The notes under the pieces: model-generated | Told to the model about the DNA's origin: nothing | Database searches by the model: none | What the model saw: the letters and a program-made list of their open reading frames with translations, nothing else | From: Selaginella moellendorffii | Lineage: Eukaryota; Plantae; Lycopodiophyta | Length of the DNA stretch: 64,000 bases | Direction of reading: 5' to 3' | NCBI RefSeq assembly: GCF_000143415.4 | Contig: NW_003314266.1 | Coordinates: 518,463-582,462, forward strand | Part shown: positions 1 to 64,000 of the stretch, piece after piece | How the letters are laid out: every line of letters begins with the position of its first letter | Position numbering within the stretch: the stretch's first letter is position 1 | Position numbers and translations under genes: made by a program

Positions 1-2531
1 TAAGAGATGAGCTAGTGCAACAGAAGTCTTACACAAAAACGTGCAATAGAAAGGTGAATCAAGACTCAAGAATCTAAGCAGCATTGAAGCCATGATCACA
101 AGACAAACATTCATTTGTTTTAGATTCTTACAGCTTCCTCACTTCAGGAAGATCCTCTAGATGTTCTGGCTGCTGATATCATGAAGTGAGGTGAGGTGAT
201 ATTGCTTCTGAAATTGGGTTGGTGGTGAAAATATTATGTAGGGCAACACAAAAATACTTACTTACATATGCCCAGCACGAGCTCGTACAGTCTCCGCCGT
301 GTCGTCTCAGCTTGCCCTCCTGGATTTTTCCGTTTTTGGAGTCGATCAGCTGATACGTTTCGTTGATGCGCTTGTTGTTCACCACGTCCGCCAGGTTGAT
401 GTCTGTGTATCCCAGGTGTTCCTGTAGTAAAGCTGACTTAGACACGGCTCGCAGAAGTGACAATTTGATAGAAAAAGTCCAGACTTACGCGCAGGTGGAC
501 ACCAATCCCCATTGCTGTACTTATGACTTCCACTCGCAAGCGGTCTCCACTGGTGGTTCCGGCAGACGATGTTGGAACTCTTGATCCCATCGGGGATCTC
601 GGTTCTTCTTAATAGCCTAATAAATAAACGAACGTGTCAGGAACATACAGGAGAGCTCTGCACACTACACACAAACCTTCGCCTTTTTCTGCTCCCCTCT
701 GAATGTCAGCTTCACATATGGATTCGTGTGATGCTTGCCTTCCAGGTCCTCAGCATCACAACGAGCAAACCACCGCCTTCGGGGGTGCCTTCGGGAGCTT
801 TCTCGACGCCATTAGCGTCCTCGTCCTCAATAGGAATATCCTGATCCTCCTTGAAGGCTTTGTTCGATTGTAAGTTGACCCCGAGGCTTTTGATTTGCTG
901 GATCGTATACTTTTCACCAAGGCCAGTGTCACGGTCTTCGTTTCACCCGGAACGGTGCCCTTGAGAGGAACGACTTGCATACCCAGCTTGTCATGTGCAA
1001 AAGTACACGTGAGCTCGCCGATGGACGTGAAACAAAACCGTGTACCTTCTCCCAGTCATAAACATATAGCTCGAGAGATTGAGATTCTGGATCCAATACA
1101 AGCATGTCGTTCCATTCATTTTGACGGTGGATTTCTTCTTGGCAAACGGTCCCTGGCCAAGGACCGGCCTCTCGTATGGATCAGACTTCCTCATGAGATT
1201 TTTCTTCTTGAGGTCAGTGGGCTTGACAACCTTGACTTCCAGCATTCCAACAGGTTTCTTAGCCGCTCTGAGAGATTTTAGTGATTACATATGACTTCAC
1301 TCCACGCAAAGACTTACTCTGGATCATCTATAACGTTGATTTCCGTCTTGGGCCACAAATACATTTCCGAAACTTTATCCTTGATCAAGTCCTGCAAAAT
1401 CAGCTCTGTCAGTACAAACAAAGACTGCACGTTGCGTTACAACAAACCTGGACAAAAGCATAAAGGCCTGGAATCGCCATTAAGTCTCCGCCGAGAAGTT
1501 TCAAACCAAAATCCACATGAGGCTGGCAAACACATGATGTCAACGAAACAAACCTTCTCCATTAGAGAGACTATGATCTTGCAGAAGCAGGGAAATGCAG
1601 GAGCAAGAGGTTTCAACGTAACGCGTGCGGTGGCGAATACTTGCAAGTCTACAACCTGAAGAAAATCCTCAAAACTCCGAATAGAAAACTAATAAAAACC
1701 ACCAACCTGGACAGTCGCTCTGAGACCGAAGGCCTTCACTGCTACAAGAATATTTCCCATTTTAGAGACGGCTCGATCTCTTTCTCTTGAGTGTCATACA
1801 CCTTAATGCGTCCCAAAAGGGAATCGTCACAAACATTGACCTCAAGAAAAAAAGTAAAGAATCCAACCTACAAACGTCAGGGGCAGCGTGCCCAGCGTCA
1901 AAACCTCAAACTCGCACGACTGAAGCCTGTATTTTGTTCCATACTCTTCAATATAAGGCTTCGCAGTATCACGAATGATCTTGCAAATAGCCTGCATTTG
2001 TAAGGCAAGCAGCGATAGAAAATAGAATAAGATACAGCCTTAAGTATCACACCTTATAGAGGTAAGGCCAAGAAGCTGGTTTAACCAGTCCATCTGATAC
2101 AAAACAAACCACGATCATACAAAGCAAAGCAAAGTGAAGCAAAGCATCTGAAGAAAAAATTGCCACTCACTCTATCATAATCTGGATTTTTCACCCAAAG
2201 GGGAATCCCTGGGGAGAAATGCACAATACAACCTCTCACTCTTACGTGGTTGCCCCTTTGCCATGCTCACTCCTCGCTTCCTCCGTGGCGCGCTTATCAC
2301 GCCTAGCTCTGCACCCTAAATGTTTAACGACTAACTCTAAATTAGTAACGTTAAACTTTAATTAGTAGATGTTGTTAACGGATATGTTAACGACTATAAT
2401 TTTATAATTAGCCAGTGAATGAACGGCTATAATTTATAAGTATATAACCTACGATTGGTTTAGGTCTTTCTTCATTGTGTGTTTGGGCTCCTTATATTTT
2501 CTTTCTTATTTTATTCATTCTCTTTAGCATT

Positions 2532-3521
2532 ATGGCTAGATTGGAATATGTAGGTCATGCTCAAGATAGTATTCTTTTTTTTTCTGATCTTATTGAGAGA
2601 ACTAATAGTAAGGTAAATTCTTTTAGTTTTTGTATTATGGTACAAGAGAGAGAATGTGAAAGATGCTACCGACCAATGAGATATCGATTTGATAATCAAA
2701 GTTATAAAGATGGTTTAAAGTGGAATTGTAAAAATTGCAATACCACAAGATCTCTTAGAACTAATACATGGTTTGCAAATAGTAATCTCACATTTGCTCA
2801 AATGCTTAGAGTGATGTATTGTTGGTGCATTAAAATGCCACAAGATCAAGCTTGTATTGAGTGTAGTATTAAAAGTGAGCATACGACAACAAATTGGTGC
2901 AACTTTTGTCATGATATTTGTGTTATCACATTACAACGTGGCAGTCAAAAGATTGGTGGTTTAGGAAGAATTGTGGAAATTGATGAAAGTAAATTTGGCA
3001 AGTGGAAATATAATCATGGTAGAAGAGTAGAAGGTCAATGGGTCTTTGGAGGAATTGAATGTGATTCAGATCGAATGTTTATGGTTCCGGTGGCCGATTG
3101 TACTGCACAAACTTTAACTGATATATTGTATACATATGTTGAACTAGGTAAGTTCTATTTCTATTATTATTCTTAACTAATAATTATAATTAATTTGTTA
3201 GGAACAATTATATATAGTGATTGTTGGGCTGGTTATGATTCAGAGTGGTTGAATCAACTGAACTTCACTCATTATACAATCAACCACTCCCAGAATTTTG
3301 TTGATTCTATGACTGGAGTTCATACAAATTGTATTGAATCAACATGGAATGCAATGAAAAGATCCCTTCCTCCCTATGGTACAACAAAAGGATTATACAG
3401 CTCTTACTTTCAAGAATATATTTGGCGAAAAATATATATTGAAAGAAAGGAAGCTGCATTTAATATTCTATGTAGTCATATTAAGCTATACAATCAAGAT
3501 AATGCTGTTATAGTAGAATAA
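2532..3521 (+). CDS. Merlin/ISXO2-like DDE transposase (exons 2532-3147, 3202-3521)
   Basis: CxxC..CxxC zinc ribbon and the motifs VEIDESKFGK, GQWVFGG, TIIYSDCWAGY, TINHS, HTNCIESTW. A 54-nt GT-AG intron (3148-3201) joins the two ORFs in frame (YVELG/TIIYSD). Confidence 0.88.
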
Positions 3522-3666
3522 ATAATATATTTGGTTTTGTACTTTTAAATACTTAAAAATAATATACTAGAACAATCTTTAATTTATAGTAATGAAGTGG
3601 CATGCACATGTAAGCAGTGAGGTGGCATGCAAATCCAAATAAGTAAATGGGGCCCACCCTAAAATA

Positions 3667-3687
3667 GGGGGGGGGGGGGGGGGGGGG
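3667..3687. repeat. poly-G tract (21 nt) just inside the right TIR
   Basis: Seen directly. Confidence 0.95.
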
Positions 3688-3939
3688 TGCTGTATTATGC
3701 ATTCTACCCAATCTGTAGTAGCAGCTTTTGAAGCGACTTCGTGTCCACGTCCTGCACTTTTAATATATGCTAGAATAATCTTTGATGGGAAGACCTTTAG
3801 GCTTACTTTTCTATTTTATTTAACCAAAGATTATAAATCAATTCTTTAATCCATGGAGAAATTTGGTTGCTTTCTTTGCTTTTTTTATAATACTAATCCC
3901 GAAAAACTTTTTGCTCACGGACCTGGTTCACCCAAGCAG

Positions 3940-4860
3940 TCACACCTTATCATGCTCAAAACTATTACGAAGAGGAAACCATATAAAGTTAGCCTTGATG
4001 TTTTTCAGTAAATCCCAAATGTGTTCTTGTAATTCATGAAGGTTGAACCTTACACTGCCCGTCATAAGTTGGATGTCAACTGTAGTGCCCTCGAAAAAGC
4101 AGCTGAGCGAAAACTCAATCACACACTCCACAAGTGACTCTTCTTCATTAGAAGGCGAGAAGTCCACTTTTGTCCAAAAGTGTGTTTCTCTTTAATGTCT
4201 TTCAAGAAATTTGAGTTTGATTTTCTTGAAGCCACCTGCAACTTCCTAAAAGAACAACAATGTCAAGGAAAAGAAAACTCTTAAGCATACCTTACTAGAT
4301 CTTTCGGAAGGTCCACCTTCACACCATACGCAATCTTTGCCCCTCCCACTAGAGTATGTTGGACCAGCTCCTCCTTCAGCACTGCATACAACTCATTCCC
4401 ATAAGCCACTTCACCCACGAATTGAGGAGGTAGGTGTTGTGCAAGAACAGCTTGGAAGAGGAAATCTGACTCCTTGTGGACACCATTTGGAAGGATGATT
4501 TGAGAACTTCTATATGCTCGTACATGTTTGCCAGCAGAAGCATTGAGGAGAAGCATTGACAACTGAGCAATGAGCTTTGAGTGGAACCATCTCGAAATAT
4601 ACTCATGGAGGTAAGACGGATCTCCATAGAGTAAAACAGCTCCTACATCAATAAATGCTCAAGCTCAAATGAATCTCTAAAAAAACAAACTCACCTCCAA
4701 TTGAGTCGATAAAGGCAAAAGAGAGCCTCTATATGTTTTCTTTCAGTTTCCACCATTCTTCAAAAGCAGGAAATGGTATATAGGGATGGACAACAAAAGG
4801 GCCTCCAGATCCTTCTAGCGTAGCAGATTTTTCGAACATTTGGATGGTTGCATCCAGTCT
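3940..4860 (-). pseudogene. Unassigned degraded coding remnant
   Basis: Short overlapping ORFs in shifting frames with intron-like ends; family not recognised. Confidence 0.3.
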
Positions 4861-4934
4861 TGCATCAAGGATTTCTACTAACAGAAACCATAAACACACA
4901 GTACACAGTACATTTCACACATTTTTATATTTTT

Positions 4935-5960
4935 CCCTTGAAAAGAACTGTGGTTGTTCAAAGAGCCCATTGGGGATTACAATACCGATGTAGTGAGACG
5001 AATGGTGAGGTTGTGCTTGACGGGCGACGCCGCAGACATGGGGTTTGTGGAGACAAAGGAGTGCATGTATGGCTACGTTACCTGGAAGTGGTGTGAAAGC
5101 AGCAGATATACGTTCCATTCGCCAGGCTTGTTGCTGGTAGGGCTTGCCAAGGAACTGAGGGTGCATCAATATCTCACTCTTTCGGATATTAGTGCGTTGA
5201 CGAGTGATAACTTTGAGCTGCCTCTTTTGGACATGATTCATGCACGAATGAGGCTTCATGCAGGAAGTGAATGCCTTCTTTCAGATATCTTCCATGGGGC
5301 ATGTGGCTCGAATAAGGCAATGACAGTGAAGATGCAGATCGCATCTAAAATCGTTTTTGGGGAGGAAGCTGCACAGTTTTACGTGTCGAACGGGAGTAAA
5401 AACGGCTTCAATCACTCGGGTGATGAAGGCATGGTGCTCCAATGTGGTACTGACTTTCAGCATCCATTTGGCAACAGTGAACAATCTGTGATTACAAAAA
5501 TGTACATAAACTCTCTTGGCGTTGACATGAGGGTGTTTGCAAGACATGGAGGTACACTTTTGTGACGTGATGGGGCTGATTTTGTTTCTTTTGCAGACAG
5601 CAAAATTGAAATATGGGCCCAGGCAAAAGGCAGGACATCCCCTCTAGGCTGGAGCCAAGTAATTGAGTGCATTAAAGCGTGCTTCCAAGAATGTTTCAAC
5701 CTCGAACCAAGTGTGAAGAAGTTCTGTGTGGTCTTTAGTTTGCACGGTTTCACATTTGAGAAAGTGGATCTCTAGACTCTTTTCAAGGTAAGCCAGGCTT
5801 TATTTCTGTTATGAAACTAACTATTGACCTTCAGGAGGAGGGGATCAGAATGGGAGACACAGCCAAGTTCAGCAAGATGTATGAACACACTCTCCTCGTT
5901 GATGGAACTGGCTTGAATGTTTTCATGCTGGATGTTATGCAGCAATACTATAATTATTAA
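4935..5960 (+). pseudogene. Degraded gene, possible PD-(D/E)xK-like C-terminal domain
   Basis: 203-aa ORF continues past an in-frame TGA (5563-5565) as RDGADFVSFADSKIEIWAQAK..FCVVFS, then an intron-like gtaag..cag (~5788-5834) and HTLLVDGTGLNVF. Confidence 0.4.
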
Positions 5961-7749
5961 GACTACAAGGAGCATCATTTTATTCCACCAGAGAAAACAG
6001 AAGGGTTAAAGGAATCTTATGATTTAGAGTGTTTTTTGGAGAGTTTTTGAATCATAGTTTGTAAGTTCTTTGATTTTATCCTTTTATTATTATTTTCCTG
6101 GTTGTTGTTGATCGTTTATAACCAAAGATTTTGTTCTCCTTGGCTTCTTATGTTCTTGTCCGTGAACCATACACTGTAGTTGTCATCTTCATCATAGTCT
6201 ACAGATTTTCAAAGCAGAAAGAAAAATCTAAACTAGTTAGTCACAGCTCTTGATCATGAGCTGCATTCCCAGCCTTGGCTTGAGGGTGACGGAAGAAACT
6301 AGCCAGTGTTTATAATGGGGCGAGAGACCCAAGTGATAATGCTAAAGAATCATGACTAAAATAAGCTTGGCCTCTAGCTTGAGCAGTAATCCTTGGATTA
6401 TTTTTCTTGTATCTCACTAGGTGAGAGGGTGTTCATGAGCAATTTTATAAGGTGTGAATGCATGGAATATAGAAATGAAATGCATCCTAAAGAAAAAATG
6501 ACTCTCAACCTAAGAATTTAAATTTTCAAGACTCAACCAACATCCTTTTACTTACAACTTAATATGGGTTTACATTAACATAAATTCTCATGACTTAATA
6601 ATATGCCTAACATTAAACATCATGCTATATTTCTAACATCTAACACCAACATTTGCAAAATGCAAATGAATACTTAAGATTTGATCACGAATATTATATC
6701 TTTGGATATTTATATTGCACTCCACTTGGTCACCTTGACCAAGCCACACCATCATCAATAGTTCCAATCAACACTTTGAACTTGGAACTTTATCCCTTAA
6801 CCTCACAAGGACTTTGTCCTTGTTTTTGGTTATAAGATCACCTAGTGATCTAACTTTGGCACCTTAATAGGTTTGCCAATGGGTGCTAGGTCTTCCAGAT
6901 CTTTAAGTTGTTGACCATAACCCCGGGGGCATCCCCCACACTTAGCGATGCACCCAAGCCAGCCCTTCCGGCCAAAGGTCCATGGCAACTAAGACTGGGT
7001 GTCCCCATCTCATTCACCACGTCCTTGGTACCACTTACACCAAAGTGTTCAAGTTAGATATGCCGAGCTTTCAGACTAAGCAATCTAACCGTGTATCACG
7101 ACTCCGAGGCATCCCTCGCTTGGCGGTGTGCCCAAACCAGTCTCCCCATTGAGAGTCCATGACCACCGAAATATGAGTGTCCTCATATTCCAAACCATCA
7201 CCACGCCCTAGTGAGTTGGGACTCAAACCCAAGCACTAGAGGGTCGGGACTCGAACCCAACCTCCGTATATGCATCTACGGAAGGCATCACATAGGATGC
7301 CTGGCATGACTCCCCACGCCGGTGCACCAACTTATACTTGAAGCGTGTTATAGATCACAGCTTAGGAACCTAGTTCCTCCACACTGCCAAGTCCTCTCAC
7401 TTGACATGTCTGTGATCATGCATGGACTCCTCCATGCTCGGCCTCATGGGCCACCCCTTTGAAGTTGGCTTCTTCAACAAGGGTATTCATTCCCCCGACT
7501 TGCCAATCTCACTTAGCAAGTTATCCGACCATCGTAACATGGTTCATGTATAAGCGTGAAAGTCCTCAACCATCGACTTTTGTTCAAAGCCCTCTCTTTG
7601 AACACTCGGGATCTACTTCCCTAACTTTGATAGCCTTGCCTCTTGGCAAGCTTCAAGACCACACTTCTACTATGCCACTCTGATTTCGTGCGCTCTATAA
7701 ACCATTTACACTTGGATGTTTAGGTATTTATCTATTTAGGGGAACGTTC

Positions 7750-8343
7750 AAGGAACTCTGTTCCTTAGCTTGCTAAGGTCTCTCCATTTGCAAGCTTTCC
7801 AATTACCATATACCCTAACATGGACAATCCCATGCTTTAAACTCTCCATGGCATCCCGGTCGCTAGTAACAACATGCTTGAGCACCCACTTGATTCTCCA
7901 CTCCCAACTTCCATAACCACTCTTGGTCATGCTTGTCAATTTCTATATGGATCTGAAATAAAAGGTATTACACACACAAGAGATATGCTCTAGCTTACCC
8001 ATCCTTGTCAACCAGTGTACCAACTTTCGTATCGCCTTGTGCAGCAAAACAATAATTTTCCCACCATTTGTCATTGTACTTTCCCAATCCCAGACATGGA
8101 AACAAGGGACAGAGCTGTCATTGCATTCTTGTAGACATTGTAGTCTTGAAGGGTGCTGCTTTCAAGCAGTTTCCCAGCAAACAGCAGCCGCTGCCTTCTT
8201 CCTGCCTTATCCCCTCTTTCAAAGTTTAGATGCGAGCCGAAGACCTCAGATCAAAGGGGATTCTCCTGCCACTCACTTTTACACACGATTAACAGTGAGA
8301 ATTACAGCTTAGGAGACTTACTTGTTCTCACAAAGATCCTCAT
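7750..8343 (-). pseudogene. Pseudogene with N-terminal ubiquitin-like domain
   Basis: ATG 8343 MRIFVRT, intron, MSGRRIPFDLRSSARI*TLKEGIRQEEG, frameshift, QRLLFAGKLLESSTLQDYNV. Aligns with ubiquitin [28 protein letters not shown]. Has a stop, a frameshift and an unrecognised downstream exon. Confidence 0.75.
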
Positions 8344-8452
8344 GCCGGCTCCACTGAAGAGAATTTTTGTTGAGCGTGTCAGCTGTACAATAGTGAGAAG
8401 CAGAAGCTTTCACGCGGTTGCAATCTCAGTAGTCAGTCCTTGTACAACACCA

Positions 8453-8555
8453 AGCTCTAAACCCTTTCCGAGCGGAAGTTTTCTTCTGGGATCAAAGCCT
8501 TAGCTCTAAACCCTTACTGAGTGACCTAATTAAATAGGGCAGCTCTAAACCCTTA
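8453..8555. repeat. Three direct copies of AGCTCTAAACCCTT (8453, 8502, 8541)
   Basis: Seen directly. Resembles a telo-box core; lies upstream of the ubiquitin-like pseudogene. Confidence 0.8.
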
Positions 8556-9088
8556 ACAGATAACAAATCATATTTAAAATGAATAAAAAATAAATTTATT
8601 TACCATTTTATTACTCTAAATCAAGCAAATTCAAATCTAAATTAAACACCTCCATAAACATATTGCTCAATATCAGATATGCTAGGAATCACAATGTCTT
8701 GATCATCAATATTCATAAAATGTAATTTTATATCTTAATTTTATTGTGTCTATTTTAATACATGAGGAATGATAGTACTTACGCAGCTTTATTTAGTTCT
8801 AAACATTGAATAACTAACTAAAGATGAACTTTATTTTTATAATTTTTTTGATTGATTTTAATTTAAAAATAGTGAAAGGACAAATAATATTCAACCATTT
8901 CATATACAAAATGCAGATATTAGTATTACATTAACCATATTGATTGAAATTGTATGAGACTGTATTCTTCCATCTTCTTCTTCTTGTTATTTGATCTAAT
9001 GGAAAACTTTGCATGTAACAATGCTTCGTTTGTTTAATAGTAATGTTATTTTTATTTATTAATCCAATTGATCATATAAAATTTATTA

Positions 9089-9217
9089 TTATAAGCATGT
9101 TTGTAATTTATAAACACAAGATTAATCTTATTGCATATTAACCATTAGATGATAGAATTAAAAAAACTATATTAAAAAGGGTTTAAGAAAGTTTATAAAT
9201 TATAAACATGTTTATAA
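9089..9217. repeat. 27-bp AT-rich inverted repeat (9089-9115 / 9191-9217)
   Basis: ttataagcatgtttgtaatttataaac vs revcomp ttataaacatgtttataatttataaac (2 mismatches); possible MITE remnant. Confidence 0.6.
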
Positions 9218-10094
9218 ATTATAAAAAATAAAATTAATCTAAATGAATAACAACTATCAGATGGTATATTCACAACTATTTAGTCCCTTTACAAGTTTGC
9301 TTAAACAAACTAAAAATCACAATTGCAAAAATAATATATACTAAACTCTAGATTATCTGGGATTGCAATAAATCTAATAAATTAAAACAAGATTAATACT
9401 TAACAAGTATTAGAATAGTTCAAAGACAAAGATTTTCCAAGGCCGGAATCTCGCTACTCTCTCCCTTGACACATCCGCTCTCGCCCAGCCTCGGCCCAGC
9501 CGCTTCCCCCTCCACAACCCTGTCCTCCTCCACACCGCCGCCATTCCTCCGCCCATCCACCACCACGTCTCGCCCTTCCTCGATCAGCCCCCCAGCGAGC
9601 GTATCCACGCAGCTCCGTCCCTCTCGTCCCTGCTGCTCGCGCGCGGCATCGTCTACCAGTGCGTCCTCCCACTGCGTATAGCCAGGGATCGGAGCTTCAG
9701 CGCAAGGACCAGGGCTGCCTTCATCATCGTCATCGCCAAACACTGCCGATCGGACCTTCTGCGCCGCAAGCCGGAATGCTTCCTGGATCGAGAGCGAGGC
9801 GAATGGATTTACTCGATCGATCGGGCGAGATAGAGATAGAGATTATCCTTACCTGGATTCCATCGGGGCTCAATGCCGTGTCCTCCAGACCCGCATCCTC
9901 GATCCGTGGAGGCTTCACGGATGACAGCAATCCTCCAGCTGCTCCTGCGGGAACTTCCATTGAATCGATTGCGAGAGATCGCGAGGGTTTCAAATGCCCT
10001 AGCTCGCAATCCCAGCCGTCCAACCACGAACGGTTAACTGCTGCACACGTGGCTACATTACTTTAAAACGCCGCGAATTTTAGGGTTCTTGGAG

Positions 10095-11201
10095 ATGATC
10101 ACTGTTTTCGTGGATGTAGATGATACGCTCGTGTTCTTCAATCCGGAAGGGAAATTCTGTGTAGCGGGAGATACCGAGGGCCCTTACGAGCTCGTGCATG
10201 GTGGGAAAGAGTTCTTGCAGGCGCTGCGATCCATTCCAGGTTTGCAGCTCAATTTCTTTAGCGGCGGCCCGAGATCCAGGAACGTCGGCCTCGTCGATCA
10301 GATCCTCTGCGACGCGTTTGGTGATGGAGAGTGTGGCAAAATCAGGGTTTTCTCTGCGGAGGATCTCTTGCAAGGGGATCCTCCCAAGAAAAAGCTCGAG
10401 GGCTTGATCGAAGGGATCGATCTAGAGCAAACAATGGTGGTGGATGACACGGCCTATCACTACGCTGCGCCGGGAGAGGAAAGGAATTTTCTTCAGATCT
10501 ACGCGTGCTACTGCGAGAAGCACGATCACTACGCAGGCAAGGTGTTTATCATGTGGCGCGACAACAATCTCATCCGTGCTCTCGGTCTCATCCTGTGGGC
10601 TTTGGAGATTTCCAGTTCCGAGCCCTGCTCGCCGGTGGATGCCTTGTCTTTGCTCCAGTGGGGATCGTCATCCGGGGACGATGACTATCGCCACAACGCG
10701 ACCAATTCCCAGAGGGTCTACGACTTGGGATTGGAGGCAATGCGGCGAGTTAATCCGGATCTGGAGCTTCTCGATCGGGAGAAGCTCGGGATCTATCCCT
10801 GGTCGTGCGAGCTTCTAGAGGCTCTCACCGGCGAGCAGGACTCCCACTTTGGCAGCACCAATCTCTTTGACAAGGATCAAGTTGAAAGGGTCCGGTTGAG
10901 CTTGTCTCCCGTGTCGAGGGTAGCGATCGATCCAGCTCCATCGCTGTTGGTGGGAAAGGACGATGCGGCGGAGGTGAGAATCCAGTGGATTGGCGAGGAG
11001 AAGGAAGCGATTGGAAAGCAAAAGCTTGTGAAGCTCCCAATTGGGACGACTGGAAAGGTGGCGAAGGCAACGCTGGAACACATTCTTCCAGTGGAATCTG
11101 GGGTGCTCATGGTTGAGCCATGGGACGAGGTTGACGACGTCGAGATTCTAGATCATACTCACTTGTACACGTATGAAGGCTGCAAGATTTCCTTGTTTTG
11201 A
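10095..11201 (+). CDS. HAD-superfamily (NIF/FCP1-like) phosphatase-domain protein, intronless
   Basis: Motif I VFVDVDDTLV (DxDxT), motif II FFSGG, motif III K (PPKKKL), motif IV MVVDD. Confidence 0.75.
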   Translation: MITVFVDVDDTLVFFNPEGKFCVAGDTEGPYELVHGGKEFLQALRSIPGLQLNFFSGGPRSRNVGLVDQILCDAFGDGECGKIRVFSAEDLLQGDPPKKKLEGLIEGIDLEQTMVVDDTAYHYAAPGEERNFLQIYACYCEKHDHYAGKVFIMWRDNNLIRALGLILWALEISSSEPCSPVDALSLLQWGSSSGDDDYRHNATNSQRVYDLGLEAMRRVNPDLELLDREKLGIYPWSCELLEALTGEQDSHFGSTNLFDKDQVERVRLSLSPVSRVAIDPAPSLLVGKDDAAEVRIQWIGEEKEAIGKQKLVKLPIGTTGKVAKATLEHILPVESGVLMVEPWDEVDDVEILDHTHLYTYEGCKISLF

Positions 11202-11673
11202 TTGAATCCATAATCAATTGATCTAGAAGTGATCATGCACCCAACTGCTGCAGCTAGGTTCGTGATGGAGTACATAGTATTGGCTATATAGTTTTACATT
11301 TGAGATGCAAAAATTTAAATGAGTAAAAAAAAAAAAAATTGTTGTTAATATTTTGTAAGCTTATATAATATTTATTTTCATAATCTACTGTTTTAGTTTG
11401 TTTATTCCATCCAAATTTCACTATGTTGTGTATATATATTTCCGAAAGTCTAGTGGAACATTTGTAAACATTCACATAAAAACTTGAAATTCTCAACCGC
11501 AAACTTATTCAACTTATTCAATGTTGTTGTTGACCATAACTCGCTCTGAATCTTGGGGAAATACACAAGATCTTTCAAAGCTCCCAGTATTTCCATTTGG
11601 CACCTATGTCCACGTGGTAAACCTTAAACTAAACTATAAAATGAATTTACAATTGAATTTACTCTAAAGGTTT

Positions 11674-12719
11674 TCACGATTGAGCTGCCGTGGTAGAGGT
11701 GTTAAGAGCTACGTCAACAAATTTCCCATTTTGCTTGGGCAACTCAATTCCACTCTCCAAATCCGGGGATTCACTCTCTTTGGCTTCCTTCTCGTCGGGC
11801 ACCTGCCACGTCAGCAAGTTACCAGGCTTGTAATATATGTAGTGGCAAAAGAGCTGGACGGCGCCTCCGGCTAGTCCAAGAACATTGGGAACCTGAATTG
11901 AGCAAACTTCGTGGTTAATTCCCTATAAATATTACTGCAAAATCTTACCAGTATGTAAATGTCGTGCTTCAAGAGTGCGTACACAAACCACAGGGCACTG
12001 TTGATGAAGACGGTCAAGCACAGGTAAAAAGGTAAGAACTCGACACTTTTGGTCTTGAAAATCCGGTACTGCAAGACAGAGGATTTGTGATTAGCGATGA
12101 TAACAAGGAAGGTTAAGGTTTTAATCCGCCAACTTACCATCACGGACAAAGGTGACCAATACATTGCGATGTTGAGGACGATGCAAAGAACTCCAAAGAT
12201 TGTAATCCTCGTGTCCTTGCTATGGATTCCGAGACTTATGCCAAAGCCCACGGCCGCCATGAGCGCCAAGCACGAAAACGTATAAAGGGATGTTCTTTTC
12301 TGCAAATTCAAAGGGGGCAAAGTTGGCAAAGAATCGATCACCCTTAAAACAAATCCTTACCAATGCCTTGGGCGATTTCCTCGCGTAGAACAAGAAAAGC
12401 AAGACGTAGATCACGTTGAGAACCGTCCCAAGCCCATTGATGGTGACGACCAGCATTGCGTTTTTGTTGATTGGCGAGCCATACAGAACCCAGAGAATAC
12501 AATTTAGGAGTGAAGCGATATAGGGCACCGATGAGAAGGATTCCGTGGATTTCTTCTTTGCAATCCTTATGAAAGTGAGTCTGCAATGGCAAAGCAAGAA
12601 TCAGATTGGGAAAAGAGGATCATAGCAAGAAAAAGAGTGAAAACATACATCGAAGACAAGAACATCAACGCTGCAACAACATTCCCAGCCACTCCAATAA
12701 TCGTTGCTGCGATCGCCAT
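11674..12719 (-). CDS. SWEET: SWEET (MtN3/saliva) sugar transporter, 5 exons
   Basis: GVAGNVVAALMFLSS/ILTFIRIAKKKSTESFSSVPY, WVLYG, VTINGLG, MYWSPLSVM, TKSVEFLPFYL, VPNVLG; stop TGA at 11674-11676. Confidence 0.93.
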
Positions 12720-13777
12720 CCTGCTCTAAATCCCGTAACCCAAAGCCTCAGTTTTATAAGATAGGCAATACCTTTTTTACTGGCAAAAAGGCTCCTTTTG
12801 GGTTCATAAAATCTTATCCATTCAATTTCTTATCATAGAAACTAATGCCAATTGTATTATTATAATACATGTTAATTATTTTAAGTATATCTTCTTCAAA
12901 CCAAGCATCTGACTCTTACTGTCATGGAACATAAAATCTACTAGTTTTATAACTTCCACCATAACTTATTATGTACCAATGTTTCAAACCCTCAGCTAAT
13001 CTGACTACAGTAGTACCAATCCCTTCAATAACCCAAGCCTAATAATACTTTTTTAGCCATCCATTCATTTACCAACAAAAAATTTATCAGCAGCCAGTTA
13101 ACCATTGACTTTTTATATGACTTTTAACCTTGGCCATCTGCATAAATTTAGTTCATGTCATTAATCTTTGGAGTTTAAATAACAAATCCCCCACTCCTAT
13201 TTAAATCATCTGGAACAAATTTTTCCTGTCATTGACAGAGATGGTTGTGCAAAGATAGCCAAATTTTTATGGTTATGTGAAGTTTAACAGTAATTCCTTT
13301 GATCTTACCCTGGTTCTTCTACACCAAGAGAAAGTATCTACGAACAGGCTGGATGACTGCTCAACTTGCAAGGCTATTTTAGCAATTCCCTTTCATTCCA
13401 GTGGGACCAAAGCACCAAAGTTCATGGTTTTTCCACGGGAAATCTTGTAGAAATGGAAGAAGACAACATTGAAATATCGTCATACTTGAGATTTTTCGGC
13501 CATACATATGGTTGGTATTGCAAGAGCTAGGAATCTCTTCTCTGGCTGTGCGATTAAATCTGGCTACAGTAGAGCAGTACGAGCAAAATCCCAACAAACA
13601 AGTTGTGAGCAAGTCGGTGTTCTTTGTATTTTCCTTCCTCGACATGTTTTCCATGCCTCGAAATGACTCGCAAGCCAATCAACGTTGGAAGAGCAAACGA
13701 TGAAAACATCAAACAATTGTACAATACGGACCAACATGGAAAAAAAATCAGTCTATCTGATCGCTACAAGTCACCTT

Positions 13778-13843
13778 CCACGTCAGCGGGTCCCGCTCCA
13801 CATCAGCTATGACTCGAAACAGCTCAGCATAATTGCCACGTGG
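13778..13843. promoter_or_regulatory. G-box/ABRE-like elements in the SWEET-ERD6L divergent intergenic region
   Basis: ccacgtca (13778-13785) and gccacgtgg (13835-13843); motif match only. Confidence 0.45.
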
Positions 13844-14078
13844 ATTTTGAGCACACACGGTCTTTTATACCGTGAATTGTGTTTGTGTGTGTGCTCCTTT
13901 TTCTTCCCCTGCCCCCCATGCGTGTAGCCTCTCTAGGGTTTCCCCGTTCTTGTGTGCCACTGGAGTGGAATCGCGGCACGCGGCGAATCTTCCGGCATTT
14001 CCAAGGCTGTAAGATTATTTAACAGCGCCTAGAATCGCGAGCGCGAGCTGGAAATCTTGCGAATCCGGGGCTACATTC

Positions 14079-16372
14079 ATGGGCGTGGATTTGGAAGTGG
14101 GGAGGAATGGCGAGCGGCAGCCTCTGCTGGCCGGGAAGAGCAGCAAGAGCGCTGGTAGCAGCAGCCGGGGCAAGAGACGGGAGAAGCGAGTGAGGGGAAG
14201 TGTTCTCTACACGGTGTTTTGCACCATCGTCGTGGCTCTGGGGCCGATCACGTTTGGTTTCTCGGTAAGCTCGCTTTCCCTTCTTCGTGAATTTCTAATT
14301 TTGAGAAAGATATATCTAACTGTTCGTTGTTTGCTACTTTTTCCCTCTTTCCTTTTGTAGGTCGGCTATTCATCTCCCACGCAGCAAAAATTGACCGAGG
14401 ATTTGGGGCTTAGTCTCTCCGAGGTACTGAGAGAACTGTGAAATCTTGTCTAGAAATTCTGCTAACTTGTTTTTGTAGTTCTCCATGTATGGTTCTCTGG
14501 TAAATGCCGGTGCCATGGCTGGAGCTATTCTCAGTGGCCGTATAGCTGATCGCTTTGGACGGAAAGGGGTAAGCAGGCCAAACGCGAAACAAAAAGTTCT
14601 CATTCTTTTGCTCTTTTTATCAGGCACTTGTAATTGCTTCGATTCCACACATTGCTGGATGGATCTTAAACGCCCTGGCCATGGTAAGTAGCTTCTCGCT
14701 GTCAATTCAGCATCACGAAGTTTCCTTTTTGTTCCAGAATGTCGCCAGCCTGTACATAGCAAGATTGCTCGTCGGGTTTGGAGTCGGTGTTATTTCTTTC
14801 ACTGTAAGTGCGTCAATGTTCGATTTCTCTTATTTAATTTGGAAATTCAGGTACCAATGTACATTGCTGAGATTTCTCCCAAGAATTTGAGAGGAAGCCT
14901 GGGTGCTATAAATCAGGTGAGTCCTTCAAAGTATAACTCACCGTACTGATCTTGTATTTTTCGTTTTGTAGCTTTCGGTTACCACTGGAATCTTCTTGTC
15001 GTACTTAGGAGGTCTTGTTTTGCCCTGGAGAACTCTTGCTTTAGTTGGTATGCCACGCGCCGTGTTTGCTTTTGAGCACTCTCTAATGCCTGCCTTTTGT
15101 TGATCAGGGGTTGCTCCGTGTAGCGTTCTCCTCGTGGGCCTTTTCTTTATTCCAGAATCTCCTCGGTGGCTGGTCAGTCTCTCGCCAACCTTTTCTTTTT
15201 CCCTGGTTGACTTACTCGTTGGTTGCTTGTGAAGGCCAAAATGGGGATTGAAGACACTCTTATCACGTCACTGCAAGCATTGCGTGGAAAGGACTCCGAT
15301 ATTTCTTCAGAAGTATCGGAAATCAAGGTAATTCCTTTTGGTTTTTTGTTAGATTTCCACGCTGACACATTGCTTTTGCAAATAGGACGCCGTCGATATA
15401 TCGTATAAGCAAGAGGCTAATGTAAGGATGTCTGACCTTTGCAAGAAGACGATTTTCCTTCCCCTTACTGTAAGTCAATGTAGTGTTTACGCTTGCATGT
15501 TCTATCTAACACGGCTCTGCTCTTGCATGACTGAAGATCACAATCGGGTTGCTATTGTTGCAACAAATTTCGGGCATCAATGCTATTTTGTTCTATTCTA
15601 GTGCCATATTCCACTCTGCGGGTATGATCGTATTGATGTGCTATGCTTATTTATTAAGCTCTTTCTTTTGTACAGGATTCAGCTCAAGCAATCTTGCGTC
15701 GCTCTCGTTGGCTCTCCTTCAGGTAAATATCCATATATCAAGCCATCACCATATCATAACACACTGTTCTTGCAGGTGGTAATGACCGGCGTGGCTGCTG
15801 TGCTCATGGACAGAGCCGGACGACGCCTCCTTCTCATGGTCTCGGGCGCTGGAATGGCAGTGAGCTGCTTTCTAGTCGGATTTGCATTCTATCTGCAACA
15901 GCATATGGACGCGACTTCTCACTTTGCACCCTTTGTCGGCAACCTCGCGTTGATCAGTCTATTGGTAAGTCTCTAAAAAAAAAACTAGTTTCTCCCGTGA
16001 ACTAACATAGGCGTGCTCACAATCTAGGTGTACATAACCTCCTTCGCTCTTGGAATGGGGCCTATTCCCTGGATCATAATGTCCGAGGTTCTTCCCTCAC
16101 ACATCAAAGGCTTGGGTGGAAGCGTTGCGACGTTGGTGAACTGGACTTTCTCGTGGCTTGTGACTATGTCCTTTAATTTCTTACTCAACTGGAGCTCCAC
16201 AGGTAAAACAAGCTTTCTCCAGAGATATGGAACTAATGCTCTCTTTTTCTCTCCAGGTTCTTTCGCTCTCTTCGCTGGAATGTGCGCGTTCACTGTCCTG
16301 TTCGTGGCTGTTCTAGTCCCTGAAACTCGGGGAAGAACACTGGAAGAGATCGAAGCTCTCTTCCAGGAGTAG
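14079..16372 (+). CDS. ERD6-like MFS monosaccharide transporter, many short introns
   Basis: [85 protein letters not shown]; N-terminal ERQPLL dileucine signal. Confidence 0.93.
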
Positions 16373-16714
16373 CAAGGCTCTCGTTCGCGCTTTCATTTCC
16401 ACCATTCCATACACCAGGGGGATTCGCTATATTCATTACCATAGAGGTGTTCGGCTCGATTTTTTTGTCCCCTCGCCAAAAAGCGTAAATGTTTGTAAAA
16501 CTTGTGTAAAGAGAAAAAGGTTTGATCTCGAGCTTTCTAGCAAAAACGAATAAAATGCGATTTCCATGAAAAAGTATAAGTAGTGTGGGAACTGAAGAAA
16601 AAAAAATCCAAGCTTTCTCATGATCCGCTACGAATAAATGCGAGTTTCATGAAAAATTATAAGTAGTGAGCATTTGGAAGCTCCAAAGAATAGAAAAATC
16701 CACATGACTAGAAC

Positions 16715-19465
16715 TTATCTTCCTTGAGGATTGACGAGCTGGGAGAAGACCGCGCTGGCGGAGGCGTCCTCCGAGTAGCCATCGTAGTAATCGTCAGTAA
16801 CTTCGCTCGCGGTTCGCTGGCTCTCGTTAGAAGCTTGCCCAGGCGCTTGACGAGCGCTGATTGGAACACTAGAAGTAGCACCACCATTCTCCACCGCCCC
16901 AGCCGCCGGCGCCGCTACTCCACCGCCAGCATCGCCACCAGCACCACCATTCTCGCGTCCAAATCTCCTCTGCGCGGCCTCCTGGATGTGCAGCGCCGAC
17001 TCGAGGTTCCACAGCACATCGCCCATGCTCGGCCTCTGGACGCCATTCTCTTGCAAGCACTTGTCCGCGGTCTCGCCAACTTTCCTCACCGACGCCATGT
17101 CCGCGTCCTCGTCGCTCCCGGGCCTCCGCAGCGTCGGGTCCAGTATCTCCTCCAGCCTCCCGCTGCGCTGCGCGCTCATCGCCCACTCGGCGATGTTAAC
17201 TTGCTCTCTCGGCAGCGCCGGATCGATGGCGGGACGCGCGCACATCACCTCCACCATCACCACTCCAAAGCTGTACACGTCCGACTTGTCCGTGAGCTGC
17301 TGCCGCCGGAAGTACTCCGGATCCAGGTACCCGAAGCTCCCCTTCACGGCCGTGGAGACGTGCGTTTGATCCAGCATCGGCCCCGTCTTGGACAGCCCAA
17401 AGTCGGACACTTTCGCCACCAGCTGCTCGTCTAGAAGGATGTTGGTGGTCTTCACGTCCCGGTGGATGATCGCGGCTCCGGTGTGGAGGTAGTGCAATCC
17501 CCGCGCCGCCCCGACCAGGATCTCCAGCCGGTGCCGCCAGGAAAGCGGCTGGAGATCCTCCGTGCCGTAGAGATGGCCGCGGAGAGGCCCCCGGGCCATG
17601 TACTCGTAGACCAGGATCATCTCCGACTGCTCGTCGCAGTAGCCGATGAGAGAGACAAGGTGGCGGTGGCGGAGCTTGGACAGGAGCCCGATCTCCGCCT
17701 GGAACTCGGCTATGCCTTGCTCCGACCTCGGGTTGCCGCGCTTCACCGCCACCTCCAGCGTGCCATTGTCGATCTCGCCCTTGTAGACGCGACCGAATCC
17801 TCCCACGCCGAGGAGCCTTGCCTCGTCGAAGCTGTTCGTGGCCTCGGCGATCTCCTGGAGCGTGAAGTAGCGGCCGTGGCCTCCGGCGCTGGCAGCCGAG
17901 CCGGCATTGTAGTAACTCCCGGCGGCACTCCTGGGCGAGCCGGCTCCCATCGTGGAGCCGAGCGTGGTGAGTGAGAAAGCATGGTGGTGGTGGTGGGGGT
18001 GGCCGTTTCCCAGAGCTTGCCAGGACGAAGCGCTCGGCTTCTTCCCGCCACCTTTGCAGCAGCGGAAGAAGAAACCAATCGCGAGCGCGATCGCCACCAG
18101 CGCGAACACCCCGCCAGCGACGCAGCCGATTATCACACCGAGGTGGTGGCCGCCGTTACCGCCACTGTCCGAGCTCCGCGGCACCACAGCCAGCCCATCC
18201 ACGCTCCCGGACGAGTCGTTGAGCCGGAAGATCTCCACGCCGTTTAGAATCGCGTCCTGGACCTGGCTGTTCGATCCGGTGAGAGGCCCAACTTGGAGCC
18301 GGAGGTTGGCGAGCCCGTCCACTGGAAGAACCAGGAAATCTCGGTAGTAGGGAGTGTTGGCGGCGCCGGTTTGCTGGATCAAATCTAGAGCTCGGATGGC
18401 TGTCCGGTTGTTGATGTAAACGCTGAAGATCCTTTGCATTGGAGAGCTGTAGACGAGCTCCGCGAAGTGGAGGCGGACGTAGTGGGCATAGCCGGGCGCG
18501 ACCGAGAACGCCCACGAGATGTTAAACGCGTTTGTGACGGTGTTGGAGCCGCCCAGGGACCGCGCGGTACCGTAGACGCCGCGCGGCGCAATGTACTCGG
18601 GCACCGTGGCCGGGTAGACGATGTCCGGTACCGCCGGCGGCACGGGCACCCCTCGCGCGACTCCTTGGAGGAAGGGCTCGTCCGGCAGCCACGTCCGGGC
18701 CTGGGAGGAGGAATCGTTGCCCGGGGCGATGAGGTCCCCGCCCACATTGAGGCGGTAGAGCGTGCGCGCCAGGATCCCGGCGATCTCCACTTGCCGGCTC
18801 TCGCTGGCCTCGGGCGAGATCTCCACGACGCTGGGCGACAGCGCGTCGCGCGCCATGGAGATGAGCTCGATGCCGCTGACGAAGGCGATGAAGGAGGCGC
18901 TGGGGGTGAGCGTGACGGCGACGGCGGTGCCGCTGGTGTGGATCGTGAACTCCCTCACCACCGGGCTCGATCCATTGCCGGCGGCAATGTCTTCCGCGAT
19001 GCTGGAGTTCGCGATGAGCAGCCGCGATCCAATCGCGACCGAGAAGCGCGCGCGCGAGGAGGCGTCCGCGAGAGGGGCGAAGTGGAGGCGGACCCAATGC
19101 CGTCCCGGGCTGATGGAGAAGCTATAGCTTGCCGGGCTGGTGAATACCCGTGCCGCGCGGTATGGGACGGAGGTACCGCTCGTACCGCGCGTACTGTTGG
19201 TCGGCGTGCCGCCGGCAACAAGCCTGGGATTCTCGGCATCGGGCGTCCATTCCAGGCCATTGCCATCGATGGCGCTGCGCGATTCCCCACAGCTGATCCT
19301 AAACACATCCTGTGGCTTCCACTGCGCGCTGGATCGGCCCAAGAGCGCGAGGAAGGAGGCGAGAACGATGAAGAAGAAGAGGGGATGATCTGGGCGAGAA
19401 ATTGGGCGATTCCCTCGATCAATTCTCATCTGGGCGGCTAGAATTCGCATACCTGTGACCCGCAT
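16715..19465 (-). CDS. CrRLK1L receptor kinase (malectin-like ectodomain; THESEUS1/HERK-like), intronless
   Basis: RISCG, RLHF twice, YRLNVGG, RTWLPD, DAILNGVEI, a TM segment, GVGGFGRVYKG, HRDVKTTN, HVSTAVKGSFGYLDPEYFRRQQLTDKSDVYS, C-terminal VFSQLVNPQGR. Confidence 0.95.
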   Translation of the reverse strand: MRVTGMRILAAQMRIDRGNRPISRPDHPLFFFIVLASFLALLGRSSAQWKPQDVFRISCGESRSAIDGNGLEWTPDAENPRLVAGGTPTNSTRGTSGTSVPYRAARVFTSPASYSFSISPGRHWVRLHFAPLADASSRARFSVAIGSRLLIANSSIAEDIAAGNGSSPVVREFTIHTSGTAVAVTLTPSASFIAFVSGIELISMARDALSPSVVEISPEASESRQVEIAGILARTLYRLNVGGDLIAPGNDSSSQARTWLPDEPFLQGVARGVPVPPAVPDIVYPATVPEYIAPRGVYGTARSLGGSNTVTNAFNISWAFSVAPGYAHYVRLHFAELVYSSPMQRIFSVYINNRTAIRALDLIQQTGAANTPYYRDFLVLPVDGLANLRLQVGPLTGSNSQVQDAILNGVEIFRLNDSSGSVDGLAVVPRSSDSGGNGGHHLGVIIGCVAGGVFALVAIALAIGFFFRCCKGGGKKPSASSWQALGNGHPHHHHHAFSLTTLGSTMGAGSPRSAAGSYYNAGSAASAGGHGRYFTLQEIAEATNSFDEARLLGVGGFGRVYKGEIDNGTLEVAVKRGNPRSEQGIAEFQAEIGLLSKLRHRHLVSLIGYCDEQSEMILVYEYMARGPLRGHLYGTEDLQPLSWRHRLEILVGAARGLHYLHTGAAIIHRDVKTTNILLDEQLVAKVSDFGLSKTGPMLDQTHVSTAVKGSFGYLDPEYFRRQQLTDKSDVYSFGVVMVEVMCARPAIDPALPREQVNIAEWAMSAQRSGRLEEILDPTLRRPGSDEDADMASVRKVGETADKCLQENGVQRPSMGDVLWNLESALHIQEAAQRRFGRENGGAGGDAGGGVAAPAAGAVENGGATSSVPISARQAPGQASNESQRTASEVTDDYYDGYSEDASASAVFSQLVNPQGR

Positions 19466-19750
19466 TGCCGCGACTTGGAGCTCAGATCATGGGAGGAGCC
19501 GCGCTCGATCTGATCGAAGTGGAACCCTATAGTGTTTGTTTTTCTTTTCCTCTCTTCTTTCCGAATCGTGCGAGAAGGGCTCGCCGCATTGGGCGGTGGT
19601 TTTGGCTGGATCCAGTTCACTCCACTGGCAGTACCAAGCGCGTCCCCATTAGATCTAAGCAAAACAGAGACAAATTAAAGGTTCTTTTTCTTTTAGGGTT
19701 CTTCGCGAATTTAGGGTTCCTCCCTCTGTTTCTAGGGTTTGTGGATCTTC

Positions 19751-20761
19751 TCACTTGCTGGTGACCGCGGCGCCATCGCTCAGGGACAAATGTGGCTGCT
19801 GCTGCTTGCCCAGGTGCTGTTGCTGATCGATCAGGGCCGGGAATGGCGCGGCCAGGAATTGAAAGGAATCGAGGCCCGGGGGTGGATGGTGCCATTGCGG
19901 AAGAGGCCCCGCCAGGAGGAGCGTGTGGAGCAGTGGGCCGGCGTTCATCACCGCCTGGAGCAGCTTGCCGCGCTCGGGGAGATTTCGCAGCATTAGGTTG
20001 AGATTCATCTCGGTGGTCGCGTGATCTTCCACGGCGGCGGCGGTGGGATCCTCGAATTTCCTGGCCGAGGGATCGAAGTCTCTCACTGCCCTGGCGTAGT
20101 CGCTGTGCTGCTGGAGGGGCGTGAGGATGGAAGCGAGCGCCGAGCCATTGTTTTGGAGCGAGGAGCTTAGAATGGTGGTGGTGGCCGGGGAGAAGAGACT
20201 TGGAGGGAGATGGGGTGGAGGAGGATCGAATGGGCTTTGTTGCTGGAAGTGGTGGTGATTCTCGGCATTGGAGTCCACCATCGCGGCAGACGCTGCCACC
20301 AAGGGCTCCACGCTATACAGCGAGAATCCACCATCGCCACCACGATCATCGTCCACTTGCGCAGCTCCTCCTCCTCCAAGCAAAGTGGCTTGATCCTCGC
20401 GGCTGTTCTCGAAGCTAGGGAAATCAAACCACTCGGCGGACTGATCGTGGTGATCGTTGAAGCTGCTGTGGTGATCCAGGGGGCTGTCAGCGATGAAGGA
20501 AGCGGCGGCGGCGAGGCTGCAGCTCGAGATGCTGGAGCTACACACCACCACATTGCTTTGGAGCTCCATGAATCTCTGGATGGCTTCGTCGCGCTCCCGG
20601 CGCGCGATCACCAAGAGCTCCTCCAGCTGCGCCACCTTAGCTTTGTGGACCGCCGCCTGGGCCTTGGCCGCTGACCGCGTCGACTCCAGCTCCAGCTTCG
20701 CCGCCATGATCATGCTCCTCAGCTCCTCGACGCTCTGGATGGGTTTTGCGATTCGTTCCAT
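19751..20761 (-). CDS. DUF1635-family plant protein
   Basis: N-terminal coiled coil (ERDEA) and C-terminal LPERGKLLQAVMNAGPLLHTLLLAGPLPQWHHPPP; first ATG at 20761. Confidence 0.85.
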   Translation of the reverse strand: MERIAKPIQSVEELRSMIMAAKLELESTRSAAKAQAAVHKAKVAQLEELLVIARRERDEAIQRFMELQSNVVVCSSSISSCSLAAAASFIADSPLDHHSSFNDHHDQSAEWFDFPSFENSREDQATLLGGGGAAQVDDDRGGDGGFSLYSVEPLVAASAAMVDSNAENHHHFQQQSPFDPPPPHLPPSLFSPATTTILSSSLQNNGSALASILTPLQQHSDYARAVRDFDPSARKFEDPTAAAVEDHATTEMNLNLMLRNLPERGKLLQAVMNAGPLLHTLLLAGPLPQWHHPPPGLDSFQFLAAPFPALIDQQQHLGKQQQPHLSLSDGAAVTSK

Positions 20762-21046
20762 CGCCAAAGAAGGATCACGATCACGTAAGAACACACTCGA
20801 GCAGCGATCGATCGACCAACCTGGTTGGAGCGGCCGTTTGGCGAAGAGCTCCCAATGCTTCCATCCATGGATGAAACGCTAGCTTCCATCTCTCATCGCT
20901 CCTCCCTCATGCTTGAAAGGAAGATGGGTTTCCAATTGTGGAAGACCAACGGCTTTAAAAGCGAAGACCGCATTTAAATCGCTACTCCTACTATTTGGTA
21001 AGCAAATTAAAGCCAGTTTACCACTAATTCACGCACCAACCGTCCG

Positions 21047-21075
21047 GGTCAACTCTAAAGTCAACAATTTTGACT
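21047..21075. promoter_or_regulatory. Three W-box cores (TTGACY) within 29 bp
   Basis: ggtcaa 21047, agtcaa 21059, ttgact 21070; retained in unit 2 (~35834-35863). Confidence 0.45.
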
Positions 21076-21178
21076 TTTAAACATTGTCTGTTGATGCGTA
21101 GAATATTCTTATATTATATTGTTGGTCAAATAACGCTTAGACAACGAGGTACTTCTTTTGAGTTCTATTGGATGGTAT

Positions 21179-21900
21179 ATCGTAGCAAAGCAAAGGAAGA
21201 AATAAAACCTTGGGCAGTCTTTCGTTCCCTAAGATTCCTGGTGAGTTTCATAGGGCCGTGCGATCTCAGTCACGAAGTTCCAGTATTGGATATATCCATC
21301 TTGGAGACCATCGATTCAAGAAAGAGCTTTCCAAGCCCTCGGGGAAAGCTGGGGATTCTTCCTGTTGCTAGGACATGGAATTCGGATGAGGTCGGTTTTG
21401 CGACCAGCTTCGAGGCGTCCAAGAGGCAGCCAGGGGCAGCCTCGCAGGTCCACACCTCACCTTGCGATCCAAGCAAGCTTCCGGCAAATCTGGCGCGCGA
21501 CAGAGACGTCTCCACGAGTTATGGAGCGGAGGTCACCGCTCTGTCCAGGCGGCTGCTGGAGCTCTTCTCGGAATCGCTGGGACTTGGAGCGAGTGAGCTA
21601 GTTCACATGAGGCTGAATCACTGTCCTCCCTGCCCGGAACCATAGGAATGAAGCCTCACTCGGACATAAACGCCTTCGCGATCTTGGGAGGGCCTCCAAT
21701 TTCTCTCTTTTGTTTGGATTCTATTGATTGAGTTTTCTTCTCGATCGATCACGCGTTAGATCTCTCCAATGGCGAGGAGTGGTCAATCCCGAAAGAGATC
21801 GAGTTTCCATCGTTTGCTTCTATAGTCCCGGTCTGGGTGCTCGCATTGGGCCCGTAGCTTGATGCCCTTTGTACGGAGAACATACCAAAAGCCTTCAAGC
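21179..21900 (+). pseudogene. 2OG-Fe(II) dioxygenase pseudogene (deleted copy)
   Basis: Collinear with 22189-23255 but start codon lost (TTG) and many deletions and frameshifts. Confidence 0.9.
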
Positions 21901-22188
21901 GGGAATTTGGTTTAATAAAGAAGAAATGATAATATTTTTGTTTGCTTGTTTATTATTTGAATAGATAAAGAAGCTGATGGCAAGCTTTTCAACTCTAAAG
22001 TCAACAAATCTGTCTTTCTAGCGCATTTATCTGTTTGCGCATAGGATTTTTGGAAATTAAAACATTGCCTACTATTAGATGCGTGTCAAATCTAAGGAGT
22101 GACCAATACATGTCTTGGTCATTTGATCGCGAGGCATTCTCCTTAAGTTCGCGTTCTTTTAGATCGTAGCAAAGGGGAAAAAAGAATC

Positions 22189-23255
22189 ATGGGCAGTCTT
22201 TCGTTCTTCAAGATTCCTGGTGAGTTTCACAGGGCTCCGGATCCACACCCATGGAAAGATCTCGATCACGAAGTTCCAGTGGTGGACATATCCAGCTTGG
22301 AGGATACCGACTCAAGGGAGGGAGCACTCCAAGCTCTCCGGGACGCCTGTGAGAGCTGGGGATTCTTCCAGTTGCTAGGACATGGAATTCCCCGCGAGCT
22401 CAGCGACAAGATGATGGAGGTGGCCTACAAGTTCTTCGATCTTCCCGCCCAAGACAAGCTCGTCTACTGCTCGGACAATGTCTTGGACGATGTCGGTTTT
22501 GCGACCAACTTCGAGGTGTCCAAGAGTCGGCGGCCAAGCGCAACCTGGCAGGAGTTTTTCTTCCAGATGTGCTCCCCACCTTGCGATCCAAGCAAGCTTC
22601 CAGAAAATCCCGCGCGCTACCTAAACGTCTCCACGAGTTATGGAGCGGAGGTCACCGCTCTGGCCAGGCGGCTGCTGGAGCTCTTCTCGGAATCTCTGGG
22701 GCTTGAAGCGAGCGAGCTCGCCGGGAGATTCGAAGGCGAGCTCATGTCCATGAGGCTGAATCACTATCCTCCCTGCCCGGAGCCACAGCTCACCATTGGA
22801 ATCCAGCCTCACTCGGACATAAACGCCTTCACGATCTTGCAGCAGGACGTAGAGGGCCTTCAAGTCCTTCACGATGGAGCGTGGGTGACTCTCAAGCCTT
22901 TGCCCGGAGCTCTCGTGGTCAACGTTGGAGACCAGCTCCAGGTATGCTCTTTCTTTCTTAGATTCTCTACATTGAGTGAGTTTCTTCTCGATTGATCGCA
23001 TGCTAGATTCTCTCCAACGATAAGTTCAAGAGCGTGGAGCATCGAGGAGTGGTCAATGGCGAAAGAGCTCGAGTCTCCATCGCCTGCTTCTATAGCCCCG
23101 GTCTGGGTGCTCGCATTGGGCCCATCCCGGGGCTTGTCAACGAGGAATGCCCCGCGAAATACAAAGAAAGTTTGTATGGAGAATATGCCAAAGCCTCTCT
23201 TAGCATGGAGCTCAATAGGAAGAGCGCTCTGTCCACTCTCAAAGTTGACGTATGA
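22189..23255 (+). CDS. 2-oxoglutarate/Fe(II) dioxygenase (DOXC), exons 22189-22941 and 23007-23255
   Basis: VPVVDIS, ACESWGFFQLLGHGI, RLNHYPPCPEP, HSD..H iron triad (PHSD, VEHR), RVS 2OG-binding motif. Confidence 0.95.
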
Positions 23256-23482
23256 AAAGGTAATTTTGTTTTCGAACAAAAAGAGAATCTTAAGCTTTAG
23301 AAAAAGCAAATCCAAAGGTTTAATAAGACCATCATTCTCAATACATAACACTTCTGTAATGTTTGAGATAAATGGTGCCTCAGGGGAGATCATAGTAGTC
23401 GCCTGTACCACACAAGCACCAGCTTGCAAGAACTTTCATCATGTTTTGTCACAAAAAGAGATTATTTTGAGAGGTTTACTCC

Positions 23483-23758
23483 ATGCTTGTTCTTGCCTCT
23501 GTGGTGCTTGCTATGATCCAATGCCAGGCCGCCGCACCACAACGCAACCATGTAACGCTCAACACCACTCCGTTTCTTGGCACTGCCTCCACGTTCTTCT
23601 GCCCGTGCCACCGCTTCTACTGTTACAGCTCTTCGTTATTTCATCTCCCTGGAACAATGCCGCTTGCTCTTGCCACACTTCACTGGGATTGCAGGACCAA
23701 AAGCCCGAGCTGCCAAGCACTCTTTTCAACCTCTGGAATAAACACTGGTGATCAGTAG
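23483..23758 (+). pseudogene. Possible decayed small secreted Cys-containing peptide gene
   Basis: Signal-like MLVLASVVLAMIQCQA; unit 2 copy (38110-38367) has different indels and frame. Confidence 0.3.
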
Positions 23759-23887
23759 TAGCAAGGTGCCTTGTTTCAGAGCGCAGAGATCTGGAAACGT
23801 AGTACTTTCCATTAGTTTGAGCATGCGGGAGTTCTCTAACCAAGAAACGTGTTTATGCTTACTTGCGAAGGCACAGAGGAGCACAGA

Positions 23888-25680
23888 CTACGAGCCTCTT
23901 CTGGGGCAGCGATAGCACTTTGCGAACAGTCCAAACTCGTGAGCTTGGTTCCTTAGCACGCTGATGCTCGCCCACGTTGCAAAGCCACCGGCCATGATTG
24001 CCATCCAAAGGATGGCTCCCAAGTTCATGCAGTGGAGGCTTAACCAGCTCATGCCAAACGGAGGCTGCTCGATTGCATTCTAAACAGCAGTGAGGTTAGA
24101 TTAGTCTTGAGAACCGTGGCAGAGGTTTCATGCAGTACCTTTTGAGATTTGGAAGTCCAATAGACGAGCACGGACGCAGCACAGGGAATGACGTATAGCC
24201 AGGTCATAAAAATGGACCCAGCCGCCGAGCTCAAAGTTCCATAAAACGGGAACATAATAGCCACCAACAAGGATGCCATAAAGACTGGAGTTCTGACCAA
24301 CGTTTTCTTCCAGTAGCTTGGAGACTGATGAACTTTAAACCACTTCTCTACAATAATATATAGAGGCTGTGACAAAATCCCATACTGGATGAGCTGCTCA
24401 GCACGGCCGTCAATAGTATAGATAGAGAACCGCGTGTTTTGGGTTGAATACCTGGTGTAGGAGCATAAGAACCACTGCCGCATCACGAAATTTTGTGCGT
24501 GGGAGCATAGAGAAGACATTGTACTGCACGTTGTCTCCGAAAGCCCAGTAGACGCTTATAATCGAAAACAGCACCACAGGTGTCATGAACAAGTCCGAAT
24601 AGAGAGAAGTCAGCTTATATTTTGAAGGTTGCCACATCGCATCCATTAGCTCCCTGCAAAGTAAAGATTCAAAGTCGAGTCTAGAACTTGAGTAAAAGCT
24701 TACACTGGGATCGCATGAGCTCCAAATATGATAGTGCTAGCAAACCCGTTAAAGTAGCTCCTGATGCTGTGAGGTGCTGTGTGCCTCAGGTCGTCATCCT
24801 GCACGAAGCTTGGCTCAGAACCGCTCGAAACACACAATATATACCTGGTGAATTGCCAAAGAAGCAAATGCCATATACAAAGCAGTGTAAACGATCATCA
24901 CAAGACCGGCGAAAGACCACATTCTATAGTTCCGAAGGGAGGGAATGAAGACAGTGGTTGCAAAGCATGAACCGAGGACTAAAGTCCAAGTTCTTCGTTC
25001 TAACTTGTCATTGATGTAGTATACGATGCTGCAAACATTCGAATTTGAATGATTTGGAACACCGAATTCATCACTTACTTTCCAACAGCAACCATTTGAA
25101 TAGCTGCAAAGCTGAACATGATTCCAAAGTTAAATATCAGTGTGATTGTTTCCCAGCGGCGTCCTAAAAGACCGCCAAGAACCTCGTGCATCTGCTAGAC
25201 GTAAAGACGTAAAAAACACCAGTTTCTTCGTGAAAAGCCACTCACTCCACCTGTATAGTGTGGCGCTTGAAAGAGTGGGGGTCGTCTTTCAGCCTATTAT
25301 GACGATACTGCAGGTACAAGGTGTTCATCATCCAAGCGCTCCAGCAGCCTACAGTAGACTGAATCAAGATAGCAAGTATGCCAGAAACAAATCCCATTTG
25401 CGACATTGCAAAAGGTAGCGATACTAGCAGTTGCGATATCTGTTAACAGATACCAGAAATTCCAGTGGAAGTAAGAAAAACAAAACCATACCTTGGTTGT
25501 CGACATGTTCAGCCAGGCATCAAAGGTAGAACCCCCATCGCAAAAGACCGTCGAAAAGAAACGCGAAATCGTGGGAGTAGAACCGAAGGAGATGTAAATG
25601 CCAGACGCACTAGCGTCAGACGAAACATGAAGATGATTTGCTTCTCCAGTCTCTGCATCGGCATCATCGTAGGAGGACAT
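23888..25680 (-). CDS. Highly diverged AUX1/LAX-family (AAAP) transporter, copy 1
   Basis: Spliced product collinear with AUX1/LAX: DGGSTFDAW, SLPFAMSQMG, FKRHTIQ/MHEVLGGLLG, YYINDKLERRTWT, TTVFIPSLRNYRMWSF, GAHAIPV/ELMDAMWQP, VYWAFGD, RDAAVVLMLLHQ, NAIEQPP, FGLFAKCYRC; stop at 23888. Confidence 0.9.
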
Positions 25681-26093
25681 CCTTAGATCTTGCGGCAGGG
25701 AAATCTAAAGTTTTTGTGCATACCATATTCTAAAGTCAAAAATTGTTGTCAATGTTTGATGGCGTCTGACGTTATAAGTATGTTCTAGCGATGATTTCTT
25801 CCGCCATCCAAGCAGCTTCTCATAAAGCTGCGCCACTAAGGTATGACGGAATGAGATCATCAGCACCTGGGCGTTATTTACAAAACATATTAAAACAATT
25901 ACGTCGTACTACGTATTTACGTCCGGTCAAGCTGCTTCCAGAACACGTAACGTTCAAGTCGGTCAAGTCGAGGAACTTTACCAATTGAATCTGTGCCAAG
26001 GTCCTACAGTGAAAGCAATATCAGTCAATCTCCTCAATCGTCACTCCGGCACTCACCTAAAGAAGCCGAGGAGCCCTGAGCGCACCGAGCAGC
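25681..26093. promoter_or_regulatory. Putative bidirectional promoter between AUX1/LAX-like and OMT genes
   Basis: 413 bp between divergent ATGs; ACGT cluster at about 25900-25955 and ggtcaa W-box cores at 25925 and 25961. Confidence 0.6.
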
Positions 26094-27258
26094 ATGGAAG
26101 ACGAAAGTTGGATGAAGCTCATATTGATCAACCAGGGACACTTCATCTCCTCGTCCCTCAAGGCCTTGGTGAAGCTCAAGGTACCTGACATCCTCAACAA
26201 AGCCGCACCCTCCTTGCTCTCCCCAGTAGAGATCTGCGACCAGCTGCCGCTGCGCAGCAAAGCCACTCTAGATTCTTCCGCATCTCAGCTGGGTCGACTT
26301 ATGCGTGCTCTGGCCATGTTTGGTGTCTTCCAAGAGTGCCCCTCGTCAGAGGGAGAACAGAGGTATGGCCTCAACGCCGTCTCCAAGCACCTAGTCACAG
26401 AAGGCAATAGCGAGTCAATGGTACCATCGATGATGTTTTTCCCGAAGCAGTATAATGTATGGGACTTGTTACCTGACGCTATACTCGAAGGTGTACAGCC
26501 AGGCTCCAAAGCTCATGGTGGAAAGTCGGTGTTCGAGCTGGACCCAGCCATCGTCAAGGTGTTCAACACCGTCATGTCAGCTTACACGAGACGTACCATG
26601 CGGCTCGCTCTGCAAGTTTACGACGGCTTCCAGCATGCGGAGGTGATTGTGGATGTCGGTGGCAGCTTGGGAGCGTCTCTAGAAATCATCCTTGCCAAGT
26701 ACCCGAACGTCAAAGGGATTAACTTCGATCTCCCAGCGGTCGTGGAACACGCTGCAAAAGTACAAGGTTCGTCACAAATTTGTATGTGTCTTGGAATGCA
26801 CTTACTATCTAATCTTCAGGTATGGAAAACGTCGGAGGAGACATGTTCGTCTCCGTTCCTCAAGGAGACCTCATGTTGCTGAAGGTAAAAAGATGTCTAC
26901 GGCCAAGATGGAAAATCTAAGAGCTAGACTTTGGCATTTACTTTTGCAGTGGGTTCTACACGACTGGAATGACGAAAAAGCTATCAAGATCCTTGAAAAC
27001 TGCCGCCAATCACTTGCAGAGGGGGGCAAGGTGGTGGTAATTGATGCACTTCTGCCGGAGGTGGCTGAAAAAAGCGAGGAATACAGCCTGGCTGACAAGA
27101 ATGCAGTTTTGTATGATCTAGCTATGCTAACAACAGGAGAAGCAGCAAAGGAGAGAACTTACAAGGAGTTGGAGCAAGTTGCGATGGCTGCCGGCTTCTC
27201 CAGCTTATCAGTCAGAGCTAGAGTCGACTCTGCCTCCATTATCGAGATCTATCCTTAA
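26094..27258 (+). CDS. SAM-dependent O-methyltransferase (COMT-like, class II), 3 exons, copy 1
   Basis: N-terminal dimerisation domain (LGRLMRALA, YGLNAVSK), VDVGGSLG, GINFDLP, GGDMF, KWVLHDW catalytic His, KERTYKE; introns ~26767-26819 and ~26885-26949. Confidence 0.95.
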
Positions 27259-27301
27259 AAATTCCAGACAATCAGTGCAATCGAGATATTTGTGAAACGC
27301 A

Positions 27302-28660
27302 TTACCTGCTTGATGCTGTTGCTGGTTGCTGTTCGCGAGAAATCACGTCGTCCTCTGTATCGTCACTGGTTCCATCACTAAAGTCGTTACTGTCGCTCAC
27401 TTCTGCCGGATGATCACTTTCATAAGTTGTGTCCTCCAGTTCTTCATCGTTAACGGCCTTGGAAAGATCCGGCTCAGCCTCAGGCGAGGAATCTGGAGTA
27501 CAAAGACTGCTCCGGCTTCTTCTTCGCGGATCTGTTAGAGGTAGCAAGCTCCGCTTAAGTGGTCTCTTCTTCCTCGAAACAAGCGCCAGTTCCACGTACT
27601 TCCGACGCAAATCAATGTACGGGGACATCTCAATCTTGTAGTCCCAGTGGTAAGCTTCCCTCAAGAACACGAAGTAATAGTTGTTGAGCCGTTCCATGGC
27701 GAAGAACAGCGACTCCCTCCGTAAAAACTTGGCCAAGTCCTCTGGAAGCTGGAGCTCGTCTTTGAGAATCGCTAGATCTCTCACATTCGCTCGCTTCAGC
27801 AACGTCAAGCTTAGAAACTCGTGACAAACCGCGAGAGACCGCTTCCGCGCCTCTGGCGAGCCATCAGGATCGTCAACTTTACCACCACGCTCGTATGGAG
27901 AATCAAACCGGCGCTTCTGGAAGGACAAGAGCTTCAGGTATCTGTCCCTTTCCATCTCGCAGTTGTTCTCGAAAGCTACTCGAAAGCTGTGAACATTTCC
28001 CTCGCAAAACTTGTCCTTGCGGCTCGGGTCTATATGTTTTACCCCCCGGAGCTCTCGAGCCGTGACCGCTAGCGCTGGATCCCAAGCCCCCAGCTCCAGC
28101 ATCGCGTCGTCCTTTTGGTTCCTGGTGATCGTGAAAAAATCCGGGAACCTGACCAGGGTGGTGGTCTCGAAATCCTCGGAGAAGCCAAAGCACGGCTTGA
28201 GAATGCTAAGCTTCTTCACTGGAATCCTCCCTTCCTTGGCCATCATCAAGAGCTTCCTCAAGACCTGGACAGCATACGGCTCGTGCTGCTTTAGAACTTC
28301 CTCCTCCCTCTTCATGAGGTGCTTCATCGTCTCGGTCAGCTCCACAATCTTACGGGACTCCTTGTCACACATCTCAAACATGAGCCGGAATTTCCTCAGA
28401 AAGAAGTCGGAGTCCCTGTTGCGAAATCCCAGCTTCTTGGCGATCTTTTGAAACCGCGCCTTTGAGACGAGCTCCTTGGCAGCCACGGCCCCGGCCACAC
28501 GATGGATGAGCCGCATTTCCTTCTCGCGCACGGCGAGCTTGGCGTAGGTCATCGCGTCCTGGCCGCCGCTGAATCCGCCCATAGATCGCTTGCTCGAGAC
28601 CATACATCCTGTAAGAATGCGAATCCCTGTGGCGGATCCCAGTACCTGGCGTTGCCGCAT
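27302..28660 (-). CDS. PORR (plant organelle RNA recognition) domain protein
   Basis: LRKLLMMA, LGAWDPALAVT, FQKRRFDSPYE, ARKRSLAVCHEFLSLTL, VFLREAY; intronless. Confidence 0.88.
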   Translation of the reverse strand: MRQRQVLGSATGIRILTGCMVSSKRSMGGFSGGQDAMTYAKLAVREKEMRLIHRVAGAVAAKELVSKARFQKIAKKLGFRNRDSDFFLRKFRLMFEMCDKESRKIVELTETMKHLMKREEEVLKQHEPYAVQVLRKLLMMAKEGRIPVKKLSILKPCFGFSEDFETTTLVRFPDFFTITRNQKDDAMLELGAWDPALAVTARELRGVKHIDPSRKDKFCEGNVHSFRVAFENNCEMERDRYLKLLSFQKRRFDSPYERGGKVDDPDGSPEARKRSLAVCHEFLSLTLLKRANVRDLAILKDELQLPEDLAKFLRRESLFFAMERLNNYYFVFLREAYHWDYKIEMSPYIDLRRKYVELALVSRKKRPLKRSLLPLTDPRRRSRSSLCTPDSSPEAEPDLSKAVNDEELEDTTYESDHPAEVSDSNDFSDGTSDDTEDDVISREQQPATASSR

Positions 28661-28757
28661 CGCGCTTGTAAAGCCCTAAACCTTTCTTCCCGGAAGAACC
28701 CTAAAAAGAATAGCTTTTTAACAGTGAATCATCTAATCTAACATAGATAAGACAATA

Positions 28758-29152
28758 TTATTGTCCTCGTATATCTAAGGTGGTCCTCGAGCAATTTGCA
28801 CACTGCTTGCAGAGGTCGCACTTATCCTTGCCCAGGTCCTCTCGCAAACTGCGCATGTCCTCACCCAGTTCCTGGTGCAGTTTGTGCAGCTCCTCACTCA
28901 GTTTTTTGTGCAGGTCCTCGAGCAAATCCTCGCCCAATTTGCGCAGGGCCTCCAGCAACATCTCGCCCAAGTCCACAGTCTCGCTACAAATCAAAAGTCA
29001 ACCAAAGATGAGGAACAAACAAACTTACGTGATGGGTGGATTTCATTCACACCCTTTAACTTGCAGCCGTCTTCGAACACTCTGCAGTGCTGTGTCATGG
29101 GACACCAAGATGTTAACAGTAGTAGTGCTATCATTAAAAGTATTTGATTCAT
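28758..29152 (-). pseudogene. Frameshifted copy of the small coiled-coil gene at 43340-43735
   Basis: One base shorter (ggg vs gggg at ~29034) before the intron, so exon 2 is out of frame. Confidence 0.4.
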
Positions 29153-29159
29153 GTTAGTC

Positions 29160-29440
29160 GAACAGCCATGAGCTCCTGCTGGGCAAAAGCCTGGAGGATC
29201 GAATTCCACGAGAAAATGTCCCTGTGTGGCATCCCGGGGAAGAAGAAGGCCGCGTAGGCCTCGAATTGCGTTGCCTCGGAGAATGCCTGTAAAAGGTCTG
29301 GATTCGCGGTGTAGACGGCCTCCGCATCCCTCCATTTGCCATACATGTAACGATCATGTTGGAGAGGTGTCGATTCGGCCAGTAGCTGGTCTCCAGGATC
29401 CGCGCGTGGATCCTCCTGGCGTGAGCCAAATCCCTGGCAG
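29160..29440 (-). pseudogene. PPR gene fragment
   Basis: ARRIHARIL..NRHLSNMIV and MPHRDIFSWNSILQAFAQ in different frames. Confidence 0.7.
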
Positions 29441-30485
29441 ACCCTGTTCATACAGGGCCGCGGGATGTCGTCCACGTGAACAGTCAGATGGATTCCAAAG
29501 ATTCGCATCTTTCTTTGCATTGCAAATCTAATGAGACGGGAACTCCTTCACTGTCTTGGTGTTGAGCACTGCAATCCGATAAATCCCTGTCTCAGGATCT
29601 ACATTCATCGTCTCAATGCTAGAGCATCTTCCAAACTGTTTGTGAGCAGATTGGCCACAGTGAGCGAGAGGCAGAGAAGTGGGCTCGAACGGGCGGCCGG
29701 AGAAAGGATGCACTACTTCCTGAGGCAATCTAGAAACGAGCGAAAGAAATGCAGTACCAGGAGCGGCACCACCACGCGCATCCACATAGGCTGTGGACAT
29801 CGAGTCGCAGGAATATGCCCATGAACAATTCTTCCTCATCGACCCGATCGAAGGCCCATCGCCATACTACCTCGCGATAGGGAGAAAGAGAAAATATGTG
29901 GAAACTTTTGGGGGACAAATCCCAGAGCGCCTACGAAGGAGTGTGTCTGTGTGGATGTTTGTGAGTTGGGCCCGTTTCCGCACTATTCTACGTTGACGCT
30001 GCCGACAGGTGACACATGTAACTTCATGAACACCTGGGAAACTAGCGAAAACATCTGTGTGTTTATACATGCGCTGATGGCAGCGCTCATCATTCTAAGT
30101 TTTGATTTGATCATAGAATGTTATTTGTTGTGATATTTAGCTGTCCAGAATCAGACCTGCGAGCTTGCGGCTCCTATATGGAGCTGCATCCCTCTTTTGT
30201 TCATCTTAAGTTACTAAGTTTGTAGGCTCGACCTGGTTGGGAGTCTCACTTACTGAGAAAAGAAACTGTAAACTAAGAGTGCAAGATTTCCCAGCGCTTA
30301 CTTGATTGCTCATCTTTCCACTTTGGTTTGCAACAAATTGTTGCTGTTTATTTTTTCCACTTTTCTTGCCTGATTTCTAGAACTTCGGATAGCAAAGAAA
30401 TGACCGAAGAATCATTTGCTTCCAATCTCAGACATACCGTCGTATATATATCTTTCTAGTTGTTTTGAGAAGATTAAAAGTGCGC

Positions 30486-30872
30486 TTAGCAACCAGTGAC
30501 ATAATCCGCCTTGAACTGGCAGCCGTCATTGTAAGTCTTGATACCACACTTGCCGCAGTTACGAGCACGGAGTTCGTCAAAGGCAGTGATCATCTCAGAG
30601 CCATTGAGGTCGCAGTTGGAGCCAGAGACAAAGAGGCCACAGTGGCCAGAGCAGACGCCGCTGGAGCCTTTGTTGCCGCCGGTGAAGTAGCGGTTGCTAG
30701 GCTGAATCTGGCGGCGAGCAGCATCACAGTCGCTCTGTGCGAGATCCTTGCACAGTGTAGAGCCAGCGCACGAGAAGGAGTCCTGAGCATGAGAGCCTTG
30801 CAACAACATGATGATCATGAGATTCACAACAAGTAAGACATTGAGAGCTAGCGCCATGCTCGTCGACTTCAT
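30486..30872 (-). CDS. Secreted 10-cysteine KP4 killer-toxin-like protein (128 aa)
   Basis: Hydrophobic signal peptide ending SHA-Q. Mature part has CAGSTLC, VCSGHCGLFV, NCGKCG and ADYVTGC*, resembling KP4 CxGSxxC, CxxCG and NYVxxC. Intronless. Confidence 0.72.
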   Translation of the reverse strand: MKSTSMALALNVLLVVNLMIIMLLQGSHAQDSFSCAGSTLCKDLAQSDCDAARRQIQPSNRYFTGGNKGSSGVCSGHCGLFVSGSNCDLNGSEMITAFDELRARNCGKCGIKTYNDGCQFKADYVTGC

Positions 30873-32479
30873 GGTTACTAAGTTACTGATAGATCTCGAG
30901 CCCATTATTTGTATGGTGTGGGCTGGCATAGAAGCGGGTCTAGCTTTGCTTCCAGCAAGACTTCCAAAACTTAGGCGGTCAAGGAGGAACCCATTTATTA
31001 ATGCATACAGGTCACAACTTGACGACTTTCACATAGATGGACACGTAGAAGAAAGTTCTATAGAAAGCTTCAGTTGTATTTTATTAAAATCTCATTTGTC
31101 TTGTTAAAAATTTGCTCTTCTGTCACCGGCAATAGTGTTTATACATATCAGCTCGATCTACATTGCCGAGCCACCGAGTCCATTGGCAGGCTAATGGCCT
31201 CATTTTGATCATAATATCCAGTGGCATTTTCGAATTGTCCTTAGGAATAGTATTAGTCAAGATCTAAATAGGTAATACATATATATATACATACATATAT
31301 ATGTTATAATTATATATACACTTAACTAAATAATATTAAGAGGAGAAGCTTGTAATATCAGCTTTCATACATAGTTACAGGAGTCATTGTAAAAAGAACA
31401 TTAATCACTGTTTGGTGTTGGGTGTGAGGAGTATATGTACACAGGACTGGGGGGTCAATTTTCTGGGCTCCAGAGGATCTGCCAAAGCTTTTGCTACCAG
31501 GAATTGAACTTGGGTCTCTTGGGTGAGCGTTGAGTATCATGAAGATTATCTTAACTGAATAAAACAATTCCATCATTGCCGCAGTTGAATCCTGAATGCC
31601 CCTCAGATCCAATGCACATTCCAAAGAGAGAGCTTTGCTTGCCCTTGCCTTGGGAGCGGCCTTAATGGGCTGTGGCAACAGACACATGGAATAACATTAT
31701 TCAAGGATGAGAGGGTTTTCTAGAACCTGGCAGTTGTCAGCCATGTTCTCATAGAGAACCTGACTTGATCTGATGGCTGCCAATTGCTAAATCTAGTTAA
31801 CAGGCGAGCCACAGCCTGTTAATGTAGGAGAGTGTATCGGGAGTCAATTGTCTACATTCTCCAGTACAATTCAGGGAAGTGGGTCATTGAATCCATGACT
31901 TTTAGCTATGTCCAATCTTGGCTACAACCAGAGCTTTAAGGGAGAGGATCACTTCTATAACCTAGACACCATGCGTTGGAGTCGGCAAGCAGTGAGCCAG
32001 GATCCATTCGGCTACTAGGACTGCAACAAGTATCCAATATGGTATGGAGGCCAGAGGATTTCATTGGTATACAGGGAAGCTAGAGAAGGATGAGGAGCTT
32101 GGTAAATGGGTCACCCTCAGCCATGGTCACATCTGGGAAATACTAGTGGCCACTTTGTGACATCAACATGGAAAGTGAAGAATGGATGGCTTATTTTGTG
32201 ATGGTAATTTTTTGTGTCTTAGTTTATATTATGGTGTACACCATAAAAATGCAGCTGTCATTTATACTATTACCATCTCATCTGGTTGCCGAAGAAACCC
32301 TACTTCGCTTTTATACATTAGATCCAAATGCCTTTAATCTTAGCCTTCTTGACGTTCAATCTAACAACCCTAAACCTTCGTCTTTCGCTAAGCTGTTCAA
32401 ACGAACATGTGGAACCGAGGGAAAGCCCGGAAGTTTAGCTATTGCGCTAAGATCACCCTGATGTCAAGAATATGGTCAG

Positions 32480-34790
32480 CGTATGGAGGATTTTCTTGCT
32501 CTCCTCTCCGTCAACATTTCATTGGTATGTGGAGTCTCTCTATTAAGCACACCACACGATCGCGATCATTTTACTTGTCTCCGCCACCAGAAAAAGCCAT
32601 GGACATTGAAAGGTAGCACGAACGGATACCCGCGTCTATTCCATCAGGTGAAACCAGCATGGATCACCGAGTCTTTCCTCGCTCTAGCATCTCACGTGAT
32701 CTGGCACTGTTTTGCGCAGTTCTACTGCTGCCATGGACTGCTGCATCCATCGGGACGATGAACACTCTGAGACCGATGTGGAGCAAGTCGGACAATCCGA
32801 ACTGGGACGGCCGGGCTCCATACAGGAATTCCTTCGCGCTGTGATTGCTCGAGGCGGGAACACTCATGCCATCGTGCTCAGGTACTTATCCAACGCAAAA
32901 AAACACAGATGCTCCAAGCACTCCCGAGCTCCGGTGGCTACTTCACTTGCGGACTTAGCTACGAGAGCAAAAACCCATTTTGCTGGGGGAATTCCACGAT
33001 GGCCGTTCCATCGGTTTACAGGAATGTCAGCCATAGCAGCTTGAGTGCCGGACAGGATCACGTCTGTGCGCTGAGAAGCAGTGGAAAGATAGACTGCTGG
33101 GGATCAAACGTGGACGGGGAGCTAGACGTACCGAAAATCGCAGCTTTGTCATGGTCTATGGCTACACTTGCGGGCTCATCAAGACTGATGAAGCGTTTTG
33201 CTGGGGATGGGACGCTCCATCCCGTTCACTGCCCAGTGGTACCACCATTGGTGCTTTGTTCTCCGGAGGAACACACGACTGGTAAAGAACAGTAGCGCTC
33301 CGGTTTGTTGGGGATATAACGACCACGGACAGGTCCAGGGCCGGTTGACGACCCAAGCATTTTCTTCGCTAGCTTTGGGACTGTTCCACACTCGTGCGGG
33401 ATAGTGACGGACACAGGGAACGTAGTCTGCTGGGGTGACAATGCTTTCAACCAGACGAATGCCCTGAAAGGCGAGGCCTTTTCAGTCATTTCAGCTGGAG
33501 ACTACTACACTTGGAGCTTGACAGATCAGAGAGGCTCAAGTGCTGGGGAAACTCGGTTGAGTTCGCAGGAGCAAGTATCAAAGTGACCCAAGGATTGTGT
33601 ACAAGTGACGCATGTAGCAAGCAGCAGTACCAGCTTTTGCAAGCTGGCTCGAAGAGGTGTCCGGTTGCTGGCGATGGAGTGTGTCTCGAGTGTTTACGAG
33701 GTAACAAGCAGTGCACGAGAACCGAGCCAACGAAATCGCATGACTCAAGGAACTTAGCAGTGGGATTTTCCATGGGAGGAATCTTCATCCTTGGTGCTGC
33801 TGCTTTTACATCGGCGTATTTTCTTCGGCGACGACCCCAGCGTCCATTTCAATGTGGCTGTTTACCTTGGCGAAGGAAACCATCCACATCGGAGGAATGG
33901 GAGGTTCTAGCAAACAGGCTGGTGACTTTCAGAAGCTCGGAGATCATCCACGCTACACAAGGCTACCACTCAGACATGATCGTCGGGAAAGGTGCCAGCG
34001 GAGTGGTGTACAAGGCTGTTCTTCCGGATGGACGAGCGCTGGCTTTGAAGAAATCCCGTGCCGGTGACAAGTCTTTGATGAAGGAGCTGTCCCTGCTAGC
34101 CAGATCACCACACTTATCTCGTGAACTTGGTGGGATACTGCGCTCAAGAGCAGCTCCTGGCTTTCGAGTTCATGGAAAACGGCTCGCTCTTCGACTGCCT
34201 TTTCAAGAAGCCAGAGATCAGGCTGGAAAGTTCAATTGTAAGACCATAGCTTGTGCAAGAGAACACCACAAGGTTGGAATCAATGGTGAGATCTTGTGAA
34301 GCTCTAGGAAGAAAGTATGCGTCTCCAGAAATACTCCATCGAGATGTGAAGCAGCAAACATACTCTTGGAGGGGGACTGGAACACACACTTGTCCGACTT
34401 TGGCTTCTCCCTCTCGACGTCGGGGAGTAGCACCCGGTTCATGACAGGTGGGAACACCAGGCTACATGGACCCGGAGTGCAAACCATCAAGTTCACCACC
34501 AGAAGCGACGTCTACAGCTTTGGAGTGGTGCTGCTGGAGCTCCTCACAGGTCGACAAGCGATTCAAAGCTCGGAGAAGAGCGTGGTCTTCTCGAGCACGG
34601 TAAGAGCAGCTCTTTCTCGCTGCTTGATCCGAGGATTTACGTTCCAGAGAACTCCGCAGCGCTGGAAGAGGTGCTCGAGCTGGCCCTCCAGTGCACAAGC
34701 TTTGATGGCGATCTTCCTCCCAGTATAAGCGGTGTTGCGAACACTCTGGAGCGTGTGTTGAGCACAGTGGTGAGACGTCCCCAGCGAAAT
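32480..34790 (+). pseudogene. CRINKLY4-like receptor kinase pseudogene (paralog B, unit 1)
   Basis: Crinkly/RCC1 repeats (LSAGQDHVCAL..CWG), TM and kinase fragments scattered over many frames. Confidence 0.9.
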
Positions 34791-35075
34791 TTAAGCATTT
34801 TGAACATTAATGTACGCTTAAACTTGTGGTTTACTTTGAATTTCCCGCCAATGGCTAGGAGCCCTGGGTTTCTCCTAGTCAGCGATGGAGCTCCTCCAAA
34901 ATCACAACTGGTATCCTTGATTTTTCTGTGTTTTTTAGTGAGATTTGGCAACACGTTGTGTAGACATCTCCTTTTTCTCTGTCCAGATCCCAAGCGCGGG
35001 GATGAAAAGTCAGCGTTTTGGAAAAAGTCTTCTCAGCATCCAGTCGAGGTGAGCTAGACCTTTCTCTCCGGGGAA

Positions 35076-35727
35076 ATGGCTCTTGGATGTTCTTCTCGAT
35101 CCATGGTCTCACTCCTGGCATTGCTTTGCATAGCTCTTCTGCCATGGACTTCTCTCTCCGTCGGGACGCTGAACACTCTGGGACCGATGTGGAGCAAGTC
35201 GGACAATCCCAGCTGGAACGGTCGGGCCCCCTACACGAATTCCTTCGCGCTGTGTGTGCTCGAGTCGGGAACTCTCCTGCCATCGTCTCAGGTACGTTTC
35301 CAACGCAAAACAACACAGATGCTCCGAGCACTCCCATGTTTGCTCTGAGCTCTGGTGGCTACTTCACGTGCGCGCTTAGCTACGAGAGCAAGAAGCCATT
35401 TTGCTGGGGGAATCCCAACTCGACGGTTCCATCGGTTTACAGGGATGTGAGCTACAGCAGCTTGAGCGCTGGACAGGGTCACGTCTGCGCTCTAAGAAGC
35501 AGTGGAAAACTCGACTGCTGGGGACAAAACACGTATGGGCAGCTAAACTTTCCGCAAGCTCGCAGCTTTATCCAAGTGAGCTCTGGATATGACTACACCT
35601 GCGGGCTCGTCGAGGGTGGCGAGGCTCTTGGGATCGTTCCACCGCTGTTTTCTCCCGCGCACAGCCGAAATCGCCTTTAGTGTTTTGTGAACGCACACTT
35701 GCGGACTGGAAAAGGACACTGGGACTG
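35076..35727 (+). pseudogene. 5' fragment of the CRINKLY4-like kinase cut by the duplication breakpoint
   Basis: Nearly identical to 45986-46658, with a frameshift near 35287, and ends at the unit junction. Confidence 0.9.
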
Positions 35728-35937
35728 TGGACGACCAACGGCTTTAAAAGCGAAGACCGGCATTTAAATCGCTACTCCTATTTGGTAAGCAAATTAAAGC
35801 TAATTTACTACTAATTCACGCACCAACCGTCCGGGTCAACTCTAAAGTCAACAATGTTGACTTTTAAAACATTGTCTGTTGATGCGTAAAATATTCTTAT
35901 TATATTGTTGTACACTTCTTTTAAGTTCTATTCGATG

Positions 35938-36650
35938 TCGTAGCAAAGCAAAGGAAGAAATAAAACCTTGGGCAGTCTTTCATTCCCTAAGATTCCTGGT
36001 GAGTTTCATAGGGCCGTACGATCTCAAGCACGAAGTTCCAGTAATGGATATATCCAACTTGGAGACCATCGATTCAAGAGAAAGAGCTCTCCAAGCCCTC
36101 GGGGGAAGCTGGGGATTCTTCCTGTTGCTAGGACATGGAATTCGGACGAGGTCGGTTTTGCGACCAGCTTGGGGCAGCCTGGCAGACGTGACCTTGCGAT
36201 CCAAGCAAGCTTTCCGCAAATCTGGCGCGCTACCGAGTTATGAAGCGGAGATTATCGTTATGTCCAGGCGGCTGCTGGAGCTCTTCTCGGAATCGCTGGG
36301 ACTTGGAGCGAGCGAGCTCGTTAACATGAGGCTGAATCACTGTCCTCCCTGCAACTCACCCTAGGAATCACGGACATAAACACCTTCGCAATCTTGGAAG
36401 GACATCCAATTTCTTCACGATGGAGCGAGGGTGACTACCAGGCCTTCGGCCGGAGCTCTTGTGGTCAACATTGGAGACCAGCTCCGGTATGCTCTCAGAT
36501 GCTTGCTCTTTAGTTTGGATTGAGTTTTCTTCTCGATCGCTAGATTCTCTCTAATGATAAGTTCAAGAGCGTGGACCATCGGTCAATCCCAAAAGAGCTC
36601 GAGTTTCGATCGTAATGCCCTTTGTATGGAGAATATACCAAAACCTCCAA
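35938..36650 (+). pseudogene. 2OG-Fe(II) dioxygenase pseudogene (unit 2)
   Basis: Counterpart of 21179-21900 with further deletions. Confidence 0.9.
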
Positions 36651-36848
36651 ATATCTTTGGCGGGAATTTTGTGTAATAAAGAAAAAATGAGTAATATCTT
36701 GTCTCGATTTGTGGGTGTCATTTTTGCGGAGGGGCCATGCTAAAAGCAAATGCTTCCATACACGCATCTCGTCTATAGGTCAATTCTAAATCTGACTTTT
36801 CAGCGCATCTAAAGCGTGATTTATCGTAGCAAAGGGGAAAAAAGAATC

Positions 36849-37932
36849 ATGGGCAGTCTTTCGTTCTTCAAGATTCCTGGGGAGTTTCACAGGGCTCCGG
36901 ATCCACACCCATGGAAAGATCTCGATCACGAAGTTCCAGTGGTGGACATATCCAACTTGGAGGAGACCGACTCAAGGGAGAGAGCACTCCAAGCTCTCCG
37001 GGACGCCTGTGAGAGCTGGGGATTCTTCCAGTTGCTAGGACATGGAATTCCCCGCGAGCTCAGCGACGAGATGATGGAGGTGGCCTACAAGTTCTTCGAT
37101 CTTCCAGCCCAAGACAAGCTCGTCTACTACTCGGACAATGTCTTGGACGAGGTCGGTTTTGCGACCAGCTTCGAGCCTCCGAAGTTCGAGGTGTCCAAGA
37201 GTCGGCGGCCAAGCGCAACCTGGAAGGAGTTTTTCTTCCAGATGTGCTCCCCACCTTGCGATCCAAGCAATCTTCCAGAAAATCCCGCGCGCTACCGAAA
37301 CGTCTCCACGAGTTATGGAGCGGAGATCACCGCTCTGGCCAGGCGGCTGCTGGAGCTCTTCTCGGAATCTCTGGGACTTGAAGCGAGCGAGCTCGCCGGG
37401 AGATTCGAAGGCGAGCTCATGTCCATGAGGCTGAATCACTATCCTCCCTGCCCGGAGCCACAGCTCACCATTGGAATCCAGCCTCACTCGGACATAAACG
37501 CCTTCACGATCTTGCAGCAGGACGTAGAGGGCCTTCAAGTTCTTCACGATGGAGCGTGGGTGACTCTCAAGCCTTTACCCGGAGCTCTCGTGGTCAACAT
37601 TGGAGACCAGCTCCAGGTATGCTCTTGCTTTCTTAGATTCTTTACATTGAGTGAGTTTTTCTTCTCGATTGATCGCGTGCTAGATTCTCTCCAACGATAA
37701 GTTCAAGAGCGTGGAGCATCGAGGAGTGGTCAATGCCGAAAGAGCTCGAGTCTCTATCGTCTGCTTCTACAGCCCCGGTCTGGGTGCTCGCATTAGGCCC
37801 ATCCCGGAGCTTGTCAACGAGGAATGCCCCGCGAAATACACCGAAAGTTTGTATGGAGAATACGCCAAAGCCTCTCTTAGCATGGAGCTCAATAGGAAGA
37901 GCGCTCTGTCCACTCTCAAAGTTGACGTATGA
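36849..37932 (+). CDS. 2-oxoglutarate/Fe(II) dioxygenase, copy 2 (exons 36849-37616, 37684-37932)
   Basis: Same intact motifs as copy 1; 5-aa longer loop (SFEPPKFEVS). Confidence 0.95.
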
Positions 37933-38487
37933 AAAGATAATTTTGTTTTCGAACAAAAAGAGAATCTTAAGCTTTAGAAAAAGTAAATTCAAAGATGATC
38001 ATTCTCAATACATAACACTTCTGTAATGTTTGAAATAAATGGATAGTAGTCGTCTAAGAACTTTCATCATATTTTGCCACAAAAGAGATCATTTTGAGAG
38101 TTTTACTCCATGCTCGTTCTTGCCTCTGTGGTGCTTGCAGCTTCTTCTATGATCCAATGCCAGGCCGCCGCACCAGAACGCAACCATGTAACACCACTGC
38201 GTTTCTTGACACTGCCTCCACGTTTTCTGCCCGTGCCACCGGTTAGCTCTTCTCGTTGTTTCATCTCCCTGGAACAGGGTTGCAACTATGCCGCTTGCTC
38301 TTGCCACAGTTCACTTAAAGCCCGCGAAGCTCGAGCTGCCAAGCACTCTTTTCAACCTCTGGAATAAACACTAGTAGCAAATTGTTTCAGAGCGCAGAGA
38401 TCTGGAAACGTAATCCTTTCCATTAGTTTGAGCATCTGACCAAGAAACGTGTTTATGCTTACTTGCGAAGGCACAGAGGAGCACAGA

Positions 38488-40276
38488 CTACGAGCCTCTT
38501 CTGGGGCAGCGATAGCACTTTGCGAACAGTCCAAACTCGTGAGCTTGGTTCCTTAGCACGCTGATGCTCGCCCACGTTGCAAAGCCACCGGCCATGATTG
38601 CCATCCAAAGGATGGCTCCCAAGTTCATGCAGTGGAGACTTAACCAGCTCGTGCCAAACGGAGGCTGCTCGATTGCATTCTAAACAGCAGTGAGGTTAGA
38701 TTAATCTTTAGAACCGTGCCAGAGGTTTCATGCGGTACCTTTTGAGATTTGGAAGTCCAGAAGACGAGCACGGACGCAGCACAGGGAATGACGTATAGCC
38801 AGGTCATAAAGATGGACCCAGCCGCCGAGCTTAAAGTTCCATAAAACGGGAACATAATAGCCACCAACAAGGATCCCAAAAAGACCGGAGTTCTGACCAA
38901 CGTTTTCTTCCAGTAGCTTGAAGACTGATGGATTTTAAACCACTTCTCTACAATAATATATAGAGGCTGTGAGCAAATCCCATACTGGATGAGCTGCTCA
39001 GCACGGCCGTCAATAGTATAGATAGAGAACCGCGTGTGAATACCTGATGTAGGAGCATAAGAACCACTGCCGCATCACGAAATTTTGTGCGTGGGAGCAT
39101 AGAGAAGACATTGTACTGCACGTTGTCTCCGAAAGCCCAGTAGACGCTTATAATCGAAAACAGCACCACAGGTGTCATGAACAAGTCCGAATAGAGAGAA
39201 GTCAGCTTGTATTTTGAAGGTTGCCACATCGCATCCATTAGCTCTCTGCAAAGTAAAGATTCAAAGTCGAGTCTAGAACTTGAGTAAATGCTTACACTGG
39301 GATCGCATGAGCTCCAAATATGATAGTGCTAGCAAACCCGTTAAAGTAGCTCCTGATGCTGTGTGGTGCCGTGTGCCTCACGTCGTTATCCTGCACGAAG
39401 CTCAGAACCGCTTGAAACACACAATATATACCTGGTGAATCGCCAAAGAAGCAAATGCCATATACAAAGCAGTGCAAACGATCATCACAAGACCGGCGAA
39501 AGACCACATTCTATAGTTCCGAAGGGAGGGAATGAAGACAGTCGTTGCAAAGCATGAACCGAGGACTAAAGTCCAAGTTCTTCGTTCTAACTTGTCATTG
39601 ATGTAGTATACTACGCTGCAAACATTCGAATTTCAACGATTTGGAACACCGAATTCATCACTTACTTTCCAACAGCAACCATTTGAATAGCTGCAAAGCT
39701 GAACATGATTCCAAAGCTAAATATCAGTGTGATTGTTTCCCAGCGGCGTCCTAAAAGACCGCCAAGAACCTCGTGCATCTGCTAGACGTAAAGAATGTAA
39801 AGACGTAAAGAACACGAGTTTCTTCGTGAAAAGCCACTCACTCCACCTGTATAGTGTGGCGCTTGAAAGAGTGGGGGTTGTCTTTCAGCGTATTATGACG
39901 ATACTGCAGGTATAAGGTGTTCATCATCCAAGAGCTCCAGCAGCCTACAGTAGACTGAATCAAGATAGCAAGTATGCCAGAAACGAATCCCATTTGCGAC
40001 ATTGCAAAAGGTAGCGACAGCAGCAATTGCGATATCTGTTAACAAAGACCAGAAATTCCAGTGGAAGAAAAACAAAAACCATACCTTGGTTGTCGACATG
40101 TTCAACCAGGCATCAACGGTAGAACCCCCATCGCAAAAGACCGTCGAAAAGAAACGCGAAATCGTGGGAGTAGAACCAAACGAGATGTGAATGCCAGACG
40201 CACTAGCGCCAGACGAAACATGAAGAACATAATTCGCTTCTCCAGTCTCTGCATCGGCATCATCGTAGGAGGACAT
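38488..40276 (-). CDS. Diverged AUX1/LAX-family transporter, copy 2
   Basis: Exons appear in frame; frame-changing indels fall in introns (one intron reduced to 41 nt). Confidence 0.82.
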
Positions 40277-40682
40277 CCTTAGATCTTGCGGCAGGGAAAT
40301 CTAAAGGTTTGTGTGCATACCATATTATGAGGTCAAATATTCTTGTCGATGTCTGATCGCATCTTACGTTATAAGCATGTTCTAGCGATGATTTCTTCCG
40401 CCTTCTCATCAAGCTGCGCCACTAAGACATGACGGAATGTGATCATCACTTCCAAGCCTGTGGGAGTTATTTACAAAACATACTAAAACTATTACGTACG
40501 TACTACGTATTTACGCCCGGTCAAGCTGGGTGGGTCCATAACACGTAACGTTCAAGTCGGTCAAGTAGAGGAACTTTACCAATTGAATCTGTGCCAAGGT
40601 CCTACAGTGAAAGCAATATCGGTCAATCTCCTCAATCGTCACTCCGGCACTCACCTAAAGAACTCGAAGAGCCCTGAGCGGC

Positions 40683-41844
40683 ATGGAAGACGAAAGTTGG
40701 ATGAAGCTCATATTGATCAACCAGGGATACTTCATCTCCTCGTCCCTCAAGGCCTTGGTGAAGCTCAAGGTACCTGACATCCTCAACAAAGCCGCACCCT
40801 CGCTCTCCCCAGTAGAGATCTGCGACCAGCTGCCGCTCCGCAGCAAAGCCACTCTAGATTCTTCCGCATCTCAGCTGGGTCGACTTATGCGTGCTCTGGC
40901 CATGTTTGGTGTCTTCCAAGAGTGCCCCTCGTCAGAGGGAGAACAGAGGTATGGCCTCAACGCCGTCTCCAAGCACCTAGTCACAGAAGGCAATAGCGAA
41001 TCAATGGTACCATCGATGATGTTTTTCCCGAAGCAGTATAATGTATGGGACTTGTTACCTGACGCTATACTCGAAGGTGTACAGCCAGGCTCCAAAGCTC
41101 ATGGTGGAAAGTCGGTGTTCGAGCTGGACCCAGCCATCGTCAAGGTGTTCAACACCGTCATGTCAGCTTACACGAGACGGACCATGCGGCTCGCTCTGCA
41201 AGTTTACGACGGCTTCCAGCATGCGGAGGTGATTGTGGATGTCGGTGGCAGCTTGGGAGCGTCTCTAGAAATCATCCTTGCCAAGTACCCGAACGTCAAA
41301 GGGATTAACTTCGATCTCCCAGCGGTCGTGGAACACGCTGCAAAAGTACAAGGTTCGTCACAAATTTGTATGTGTCTTGAAATGCACTTACTATCTAATC
41401 TTCAGGTATGGAAAACGTCGGAGGAGACATGTTCGTCTCCGTTCCTCAAGGAGACCTCATGTTGCTGAAGGTAAAAAGATGTCTACGGCCAAGATGGAAA
41501 ATCTAAGAGCTAGACTTTGGCATTTACTTTTGCAGTGGGTTCTACACGACTGGAATGACGAAAAAGCTATCAAGATCCTTGAAAACTGCCGCCAATCACT
41601 TGCAGAGGGAGGCAAGGTGGTGGTAATTGATGCACTTCTGCCGGAGGTTGCTGAAAAAAGCGACGAATATAGCCTGGCTGACAAGAATGCAGTTTTGTAT
41701 GATCTAGCTATGCTAACAACAGGAGAAGCAGCAAAGGAGAGAACTTACAAGGAGTTGGAGCAAGTTGCGATGGCTGCCGGCTTCTCCAGCTTATCAGTCA
41801 GAGCTAGAGTCGACTCTGCCTCCATTATCGAGATCTATCCTTAA
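40683..41844 (+). CDS. O-methyltransferase, copy 2
   Basis: Almost identical to copy 1 (one codon shorter, one E>D change). Confidence 0.95.
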
Positions 41845-41887
41845 AAATTCCAGACAATCAGTGCAATCCAGATATTTGTGAAACGCA

Positions 41888-43242
41888 TTACCTGCTTGAT
41901 GCTGTTGCTGGTTGCTGTTCGCGAGAAATCACGTCGTCCTCTGTATCGTCACTGGTTCCATCACTAAAGTCGTTACTGTCGCTCACTTCTGTTGGATGAT
42001 CACTTTCATAAGTTGTGTCCTCCAGTTCTTCATCGTTAACGGCCTTGGAAAGATCCGGCTCAGCCTCAGGCGAGGAATCTGGAGTACAAAGACTGCTCCG
42101 GCTTCTTCTTCGCGGATCTGTTAGAGGTAGCAAGCTCCGCTTAAGTGGTCTCTTCTTCCTTGAAACAAGCGCCAGTTCCACGTACTTCCGACGCAAATCA
42201 ATGTACGGGGACATCTCAATCTTGTAGTCCCAGTGGTAAGCTTCCCTCAAGAACACGAAGTAATAGTTGTTGAGCCGTTCCATGGCGAAGAACAGCGATT
42301 CCCTCCGCAAAAAACTTGGCCAAGTCCTCTGGAAGCTGGAGCTCGTCTTTGAGAATCGCTAGATCTCTCACATTCGCTCGCTTCAGCAACGTCAAGCTTA
42401 GAAACTCGTGACACACCGCGAGAGACCGCTTCCGTGCCTCTGGCGAGCCATCCGGATCGTCAACTTTAACACCACGCTCGTATGGAGAATCAAACCGGCG
42501 CTTCTGGAAGGACAAGAGCTTCAAGTATCTGTCCCTTTCCATCTCGCAGTTGTTCTTGAAAGCTACTCGAAAGCTGTGAGCATTTCCCTCGCAAAACTTG
42601 TCCTTGCGGCTCGGGTCAATATGTTTTACCCCCCGGAGCTCTCGAGCCGTGACCGCTAGCGCTGGATCCCAAGCCCCCAGCTCCAGCATCGCGTCGTCCT
42701 TTTGGTTCCTGGTGATCGTGAAAAAATCCGGGAACCTGACCAGGGTGGTGGTCTCGAAATCCTCGGAGAAGCCAAAGCACGGCTTGAGAATGTTAAGCTT
42801 CTTCACTGGAATCCTCCCTTCCTTGGCCATCATCAAGAGCTTCCTCAAGACCTGGATAGCATACGGCTCGTGCTGCTTTAGAACTTCCTCCTCCCTCTTC
42901 ATGAGGTGCTTCATCGTCTCGGTCAGCTCCACAATCTTACGGGACTTTTTGTCACACATCTCAAACATGAGCCGGAATTTCCTCAGAAAGAAGTCGGAGT
43001 CCCTGTTGCGAAATCCCAGCTTCTTGGCGACCTTTTGGAACCTTTGAGACGAGCTCCGTGGCAGCCACGGCCCCGGCCACACGATGGATGAGCCGCATTT
43101 CCTTCTCGCGCACGGCGAGCTTGGCGTAGGTCATCGCGTCCTGGCCGCCGCTGAATCCGCCCATAGATCGCTTGCTCCAGACCATACATCCTGTAAGAAT
43201 GCGAATCCCTGTGGCGGATCCCAGTACCTGGCGTTGCCGCAT
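41888..43242 (-). pseudogene. PORR gene copy with two frameshifts
   Basis: 5-nt deletion near 43040 and +1 A near 42310 relative to copy 1. Confidence 0.9.
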
Positions 43243-43339
43243 CGCCCTTGTAAAGCCCTAAACCGTTCTTCCCGCCAATGGGAAGAACCCTAAAAAGAAG
43301 GAACTTAACAGTGAATCATCTAACATAGACAAGACAATA

Positions 43340-43735
43340 TTATTGTCCTCGTATATCTAAGGTGGTTCTCGAGCAATTTGCACACTGCTTGCAGAGGTCG
43401 CACTTATCCTTGCACAGCTCCTCGCGCAAACTGCGCATGTCCTCACCCAGTTCCTGGCGCAGTTTGTGCAGCTCCTCACTCAGTTTTTTGTGCAAGTCCT
43501 CGAGCAAATCCTCGCCCAATTTGCGCAGGGCCTCCAGCAACATCTCGCCCAAGTCCACAGTCTCGCTACAAATCAAAAGTCAAACAAAGATGAGGAACAA
43601 ACAAACTTACGTGATGGGGTGGATTTCATTCACACCCCTTAACTTGCAGTCGTCTTCGAACACTCTGCAGTGCTGTGTCACGGGACACCAAGATGTTAAC
43701 AGTAGTAGTGCTGTCATTAAAAGTATTTGATTCAT
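43340..43735 (-). CDS. Hypothetical 116-aa protein, hydrophobic N-terminus plus ~11-residue helical repeats (exons 43735-43611, 43565-43340)
   Basis: 45-nt GTAAG..TAG intron joins MNQILLMTALLLLTSW.. in frame to ETVDLGEMLLEALRKLGED..; no homology recognised. Confidence 0.4.
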
Positions 43736-43799
43736 GTTAGTTTTTGCCGAAGAAACCCAGTAGATCCAAGAGCCTTTAATCTTAGCCGTCTACGGGTGG

Positions 43800-45770
43800 T
43801 GATATGAGACTGTTCAAACGATTGCTTTGGAAAGCCCAGAAGTTTAGCTATTACGCTGAGATCACCCTGGTCAGCGCATGGAAGATTTTCTTGCTCTCCT
43901 GGAGCAAGTCGGACAATCCGAACTCGGACGGCCGGGCTCCATACAGGAATTCCTTCGCGCTGTGCTTGCTCGAGGCGGGAACACTCATGCCATCGTGCTC
44001 AGGAACTTTTCCAACGCAAAACAACACAGATGCTCCAAGCACTCCCATGTTTGTTCTGAGCTCCGGTGGCTACTTCACTTTCGGACTTAGCTACGAGAGC
44101 AAAAACCACGATGCTGGGGGAATTCCACGATGGCCGTTCCATCGGTTTACAGGAATGTCAGCTATAGCAGCTTGAGTGCCGGACAGGATCACGTCTGTCC
44201 GCTGAGAAGCAGTGGAAAGCTAGACTGCTGGGGATCAAACGTGGATGGGGAGCTAGACGTACCGAAAAATCGCAGCTTTGTCATGGTGAGCTCTGGCTAT
44301 GGCTACACTTGCGGGCTCATCAAGACTGGTGAAGCGTTTTGCTGGGGGTGAGATGCTCCATCCCGTTCACTGGCCAGTGGTATCACCTTTGGTGCTTTGT
44401 TCTCCGGAGGAACACACGCTTGCGGTAAAGAACAGTAGCGCTCCGGTTTGTTGGGGATATAACGACCACGGACAGGAGGTCCAGGGCCGGTTGACGACCC
44501 AAGCATTTTATTCGCTAGCTTTGAGACTGTTCCACTCATGCGGAATAGTGAAGGACACAGGGAACGTAGTCTGCTGGGGTGACAATGCTTTCAACCAGAC
44601 GGATGGCCCGAAAGGCGAGACCTTTTCAGTCATTTCAGCTGGAGACTACTACACTTGTGGTGTGAGCTTGAAAGATCCAGAGAAGCAAGCAGCAGTACCA
44701 GCTTGTGCAAGCTGGCTCGAAGAGGTGTCCGGTTGCTGGCGATCGAGTGTGTCTCGAGTGTTTACGAGGCAACAAGCGGTGCACGGGAACCGAGCCAACG
44801 AAATTGCATCAAGGAACTTAGCAGTGGGATTTTCCATGGGAGGAATCTTCATTCTTGGTGCTGCTGCTTTTACAGCGGGGTATTTTCTTCGGCGACGACA
44901 CAAGCGTCCATTTCAATGTGGCTGTTTACCTTGGCGAGGGAAACCATCCACATCGGAGGAATGGGAGATTCTAGCAAACAGGCTGGTGACTTTCAGTAGC
45001 TCGGAGATCATCCACGAAGGCTACCACTCAGACATGATCGTCGAGAAAGGTGCCCGCAGAGTGGTGTATAAGCCTGTTCTTCCGGATGGACGAGCGCTGG
45101 CTTTGAAGAAATCCCGTGCCGATGACAAGTCTTTGATGAAGGAGCTGTCCCTGCTAGCCAGATTACACCACACTTATCTCGTGAACTTGGTGGGATACTG
45201 CGGCTCGCTCTTCGACTGCCTTTTCAAGAAGCCAGAGATCAGGCTGGATTGAATTCGCATCGCAGCACAGGCAGCTCGAGGACTGGAGTCCTTACACAAG
45301 TATGCGTCTCCAGAAATACTCCATCGAGATGTGAAAGCAGCAAACATACTCTTGGATGGGGACTGGAACGCTTGTCCGACTTTGGCTTCTCCCTCTCGAC
45401 GTCGGGGAGTAGCACCCGGTTCATGACAATGGTCGGAACACCTGGCTACATGGACCCGGAGAGCAAACCATCAAGTTCACCACCAGGAGCGACGTCTACA
45501 GCTTTGGAGTGGTGCTGCAGGAGCTCCTCACAGGTCGACAAGCGATTCAAAGCTCGGAGAAGCTCCGCAGAGCTGGAAGAGGTGCTCGAGCTGGCCCTCC
45601 AGTGCACAGGCTTTGATGGCGATCTTCCTCCCAGTATAAGCGGTGTTGCGAACACTCTGGAGCGTGTGTTGAGCACAGTGGTGAGACGTCCAGAGGAGAA
45701 TTTCAGTGCCTCGAGCAGTACTACTACGAATGTTTTTACTAGCAGCAGCTGCTCGAAAGAACTCTGAAGT
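43800..45770 (+). pseudogene. CRINKLY4-like kinase pseudogene (paralog B, unit 2)
   Basis: Counterpart of 32480-34790 with a different set of lesions. Confidence 0.9.
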
Positions 45771-45985
45771 AGCGAAATAATTAAGCATTTTGAACATTAA
45801 TGTTATCCAAATTACGCTTAAACTGTGGTATCCTTGATTTTTCTGTGTTTTTTAGTGAGATTTGGCAACTAGACATCTCCTTTTTCTCTGTCAAGATCCC
45901 AAGCGCGTGGGATGAAAAGTCAGCGTTTTGGAAAAAGTTTTCTTGGCATCCAGTCGAGGTGAGCTAGACCTTTCTCTCCGGGGAA

Positions 45986-48196
45986 ATGGCTCTTGGATGT
46001 TCTTCTCGATCCATGCGCTCACTCCTGGCATTGCTTTGCATAGCTCTTCTGCCATGGGCTTCTCTCTCCGTGGGGACGCTGAACACTCTGGGACCGATGT
46101 GGAGCAAGTCGGACAATCCCGACTGGAACGGTCGGGCTCCATACACGAATTCCTTCGTGCTGTGCGTACTCGAGTCGGGAACTCTCCTGCCATCGTGCTC
46201 AGGTACGTTTGCAACGCAAAACAACACAGATGCTCCGAGCACTCCCATGTTTGCTCTGAGCTCCGGTGGCTACTTCACTTGCGGGCTTAGCTACGAGAGC
46301 AAGAAGCCATTTTGCTGGGGGAATCCCAACTCGACGGTTCCATCGGTTTACAGGGATGTGAGCTACAGCAGCTTGAGCGCTGGACAGGGTCACGTCTGCG
46401 CTCTAAGAAGCAGTGGAGAGCTCGACTGCTGGGGACAAAACACGTATGGGCAGCTAAACTTTCCGCAAGCTAGCTTTATCCAAGTGAGCTCCGGATATGA
46501 CTACACCTGCGGGCTCGTCGATGGTGGCGAAGCTTTCTGCTGGGGATGGGATCGTTCCAACGCTCTTTTCTACCGCGCACAGCCGAAAAACGTCGCCTTT
46601 AGTGTTTTGTTCTCCGGAGGAACGCACACTTGCGGACTGGAAAAGGACACTGGGACTGCGTTTTGCTGGGGGTGGAACAACTTCGGACAGTGTAGCTCAT
46701 ACGCGGAGGACGTGAAGTTTTCTTCGCTAGCCTTGGGACTTTTCCACTCTTGCGGGATTGTGAAGGGGAAGGGGAACGTAGTCTGCTGGGGAGACGGTGC
46801 TTTCAATCAGACGGCTCCACCGAAGGACGAAGCGTTTTCGGTCATTGCGGCTGGAGACTACTACACTTGTGGCGTGAGTTTGAACGATTCGCAGAGAGTC
46901 AAGTGCTGGGGGAATTCAGTGGTGGTTACGGGGAACGTCAAAGTGAGCCAAGGACTGTGTAGCAGTCAAGCATGCAGCGTCCAACAGTACGAGCTTTCGG
47001 AAGATAATTCGAAGAAATGCCCGGTTGCTGGAGATCGAGTGTGTCTCGACTGTTTACAAGGCAATATGAAGTGCATGGGAGCACCAAGTCCAAGTCCAAG
47101 TTCTTTGCAAAAGATTAACAAGGATCTGGAGAAACCGAAAAGTACGAGTGGTTTGGCAGTAGGAATTTCGGTGGGGGCAGTAATAGCAGTGATTCTTGCT
47201 GCTGTTGCGGGATACTGTATCTGGAGACGAAGAGCTCAAGGATCATTCAAAACTAAGGCATGGGAAACCTTCGCAAACAGGCTGGTGGCGTTCAGTGGCT
47301 CGGACCTCGTCCGTGCTACAGAAAACTATCGCTCCGAGATGATCATTGGGAAAGGTGCTAGCGGAGTGGTCTACAAGGCTGTTCTCCCGGACGGACGAGC
47401 ACTGGCTTTGAAGAAATCTCGAGCCGGTGACAAGTCTTTAGTGAAGGAGCTCTCCCTGCTGGCCAGGTTACACCACGCTTACCTCGTCAACTTGGTGGGA
47501 TACTGCGCTCAAGAGCAGCTCCTGGCTTTCGAGTTCATGGAAAACGGCTCGCTCTTCGACTGCCTATTCAAGAAGCCAGAGATCCGACTCGACTGGTTTC
47601 TAAGGATCCGCATCGCAGCACAGGCCGCTCGAGGACTGGAATACTTGCACATCTACGCATCTCCACAGATACTCCACCGAGACGTGAAAGCAGCAAACAT
47701 ACTCCTGGACAAGGACTGGAACGCACACTTGTCCGACTTTGGCGTCAGCCTCTCGCCCTCCGGAAACACCACGCAGCTCGCGACGATGGTGGGAACACCA
47801 GGCTACATGGATCCGGAGTACTTCCAGACGGCGAAGTTCACCACCCAGAGCGACGTCTACAGCTTTGGAGTGGTGCTGCTGGAGCTCCTCACAGGCTGCC
47901 AAGCAATGCTAAGCTCCGAGAGGAGCTTGGTCTCGTGGGTTCTTCTCCAGCGCGGCAAGAGCAACACCTGCTCGCTGTTTGATCCGAGGATTTTCCTTCC
48001 AGAGAACACGGCAGCGCTGGAAGAGGTGCTCAGGCTAGCTCTCCAGTGCACAAGCTTCGATGCCGAGCACCGCCCAACGATAAGCTCCATAGCCAGCACC
48101 TTGGAGCGTGTCTCGAGCCCAGTGGCGGCACGCCCGGACGAAATCTCTAATGGATCGAGTGGTACCAACGTGTTCACCAGCAACTCTTGGAATTGA
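45986..48196 (+). CDS. CRINKLY4/ACR4-related receptor kinase, intronless
   Basis: Signal peptide, repeated GxxHxC..CWG crinkly repeats, Cys-rich TNFR-like segment, [33 protein letters not shown]. Confidence 0.93.
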   Translation: MALGCSSRSMRSLLALLCIALLPWASLSVGTLNTLGPMWSKSDNPDWNGRAPYTNSFVLCVLESGTLLPSCSGTFATQNNTDAPSTPMFALSSGGYFTCGLSYESKKPFCWGNPNSTVPSVYRDVSYSSLSAGQGHVCALRSSGELDCWGQNTYGQLNFPQASFIQVSSGYDYTCGLVDGGEAFCWGWDRSNALFYRAQPKNVAFSVLFSGGTHTCGLEKDTGTAFCWGWNNFGQCSSYAEDVKFSSLALGLFHSCGIVKGKGNVVCWGDGAFNQTAPPKDEAFSVIAAGDYYTCGVSLNDSQRVKCWGNSVVVTGNVKVSQGLCSSQACSVQQYELSEDNSKKCPVAGDRVCLDCLQGNMKCMGAPSPSPSSLQKINKDLEKPKSTSGLAVGISVGAVIAVILAAVAGYCIWRRRAQGSFKTKAWETFANRLVAFSGSDLVRATENYRSEMIIGKGASGVVYKAVLPDGRALALKKSRAGDKSLVKELSLLARLHHAYLVNLVGYCAQEQLLAFEFMENGSLFDCLFKKPEIRLDWFLRIRIAAQAARGLEYLHIYASPQILHRDVKAANILLDKDWNAHLSDFGVSLSPSGNTTQLATMVGTPGYMDPEYFQTAKFTTQSDVYSFGVVLLELLTGCQAMLSSERSLVSWVLLQRGKSNTCSLFDPRIFLPENTAALEEVLRLALQCTSFDAEHRPTISSIASTLERVSSPVAARPDEISNGSSGTNVFTSNSWN

Positions 48197-48330
48197 TACC
48201 CAAGAAAAGAAAAAAGCTTTCGTGTGTTCTTGTTCCACCGAAAGGCCATCTCTTCAAAAGAGACAAACGCGCCAAAACAGAGCGAGCATATTCCCTGAAA
48301 GAGAAAGGAGAAATTTGGATTATACACGCA

Positions 48331-48340
48331 ATGACGTGGC
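48331..48340 (+). promoter_or_regulatory. ABRE-like TGACGTGGC upstream of SIP gene
   Basis: Motif match only. Confidence 0.35.
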
Positions 48341-48711
48341 GCCTGGTCATTCGATCCACATTGCGCTGACTCAGCAGGCCTTCCGCCCTAAAATATCAGG
48401 CATGTGCGGCGATGTGAATCGCGTCTCAGGCGCGCTGTTCATCGCGCTAGAAATCGATCGGCCGCGTCGCCAATCTCATCGCATTCCTCTCGTCTTCTCG
48501 ACCTAGGAATGCCATAGCGCGCATTCTTTTTTCCCCAGCGAGGGGAGGTTTTGGTGCGAGGCGCGGCGGATTTTTTCCAGTTTCGCCGCGGTCAGCTGCT
48601 GGATCCGCGATCCACCGGCATAGTTCTTTGATTCTTTTGGAGAGGAAGGCCTTTGCTTCTTTCTCTCTGCCCAAATTCTTCTCGACTGCCGCTACTGCCA
48701 CTGCTATCGAC

Positions 48712-51694
48712 ATGACAATCACGCCAGATATCACGCTGGCCGATGGGAGCCTCGTGACTCATGGGGGAGTCTTGCTGGCCAATGTCCCGGACAACGTTAC
48801 TCTCACTGTGGACTCTCAGAGTGGAGTTTTTCTCGGTGTCCAAGCTCTTGAGAAAAGTTGCCGGCATGTCTTCACTCTTGGTGTTCTCGAGTAAGTCCTC
48901 GTTTTCCCTTTTCCTTGGTTTTTCGAGCTTACAAACTCGTTGTTCCTTCAGGCGTCTTAGATTCTTGTGCTGCTTTCGATTTAAGTTATGGTGGATGACC
49001 CAGAGAACTGGGACTTGCGGCAGCGATGTGCCGCTGGAAACTCAATTCCTTCTCCTTGAGAGCAAGTCCAGTGATGAAGCTATCTACACGGTGTTTCTTC
49101 CGATGGTGGAAGGTGCTTTCAGGTCCTCATTGCAAGGCAGTGCCGAGAACGAGTTGGAGATCTGCCTTGAAAGTGGTAAGTGTTACTGCTTGATTTTTTT
49201 TCGTTCCTGATGCGTGTATCTATTGTTTTCTCGTTTTGTCAGGGGATCCGGCAGTGGTTTCGCTGCAGGGACTGCATACGTTGTATATCCACTCTGGTTC
49301 AAATCCATTTCAAGTTTTAAATGATGCGATGAGGTAAGAGAACTAGTTTGAGTGAGCAACTTCTAAGCGCAAGAAGTCTATTTTGTTGCAGGGCCGTGAA
49401 ATCCCATCTTCAAACTTTTTCTCTCCGGACTGAGAAGAAAGTAAGCCGTGGTGCGACATGAACTTTGTAAAATTCTTGTGTTCTTGTTTAGCTTCCAGGA
49501 ATGCTAGACTGGTTCGGCTGGTGTACGTGGGATGCATTCTACACTGATGTCTCCGCGGCTGGTGTGAGGAACGGATTGGAAAGGTTGGAATCTTAATGAT
49601 TTTCAGCAAAGTTTCCTTATCGTGACAGCTTTTTGCTTCTTTTTTTTCTGCAGCCTTTGTGCCGGCGGAACACCGCCTCGATTCCTGATTATAGATGATG
49701 GATGGCAGTCAGTGGCGCACGACGATCCACCCGGATCCGTGCAACAAGCTGAGACACAAGTCATTACAAGTGGCGTGCAGTAAGCATCAAGCTATTTTTA
49801 TTGGCGAGTTGACGCATGTCTCTTTTCATGATCTCTCAGGTTTGCCAAAAGATTGACAGATATCAAGGAAAATCATAAGTTCCAAAGAAATGGAGAGAGC
49901 GGGCTTCACCACATAGTTGCTGAGGCCAAAAGCGAATACAATCTCAAGTGAGTTATACTTTCATATCTTTGGTCAGGCATGAATGCTTATTTCGTTTTGC
50001 CTTGGCAGATATATTTACGTGTGGCATGCTGTGCTGGGTTACTGGGGAGGCTTGCAGCCTGGTCTATACCAAGCAAAATTGGCGTACCCATCGATTTCCC
50101 CTGGCCTGCTACAGCATCAACCAGATATGGCACATGACAGCCTTACCTTGCATGGTTTGGGACTTGTGGATCCAAACCATGCTTTTGCTTTCTACAACGA
50201 GCTCCACAGCTATCTTGCCAGTAGCGGCATTGACGGGGTGAAGGTTGATGTCCAGAGCATTCTGGAAACGCTTGGCGAAGGACATGGTGGCCGAGTACAG
50301 CTGACAAAGAAGTTTTACCAAGCTCTTGAAGCATCGATTGCTCGAAACTTTCCAGATAATGGCTGCATCGCCTGCATGAGCCATAACACCGACGGTTTCT
50401 ACAGGTCAATTTAGTTCTGCTTCGTTGTTTTGACTTGCTGCGTCGCTTGCAGTTCAAACAAGACCGCCGTTGTTCGTGCGTCAGACGACTTTTGGCCAGC
50501 AGATCCAGCATCACATACTATTCATATTGCTTCTGTCGCGTACAACAGTCTCTTCCTTGGGGAAGTTATGCAGCCAGACTGGGACATGTTCCAGGTGAGT
50601 TTTGTTTCGTTTGCTGTTTTTCAAACTCAAAAGTAATTGTCTCGTTTCTTCGCGATTCAGAGCTTACATCCGGCAGCTGAGTATCATGCTGCTGCTCGAG
50701 CAGTCGGGGGCTGTGGCGTTTACGTCAGGTACGTAGCAATCAAACCTCATGTGAGTGTCTGATACGATGTTCTTACGTTTCAGTGACAAGCCCGGGCATC
50801 ACGACTTCAATTTGCTGAAGAAGCTAGTTTTACCAGATGGCTCCGTTCTGCGAGCTCAACTCCCTGGACGGCCTACTCGTGACTGCCTCTTTTCAGATCC
50901 CACACAAGATGAGAAAAGGTAAAGAAAGAGAACTTCTCAAAAGCCTCGACATACTTTGGGGTTTTCCACAGCATTTTGAAAATATGGAACGTGAACAAGC
51001 ACACGGGAGTGATAGGTGCTTTCAACTGTCAAGGTGCCGGATGGTGCAAAGTAAGCAAGACCTACAGGATTCACGACGATTCTCCAATGACCGTCACGGG
51101 AAGCATCCGTGCCTGTGATGTTGAGTTCCTGGACACAGTCGTAGCAGCCGACTGGAACGGCGATGCGGTTGTTTACAGTCACAGAGCTGGTACGTTTCTG
51201 AAAGTTATTGACTGGAAGCTTTTCTCATGCCGATTTTCTTCCAGGCGAATTAGTTCTTCTCCCGAAAGGCACCGCAATACCAGTGAGTTTAGAGCACTTG
51301 AAGTATGAAATCTTCACGATTGTACCAGTCAAGGTAAGGATTTTCACCACGATTTCCAGGAAAGTTTTGTTAAAACTCTTCGTTTTGCTCGCGCAGTGTA
51401 TCTCGGAAGACTTGGTGTTTGCTCCAATCGGTCTTGTTAACATGTTTAACTCCGGAGGGGCGATCACGTCCCTGGATTACGCGGTCGCGGAGGCCACAAA
51501 CGATGGAAGTGGCAACGCAGTGACTGAAAATCACAGTCCGTGGATGTGGTGTGTTTGGAGCTTACTCCTCCAGGCGACCAAAATCAGTGACATTGGAATC
51601 GTCTGGAAATCTGGATTTTTTCTATGATTCTAACACTGGATTCGTCAAGATCGATCTTGGAGAGAGAGGAGGTGAACTCTCTATCGCTATGTAA
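48712..51694 (+). CDS. SIP: GH36 seed-imbibition protein / alkaline alpha-galactosidase (raffinose synthase family), last exon frameshifted
   Basis: MTITP start, [65 protein letters not shown] 2-nt deletion at ~51525 moves the stop to 51627 (ancestral stop 51694). Confidence 0.9.
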
Positions 51695-51763
51695 CAGTTA
51701 CCATTTTTTAAAAAGTCGAATATTCTGGAGGATCGTTTACAAAGCGAATATTATTTAGGGCTC

Positions 51764-53986
51764 ATGCGAGGGAAGAGAGCGATCACTTTAGGTAAGGGCT
51801 CGTCGATTCTAAGGCGCTGGTTTCGATCTGATCGCCAAGAGCAGCAAAACCTCCAGGGATCTAGCCGCCGAGAACAGCAACATCAGCAGCCGCGTAGAGA
51901 ACAGGGAAATTTCGACAGCAAGTCAAGCTTTCTAGCGGCAGTGAAGGCGTGTAGTTGCGCCAAGGATCTCCGAGAGGGCAGGCGCCTCCATTCTAGCGCT
52001 GTTGCCAATGGCCTCGCCTCGAGCATCGTCGTGGCAAATGCGCTGGTCAGTATGTTCGCGAAATGCGGCAGCCTTGCGGATTCTCGCGCCGTCTTCGACG
52101 AGATGGCGATCCACGACGTGGTGTCCTGGAATTCGCTGATCCTGGGCTACGCAGAGAATGGCGAGCCGGAATCAGCATTGGAACTCTTCGATCGCATGAG
52201 AAGAGAGGGTTTCAAGGCTGACAATCGGACCTACGTTGCGGCCCTCATGGCGTGCATTGCTCTGGGCGCACAGGAAGACATGAAGCGGCAGCACGGGAAG
52301 AAATCTCTGGAAAGAATGGTGGTTCTAGAGAAGGGTCGAGAGATCCATGCTCAAGCTTCCACCGCTGGCTATGGATCCAACATCTACGTTGCAAACACGC
52401 TCATCAACATGTACTCAAAGCTTGGGTGCCTTGAGGAGGCTCGAGAGGTGTTCGACCGGATTGGAAAGGAGGAGAGGAGCGTTGTGTCGTGGACCGCGAT
52501 GATGATGGGGTGTAACGAGAATGGAGACGAGCAGGAAAGTTTGGAGCTCTTTCGGCAAATGCAACGCCATGGCTGTCCTCCCAACTCTCGGACTTTTGTC
52601 GCAGCGCTCATGGCCTGTGCTGGATTGGCCGAGAAAGCTGATGGGAGTGACAAGGCCGAATATCTTGAGAAGGGACGAGCGCTTCATTCACAAGCTGTGA
52701 AAGGTGGCTGCGGCTCGGACGTTTTCTTCGCGAGCACTTTGATCCATATGTATTGCAAGTGTGGGAGCCTGGAAGATGCTAGAGCCGCGTTCCAGCGAAT
52801 GCAGCGCTTGGACGTGGTGTCCTGGAACGCTCTCATCCTGGGACACGTTGAGAATGGCGAGAGCCAGCGTGCACTCGAGATCTTCGGCGGCATGAAGAGG
52901 ATCGAGAGACATCGCCGCTGCTCGCCGAACGCTCGGACTTTCGTTGCTGCGCTCATGGCCTGCTCCAGCCTGGCTGCACAAGAAGCTGGCAAACAGGTTG
53001 ACGGGAAGCTCGTGAAGCCGGAGAGTTTGCAGAGAGGGATGGATGTACATTCGCAAGCGGTGCAGTGTCGCTGCGAAACGGAGCTTTTCGTGGCCACCAC
53101 CTTGATCGACATGTATTCGAAGTGCGGGAGCATGGTCGAAGCCCGAAAGTGCTTCGACAAGATGCCCAGCCGCAACGTCGTTACGTGGAATTCTCTCATC
53201 CTGGGCTACGCGGAGAACGGTGACGGTGAGCAGGCCTTGCAAGCCTTCCGGCGGATGAAAGCCAACAAACGTCTCGTGCCGGACACTCGAACTTACGCTG
53301 CAGTGCTGATGGCCTGTGGCAGCATGGCGTCGCTTGAAACCGCGAGAGACGTCCATAGCGAGATTCGTGGTCTCGGGCTCGACCAAGATGGATTCATCGC
53401 CAACTGCTTGGTGGACTGCTACTGCAACTGTGGGAGCTTGGAAGAGGCAACACAGGTTTTTGACGCGCTGGGCAGCAAGAACGTTGTCTCCTGGAGCTCG
53501 CTCATAGCAGGATACAGCCGCCACGGCCACGTAAAACAGGCTCTCGACTTGTTCCAGAAGATGCAAGACGGTGGCTTCCAGGCGGACAAGATGACCTTCA
53601 CGTCCATCCTCACGGCTTGCAGCCACGCCGGACTGGTGGAAAAAGGGAAGGAGCTGTTCGAGCTTATGGCCTCCAAGCACGGCGTGGAGCCGGACATGGA
53701 CCACTACCACTGCATGATCGATCTTCTAGGCCGCGCAAACCATCTGGAGGAGGCAGTGGCGATGGCGGAGGGAATGCCGTTTGATCCAAATGCCGTGACT
53801 TGGAAGACGGTGCTGGGGGCGTGCCAGAAGTGGAACAACGTCCGGATCGCGAGGGTGGCGTTTGAGAGGCTGCGGCAAGTCGACGGGGAGCAAGCGGCGC
53901 CGTACGTTCTCATGGCAAACATCTTTGGAAGCTCGATCTCGTCCAGCGACAAGTCTTGCTCCAACTGCTCGACGAGGAAGACTTAA
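51764..53986 (+). CDS. PLS-class PPR protein with truncated E domain
   Basis: Repeats such as DVVSWNSLILGYAENG, TFVAALMAC, LIDMYSKCG; HYHCMIDLLGRA, WKTVLGAC; no DYW domain. Confidence 0.93.
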   Translation: MRGKRAITLGKGSSILRRWFRSDRQEQQNLQGSSRREQQHQQPRREQGNFDSKSSFLAAVKACSCAKDLREGRRLHSSAVANGLASSIVVANALVSMFAKCGSLADSRAVFDEMAIHDVVSWNSLILGYAENGEPESALELFDRMRREGFKADNRTYVAALMACIALGAQEDMKRQHGKKSLERMVVLEKGREIHAQASTAGYGSNIYVANTLINMYSKLGCLEEAREVFDRIGKEERSVVSWTAMMMGCNENGDEQESLELFRQMQRHGCPPNSRTFVAALMACAGLAEKADGSDKAEYLEKGRALHSQAVKGGCGSDVFFASTLIHMYCKCGSLEDARAAFQRMQRLDVVSWNALILGHVENGESQRALEIFGGMKRIERHRRCSPNARTFVAALMACSSLAAQEAGKQVDGKLVKPESLQRGMDVHSQAVQCRCETELFVATTLIDMYSKCGSMVEARKCFDKMPSRNVVTWNSLILGYAENGDGEQALQAFRRMKANKRLVPDTRTYAAVLMACGSMASLETARDVHSEIRGLGLDQDGFIANCLVDCYCNCGSLEEATQVFDALGSKNVVSWSSLIAGYSRHGHVKQALDLFQKMQDGGFQADKMTFTSILTACSHAGLVEKGKELFELMASKHGVEPDMDHYHCMIDLLGRANHLEEAVAMAEGMPFDPNAVTWKTVLGACQKWNNVRIARVAFERLRQVDGEQAAPYVLMANIFGSSISSSDKSCSNCSTRKT

Positions 53987-54133
53987 GGTAGCAGTTGCTT
54001 TATTTTCCACGCAACCTGAAGTTTAATTTGATTTCTAGAAAGGTGATGCAAGAGTAACAAATCAAGTTGTCTTCGTCGGAACAGCAGTTCTCTATAATAT
54101 GGAGATGGCCTGTGGATCCAGAGCATCAAATCG

Positions 54134-55659
54134 ATGGACTTGGGTGTGGCCTTGTTCCTCCTTAGCGTCGGCTTGACCACACTGTCACTTCTCATCGGGA
54201 GAATTCTATCTTCGCAGCGGCGGCTCCCTCCAGGTCCCTTCTGTTTCCCCATTTTTGGAGCACTCTTCTCCCTCCAGGAGCCACTCCACCAGCACTTTGC
54301 GAAGATCAGCAAGAAGTATGGGCCGATTGTCTTCCTCAAGGTCGGAATGGTCCCGTTTGTGGTGGTGACCGACAAGGAAATGGCAGCGCAGGTTCTTAAG
54401 GCCCACGACCTCGAGTTTGCAAGCCGACCGGACGAAGAGTTCTTTCGGATCGTCAGCCACGACTGGAACGATCTTATCCTGGCGCCCATCGGTGAGAAGT
54501 GGAAGACAATGAGGAGGATTTGTAGCACACACCTGTTTAACAACAGTACGCTAAAGGCTAGCGCAGGATTCCGGGAGTCGGAGATGAAGCATGCAGTCAA
54601 GGCCATTTTCCAGCATTCCGGGACAACGATCAAGCTGCAAGAGGTTTTGAGCAATCTCGCGTCAAATTCACTATGCCTGGTTCTTTTTAGCAAGCGGGGG
54701 GTGGAAGTGGTGGATCTCATCCGGAACATACTCGGTCTAAGCTTGAACTTGAACATTGGAACCCTGCTTCCGGCACTCGACTGGCTGGATCTTCATGGAG
54801 TCTACAAGAAGCTCAACACGGAGCTCGTACCTCGCCTTAAGCTCGTGCTGGAAGATCAAATCGACAAGCATCGACGCAGGAAAGATGAAGCTGGGGATAC
54901 ATTCGTCCCTCAGGACTTCACCGACGTTCTTATATCTCTCGAGGACAAGGATAAGCTGTCAAACATCTCCATCTTGGCACTGCTCTCGGTAAGCATCTAG
55001 ATCGTGGTCGTGATCACTGAAAAACTCTAGTTTTGCGTCAGGACATGGTTATTGCAGGGTTGGAAACTTCACTAGTGACGCTCGAGTGGACGATGGCGGA
55101 GCTCATAAACCATCCCCAAGTCATGTCCAAGGCTCAAGAGGAGATCGACAGCGTTGTAGGGACAGCTCGCGCGGTGCAAGAGTCCGACCTTCCAAACCTT
55201 CCATACATCGAAGCCATTGTCAAGGAATCACTGCGTCTCCACCCGGCGGTGCCACTGGGCGCTCCTCACATGAATCCCAAGCCTGTCAAGCTGGGAGGCT
55301 ACACCATCCCTGGCGGCTGCAAGGTTCTCGTAAACATATGGGCCATTGGACGCGATCCCGCTCGCTGGTCCGACCCAGAAGCGTTCCAGCCGGAGCGCTT
55401 TCTCGGCTCCTCCATCTCTCCCAACGGGCAGAACTTTGACTTCCTTCCATTCTCATCGGGGAGGAGAGTTTGTGTTGGCTATCCACTCGCGATGAGATCC
55501 ATCCCTTTTTTCGTGGCCAGTTTGCTCCAGGCATTCGATTGGAGTCCTGCTAACCCGAGCGGGATCGACATGGAAGAATGCACGAGAAGTACAACTATGA
55601 AGCTGAATGCTGACTTGCTTGTAAACGCGTCCATCAGGGTCGATCAAAATATAATATAA
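54134..55659 (+). CDS. Cytochrome P450, CYP71 clan, copy 1 (exons 54134-54988, 55042-55659)
   Basis: Membrane anchor, LPPGP, WxxxR, AGLETS, ESLR, PERF, FSSGRRVCVG; single phase-0 intron before the I-helix core. Confidence 0.95.
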
Positions 55660-55865
55660 AGCTTTCTATACCATGTTGATTAAATTGTTTAGCGTTGGAG
55701 ATGTTTCAAATACAATATAAATACAAATACTAGGTGTTTTAAAGTCCAATGCTCGATGTTAATAGCAACAGCTAGTACATTACGCAATCCTGAACAGAGT
55801 AGATGTAGAAGTAGTCAATCTGTTAAAGCTCTAGGGGCCTCCTTCAAGCCTCGATGGGCACCCGT

Positions 55866-56305
55866 GTTGAGTTTCTGGACAAAGTCGCAGCGATGCGGTT
55901 GTTTACATTGAAAGTCGTTGGTTTTCTCATGCCGATTTTCTTCCAGGCGAATTACCGCAATACCAGTGAGTTTAGAGCACTTGAAGTATGAAGTCTTCAC
56001 GATTGTACCAGTCAAGGTCAGCATTTTCACCAAGATCTCCCGGAAATTCTAGTTAAAACTCGTCTTTTGCTCGTACATTGAGGACCAATGTGTTTGCTCC
56101 AACTTTGTGGACCCTGCGATTGCGTAATCCAGGGACGTGATCGCCCCTCAGGAGTTAAATATGTGATTGATGGAAGTGGCGACGTCGTGACTGAAAATCA
56201 CTGTCCGTGGCTGTGATGTGTTTGGAGATTACTCCTCCAAGCGGCTAAAATCAGTGACATTGGAATCGTCTGGAAACCTAGACTTTTTTTCTGATTCCAA
56301 GTCAT
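55866..56305 (+). pseudogene. SIP 3' fragment with small internal inversion
   Basis: Matches 51120-51640; 56113-56164 is the reverse complement of ~51440-51490. Confidence 0.88.
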
Positions 56306-56399
56306 ATTGCTACATAACAGTATCTTTCTTTGTTTTTTAAAAAACCCTAGCCCTAATTGACTGACGGAAACTGCTATGACACGTCGGATTTGCGTTAGC

Positions 56400-58434
56400 G
56401 TCCGATCGCCAAGAACAGCACGATCTAGCCGCCGGGAACAGCATCGTAGGTCTTTCTAGGCAGTGAAGTCGTGTAGCAGCGCCAGGGGTCCCCGGGACTC
56501 CATTCTAGCGCTGTTGCCAATGGCCTTGTCAGTATCTTTGCGAAATGCGGCAGCGTGGCGGATTCTCGCGCCACGACGTGGTGTCCTGGAATTCGCTGGT
56601 CCTGGGGTACGCTGAGAATGGCGAGCCGGAAGCAGCAATGGACGTCTTCGATCGCACGAAGAGAGTATTTCACGGTTGACAATCGGACCTATGTTGCGGC
56701 CCTCATGGCGTGCATTGATCTGGGGGCACAGGAAGAGATCAAGCGGCAGCACGGGAAGAAATCTCTGGAAAGAATGGTGGTTCTAGAGAAGGGTCGAGAG
56801 ATCCATGCTCAAGCTTCCAGCGCTGGCTATGGATCCAACATCTACGTTGCAAACACGCTCATCAACATGTACTCGAAGCTTGGGTGCCTTGCGGAGGCTC
56901 GAGAGGTGTTCGACCGGATTGGAAAGGAGGAGAAGAGCGTTGTGTCGTGGACCGCGATGATGATGGGGTGTAACGAGAATGGAGACGAGAAGGAAACGTT
57001 GGAGCTCTACAACGCCAGGGCTGTCCTCCCAACTCTCGGACTTTTGTCGCAGCGCTCATGGCCTGTGCTGGATTGGCCGAGAAAGCTGATGGGAGTGACA
57101 AGGCCGAATATCTTGAGAAGGGACGAGCGATTCATTCACAAGCTGTGAAAGGTGGCTGCGGCTCGGACGTTTTCTTCGCGAGCACTTTGATCCATATGTA
57201 TTGCAAGTGTGGGAGCCTGGAAGATGCTAGAGCCGCATTCCAGCGAATGCAGCGCTTGGACGTGGTGTCCTGGAACGCTCTCATCCTGGGACACGTTGAG
57301 AATGGCGAGAGCCAGCGTGCACTCGAGATCTTCGGCGGCATGAAGAGGATCGAGAGACATCGCCGCTGCTCGCCGAACGCTCGGACTTTCGTTGCTGCGC
57401 TCATGGCCTGCTCCAGGCTGGCTGCAAAAGAAGCTGGCAAGCAGGTTGACGGGAAGCTCGTGAAGACGGAGAGTTTGAAGAGAGGGATGGATGTACATTC
57501 GCAAGCGGTGCAGTGTCGCTGCGAAACGGAGCTTTTCGTGGCCACCACCTTGATCGACATGTATTCGAAGTGCGGGAGCATGGTCGAAGCCCGAAAGTGC
57601 TTCGACAAGATGCCCAGCCACAACGTCGTTACGTGGAATTCTCTCATCCTGGGCTACGCGGAGAACGGTGACGGTGAACAGGCCTTGCAAGCCTTCCGGC
57701 GGATGAAAGCCAACAAACGTCTCGTGCCGGACACTCGAACTTACGCTGCAGTGCTGATGGCCTGTGGCAGCATGGCGTCGCTTGAAACCGCGAGAGACGT
57801 CCATAGCGAGATTCGTGGTCTCGGGCTCGACCAAGATGGATTCATCGCCAACTGCTTGGTGGACTGCTACTGCAACTGTGGGAGCTTGGAAGAGGCAAAA
57901 CAGGTTTTTGACGCGCTGGGCAGCAAGAACGTTGTCTCCTGGAGCTCGCTCATAGCAGGATACAGCCGCCACGGCCACGTAAAACAGGCTCTCGACTTGT
58001 TCCAGAAGATGCAAGACGGTGGCTTCCAGGCGGACAAGATGACCTTCACGTCCATCCTCACGGCTTGCAGCCACGCCGGACTGGTGGAAAAAGGGAAGGA
58101 GCTGTTCGAGCTTATGGCCTCCAAGCACGGCGTGGAGCCGGACATGGACCACTACCACTACATGATCGATCTTCTAGGCCGCGCAAACCATCTGGAGGAG
58201 GCAGTGGCGATGGCGGAGGGGATGCCGTTTGATCCAAATGCCGTGACTTGGAAGACGGTGCTGGGGGCGTGCCAGAAGTGGAACAACGTCCGGATCGCGA
58301 GGGTGGCGTTTGAGAGGCTGCGGCAAGTCGACGGGGAGCAAGCGGCGCCGTACGTTCTCATGGCAAACATCTTTGGAAGCTCGATCTCGTCCAGCGACAA
58401 GTCTTGCTCCCACTGCTCGACGAGGAAGACTTAA
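56400..58434 (+). pseudogene. PPR copy 2: 5' part frameshifted, 458-codon 3' ORF remains
   Basis: Deletions at 56400-56580 and ~57008; the 3' part is nearly identical to copy 1. Confidence 0.85.
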
Positions 58435-58566
58435 GGTACCAGTTGCTTTATTTTCCTGAAGTTTAATTTGATTTTTTGATGCAAGAGTAACAAATCAAGT
58501 TGTCTTCGTCGGAACAGCAGTTCTCTATAATATGGCGATGGCCTGTGGATCCAGAGCATCAAATCG

Positions 58567-60094
58567 ATGGACTTGGGTGTGGCCTTGTTCCTCCTTAGCG
58601 TCGGCTTGACCACACTGTCACTTCTCATCGGGAGAATTCTATCTTCGCAGCGGCGGCTCCCTCCAGGTCCCTTCTCTTTCCCCATTTTTGGAGCACTCTT
58701 CTCCCTCCAGGAGCCACTCCACCAGCACTTTGCGAAGATCAGCAAGAAGTATGGGCCGATTGTCTTCCTCAAGATCGGAATGGTCCCGTTTGTGGTGGTG
58801 ACCGACAAGGAAATGGCAGCGCAGATTCTTAAGGCCCACGACCTCGAGTTTTCAAGCCGGCCGGACGAAGAGTTCTTTCGGATCGTCAGCCACGACTGGA
58901 ACGATCTTATCCTGGCGCCCATCGGTGATAAGTGGAAGACAATGAGGAGGATTTGTAGCACACACCTGTTTAACAACAGTACGCTAAAGGCTAGCGCAGG
59001 ATTCCGGGAGTCGGAGATGAAGCATGCAGTCAAGGCCATTTTCCAGCAATCCGGGACAACGATCAAGCTGCAAGAGGTTTTGAGCAATCTCATGTCAAAT
59101 TCACTATGCCTGGTTCTTTTTAGCGAGCGGGGGGTGGAAGTGGTGGATGTCATCCAGAACATAGTCAGTCTATGCTTGAACTTGAACATTGGAACCCTGC
59201 TTCCGGCACTCGACTGGCTGGATCTTCATGGAGTCTACAAGAAGCTCAACACGGAGCTCGTGCCTCGCCTGAAGCTCCTGCTGGAAGATCAAATCGACAA
59301 GCATCGACGCAGGAAAGATGAAGCTGGGGATACATTCGTCCCTCAGGACTTCACAGACGTTCTTATATCTCTCGAGGACAAGGATAAGCTGCCAAACATC
59401 TCCATCTTGGCACTGCTCTCGGTAAGCATCTAGATCGTGGTCGTGTGATCACTGAAAAACTCTAGTTTTGCGTCAGGACATGGTTATGGCAGGGTTGGAA
59501 ACTTCACTAGTGACGCTTGAGTGGACGATGGCGGAGCTCATAAACCATCCCCATGTCATGTCCAAGGCTCAAGAGGAGATCGACAGCGTTGTAGGAACAG
59601 CTCGCACGGTGCAAGAGTCCGATCTTCCAAACCTTCCATACATCGAAGCCATTGTCAAGGAATCACTGCGTCTCCACCCTGCGGCCCCACTGGGAGTTCC
59701 TCACATGAATCCCAAGCCTGTCAAGCTGGGAGGCTACACCATCCCTGGCGGCTGCAAGGTTCTCGTCAACATATGGGCCATTGGACGTGATCCCGCTCGC
59801 TGGTCTGACCCAGAAGCGTTCCAGCCGGAGCGCTTTCTCGGCTCCTCCATCTCTCCCAACGGGCAGAACTTTGACTTCCTTCCATTTTCATCGGGGAGGA
59901 GAGTTTGTGTTGGCTATCCACTCGCGATGAGATCGATCCCGTTTTTCGTGGCCAGTTTGCTCCAGGCATTCAATTGGAGTCCTGCTAACCCGGGCGGGAT
60001 CGACATGGAAGAATGCACGAGAAGTATAACAATGAAGCTGAATGCTGACTTGCTTGTAAACGCGTCCATCAGGGTCGATCAAAATATAATATAA
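58567..60094 (+). CDS. Cytochrome P450, CYP71 clan, copy 2 (exons 58567-59421, 59477-60094)
   Basis: All motifs intact. Confidence 0.95.
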
Positions 60095-60293
60095 AGCTTT
60101 CGTTGTCAAGCTATAGCGTTGGAGAGGTGATCGTGTAGATGTTTCAGATAACAATATAAATACAAATACTAAGTCCAATGCTCGATGTTAATAGCAACAG
60201 CTAGTACATTAGGCAATCCTGAACAGAGTAGATGTATATGTAGTGAAACTGTTAAAGCTCTAGGGGCCTCCTACAAGCCTCGATGGGCATCCA

Positions 60294-60750
60294 AAAGTCG
60301 CAGCAGCCGACGGAACGGTGATGCGGTTGTTTACATTGAAAGTCGTTGGTTTTCTCACGCTGATTTTCTTCCAGGCGAATTAGTTCTCCCGAACCGCAAT
60401 ACCAGTGAGTTTAGAGCACTTCAAGTATGAAGTCTTCACGATTGTACCAGGCAAGGTCAGCATTTTCACCAAGATCTCCAGGAAATTTTAGTTAAAACTC
60501 TTCATTTGCTCGTGGAAGACTTGGTGTTTGCTCCAGCTTTGTGGATTCTGCGAGTGCGTAATCCAGGGACGTGATCAGGAGTCAAATATGTGATTGATGG
60601 AAGTGGGGACGTAGTGACTGTGAAAATCACAGTCCGTGGCTGTGGTGTGTTTGGAGATTACTCCTCCAAGCGGCCAAAATCAGTGACATTGGAATCGTCT
60701 GGAAACCTGGACTTTTTCTCTGATTCCAACACTGGATTCGTCATATTGCT
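60294..60750 (+). pseudogene. SIP 3' fragment, copy 3
   Basis: [21 protein letters not shown] in frame; shares the inversion with copy 2. Confidence 0.88.
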
Positions 60751-60786
60751 ACTATCTACAGGAAAGCGAATATTATTTTAGGGCTC

Positions 60787-61358
60787 ATGCGAGCGTCCGA
60801 TCGCCAAGAACAGCACGATCTAGCCGCCGAGAAGAGCATCGTAGGTCTTTCTAGGCAGTGAAGTCGTGTAGCAGCGCCAGGGATCCCCAGGGATCCCCGC
60901 TGTTGCCAATGGCCTTGTCTCGAGGTCAGTATCCTTGCGAAATGCGGCAGCGTGGCGGATTCTCGCGCCACGACGTGTTGTCCTGGAATTCCCTGGTCCT
61001 GGGGTACGCTGAGAATGGCGAGCCGGAAGCAGCAATGGAACTCTTCGATCGCATGAGGAGAGAGGGTTTCACGGTTGACAATCGGACCTATGTTGCGGCC
61101 CTCATGGCGTGCATTGCTCTGGGCGCACAGGAAGAGATGAAGCGGCAGCACGGGAAGCAAGCTCTGGAAAGAATGGTGGTTCTAGAGAAGGGTCGAGAGA
61201 TCCATACTCAAGCTTTCAGCGCTGGCTATAGATCCAATATCTACGTTGCAAACACGCTCATCAACACGTACTCGAAGCTTGGGTGCCTTGCGGAGGCTCG
61301 AGAGGTGTTCGACCGGATTGAAACATCTTTGGAAGCTCGATCTCGTCAGCGACAAATC
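60787..61358 (+). pseudogene. PPR copy 3 with large internal deletion
   Basis: Jumps from FDRI (equivalent to ~52460) to the 3' end (equivalent to ~53918) at an aaa microhomology. Confidence 0.88.
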
Positions 61359-61767
61359 TTGGGGCCACGTGATCATGCAACCTGGTGTTTTATCCTGGAA
61401 TCACGATTCTGTTTGCATTCATTGGAAGGCCAGTTCTCTGCCATCACCCATATCTCTATAATATGGTGATGGCAGAGTGGGTGACACCAGGCACATTGAA
61501 AGTGGAGCCAGCAGAAGACATAAGCCGCAGCCCAAGCTGCTTATTTAAATCCCGGGGTACCATGTAAAATGTGCTCTTAGGACCTATAAAATGATTTGAT
61601 TATAGGGGCCAACATATGCAAGGGCATCAATTTTTGCCATGCAAGACAGTATCACTTCACTTTTCCATGCACGCTGATGTTTTATATCTTCTGGAATCAG
61701 GAACACGAGAATCACGATGCTGTTTGCTATATATGGCGATGGCATGTAGATGCAGACCAGTGAATCG

Positions 61768-63330
61768 ATGGACTCGGTTGTGGCTTTGTTCGTCCTCGCC
61801 ATCGGCTTGATCACCCTGTCACTTCTCATCGGGAGAGTCGGGAGAGTCGGGAGAGTTCAATCGTTGCAGCAGCGGCTCCCTCCAGGTCCATTCTCTTTCC
61901 CCATTTTTGGAGCGCTCTTCTCCCTTAAGGAGCCACTTCATCACCACTTTGCGTTGATCAGCAAAAAGTATGGGCCGATTGTCTTCCTCAAGATCGGAAT
62001 GGCCCCGTTCGTGGTGGTGAACGACAACGAAATGGCAGCACAGGTTCTTAAGGTCCACGACCTCGAGTTTGTAAGCCGGCCGGACGACGAGTACTTCCGA
62101 ATCGTCAGCCAGGATTGGAACGATCTCGTCTTGGCGCCCATCGGTGATAAGTGGAGGACTATGAGGAGGATTTGCAGCACACACCTGTTTAGCAACAATA
62201 TGCTCAAGGCAAGCGCAGGATTCCGGGAGTCGGAGATGAAGCATACAGTCAAGTCCATTCTCCAGCAATCTGGGACAACGATCAAGCTGCATGAGGTTTT
62301 GAGCAAGCTCTTGTCAAATTCGCTATGCCTGGTGCTTTTTAGCGAGCGGGGGCTGAAAGTGGTGGATCTCATCCAAAACATAGCTGCTCTAAGCTTGAAC
62401 GTGAACATCGGAACCCTGCTTCCGGCACTTGACGGGCTGGATCTTCATGGTGTCTACAAGAAGCTCAACACGGAGCTCGTACCTCGCCTTAAGCTCTTGC
62501 TGGAAGATCAAATTGACAAACACCGGCGCAAGAAAGATGAAGCTGGGGACAGGTTCGTCCCTCAAGACTTCACCGACGTTCTTATATCTCTGGAGGACAA
62601 AGATAAGTTGCCAGACATCTCCATTTTGGCACTACTCTGGGTACGAAGTTTTACCAGCATCTAGTTAGATCTTGGTCGTGATCTCTTAAAGCTCTCTTTT
62701 TTATTGCGACAGGACATGGTTGTTGCGGGGCTAGAAACTTCACTAGCGACGCTCGAGTGGACGATGGCGGAGCTCATAAACCATCCCCGAGTCATGTCCA
62801 AGGCTCAAGAGGAGATTGACAGCGTTGTAGGGAGAGCTCGCGCGCTGCAAGAATCAGATCTTCCAAGCCTTCCATACATCGAAGCCATTGTCAAGGAATC
62901 ACTGCGTCTCCACCCGGCGGCCCCATTGGGAATTCCTCACATTAATCCCAATCCCGTCAAGCTGGGCGGCTACACCATCCCTGGCGGCTGCAAGGTTCTC
63001 GTCAACATATGGGCCATTGGACGCGATCCCGCTCGCTGGTCCAACCCACTAGCGTTCCAGCCGGAACGCTTTCTCGGCTCCTCCATATCTGTGAACGGGC
63101 AGAACTTTGATTTTCTTCCATTTTCATCTGGGAGGAGAGTTTGTCCTGGCTATCCACTGGCCATGAGATCGATCCTGTTTTTCGTGGCCAGTTTGCTCCA
63201 GGCATTTGATTGGAATGCTGCTAACCCGGCTGGGATCGACATGGAAGAGCGTACTAGAAGTATGACAACAAAGCTCAAGGCTGACTTGCTTGTAAATGCG
63301 TCCATCAGGGTCGATCAAAATATAATATAA
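61768..63330 (+). CDS. Cytochrome P450, CYP71 clan, copy 3 (exons 61768-62640, 62713-63330)
   Basis: Intact motifs (FSSGRRVCPG); (GRV)3 from a 9-nt triple repeat; an in-frame upstream ATG at 61750 is also possible. Confidence 0.95.
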
Positions 63331-64000
63331 GCATTGAAGACCGCCTTGGCGCCTATTAACTATGCGAGATGGAACGGATGACGGGAGACCAAGACCAAGA
63401 TGGCGAAGACCATGAGTGATGAGGGTAGGTCCCATTTTCCTCAGTCGTGCACAGGCCTTTATATTTATCTGACCATGTAATAAAACAGGACATGTGATAA
63501 AACTGTTGCGCTGAGCGTGATCGTTTAGACTGAGGTTATGAACTTCTCGCTTCAAAACTTGAATGTTGTTGACAGAGCCTTTACTTGGCTCACTGTTATC
63601 TTGATCTTCAAGAGTTTGAGTTTGTTCAGCCGACAACAATACTGGACTGGTCCTTTCGTTGATGTGGAGTGCTGAATTTTGAATTTTTTTCATAGAGCAA
63701 TGCAAGCTCCTCGTTTCTTCGCATGAGTTGTTTCAGTGAAAACAGAAACGCGCGTTTGCCAGTTCTCTATAATATGGCTATAATCACAGACCTTCACATG
63801 CCCAACATATGCAAGGGTTGCTCTATGAAAAAAATTCAAGCAGATCGAAAGGACCAGTCCAGTATCAAAAAAATTATCATTTAAATTGCCTTTCACAACA
63901 TTGTACTTTTAAATCTTTACCACTAGGTGACCCTTATATTGTTGAATGTTATGTCTAAGCTCTAAAGTGGCAACAAGCTATTCATCATCAGGTTTAGACC

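What the first reader, a model, noticed from the sequence alone, without database searches (positions are those of the whole stretch)
22189..27258. Candidate biosynthetic module: 2OG dioxygenase + repurposed AUX1/LAX-type transporter + O-methyltransferase, kept intact in two tandem copies
Seen: three unrelated gene families within 5 kb, the transporter and OMT head-to-head, and all three open in both units while neighbouring PORR and kinase copies decay. Three P450s lie 12-22 kb downstream of unit 2. Known: 2OGD hydroxylation followed by O-methylation is a standard tailoring pair in plant clusters, and a linked F5H-COMT pair is a Selaginella precedent. Inference: a possibly undescribed cluster that makes and moves a hydroxylated, methoxylated aromatic or indolic compound. 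The substrate cannot be read from sequence.
Basis: partly seen in the sequence, partly recalled or inferred. Interest (0 to 1): 0.85.

Follow-up and report, generated by a model that had tools for sequence, protein, structure and literature searches.

The report
Duplicated dioxygenase–odd auxin-carrier–methyltransferase gene trio
In the spikemoss Selaginella moellendorffii, a dioxygenase, a strongly altered relative of the auxin-uptake carrier and a methyltransferase lie side by side in two tandem copies; all are intact and transcribed, but nothing yet shows they act in one pathway, and the altered carrier is the unusual part.

Summary
Window 22189-27258 holds an intact 2OG dioxygenase (333 aa), an AUX1/LAX-like permease (472 aa, 8 exons, minus strand) and a COMT-type O-methyltransferase (348 aa). 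Unit 2 repeats all three intact at 36849-41844 (94% DNA identity).

- **Expression:** spliced RNA contigs from four studies confirm every predicted intron, so all three families are transcribed.
- **Selection:** coding DNA has 3 in-frame indels against 24 in the non-coding DNA (p=4e-10), so both copies are under purifying selection. PORR and RCC1-kinase copies decay.
- **Copy number:** the other haplotype (GL377566.1) carries one unit, and the duplicated block also carries unrelated genes.
- **Transporter:** it is 41% identical to canonical AUX1/LAX, and 6 of 9 IAA-contact residues are changed while His249 is kept. It belongs to a Selaginella-only clade. Other members sit beside microbial-type terpene synthases and aldo-keto reductases at two other loci, and are co-duplicated with them.

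The biosynthetic-cluster reading is not shown. Co-expression and substrate could not be tested, and in this gene-dense genome adjacency alone is weak evidence. I put about 0.3 on one pathway and about 0.5 on independent neighbours.

First readers of this scan flagged divergent AUX1/LAX paralogues elsewhere in this genome (s1-349016, s1-418745, s1-346956).

The parts
22163..29158 (.). Tandem unit 1 (2OGD, AUX1/LAX-like, OMT, PORR)
   Evidence: Self-BLAST gives 94.06% identity over 7070 columns to 36823-43741.
22189..23255 (+). 2OG/Fe(II) dioxygenase, unit 1. Exons 22189-22941 and 23007-23255, 333 aa. Motifs H208-x-D210, H263 and R273-x-S275.
   Evidence: Pfam DIOX_N and 2OG-FeII_Oxy. The 65-nt intron is confirmed by contigs in 4 runs. 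Motifs. This allele has 11 non-synonymous and 3 synonymous changes of its own.
23888..25680 (-). Divergent AUX1/LAX-like permease, unit 1. Exons 25680-25492, 25439-25251, 25191-25079, 25028-24845, 24798-24704, 24653-24452, 24393-24139 and 24079-23888. 472 aa.
   Evidence: Pfam Aa_trans. All 7 introns are confirmed. The public model P0080 (414 aa, 98% identical) matches AUX1 and LAX3 structures end to end at E about 1e-110. Pocket residues.
25653..25723 (-). Intron of a 5' leader isoform that removes the ATG at 25680. Further minus-strand leader introns lie at 26003-26055 and 26389-26470, so this transcript runs antisense over OMT exon 1.
   Evidence: Joints (CT..AC on the plus strand). Splice sites and the ATG are conserved in unit 1, unit 2 and the other haplotype.
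26094..27258 (+). COMT-type O-methyltransferase, unit 1. Exons 26094-26766, 26820-26884 and 26950-27258, 348 aa. SAM motif VDVGGSLG at 186-193, with H250, D278 and E314.
   Evidence: Pfam Dimerisation and Methyltransf_2. 98% identical over exon 1 (224 aa) to SELMODRAFT_227279, which has the same length of 348 aa. Both introns confirmed. Motifs.
27302..28660 (-). PORR-domain gene, unit 1, with an open 452-aa ORF
   Evidence: Pfam PORR, E 6e-82.
36823..43741 (.). Tandem unit 2
36849..37932 (+). 2OGD, unit 2. Exons 36849-37616 and 37684-37932, 338 aa, with a 15-nt in-frame insertion.
   Evidence: Lift-over and translation. Contigs in 3 of 4 runs carry this allele's diagnostic bases and the 15-nt insertion.
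38488..40276 (-). AUX1/LAX-like permease, unit 2. 8 exons, 473 aa.
   Evidence: All splice sites are GT-AG.
40683..41844 (+). OMT, unit 2. 347 aa.
41888..43082 (-). PORR pseudogene, unit 2, broken by a +1 and a -5 frameshift
   Evidence: Indel list and split ORFs.
20937..21853 (+). Decayed 2OGD copy upstream of unit 1. Its twin lies at 35726-36700.
   Evidence: 73-83% identity to each other and to the 2OGDs. No Pfam hit on its longest ORF.
35727..45825 (.). Segment absent from the other haplotype (GL377566.1). It holds the 2OGD pseudogene, unit 2 and an RCC1 fragment, and is bounded by 0.83-kb repeats at 34909-35727 and 45826-46658.
54134..63330 (+). Three CYP71-clan P450 genes (54134-55659, 58567-60094, 61750-63330) interleaved with PPR genes
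   Evidence: Pfam. Best solved relatives are CYP76AH, isoflavone synthase and C4H.

Best explanation
The locus is a gene-dense, duplication-prone stretch of the Selaginella moellendorffii genome. A block of about 10-14 kb was duplicated in tandem. Each copy carries a decayed 2OGD copy, the 2OGD, the AUX1/LAX-like permease, the OMT, PORR and RCC1-kinase pieces.

The duplication is older than the split of the two haplotypes. It was later reshaped by gene conversion in the OMT-PORR part. Unit 2 was then lost from the other haplotype, most likely by unequal crossing-over at RCC1-kinase repeats (inferred).

Selection has kept both copies of the three small-molecule genes open while the PORR and kinase copies decay (shown).

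Each gene most likely works on its own terms (inferred from motifs and homology):
- The 2OGD is an Fe(II)/2-oxoglutarate oxidase of a lycophyte-specific DOXC lineage. It would hydroxylate, desaturate or O-demethylate a small molecule.
- The OMT is a SAM-dependent, COMT-family methyltransferase with the H/D/E catalytic set.
- The permease is an H+-coupled LeuT-fold carrier. It keeps His249 but has a rebuilt pocket, so it probably no longer carries IAA.

That the three serve one pathway is not shown. I treat them as neighbours that were co-duplicated, with the one-pathway reading as a live rival.
For: - **Duplication:** structure. The block also contains PORR, RCC1-kinase and 2OGD pseudogene copies.
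- **One unit in the other haplotype:** GL377566.1 reads RLK, DUF1635, 2OGD, Aa_trans, OMT, PORR, RCC1, RCC1-kinase, raffinose synthase.
- **Age and conversion:** that haplotype is orthologous to unit 1 (97-99%). Units 1 and 2 differ by 4-10% outside the OMT-PORR part, where they are 99.2-99.5% identical.
- **Selection:** 3 in-frame indels in 3465 coding nt against 24 indels in 1495 non-coding nt, Fisher p=4e-10. dN/dS is 0.08 for the OMT, 0.25 for the permease and 0.59 for the 2OGD.
- **Transcription:** all predicted introns are confirmed in 4 runs.
- **Gene density:** about 20 genes lie in 64 kb, so adjacency is cheap.
- **Neighbours:** PPR, kinase, P450 and 2OGD families are all locally amplified here, as expected of a duplication-prone region.
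Against: - The permease is flanked on both sides by tailoring-type enzymes, and its transcripts overlap both neighbours.
- Its paralogues lie beside, and are co-duplicated with, other enzyme genes at two of three further loci examined.
- Exactly the three small-molecule genes survived in both units while PORR and the kinase did not.
All three points are what a true module would also predict.
Confidence: 0.5

Rival explanations
1. It is a true metabolic module, a small biosynthetic gene cluster. The 2OGD oxidises and the OMT methylates one lineage-specific phenolic compound, for example a phenylpropanoid or flavonoid. The rebuilt AUX1/LAX-derived carrier moves the substrate or product across a membrane by proton symport. 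Tandem duplication doubled the module.
For: - The three genes lie directly next to each other, with overlapping transcripts.
- Both copies of all three are under purifying selection while PORR and the kinase decay.
- The unit-2 2OGD allele is transcribed.
- The permease pocket is remodelled: N58T, Q59K, A61S, Y244 lost, T325Q and A329L, with H249 kept.
- The Selaginella-only permease clade (100/99 support) lies beside microbial-type terpene synthases (L003/L004) and aldo-keto reductases (L002), with pairs co-duplicated.
- The SmF5H-SmCOMT pair shows that this species does cluster pathway genes.
Against: - There is no co-expression, substrate or product evidence.
- Only two enzyme families are involved.
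- Unit 2 is dispensable in one haplotype.
- One clade member (L005) has no enzyme neighbour.
- Fast-expanding families co-locate in duplication-prone regions anyway.
- The unit-1 2OGD looks relaxed and its allele is not seen in contigs.
- The assembled transporter transcripts splice out the upstream ATG.
Confidence: 0.3
2. It is an auxin-homeostasis module. The carrier imports IAA, the 2OGD oxidises it as DAO does, and the methyltransferase modifies an indolic product.
For: The carrier lies inside the land-plant AUX1/LAX clade and keeps Q62, Q153 and H249.
Against: - 6 of 9 IAA-contact residues are changed, including Q59. PMC12337342 calls Q59 invariant in the family.
- The 2OGD matches DAO only at E 2e-14, against 1e-40 for ANS, JOX and O-demethylases.
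- The OMT is COMT-type. From my own knowledge, IAA carboxyl methyltransferase belongs to the SABATH type.
Confidence: 0.04
3. The two-unit arrangement is an assembly artefact, for example two haplotypes stitched in tandem.
For: The public assembly contains both haplotypes, and the other scaffold shows one unit.
Against: - The units differ by 6%, far above the haplotype difference of 1.5-3.5% (and the 98.5% figure quoted).
- Unit 2 has its own diagnostic bases and a 15-nt insertion. These occur in RNA contigs (X2, X4, X12), the other haplotype's allele occurs in X1, and no laid contig shows unit 1's 2OGD allele.
- Three distinct alleles exist for each gene.
Confidence: 0.04

Closest known systems
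SmF5H-SmCOMT two-gene cluster of Selaginella moellendorffii (Weng et al. 2011, as cited in PMC8416159)
   Same: Same species. A COMT-family OMT lies next to an oxidising enzyme that would supply a hydroxyl to methylate.
   Different: Here the oxidase is a 2OGD, not a P450, and the nearest P450 is about 10 kb away. By eye, the OMT is roughly 40-45% identical to the closest solved COMT (9wam; not computed). I could not confirm which species 9wam comes from. A transporter lies between the two enzymes. No activity has been shown.
AUX1/LAX auxin influx carriers (AUX1 and LAX3 structures 9jdr and 9h61; PMC12337342, PMC12364708)
   Same: Aa_trans domain, end-to-end alignment at E about 1e-110, placement inside the land-plant AUX/LAX clade, and retention of His249, Q62, Q153 and the C-terminal FAKCYxC motif.
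   Different: Only 41% identical to canonical members, whereas Marchantia and Arabidopsis are 72% identical to each other. 6 of 9 IAA-contact residues are replaced, including the 'invariant' Q59. The gene belongs to a Selaginella-only, tandemly amplified clade.
Plant gene clusters with an embedded transporter, such as the sorghum dhurrin cluster with SbMATE2 and the opium-poppy alkaloid cluster with BUP purine-permease-type carriers (from my own knowledge, not checked here)
   Same: A transporter gene lies among tailoring enzymes and is co-inherited with them.
   Different: Those transporters are MATE or PUP families with shown substrates and co-expression. No AAAP or AUX1-type carrier is known in such a role, and nothing is shown here.
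2OGD plus OMT tailoring pairs in phenolic metabolism, such as coumarin and flavonol 6-hydroxylation followed by methylation (from my own knowledge)
   Same: The same two enzyme classes, in a chemically sensible order.
   Different: This 2OGD is at most 38% identical to any angiosperm protein found, 41% to a Diphasiastrum protein and 49% to its nearest Selaginella paralogue. Its best solved relatives include O-demethylases, so it could equally undo a methylation.

Membership tests
Plant 2OG/Fe(II) dioxygenase, DOXC class | DIOX_N and 2OG-FeII_Oxy domains | tested here: met
   Pfam E 1e-24 and 1e-20.
Plant 2OG/Fe(II) dioxygenase, DOXC class | HxD...H iron triad and RxS 2-oxoglutarate site | tested here: met
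   H208-S-D210, H263 and R273-V-S275 in unit 1, and the same in unit 2.
Dioxygenase for auxin oxidation (DAO) | Closest similarity to DAO among 2OGDs | tested here: not met
   DAO structure 6kun at E 2e-14, against ANS, JOX and O-demethylase at about 1e-40.
COMT-type (class II) plant O-methyltransferase | Dimerisation and Methyltransf_2 domains, and a SAM-binding glycine motif | tested here: met
   Pfam. VDVGGSLG at 186-193.
COMT-type (class II) plant O-methyltransferase | Catalytic His/Asp(Glu)/Glu set (the 'HDE' of 10.1101/2021.05.27.445924) | tested here: met
   H250 (LHDW), D278 (VVID) and E314 (KERT).
SmCOMT (syringyl-lignin OMT) | Lies adjacent to SmF5H | tested here: not met
   The neighbours here are the permease and PORR, and the nearest P450 is about 10 kb away.
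AUX1/LAX auxin influx carriers | Aa_trans permease that groups with land-plant AUX/LAX in a tree | tested here: met
   The land-plant clade has 100/100 support, with algal homologues outside it. E about 1e-110 to AUX1 and LAX3 chains.
AUX1/LAX auxin influx carriers | Conserved IAA-contact residues N58, Q59, A61, Q62, Q153, Y244, H249, T325 and A329 (PMC12337342) | tested here: not met
   Unit 1 of the window's protein reads T, K, S, Q, Q, gap/I, H, Q, L. All nine are invariant from Marchantia to angiosperms.
AUX1/LAX auxin influx carriers | IAA uptake activity | not testable with these tools
   Needs an uptake assay.
Plant biosynthetic gene cluster | Several non-homologous biosynthetic genes lying contiguously | tested here: inconclusive
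   There are two enzyme families plus a transporter within 5 kb, present twice. The P450s are 10-20 kb away behind unrelated genes.
Plant biosynthetic gene cluster | Co-expression of the member genes | tested here: inconclusive
   All three are present as spliced contigs in the same 4 runs, but contigs cannot give expression levels. The gene was not found in the stored part of the atlas supplement.
Plant biosynthetic gene cluster | Members act in one pathway | not testable with these tools
   Needs enzymology and metabolite analysis.
Plant biosynthetic gene cluster | Linkage conserved in related taxa | not tested
   No other Selaginella protein appeared in the searches. The other haplotype keeps the three genes linked in one unit.

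The most novel reading that the evidence does not exclude
Selaginella has turned the normally invariant AUX1/LAX auxin carrier into a lineage-specific family of specialised-metabolite permeases. These are genomically paired and co-duplicated with biosynthetic enzymes: 2OGD plus OMT here, microbial-type terpene synthases at one other locus and aldo-keto reductases at another. On this reading, this locus is one such synthesis-and-transport module.
Probability: 0.3. Interest if true: 0.8.

Novelty: new variant of a known kind. Interest (0 to 1): 0.5.

Why it matters
AUX1/LAX carriers are treated as a small, highly conserved auxin-import family. A recent structure paper calls Gln59 and His249 invariant (PMC12337342). 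This locus and its paralogues show a whole Selaginella clade that breaks those rules and is still expressed and under selection.

If these carriers move specialised metabolites, and do so together with the enzymes encoded beside them, they would be the first AAAP-type transporters in plant metabolic gene neighbourhoods. They would also give a direct handle on unknown lycophyte chemistry: express the neighbouring enzymes, then find what the carrier transports.

If the genes are only neighbours, the locus is still a clear worked example of tandem duplication, gene conversion, haplotype-specific loss and selective retention of duplicates.

Tried and rejected
**Readings rejected**
- Auxin-homeostasis reading: the 2OGD is far from DAO, the OMT is COMT-type, and the IAA pocket is largely replaced.
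- Identity with the SmF5H-SmCOMT locus: there is no adjacent P450. The OMT is, by eye, only roughly 40-45% identical to the closest solved COMT.
- Haplotype mis-assembly as the source of the two units: there are three distinct alleles, and unit-2-specific bases occur in RNA.

**Look-ups that led nowhere**
- Expression look-up in the atlas preprint 10.1101/744326: the stored supplement is cut and lacks the gene. The journal version is not held.
- Context look-ups for P0034, P0035, P0081, P0291 and P0292 returned 'not on record'.
- L006, a 2OGD fragment elsewhere, has only a kinase beside it and no module.
- In L002, two of the four Aa_trans genes are not of the AUX1-like clade.
- Literature searches found no description of the divergent Selaginella AUX1/LAX clade or of its pairing with enzymes.

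**Not attempted or not possible**
- Ranking expression from contig depth, because the tool warns against it.
- Handing the spliced full-length proteins to the search tools by reference. I used exon pieces and the public models P0001, P0034 and P0080 instead.

Full report
**Organism and locus.** The OMT exon matches SELMODRAFT_227279 of Selaginella moellendorffii at 98%. The window aligns at 96.5% to scaffold GL377566.1 of GCA_000143415.2. The window is therefore S. moellendorffii, most likely the second haplotype of the heterozygous sequenced clone.

**Observation.** Pfam assigns the three ORF groups to three families: a 2OG/Fe(II) dioxygenase, an Aa_trans permease and a COMT-type O-methyltransferase. 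I built gene models by hand from the sequence.
- The 2OGD has 2 exons and 333 aa.
- The permease has 8 exons and 472 aa, on the minus strand.
- The OMT has 3 exons and 348 aa, identical in length and structure to the public model P0001.
- All introns are GT-AG and 41-68 nt long.

Self-comparison shows unit 1 (22163-29158) and unit 2 (36823-43741) at 94% identity. After lift-over, all three genes are open in unit 2, and the only coding indels are of 15, 3 and 3 nt.

PORR is open in unit 1 and frameshifted twice in unit 2. RCC1-kinase copies are mostly fragments. Three CYP71-clan P450s lie 10-20 kb further on, interleaved with PPR genes.

**Expression.** I laid contigs of four runs from four studies on 22150-27300. 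The contigs skip exactly the predicted introns of all three genes. They are therefore RNA, and all three families are transcribed.

Diagnostic bases show which alleles are present.
- The 2OGD contig carries the unit-2 allele, with its 15-nt insertion, in three runs.
- It carries the other-haplotype allele in the fourth run.
- Unit-1-type contigs are seen for the OMT, and pieces with no differences from unit 1 for the permease. None is seen for the 2OGD.

The permease transcripts overlap both neighbours. Their 3' end overlaps the 2OGD 3' UTR. A spliced 5' leader, with minus-strand introns at 25653-25723, 26003-26055 and 26389-26470, runs antisense over OMT exon 1.

The first of these introns removes the ATG at 25680. 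This explains the 414-aa public model, which starts at Met59. Even so, the ATG, the reading frame and the GGSxFDAW motif are conserved in all three alleles and in the paralogue P0287. I take the 472-aa protein as the functional product and leave the start site open.

Contigs cannot give expression levels, so co-expression is untested.

**Selection.**
- Between units, dN/dS is 0.08 (OMT), 0.25 (permease) and 0.59 (2OGD).
- Coding DNA has 3 indels, all multiples of three, in 3465 nt. Non-coding DNA of the same stretch has 24 in 1495 nt, of which 20 are not multiples of three (Fisher p=4e-10).
- Both copies have therefore been kept by selection.
- Lineage-specific counts add one caveat. The unit-1 2OGD has 11 non-synonymous and 3 synonymous changes of its own, which is about neutral.

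**History.** GL377566.1 has a single unit in the same context: RLK, DUF1635, 2OGD, permease, OMT, PORR, RCC1, RCC1-kinase, raffinose synthase. Window 35727-45825 is missing there and is bounded by 0.83-kb repeats.

That haplotype is orthologous to unit 1 (97-99%). Units 1 and 2 differ by 4-10%, except in the OMT-PORR part, where they are 99.2-99.5% identical. This points to gene conversion.

So the duplication predates the haplotype split. Unit 2 was later lost from one haplotype, or collapsed in its assembly. It is dispensable at least in the heterozygous state.

**The transporter.** P0080, the public model of the other haplotype's copy, is only 41-47% identical to every AUX1/LAX protein found. 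That includes Selaginella's own LAX-like P0239.

In a maximum-likelihood tree the window's proteins fall in a Selaginella-only clade (100/99 support) with a long stem. The clade lies inside the land-plant AUX/LAX clade (100/100 support).

I used the IAA-contact residues of the AUX1 structure (PMC12337342). Canonical proteins from Marchantia to angiosperms keep all nine. The window's protein changes six (N58T, Q59K, A61S, Y244 lost, T325Q, A329L) and keeps Q62, Q153 and His249. This fits a proton-coupled carrier with a new substrate.

**Other loci of the clade.**

| Locus | Position | What lies beside the AUX1-like gene |
|---|---|---|
| L003/L004 | GL377567.1, 2.82-2.85 Mb | AUX1-like genes alternate with two Terpene_syn_C_2 (microbial-type) terpene synthases. 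The pair is tandemly co-duplicated at 83-88% identity. |
| L002 | GL377567.1, 4.27-4.30 Mb | Two AUX1-like genes lie among aldo-keto reductases and other AAAP genes, again with local duplication. |
| L005 | GL377603.1 | Only a myosin, an F-box gene and retroelement remains. |

Three of the four loci examined therefore pair the carrier with enzyme genes. First readers of this scan flagged the same family elsewhere. I tested only the terpene-synthase pairing myself.

**Enzymes.**
- The 2OGD has the HxD...H and RxS motifs.
- Its nearest relatives are a Selaginella paralogue (49%) and a Diphasiastrum protein (41%). All angiosperm hits are at or below 38%.
- Its best solved relatives are an O-demethylase, ANS, a JOX and T6ODM. 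DAO is distant.
- Literature places 26 of the 74 S. moellendorffii 2OGDs in species-specific groups (Kawai 2014, as quoted in PMC8839085).
- The OMT has the SAM motif and the H/D/E residues. Its best solved relative is a COMT (9wam, 250 bits), ahead of angiosperm COMTs.

**Weighing.** Adjacency alone is weak evidence. The window holds about one gene per 3 kb, and several families are locally amplified. The duplicated block includes unrelated genes, and one haplotype lacks unit 2.

Three points favour a module:
- the permease has enzymes on both flanks;
- exactly these three genes are retained in both units;
- the permease clade is repeatedly paired with enzyme genes.

Fast-expanding families also co-locate in duplication-prone regions, which can explain the pairing without shared function.

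| Reading | Probability |
|---|---|
| Independent, individually functional neighbours | about 0.5 |
| One pathway | about 0.3 |
| Auxin-homeostasis module | about 0.04 |
| Assembly artefact | about 0.04 |

**Novelty.** The enzymes are new members of known families. The carrier is a new variant of the AUX1/LAX kind. I found no description of this clade, or of its pairing with enzymes, in the searchable literature.

**Limits.** Spliced proteins could not be passed by reference, so I searched with exon pieces and public models. Only one reads call was allowed, and it returned contigs.

Noticed in passing
window 25653-26470 (minus strand): The permease has a spliced 5' leader that starts inside or beyond OMT exon 1 and runs antisense to it. 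One leader intron removes the conserved ATG at 25680, leaving Met59 as the first in-frame start. This matches the 414-aa public model.
   Followed up: partly
window 23582-23729: The 3' UTRs of the convergent 2OGD and permease transcripts overlap by at least 150 nt. The permease 3' UTR also has an intron at about 23791-23862.
   Followed up: no
window 29158-32420: A 3.2-kb stretch is present only after unit 1 and is absent from unit 2 and from the other haplotype. It holds an ORF at 30486-30929 (minus strand) that matches Pfam MU117 (E 1e-17).
   Followed up: partly
window 26250-28650 and 40840-43240: The OMT-PORR part of units 1 and 2 is 99.2-99.5% identical. The two units are closer to each other here than either is to the other haplotype, which indicates recent gene conversion.
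   Followed up: yes
window 51764-63330: PPR genes and CYP71-clan P450 genes alternate in a tandem array with units 87-92% identical. I did not check this.
   Followed up: no
L003:12087-23585 and L004: A divergent AUX1-like gene and a microbial-type terpene synthase form a unit of about 6.8 kb that is tandemly duplicated at 83-88% identity.
   Followed up: partly
L002:1-25887: A mixed array holds two AUX1-like genes, two other AAAP genes, two aldo-keto reductases and a Helitron-like ORF, with direct and inverted local duplications. One AUX1-like gene has a gap of about 4.3 kb in its coding region.
   Followed up: partly
window 20937-21853 and 35726-36700: An older, decayed 2OGD copy precedes each unit. 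The real repeat therefore starts upstream of the reported units, and the 2OGD was duplicated before the block was.
   Followed up: partly
alignment (P0239, P0169, P0173, P0246): The less divergent lycophyte LAX-like proteins (Selaginella P0239 and the Diphasiastrum proteins) also depart from canonical pocket residues. N58 becomes V or F and T325 becomes E in all four, and A329 becomes L in three and T in P0246. No fully canonical lycophyte AUX1 turned up in the word-limited search.
   Followed up: no

Follow-up and report, generated by a model that had tools for sequence, protein, structure and literature searches.

What does a protein carry that has the scaffold of an auxin importer and has been rewritten at the auxin-binding site? 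The question is raised by an AUX1/LAX-type gene of Selaginella moellendorffii, which lies on the minus strand at positions 23888-25680 of the stretch of DNA that we analyzed (the window, 64,000 nucleotides of contig NW_003314266.1). Intact and transcribed into spliced RNA, the gene evolves under purifying selection, and its product has the AUX1/LAX fold. From the sequence comparisons, the reading we favor, at a rough probability of 55%, is that it represents a fast-evolving, Selaginella-specific AUX1/LAX branch and encodes a proton-coupled organic-acid importer whose preferred substrate would no longer be indole-3-acetic acid (IAA).

This gene's coding sequence runs from the ATG at 25680 to the end of the stop codon at 23888 and consists of eight exons, 1419 nt and 472 codons for amino acids. 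The coding exons, with the residues that stand at informative positions of AUX1, and two further introns are as follows.

25492-25680, minus strand: coding exon 1, residues 1-63; N-terminal tail, TM1a (DGGSTFDAWLN) and the TM1 unwound segment to Thr62-Lys63
25251-25439, minus strand: coding exon 2, residues 64-126; TM1b (ISQLLVSLPF, with Ser65 and Gln66) and TM2; junctions in RNA
25079-25191, minus strand: coding exon 3, residues 127-164, ending in phase 2; TM3; Ile150, Met151 and Gln158 at the positions of AUX1 F145, L146 and Q153; junctions in RNA
24845-25028, minus strand: coding exon 4, residues 164-225; TM4-TM5; Arg196 and Arg199 at the positions of AUX1 H191 and R194; RNA junctions and Pfam match
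24704-24798, minus strand: coding exon 5, residues 226-257; TM6a and the unwound segment GFASTIIFGAHAIPV; one residue deleted at the position of AUX1 Tyr244, His253 kept; junctions in RNA
24452-24653, minus strand: coding exon 6, residues 257-324; TM6b-TM7 and the start of TM8; Glu258, Ser273, Asp277 and His323 at the positions of AUX1 E254, Y269, T273 and H321; RNA junctions and Pfam match
24139-24393, minus strand: coding exon 7, residues 325-409; TM8-TM10; Gln327, Ile330, Leu331, Gln333 and Pro334 at the positions of AUX1 T325, F328, A329, T331 and P332; RNA junctions and Pfam match
23888-24079, minus strand: coding exon 8, residues 410-472 and the stop codon; TM11 and the C-terminal motif FGLFAKCYRC; junction in RNA
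23791-23862, minus strand: 3'-UTR intron of 72 nt, beginning 25 nt past the stop codon; an X6 contig and a single X21 read carry the joint 23790/23863
25653-25723, minus strand: 71-nt alternative intron at the 5' end; one X1 contig carries the joint 25652/25724

The seven introns within the coding sequence are all GT-AG and short (46-59 nt), and each of them is confirmed by spliced RNA, in contigs and strand-specific reads from three studies. The junction of exons 1 and 2 is thus present in RNA, and the frame from ATG 25680 is open in a second copy of the gene and in the other haplotype as well. RefSeq annotates the gene, its protein P0215 corresponding to residues 59-472.

Exons 2, 4, 6 and 7 each score above the cut-off for the Pfam domain Aa_trans (PF01490), which is also precomputed for P0001. 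Residues 3-412 of P0001 match the PDB chains of LAX3 (E 2e-115) and AUX1 (E 4e-110) over ~410 residues, and exon 2 by itself aligns to AUX1 residues 60-121 with an E of 1e-10. An AF2 model, which was built on P0215 and hence covers residues 59-472 and leaves TM1a, present in the 472-residue reading only, outside, has a pLDDT of 87 and a TM-score of 0.92-0.94 to the LAX3/AUX1 structures 9h61, 9h63 and 9lva. The model matches the LeuT/APC fold with its 11 helices and unwound TM1 and TM6, and the helix breaks at His253. The structure comparison that the original prediction had called for therefore gave the same fold. Its description of an extremely diverged AUX1/LAX homologue that is collinear through to FGLFAKCYxC was borne out too: the alignment is collinear to the end, where FGLFAKCYRC replaces the FGLFAKCYQC of AUX1/LAX, whose Cys pair is modelled as a disulfide in LAX3 (PMC12337342, PMC12364708), and identity of the window protein is 40-43% to all other LAX compared and 40-42% to the conventional LAX of the same genome and those of seed plants, Marchantia and Diphasiastrum, whereas Marchantia and seed-plant LAX share 70-80% identity. 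The path in the tree from the window protein to the nearest conventional LAX is ~2.1 changes per site.

The 2025 structure papers on AUX1 and LAX3 (PMC12337342, PMC12364708) provided the pocket and gating residues, 21 positions in AUX1 numbering, which we mapped onto the window protein. Seven are kept (Gln62, Gln153, Arg194, His249, Glu254, His321 and Pro332) and 14 are changed, including Asn58Thr, Gln59Lys, Ala329Leu, Phe328Ile and the loss of Tyr244, and it is the indole sub-site and the TM1/TM7 gate whose residues are replaced throughout (14/14). The aromatics Phe145, Tyr244 and Phe328 have become Ile, a gap and Ile, leaving the indole sub-site without an aromatic residue, and the gate reads Lys63 at the position of the gating Gln59, Ser273 at Tyr269 and Asp277 at Thr273. 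In AUX1, Gln59 was termed invariable across family members, with Tyr269 and Thr273 as its partners on TM7 (PMC12337342), Thr273 being a hydrogen-bond partner (PMC12337342, PMC12364708). Thirteen residues that contact IAA were reported to be fully conserved (Asn58, Ala61, Gln62, Phe145, Leu146, Gln153, Tyr244, His249, Val251, Thr325, Phe328, Ala329 and Pro332; PMC12337342, PMC12364708); four of them, Gln62, Gln153, His249 and Pro332, persist in the window protein, and nine are changed or deleted. It thus departs from the auxin-transporting seed-plant/Marchantia type ('LAX D') both in the IAA contacts and in the Gln59/Tyr269/Thr273 gate. Moreover, the LAX3 mutations Y242F, F326A and A327F each abolish IAA transport (PMC12337342, PMC12364708), and all three sites are altered here, Tyr244 (Y242) being lost, Phe328 (F326) being Ile and Ala329 (A327) being Leu.

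These residues bear out in detail the remodelled binding site that had been predicted, the changes falling at positions where single mutations of LAX3 abolish IAA transport. In the translated gene, TM1 indeed reads LNMSTTK/ISQL for FSCASNQ/VAQV, with Lys63 in the unwound segment as had been noticed, and TM6 reads GFASTI-IFGAHA against the canonical GATNILYTFGGHA, one residue shorter as claimed, with both HMMER and MAFFT placing the gap at Tyr244. The TM6 histidine of the GAHA motif is kept, as His253; together with His323 it places a histidine at both sodium-site positions (AUX1 His249 and His321). The solved structures assign proton coupling and carboxylate handling to His249, His321, Gln62, Gln153, Arg194 and Glu254 (PMC12337342, PMC12364708). 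With these six residues in place, both functions could persist in the window protein, and the Lys63-Asp277 pair may stand in for the hydrogen-bond switch formed by Gln59 with Thr273 and Tyr269, such that import of an organic acid would continue with IAA no longer the preferred substrate. That the residues holding auxin are replaced, while the fold and the proton-coupling residues are kept, suggests that the protein probably imports something else, and a substrate other than IAA is plausible for it.

How much of this remodelling is special to the gene can be judged from the conventional LAX of lycophytes, for which we used P0160, P0233 and P0236-P0238 of S. moellendorffii and those of Diphasiastrum complanatum. 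Like the window protein, these have substitutions relative to seed plants at Thr325, Phe328, Ala329, Thr331 and Asn58, and these changes are therefore not special to the window gene. Unlike it, they retain Gln59, Tyr244 (or Phe), a full-length TM6a and Tyr269, and their identity to seed-plant and Marchantia LAX is 47-62%, as compared to about 40% for the window protein. At the position of Tyr244, Diphasiastrum and algal relatives have Phe. Altogether, half of the changed positions (Asn58, Thr273, Thr325, Phe328, Ala329, Thr331 and His191) also differ in conventional lycophyte LAX, which implies that the seed-plant pocket is not the sole one compatible with the fold; judging from these alignments, it may not be the sole one compatible with auxin transport either. 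The premise that AUX1/LAX proteins are very highly conserved in land plants accordingly holds for the seed-plant/Marchantia group and does not extend to conventional lycophyte LAX, whose pocket already varies at 7-11 of the 21 positions.

The remaining peculiarities are shared with sister paralogues of the same genome. Gln59Lys and the TM6a deletion occur also in P0208/P0209, P0231, P0230 and P0232, and as such look like derived characters of a Selaginella-only subclade. The TM6 His, however, is lost at that position in the sisters, P0208 and P0231 having Glu and P0230 Val, while P0232 aligns a Val there and has a His one residue earlier. Within the subclade, only the window lineage keeps this His, and only the window lineage has Asp at the position of Thr273.

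In the phylogeny, the window protein lies inside the land-plant LAX clade (support 100/100) and in the Selaginella-only subclade (100/99), which comprises the window type, P0208/9, P0230/P0060, P0231, P0232 and fragments. The long branch within or sister to LAX that had been expected of an AAAP tree was recovered, within the land-plant LAX clade and with the path of ~2.1 changes per site to the nearest conventional LAX. AU tests allowed the subclade either within lycophyte LAX or as sister to all other land-plant LAX, with Selaginella or lycophyte monophyly being compatible (p-AU 0.64-0.66). Every close relative is a paralogue from S. moellendorffii: a protein search with P0001 gave nothing between 47% and 100% identity, only S. 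moellendorffii proteins scored above conventional LAX in a search with a profile of the subclade, and a word search with exon 7 for short fragments found no orthologue. The fragment matches from an exhaustive representative search with exon 7, considered as candidate orthologues, were rejected as conventional LAX or unrelated AAAP types. A Selaginella-only clade was already known, since a 2018 review had named a 12-member, Selaginella-only 'LAX C' clade and, in the account it gives there, regarded auxin as unproven as its substrate (Singh et al. 2018, PMC6275028). Given that Selaginella-only membership, the window gene's branch is probably this clade. The accession numbers of the window gene were not found in the literature searched.

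The gene is present in a further copy within the window:

38488-40276, minus strand: tandem copy 2 of the LAX-like gene, 8 exons, 473 residues, 96% protein identity, with the same TM1 and TM6 features

Copy 2, which from Met59 onward is RefSeq XP_024525549, and the copy in the other haplotype are both intact. Between copies 1 and 2, dN/dS is 0.25; between copy 1 and the other haplotype it is 0.23, and between copy 2 and the other haplotype 0.30, with binomial p values for purifying selection of 1e-5 to 2e-4 across the three pairs. A value of ~0.25 is purifying, though not tight. The intact copies and the dN/dS of 0.23-0.30 argue against decay. Neutral decay with no spliced transcript, which the original prediction had named among its refutations, is not what we found: spliced transcripts are present and dN/dS is 0.19-0.30, i.e. 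this is a real AUX1/LAX homologue, expressed and selectively maintained.

The gene is flanked by two enzyme genes, within a segment that is itself duplicated:

22189-23255, plus strand: 2-oxoglutarate/Fe(II) dioxygenase (2ODD), convergent with the transporter; intact in copy 2
26094-27258, plus strand: COMT-type O-methyltransferase (OMT), divergent from the transporter; exon 1 intact in copy 2
22163-29158, no strand assigned: duplicated 7-kb segment, unit 1, with the 2ODD, the LAX-like gene, the OMT and a PORR-domain gene
36823-43741, no strand assigned: duplicated 7-kb segment, unit 2, 95% identical to unit 1 by self-BLAST

The 2ODD is of the DOXC type, nearest to ANS and O-demethylases. The ATGs of the OMT and the transporter stand head-to-head, 413 bp apart, and minus-strand RNA extends to less than 200 bp from the OMT ATG. 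The possibility that the neighbors are genes of auxin metabolism (DAO/IAMT) was considered and rejected, the 2ODD being ANS/O-demethylase-like (E 1e-42, versus 9e-15 for DAO) and the methyltransferase COMT-type, not SABATH. Other paralogues of the subclade adjoin a P450 or aldo-keto reductases; beside P0209, where a terpene synthase was sought, only retroelement remains were found.

Several explanations other than an altered substrate have to be considered. The gene product could still import auxin, be it IAA or a different natural one (phenylacetic acid, for example), its pocket having drifted on a lycophyte-specific path with its function unchanged. The retention of Gln62, Gln153, His249, Arg194, Glu254 and His321, which serve carboxylate binding, release and proton coupling in LAX3/AUX1, would be expected in that case, and the conventional lycophyte LAX, presumably auxin transporters in these plants, already have Ala329Leu, Phe328Leu, Thr325Glu and Asn58 substitutions. 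We nevertheless consider it unlikely: Tyr244 is deleted, Gln59, called invariable (PMC12337342), is Lys, none of the three aromatics of the pocket is left, each being deleted or replaced by an aliphatic residue, and auxin import could be covered by the at least five less-divergent LAX genes that the genome has besides the subclade. The coupling His249 being Glu or Val in sister paralogues likewise indicates that the clade is not bound by the auxin mechanism. A different challenge comes from the 5' end. Splicing of the intron 25723-25653, seen in RNA, deletes ATG 25680 and leaves Met59 as the next in-frame Met, the frame upstream of ATG 25680 having a stop and no ATG, and the RefSeq models P0215, P0214 and P0001 all begin at Met59 and lack TM1a. 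TM1a is expected to be necessary for a carrier of the LeuT fold. It could then be hypothesized that the main product is a truncated protein without transport activity, begun at Met59 or Met127, and that the gene is slowly being lost or has a non-carrier role; RefSeq isoforms X1 and X2 start at precisely these two residues in all three gene copies, RNA read depth drops across 25624-25697, and the first 58 codons are under no significant constraint, their dN/dS of 0.3-0.98 being indistinguishable from neutral. Yet all three copies have an open frame from ATG 25680, the sole indel in it being in frame, residues 47-58 (DGGSTFDAWLN) align to TM1a of paralogues and conventional LAX, and purifying selection on the remainder of the protein is significant; the 5' joint, moreover, comes from a single contig of a single run, with low read numbers (25 and 32 reads). 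Truncation is in our estimation distinctly improbable, more so than retained auxin import.

The altered-substrate reading is compatible with another proposal, namely that the transporter, the 2ODD and the OMT form a functional metabolic gene cluster in which the carrier moves the substrate or product of the enzymes. The three genes are contiguous, two enzyme classes and one transporter within 5 kb with the 413-bp head-to-head arrangement; the whole unit is tandemly duplicated with all three genes intact; the order of 2ODD, transporter and OMT is identical in the other haplotype; and a P450 or aldo-keto reductases lie next to other paralogues. A segmental duplication, on the other hand, copies anything inside it, including here the PORR-domain gene, and synteny between haplotypes is expected regardless. 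The genome is gene-dense, enzyme families of such size are often adjacent by chance, the enzyme classes are only two, and one paralogue is without an enzyme neighbor. A functional cluster is thus a doubtful proposition, about as much so as continued auxin import, and adjacency, co-duplication and synteny weakly hint at a relation of the carrier's substrate to the flanking 2ODD and OMT. The original prediction, in which a link of the carrier to the adjacent OMT was held plausible, is supported in part. A still broader scenario would be that the auxin-carrier scaffold was repeatedly recruited in Selaginella for specialised metabolites, giving a subclade of about 12 members with the pocket diversified per paralogue, the 2ODD, carrier and OMT being a true cluster with its own importer. 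The members that lie beside pathway enzymes (2ODD and OMT here, P450 and aldo-keto reductases elsewhere) would fit such recruitment, and we hold the whole, this neighborhood pattern included, to be less probable than the cluster taken singly, though slightly less remote than truncation.

An altered preferred substrate remains our favored reading, and with it the significance of the gene extends beyond the window. Conservation across the family was described in the 2025 structure papers for the pocket that binds auxin, for Gln59 and for both histidines (PMC12337342, PMC12364708), and the window gene and its Selaginella paralogues are natural counter-examples, in which substrate-shaping residues are replaced while the fold and the coupling residues persist, even the coupling His being replaced in the sister paralogues. 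They form a ready panel for asking which residues set auxin specificity and what else the scaffold carries. They also caution that the annotation 'auxin transporter-like protein' in lycophytes does not imply a capacity for auxin transport in every case. If the neighboring enzymes are linked to the carrier, a hormone-carrier family would have been drawn into specialised metabolism. The clade itself is already known and the reading of the pocket is new: the account of 'LAX C' in the review (PMC6275028) predates the structures and, as given there, is silent on pocket residues, the Lys, the TM6 deletion, expression and gene neighbors.

The closest known systems are AUX1 and LAX3 of Arabidopsis, of the AAAP family (9jdr, 9lva, 9h61 and 9h63). 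The window protein has the same 11-helix layout with broken TM1 and TM6, and has in common with them the histidines proposed to couple protons as well as Gln62, Gln153, Arg194, Glu254 and Pro332. It differs from them in an identity of ~41%, in the replacement of 14 of the 21 pocket and gate residues, in the deletion of Tyr244, and in having Lys in place of Gln59 and Asp in place of Thr273.

Translation of the three minus-strand frames, with exons spliced at GT-AG borders, gave an eight-exon gene with a coding span of 23888-25680 (scaffold GL377570.1, Selaginella moellendorffii):

25680-25492, minus strand, exon 1
25439-25251, minus strand, exon 2
25191-25079, minus strand, exon 3
25028-24845, minus strand, exon 4
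24798-24704, minus strand, exon 5
24653-24452, minus strand, exon 6
24393-24139, minus strand, exon 7
24079-23888, minus strand, exon 8

The coding sequence totals 1419 nt (472 codons plus stop), its introns measure 46-59 nt, and four single exons exceed the Aa_trans Pfam cut-off. RefSeq names the gene "auxin transporter-like protein 3 isoform X1" (XP_024525543, 414 aa), identical to residues 59-472 of our model. The original prediction of an extremely diverged AUX1/LAX homologue is confirmed as an observation, and its interpretation is borne out in part. Identity to other LAX proteins (Arabidopsis LAX1, rice, pine, Marchantia, Diphasiastrum and the genome's own conventional LAX) is 40-42%, compared with 70-80% between Marchantia and seed plants, and collinearity extends to FGLFAKCYRC. 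TM1 reads LNMSTTK/ISQL where canonical LAX has FSCASNQ/VAQV, placing a Lys at AUX1 Gln59, and TM6 reads GFASTI-IFGAHA instead of GATNILYTFGGHA, one residue shorter, with the gap placed at Tyr244 by both HMMER and MAFFT and the TM6 His still present (His253).

The gene is expressed and constrained. RNA from three studies (two runs as assemblies, two as raw stranded reads), aligned to 23700-25900 at 98% likeness, contained all seven coding introns with exactly the predicted borders, plus one of 72 nt in the 3' UTR, and the raw stranded reads were all oriented as minus-strand RNA predicts. A tandem copy at 40276-38488 encodes 473 aa, is 96% identical and shares its TM1 and TM6 features, and a third copy, in the other haplotype (GL377566.1), is also intact at 473 aa. 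The dN/dS values were 0.25 between copies 1 and 2, and 0.23 and 0.30 between these copies, respectively, and the other haplotype, nonsynonymous changes being significantly rarer than neutrality predicts (binomial p 1e-5 to 2e-4). Purifying dN/dS of 0.23-0.30 and introns spliced in RNA thus speak against both neutral decay and a missing spliced transcript. Of the gene's sampled 31-mers, 32% occurred in a run labelled as another organism, so a nearly identical sequence is present under a different species name.

The 5' end bears on whether the main product is instead truncated at the N-terminus and non-transporting. In one assembled contig, a 71-nt GT-AG intron containing the ATG at 25680 is spliced out (25724 joined to 25652), and the upstream exon has an in-frame stop and no in-frame ATG, so that this transcript would begin translation at Met59, yielding a product that lacks TM1a. 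The RefSeq models of all three copies begin at Met59, and a second isoform at Met127. However, all three copies preserve an open frame from ATG 25680, their single indel being in frame, and DGGSTFDAWLN (residues 47-58) lines up with TM1a in both the paralogues and conventional LAX. A constraint test on the first 58 codons, with too few sites, demonstrated none, and read counts over the 5' end are too small to discriminate between start sites. On balance, we consider it quite improbable that the main product is truncated and does not transport.

The original prediction also proposed a tie to the adjacent O-methyltransferase. Two enzyme genes flank the transporter:

22189-23255, 2-oxoglutarate dioxygenase, convergent with the transporter
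26094-27258, COMT-type O-methyltransferase, divergent from the transporter

By similarity, the dioxygenase falls closest to ANS and O-demethylases and is remote from DAO, the auxin oxidase, and 413 bp separate the methyltransferase and transporter ATGs. Minus-strand reads run on through 25772-25900, extending over 200 nt beyond the transporter ATG and coming within 200 bp of the methyltransferase start codon, which leaves almost no untranscribed spacer between the two genes. A 7-kb unit (22163-29158) spans the three genes together with one encoding a PORR domain, and a second unit at 36823-43741 matches it with 95% identity. Those enzyme genes that were examined are intact in both units, and the three-gene order recurs in the other haplotype. 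Such duplication and synteny, however, would carry neighbours along whatever their function; elsewhere, paralogues neighbour a P450 in one case and aldo-keto reductases in others, and one has no enzyme neighbour. A functional link to the flanking enzymes is therefore suggestive only, and we think it unlikely.

The co-duplicated genes are under unequal constraint: methyltransferase exon 1 (26094-26795 and 40683-41381) differs between units by two residues and a one-codon deletion, far less than the dioxygenase (22189-23255 and 36849-37932; about 20 residues and a five-codon insertion). Also in the window are a called gene at 30486-30872 (128 aa) matching Pfam PF15474 (MU117), and a second tandem repeat set on the right (52111-56300 with 56571-60729; 54092-55659 and 58525-60094 with 61727-63330; 87-95% identity).

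In an IQ-TREE analysis (LG+C20 PMSF), the window genes and the paralogues P0208/9, P0230, P0231 and P0232 form a Selaginella-only subclade (100/99) inside the land-plant AUX1/LAX clade (100/100); within the subclade, an additional branch of roughly 1.0 changes per site leads to the window lineage. Support for placing the subclade as sister to the remaining land-plant LAX is just 46/50, and trees constrained to unite all Selaginella or all lycophyte rows were not rejected and were marginally better (p-AU 0.64-0.66). An exhaustive HMMER search of 1.84 billion representatives with exon 7 returned just three proteins below 1e-10, every one from S. moellendorffii; a profile built from the divergent sequences likewise had only S. 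moellendorffii proteins as top matches, a word search with P0001 (a Met59-start model) gave no protein between 47% and 100% identity, and a search for short fragments of the group found none. As its members were seen in a single genus, the group is most economically explained by an expansion in the Selaginella lineage. Five short fragments (P0005, P0023, P0035, P0049, P0050) with the motif AIAFGLYIMPLNFMWEK...FPFFGPLNS represent another AUX1-related type, distinct from conventional LAX and from this subclade. One paralogue locus (GL377567.1, 4271226-4297112) is a tandem array of this divergent family, with at least four Aa_trans genes in 26 kb, interspersed with two genes for aldo-keto reductases and one Helitron-like ORF; at another (GL377638.1), a P450 gene (L005:12028-13589) follows P0232 in the same orientation, 378 bp downstream. 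The subclade closely matches, and is probably the same as, 'LAX C', a clade of 12 members confined to Selaginella for which Singh et al. (2018; PMC6275028) noted that transport of auxin is unproven. The gene's annotation and, from that review, its probable clade name were already known, and our literature search for its RefSeq accessions found no citation; the new elements are the interpretation of individual residues in light of solved structures, the expression and constraint evidence, and the gene context.

In AUX1, the carboxylate is bound by Tyr244, Gln62 and Gln153 and the indole NH by Asn58 and Thr325, Ala61, His249 and Ala329 also contact IAA, and Gln59, described as invariable across the family, acts as a gate with partners Tyr269 and Thr273 (PMC12337342). 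LAX3, numbered as AUX1 minus two, has the same polar site, a hydrophobic sub-site (Phe143, Leu144, Val249, Phe326, Ala327, Pro330), gate residues His189, Arg192, Glu252 and Thr329, and a proposed proton-coupling pair, His247 and His319 (PMC12364708). Among 21 positions mapped from these 2025 papers, the window protein keeps seven, namely Gln66 (Q62), Gln158 (Q153), Arg199 (R194), His253 (H249), Glu258 (E254), His323 (H321) and Pro334 (P332), so that the coupling histidines and carboxylate-handling residues are retained. These look like family-wide machinery, as even algal and protist relatives largely keep them. The other 14 (N58T, Q59K, A61S, F145I, L146M, H191R, Y244 deleted, V251I, Y269S, T273D, T325Q, F328I, A329L, T331Q) are those shaping the site, and the specificity shell is rebuilt. 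Gln59Lys and the TM6a deletion are common to the entire subclade; in it, the window lineage alone keeps the His at 249 (Glu or Val in others) and has Asp at Thr273. His249 is Glu in P0208 and P0231 and Val in P0230, and P0232 aligns a Val there with a His one position before; all these paralogues, and P0209, keep His321 and the TM1 Lys.

The AUX1/LAX fold is kept: an AlphaFold2 model of residues 59-472 (31-sequence alignment; pLDDT 87, pTM 0.85) has a helix break at His253 and matches the LAX3 and AUX1 structures with TM-scores of 0.92-0.94 (1.7-2.7 Å). We infer, with a probability of roughly 0.55, that the protein uses proton coupling to import some organic acid that is not IAA, with a rebuilt pocket. 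The loss of all aromatic side chains and Ala329 to Leu would make the hydrophobic sub-site smaller or differently shaped, the Gln, Lys and Asp residues gained would raise the polarity of the binding site, and Lys63-Asp277 may stand in for the Gln59-Thr273/Tyr269 switch. Continued auxin transport seems rather doubtful for a protein that keeps the histidines and carboxylate glutamines and is altered at Tyr244, Phe328 and Ala329. LAX3 loses its activity with Y242F, F326A or A327F, and likewise when the His residues are mutated (PMC12364708).

Compared with known LAX proteins, the 14 of 21 changes stand against none in seed plants and one in Marchantia. However, conventional LAX of lycophytes (P0160, P0233 and P0236-P0238 of Selaginella; P0090, P0094, P0167 and P0240 of Diphasiastrum complanatum) already diverge from the seed-plant residues at 7-11 of these positions, in a pocket reported as fully conserved. 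Their changes include Asn58 to Val, Phe or Ala, T325E, F328L, A329L and T331L, and three of the Diphasiastrum proteins carry Tyr244Phe. Marchantia has the seed-plant pocket and lycophytes do not, and part of the remodelling is therefore lycophyte-wide.

Follow-up and report, generated by a model that had tools for sequence, protein, structure and literature searches.

The 64,000-nucleotide stretch of the Selaginella moellendorffii genome analysed here (the window) contains a short open reading frame for a cysteine-rich protein, which had been read as a relative of the KP4 killer toxin and as an antifungal defence gene derived from a fungus. The locus raises the question of whether a vascular plant carries a gene of the KP4 type, where such a gene could have come from, and on what its product may act.

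Gene structure and predicted precursor

The gene lies on the minus strand of the window and is composed of the following parts.

30486–30872, minus strand: coding sequence of a secreted-type protein of the MU117 family with a predicted KP4 fold, complete and intronless, 128 codons plus a TAA stop, from the list of open reading frames and the sequence
30786–30872, minus strand: predicted signal peptide, residues 1–29, with putative cleavage after S-H-A, by inspection (hydrophobic core and −3/−1 rule)
30489–30785, minus strand: mature domain, residues 30–128 (Q30–C128, 99 amino acids), with ten cysteines and a KP4-type alpha/beta sandwich in the model
30873–30929, minus strand: upstream in-frame extension with alternative starts (ATGs at 30929 and 30905); the open reading frame is listed as 30486–30929, 147 amino acids

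The reading frame begins with the ATG at 30872, ends with the stop codon at 30488–30486, and encodes an intact protein of 128 amino acids. In the annotated paralogues of S. moellendorffii, the start corresponds to position 30872. The open reading frame is not a product of chance, because the encoded protein matches the Pfam family MU117 with an E-value of 7e-18 and has 31 database homologues with E-values down to 1e-71.

By inspection, the N-terminus opens with a basic n-region (MK), which is followed by a hydrophobic core (ALALNVLLVVNLMIIMLL); the residues S-H-A occupy positions −3 to −1. From this secreted-type N-terminus, the precursor is predicted to be exported. Residues 7–23 form a lone helix with low pLDDT in the AlphaFold2 model. 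Every plant homologue in the alignment has a corresponding N-terminus, with a D(S/T)(F/Y)SC motif immediately after it. The only NCBIfam match, to FtsL, falls on the signal peptide and was judged spurious. The protein has exactly ten cysteines, none of them outside the mature part (C35, C41, C49, C74, C78, C87, C106, C109, C118, and C128), which include those of the motifs C35-AGSTL-C41 (CxGSxxC), C106-GK-C109-G (CxxCG), and D123-YVTG-C128. They would be expected to form three disulfide bridges of the KP4 type and two that are particular to the subfamily. All the features on which the original prediction was built, namely the intronless frame, the signal peptide (by inspection), the ten cysteines, and the three motifs, are present.

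The locus is resident plant DNA. The neighbours on both sides are plant genes, which encode a PORR protein, a malectin-like receptor kinase, a PPR protein, an RCC1-kinase, a P450, a 2OG-dioxygenase, and an O-methyltransferase. Contamination is ruled out by these flanking genes and by the presence of paralogues on other S. moellendorffii scaffolds. A search of the 64,000-nt window against Rfam gave no match.

The window protein belongs by sequence to MU117

The sole Pfam match of the window protein is MU117 (PF15474), with a score of 65.8 bits compared to the gathering cut-off of 30.4. The match covers residues 34–128 of the protein and positions 2–105 of the 105 in the profile. The profile of the Kp4 family (PF09044), with which the protein had been expected to align, does not match it even at an E-value of 10, and a direct sequence search of the PDB returned no match at E-values up to 10. 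The window protein is, by its sequence, a member of MU117 and not of Kp4, and the reservation that it may represent a divergent subfamily was right.

The two families are nevertheless linked. Alignment A2 comprises 59 domain sequences from plants and fungi. All of them match MU117, and 27 also match Kp4, with a best E-value of 2.2e-7. The 59 sequences have a common framework of ten cysteines, C.GS..C ... C ... G.C.G.CG.F ... C ... C..CG ... GC ... YV.GC, in which nine cysteine columns are invariant and the tenth is occupied in at least 90% of the sequences; none of the ten is missing from the window protein. The nearest cluster in the ESM Atlas is named ‘Killer toxin Kp4 domain-containing’, contains a mixture of PF09044 and PF15474, and has a score of 0.93. 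The MU117 family is named after the meiotically up-regulated gene 117 of S. pombe, and de Guillen et al. 2025 (PMC12382754) assigned a fungal PF15474 cluster to structural Group 3 of KP4 proteins.

Positions 3–105 of the A2 profile align to residues 3–105 of the KP4 toxin structure 1KPT with an E-value of 0.037, which is not significant on its own. A partial match of the same profile to insect chemosensory proteins was ranked above KP4 and looks like a chance one. The motifs INC(K/R)GSS.C, GC..CGS, and (V/I)(N/D)YV..C, which are common to the profile and 1KPT, are in register. About eight of the ten cysteines coincide, and two cysteines of KP4 are replaced by the cysteine of the CG.F motif and that of the GC before the last strand. 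Lys42 of KP4, which is needed for toxin activity, is positioned opposite a glycine (A-K-V-C against s-G-v-C, corresponding to G72-V73-C74), in a register that is uncertain at an E-value of 0.037. Because two cysteine positions differ and Lys42 faces a glycine, the mechanism of KP4 may not carry over to the window protein. Since the profile alignment is too weak, the link to KP4 rests on the predicted fold, the register of the motifs, and the cross-matches between the Pfam families.

Predicted KP4-type fold

The AlphaFold2 model of the window protein, which was built from a 31-sequence alignment (A1), has a mean pLDDT of 84.7 and values of 87–97 across residues 31–128. In an exhaustive structural comparison of the model with 48,161 PDB representatives, the best match is the KP4 toxin (1KPT), with a Z-score of 11.9 and an rmsd of 2.4 Å over 94 of 105 residues at 20% identity. 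The second is Zt-KP4 (8ACX; Z 9.3, 2.6 Å over 90 residues, 9% identity), after which there is a clear drop to the glycan-binding protein Y3 (Z 6.3). Lower matches include the alpha-galactosyl lectin of L. decastes (Z 5.6), DUF26/PDLP (Z 5.5), and mannose-bound Gnk2 (Z 5.2). The match to 1KPT was also found by Foldseek, which had been proposed as a check, with an E-value of 4.6e-4 and a TM-score of 0.70. The model provides good support for a two-layer alpha/beta sandwich of the KP4 type. The original claim that the protein is KP4-like is upheld at the level of the superfamily, with KP4 and Zt-KP4 as the two top structural matches and with almost half of the aligned relatives recognized by Kp4.

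Judged from the model, the window protein resembles KP4 of the Ustilago maydis virus P4 in being a secreted-type alpha/beta sandwich of about 100 residues with ten cysteines. It differs from KP4 in the family assignment, the two cysteine positions, and the glycine opposite Lys42. The gene of KP4 is part of a double-stranded RNA virus of a smut fungus, whereas the window gene is located on a plant chromosome. Zt-KP4-1 of Zymoseptoria tritici (Zt-NIP1), the second-best match of the model, is the product of a fungal pathogen and belongs to structural Group 2, with a domain of the Hce2/ECP2 type. Ginkbilobin-2 and other DUF26 proteins (PF01657), which are given as plant structural relatives of ‘KP4’ (PMC12382754), are plant-secreted cysteine-rich alpha/beta domains of related topology (Z 5.2–5.5). 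They show no relation to the window protein in sequence, their cysteines follow another pattern (C-8X-C-2X-C), and the structural score is weak; they belong to a different family.

Relatives in land plants and fungi

A word-indexed search identified 31 homologues of the window protein; 30 plant or plant-like sequences and one from Microsporum canis are included in alignment A1, in which 25 columns are invariant across the 31 sequences. Two of the homologues are proteins of S. moellendorffii that are 90% and 82% identical to the window protein. The other plant homologues come from the liverworts Riccia and Marchantia, the mosses Sphagnum and Ceratodon, the fern Adiantum, and scattered eudicots. 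Plant sequences are 56–90% identical to the window protein, with those of the eudicots Artemisia, Apium, Ranunculus, Orobanche, and Cuscuta in the range of 70–85%. M. canis, at 57% identity, is the only named fungus in this search. By sequence, the window gene is part of a land-plant-wide, very conserved, and patchily distributed clade and not a private acquisition of Selaginella. The notion of an isolated oddity of one vascular plant does not hold, as the clade extends from liverworts to eudicots. Among the angiosperm genomes searched the family is scarce, and only a handful of genera carry it.

The wider family is fungal. An exhaustive profile search returned 144 clusters at 50% identity, about two of which are occupied by plants. 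The 20 non-plant representatives that have a name are without exception fungi, from both Ascomycota and Basidiomycota. No algal or other non-fungal, non-plant eukaryotic member was found in the word-indexed and profile searches or among the named representatives. In an unrooted maximum-likelihood tree of 73 domains, the plant sequences together with one unlabelled sequence, P0029, form a single clade with support of 99/95. The sister group of this clade is from the Onygenales (98/94), and the whole group is nested among Ascomycota and Basidiomycota. P0029 has a pro-peptide site of the Kex2 type (KR) and is therefore probably fungal.

The genes differ in their organization. The plant genes have a single exon, in the window copy as well as in the homologues from nine other plant genomes, and the M. 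canis gene is 609 nt long for 159 codons and contains intron sequence. In M. canis and P0029, which are the two closest non-plant sequences, the domain is preceded by additional N-terminal residues that have no counterpart in the plant copies. Fungal MU117 members resemble the window protein in their full-length profile match and in the ten-cysteine pattern, but they usually have a longer N-terminal pro-region, as in P0029, or carry the domain C-terminally on GH18 or GH71 enzymes. Plant members consist of a bare signal peptide and the domain, are intronless, and are far more conserved than those of fungi.

The position of the plant sequences, which are monophyletic, nested within fungal diversity, and located on plant chromosomes, fits a single old transfer from a fungus to plants that was followed by spread within plants. 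The direction of the transfer is an argument from parsimony, since the tree is unrooted. The unrooted tree, the small size of the Onygenales sister group, and the missing origin label of the sister sequence P0029 leave some room for a family that is ancestral to plants or that passed from plants to fungi. We consider this very improbable, because the plant clade is shallow, the fungal members span two phyla with deep branches and varied architectures, the searches turned up no alga or other eukaryote, and the KR site of P0029 is typical of fungal secreted proteins. The phylogeny thus agrees with the fungal origin proposed for the gene. The original prediction had set a KP4 identity against membership of a widespread, vertically inherited plant family of cysteine-rich proteins. 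The second of these is partly what is seen, in that the clade is widespread and very conserved across land plants.

KP4-superfamily genes that reside in a plant and are attributed to transfer from fungi have been described in moss, with PpKP4 of Physcomitrium patens (Guan et al. 2023) as the example (PMC12382754). The moss genes have a Pfam Kp4 domain, belong to structural Group 1, and are reported for mosses only (PMC12382754), whereas the window clade is of the MU117 type and reaches vascular plants. Because it is of the MU117 type and forms a separate branch, the window clade would represent an acquisition separate from that of moss KP4.

Similar copies in unrelated eudicots

Sequences from Ranunculus, Rhodiola, Euphorbia, Apium, and Tanacetum fall into one cluster at 90% protein identity, and between the Rhodiola and Ranunculus proteins two of the 128 residues differ, with the signal peptide counted in. 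Four-fold degenerate sites show few differences: 3 of 44 between Artemisia and Apium, 5 of 42 between Apium and Ranunculus, and 7 of 43 between Artemisia and Ranunculus. The dS values among these eudicots, calculated by the NG86 method, are 0.12–0.23. The eudicot orders concerned diverged from each other some 100 My ago or earlier, and across their genomes Ks is close to 1 or higher. Between Artemisia, Ranunculus, and Apium, the similarity continues into the non-coding flanks of the coding sequence (about 85–105 nt on the 5′ side and 70–275 nt on the 3′ side) and into a repeat next to it that is about 300 nt long, both of which align at 80–86%. The scaffolds on which the eudicot copies are located are of chromosome scale. 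Some copies are arranged in tandem, and one of those in Artemisia has a frame shift. The carriers include two parasitic genera, Orobanche and Cuscuta.

Selaginella differs from these angiosperms at 14–19 of 40–44 four-fold sites (dS 0.62–0.73), and the fern Adiantum differs from them at 30–31 of 39–41, which is more than Selaginella. In AU tests on 294 nt, neither the monophyly of fern and angiosperms (p 0.38) nor that of liverworts (p 0.11) was rejected. As the topology tests reject no grouping of the species tree, the case for plant-to-plant transfer rests on the synonymous distances and the flanks. On these comparisons, transfer between plants is probable among the eudicots, and an exchange between a Selaginella-like lineage and angiosperms is possible. 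The broader scenario, in which one fungal acquisition was followed by horizontal movement of the gene in land plants, both among Ranunculales, Saxifragales, Malpighiales, Apiales, and Asterales, with Orobanche or Cuscuta as possible go-betweens, and between a Selaginella-like lineage and angiosperms, appears to us evenly balanced between true and false. If the plant-to-plant spread is true, the family would offer a compact and easily traced case of a functional gene that moves between kingdoms and plant orders.

Duplication, selection, and transcription in S. moellendorffii

S. moellendorffii has at least four paralogues. The window copy is part of a duplicated block.

29166–32286: duplicated block of about 3.1 kb, containing the gene and about 1.3–1.4 kb on each side; the second copy is on GL377712.1, where the surrounding genes differ

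The second copy of the block contains the locus SELMODRAFT_431177, the product of which is 90% identical to the window protein. The similarity is confined to 29166–32286 and amounts to 87–90% in blastn alignments including gaps, and the identity counted from substitutions only is 91% upstream, 96.1% in the coding sequence, and 97.7% downstream. Carriage of the block by a transposon was considered and rejected: the block has no terminal direct or inverted repeats, and its open reading frames contain no domains of transposable elements. Two more copies are located 5 kb apart and in opposite orientation on GL377687, and one of them has exchanged cysteines, having lost a conserved one and gained another. 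As a separate observation, only a short dispersed repeat is common to the region of the 3.1-kb block and another locus (L002).

Across plants, the values of dN are small and those of dS are saturated, as illustrated by Selaginella and Riccia, which have a dN of 0.09 and a dS of about 1.4. Older pairs of S. moellendorffii paralogues have an omega of about 0.3. As judged from these substitution rates, the family is under strong long-term purifying selection. Defence proteins are usually fast-evolving, in contrast to the near-frozen plant MU117 protein, and the very low dN/dS of the plant sequences is more suggestive of a conserved target than of an arms race.

The comparison of the window copy with 431177 gives a different picture, with 13 of the 15 differences in the coding sequence non-synonymous and two synonymous, and an omega of about 1.9, which is not significant. 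The dS, at 0.024, is close to the divergence found in the downstream flank, which is 2.3%. The young window copy may thus be under relaxed or diversifying pressure.

Transcripts bear on the state of this copy, and an additional feature was identified downstream of the stop codon.

30291–30485, minus strand: probable 3′ untranslated region, with a likely transcript end near 30291, from contigs of three public runs

Contigs from the three runs match positions 30291–30776 with 0–1 differences, and none continues beyond 30291–30293. The records of these runs give no library type, which we guess to be RNA. The region 30291–30485 is 99% identical to that of the paralogue. A run of true RNA-seq has only seven reads in this region. 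At 30743 they pass into a sequence unlike that of the window, and the loose read end, when reverse-complemented, encodes SCAGSTRCSG, the sequence specific to paralogue 429946. All seven reads fit 429946, and the single read search yielded no copy-specific raw RNA reads for the window gene. The family is transcribed, and transcription of the window copy is weakly indicated.

It is conceivable that the window copy is a young, redundant duplicate that is drifting towards loss and is intact by virtue of its age and not of selection. Such drift would fit the 13 to 2 ratio, the agreement between dS and flank divergence, the altered cysteines of the sister paralogue on GL377687, and the assignment of the true RNA-seq reads to another paralogue. 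We think it unlikely, as all ten cysteines and all 25 invariant columns are intact, the ratio does not depart significantly from what is expected under neutrality (binomial p of about 0.3, calculated by hand from site counts), and there are exact-match contigs on the coding sequence and 3′ untranslated region in the three runs that are guessed to be RNA.

The original prediction had also listed a motif upstream of the start codon.

30977–30982, minus strand: W-box core, TTGACC, 105 nt upstream of the start codon, at a frequency expected by chance

The motif is present as described, reading from 30982 to 30977, but as a sign of defence regulation it is ruled out. TTGACY occurs 64 times in the window, which is fewer than the 78 ± 9 expected from shuffling, and the occurrence at this position has no statistical support. 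Copies of TTGACY at −110 and −388 are kept in the 91%-identical promoter of the paralogue, where the TTGACC is TTGACT. Such retention is expected after a recent duplication.

Possible functions of the protein

We favour, with a probability of roughly 0.55, the reading that the window gene is a gene of fungal descent for a secreted KP4-fold protein that acts from the outside on tip-growing cells in a KP4-like manner. An ancestor of the plant clade would have taken the gene from a fungus, and the protein would be exported to the apoplast as a disulfide-locked globule. There it would act externally on tip-growing cells, at their surface, with fungal hyphae as the most likely target. Its effect could, by analogy, resemble that of KP4, which blocks Ca2+ uptake and also perturbs Ca2+ in root hairs (PMC12382754), that of Zt-KP4-1, a secreted effector that inhibits fungal growth (PMC12382754), or that of PpKP4 (Guan et al. 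2023), which is described as a secreted protein that affects Ca2+ gradients and tip growth (PMC12382754, PMC11228847). Antifungal action or calcium blockade by the plant protein is suggested by these analogies, and the Ca2+-channel activity of KP4 would extend to MU117 proteins by analogy only. The literature searched contained no MU117-type protein with an assayed activity.

The fungal architectures and the lower-ranking fold matches can be read in another way. Among ten long fungal representatives, MU117 is positioned C-terminally to a GH18 chitinase in three, a GH71 alpha-1,3-glucanase in two, and a Spherulin4-like domain in one; one of the three GH18 representatives also has a chitin-binding domain, and the source names read ‘chitinase’. 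The repeated fusion to fungal cell-wall hydrolases, together with the fact that the fold matches after KP4 and Zt-KP4 (Y3, the L. decastes lectin, DUF26/PDLP, and Gnk2) are all lectins, could mean that the domain is a lectin-like module for glycans of the fungal wall, such as mannan, chitin, or glucan, and disturbs growth in the way of ginkbilobin-2 and not as a channel blocker. We regard this as a doubtful but serious alternative. The Z-scores of the lectin matches are at a level that the comparison tool calls common, sugar-binding residues were not identified, and the closest structural relatives, KP4 and Zt-KP4-1, are not known as lectins. Moreover, the domain fusion indicates association with wall enzymes and not binding. 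Another alternative takes its strength from conservation. Nearly the whole mature surface has been kept for more than 400 My, as would be expected of a conserved self target more than of an arms race, and the protein could be a domesticated extracellular regulator of the plant’s own cell growth, acting through Ca2+ on rhizoids, root hairs, or other tip-growing cells rather than in defence. The root-hair effect of KP4 points the same way, as do the altered Ca2+ gradients and protonemal development reported for moss KP4 genes (Guan et al. 2023, as cited in PMC12382754 and PMC11228847). A regulator of this kind cannot be essential, as the family is absent from most of the angiosperm genomes searched, and PpKP4 belongs to the other subfamily (PF09044); we hold this role to be improbable. 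Externally directed, KP4-like action on tip-growing cells remains the reading that we prefer.

As far as the literature search reached, the window gene is an unpublished plant member of the KP4-superfamily genes of fungal origin. The search found no paper that names the locus tags of these genes and no paper that ties KP4 to Selaginella or Marchantia genes of the MU117-type family. The transgene of KP4 has been used in wheat, maize, and tobacco for smut resistance (PMC12382754). According to the structural model, land plants already carry a KP4-fold gene of their own, from a subfamily other than that of moss KP4 and extending to vascular plants. Its near-frozen sequence makes the protein an attractive candidate for a simple antifungal or Ca2+ assay, and it could help to show the role of the MU117 domains that are positioned beside fungal chitinases and glucanases.

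Near-identical genes in unrelated eudicots

Near-identical genes for the MU117/KP4-fold protein occur in the unrelated eudicot orders that include Ranunculus, Rhodiola, Euphorbia, Apium, Tanacetum, and Artemisia (loci L004 of Artemisia annua, L005 of Ranunculus cassubicifolius, and L006 of Apium graveolens; proteins P0182-P0187). The Rhodiola and Ranunculus proteins have 126 of 128 amino acids in common. Among the eudicot genes, from 3 of 44 to 7 of 43 four-fold sites differ, and the flanks align at 80-86%. The near-identity of the copies, the low number of differences at four-fold sites, and the alignable flanks together point to a recent horizontal transfer of the sequence between plants. 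The gene is also present in the parasites Orobanche (three species) and Cuscuta.

The Ranunculus gene is bordered on both sides by a repeat of ~300 nt, which is also found just downstream of the Artemisia gene, with ~82% identity between the two genera.

L005:8310-8626, ~300-nt repeat, Ranunculus
L005:11086-11193 plus 12080-12305, ~300-nt repeat, Ranunculus, downstream copy
L004:10660-10888, ~300-nt repeat, Artemisia

The downstream copy in Ranunculus is split by an insertion of ~890 nt with the terminal inverted repeats TAGAGCTGTTAA...TTAACAGCTCTA. The ~300-nt repeat may belong to the transferred unit or, alternatively, to a tandem array whose unit measures ~2.5-2.8 kb.

The deposited 190-amino-acid model of AgCh_040245 from Apium graveolens (L006:10001-10384) contains a spurious intron; the genomic reading frame continues uninterrupted to the terminal DYVTGC and stop codon, as in all other plant copies. 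Artemisia annua has a second tandem copy (L004:12414-12918), positioned 2.5 kb downstream of the first, with a frameshift after the residues GATGV; this copy encodes the truncated 100-amino-acid protein CTI12_AA491140 (P0031).

Synonymous distances across land plants

The coding sequence of Selaginella (window:30489-30782) was compared with those from angiosperms, a fern, and a liverwort (homologue loci L004-L011). The dS values between Selaginella and the angiosperm genes are 0.62-0.73, and 14-19 of 40-44 four-fold sites differ; between the fern Adiantum and angiosperms, 30-31 of 39-41 four-fold sites differ. At synonymous sites, the angiosperm genes are thus nearer to Selaginella than to Adiantum, which runs against the species tree; AU topology tests were not decisive.

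Selaginella paralogues and the duplicated block

Scaffold GL377687.1 of S. moellendorffii (L002) carries two more paralogues, which are oppositely oriented and separated by 5 kb; an RPE65-family gene lies in the interval.

L002:4258-4641, paralogue
L002:10001-10381, paralogue

In the 127-amino-acid paralogue, the conserved V-C-S is replaced by V-Y-S and DAACRQ holds a new cysteine, changes that alter its disulfide framework.

The 3.1 kb duplicated block includes a short dispersed repeat, which may be a MITE-like element and has three further matches in L002 with 82-85% identity.

window 29545-29660, dispersed repeat
L002:3206-3334, 11718-11777, and 17682-17744, matches to this repeat

A 123-amino-acid open reading frame (window 29149-29520, minus strand) has a C-terminal part resembling a PPR-motif fragment (DIFSWNSILQAFAQ). 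It gave no match in a Pfam search and probably represents the remains of a gene within the block.

Domain architectures of fungal homologues

MU117 is often the C-terminal domain of fungal chitinases and alpha-1,3-glucanases, and this position suggests that the domain may act at the fungal cell wall.

P0055, P0092, P0102, MU117 with GH18
P0090, P0126, MU117 with GH71
P0131, MU117 with Spherulin4
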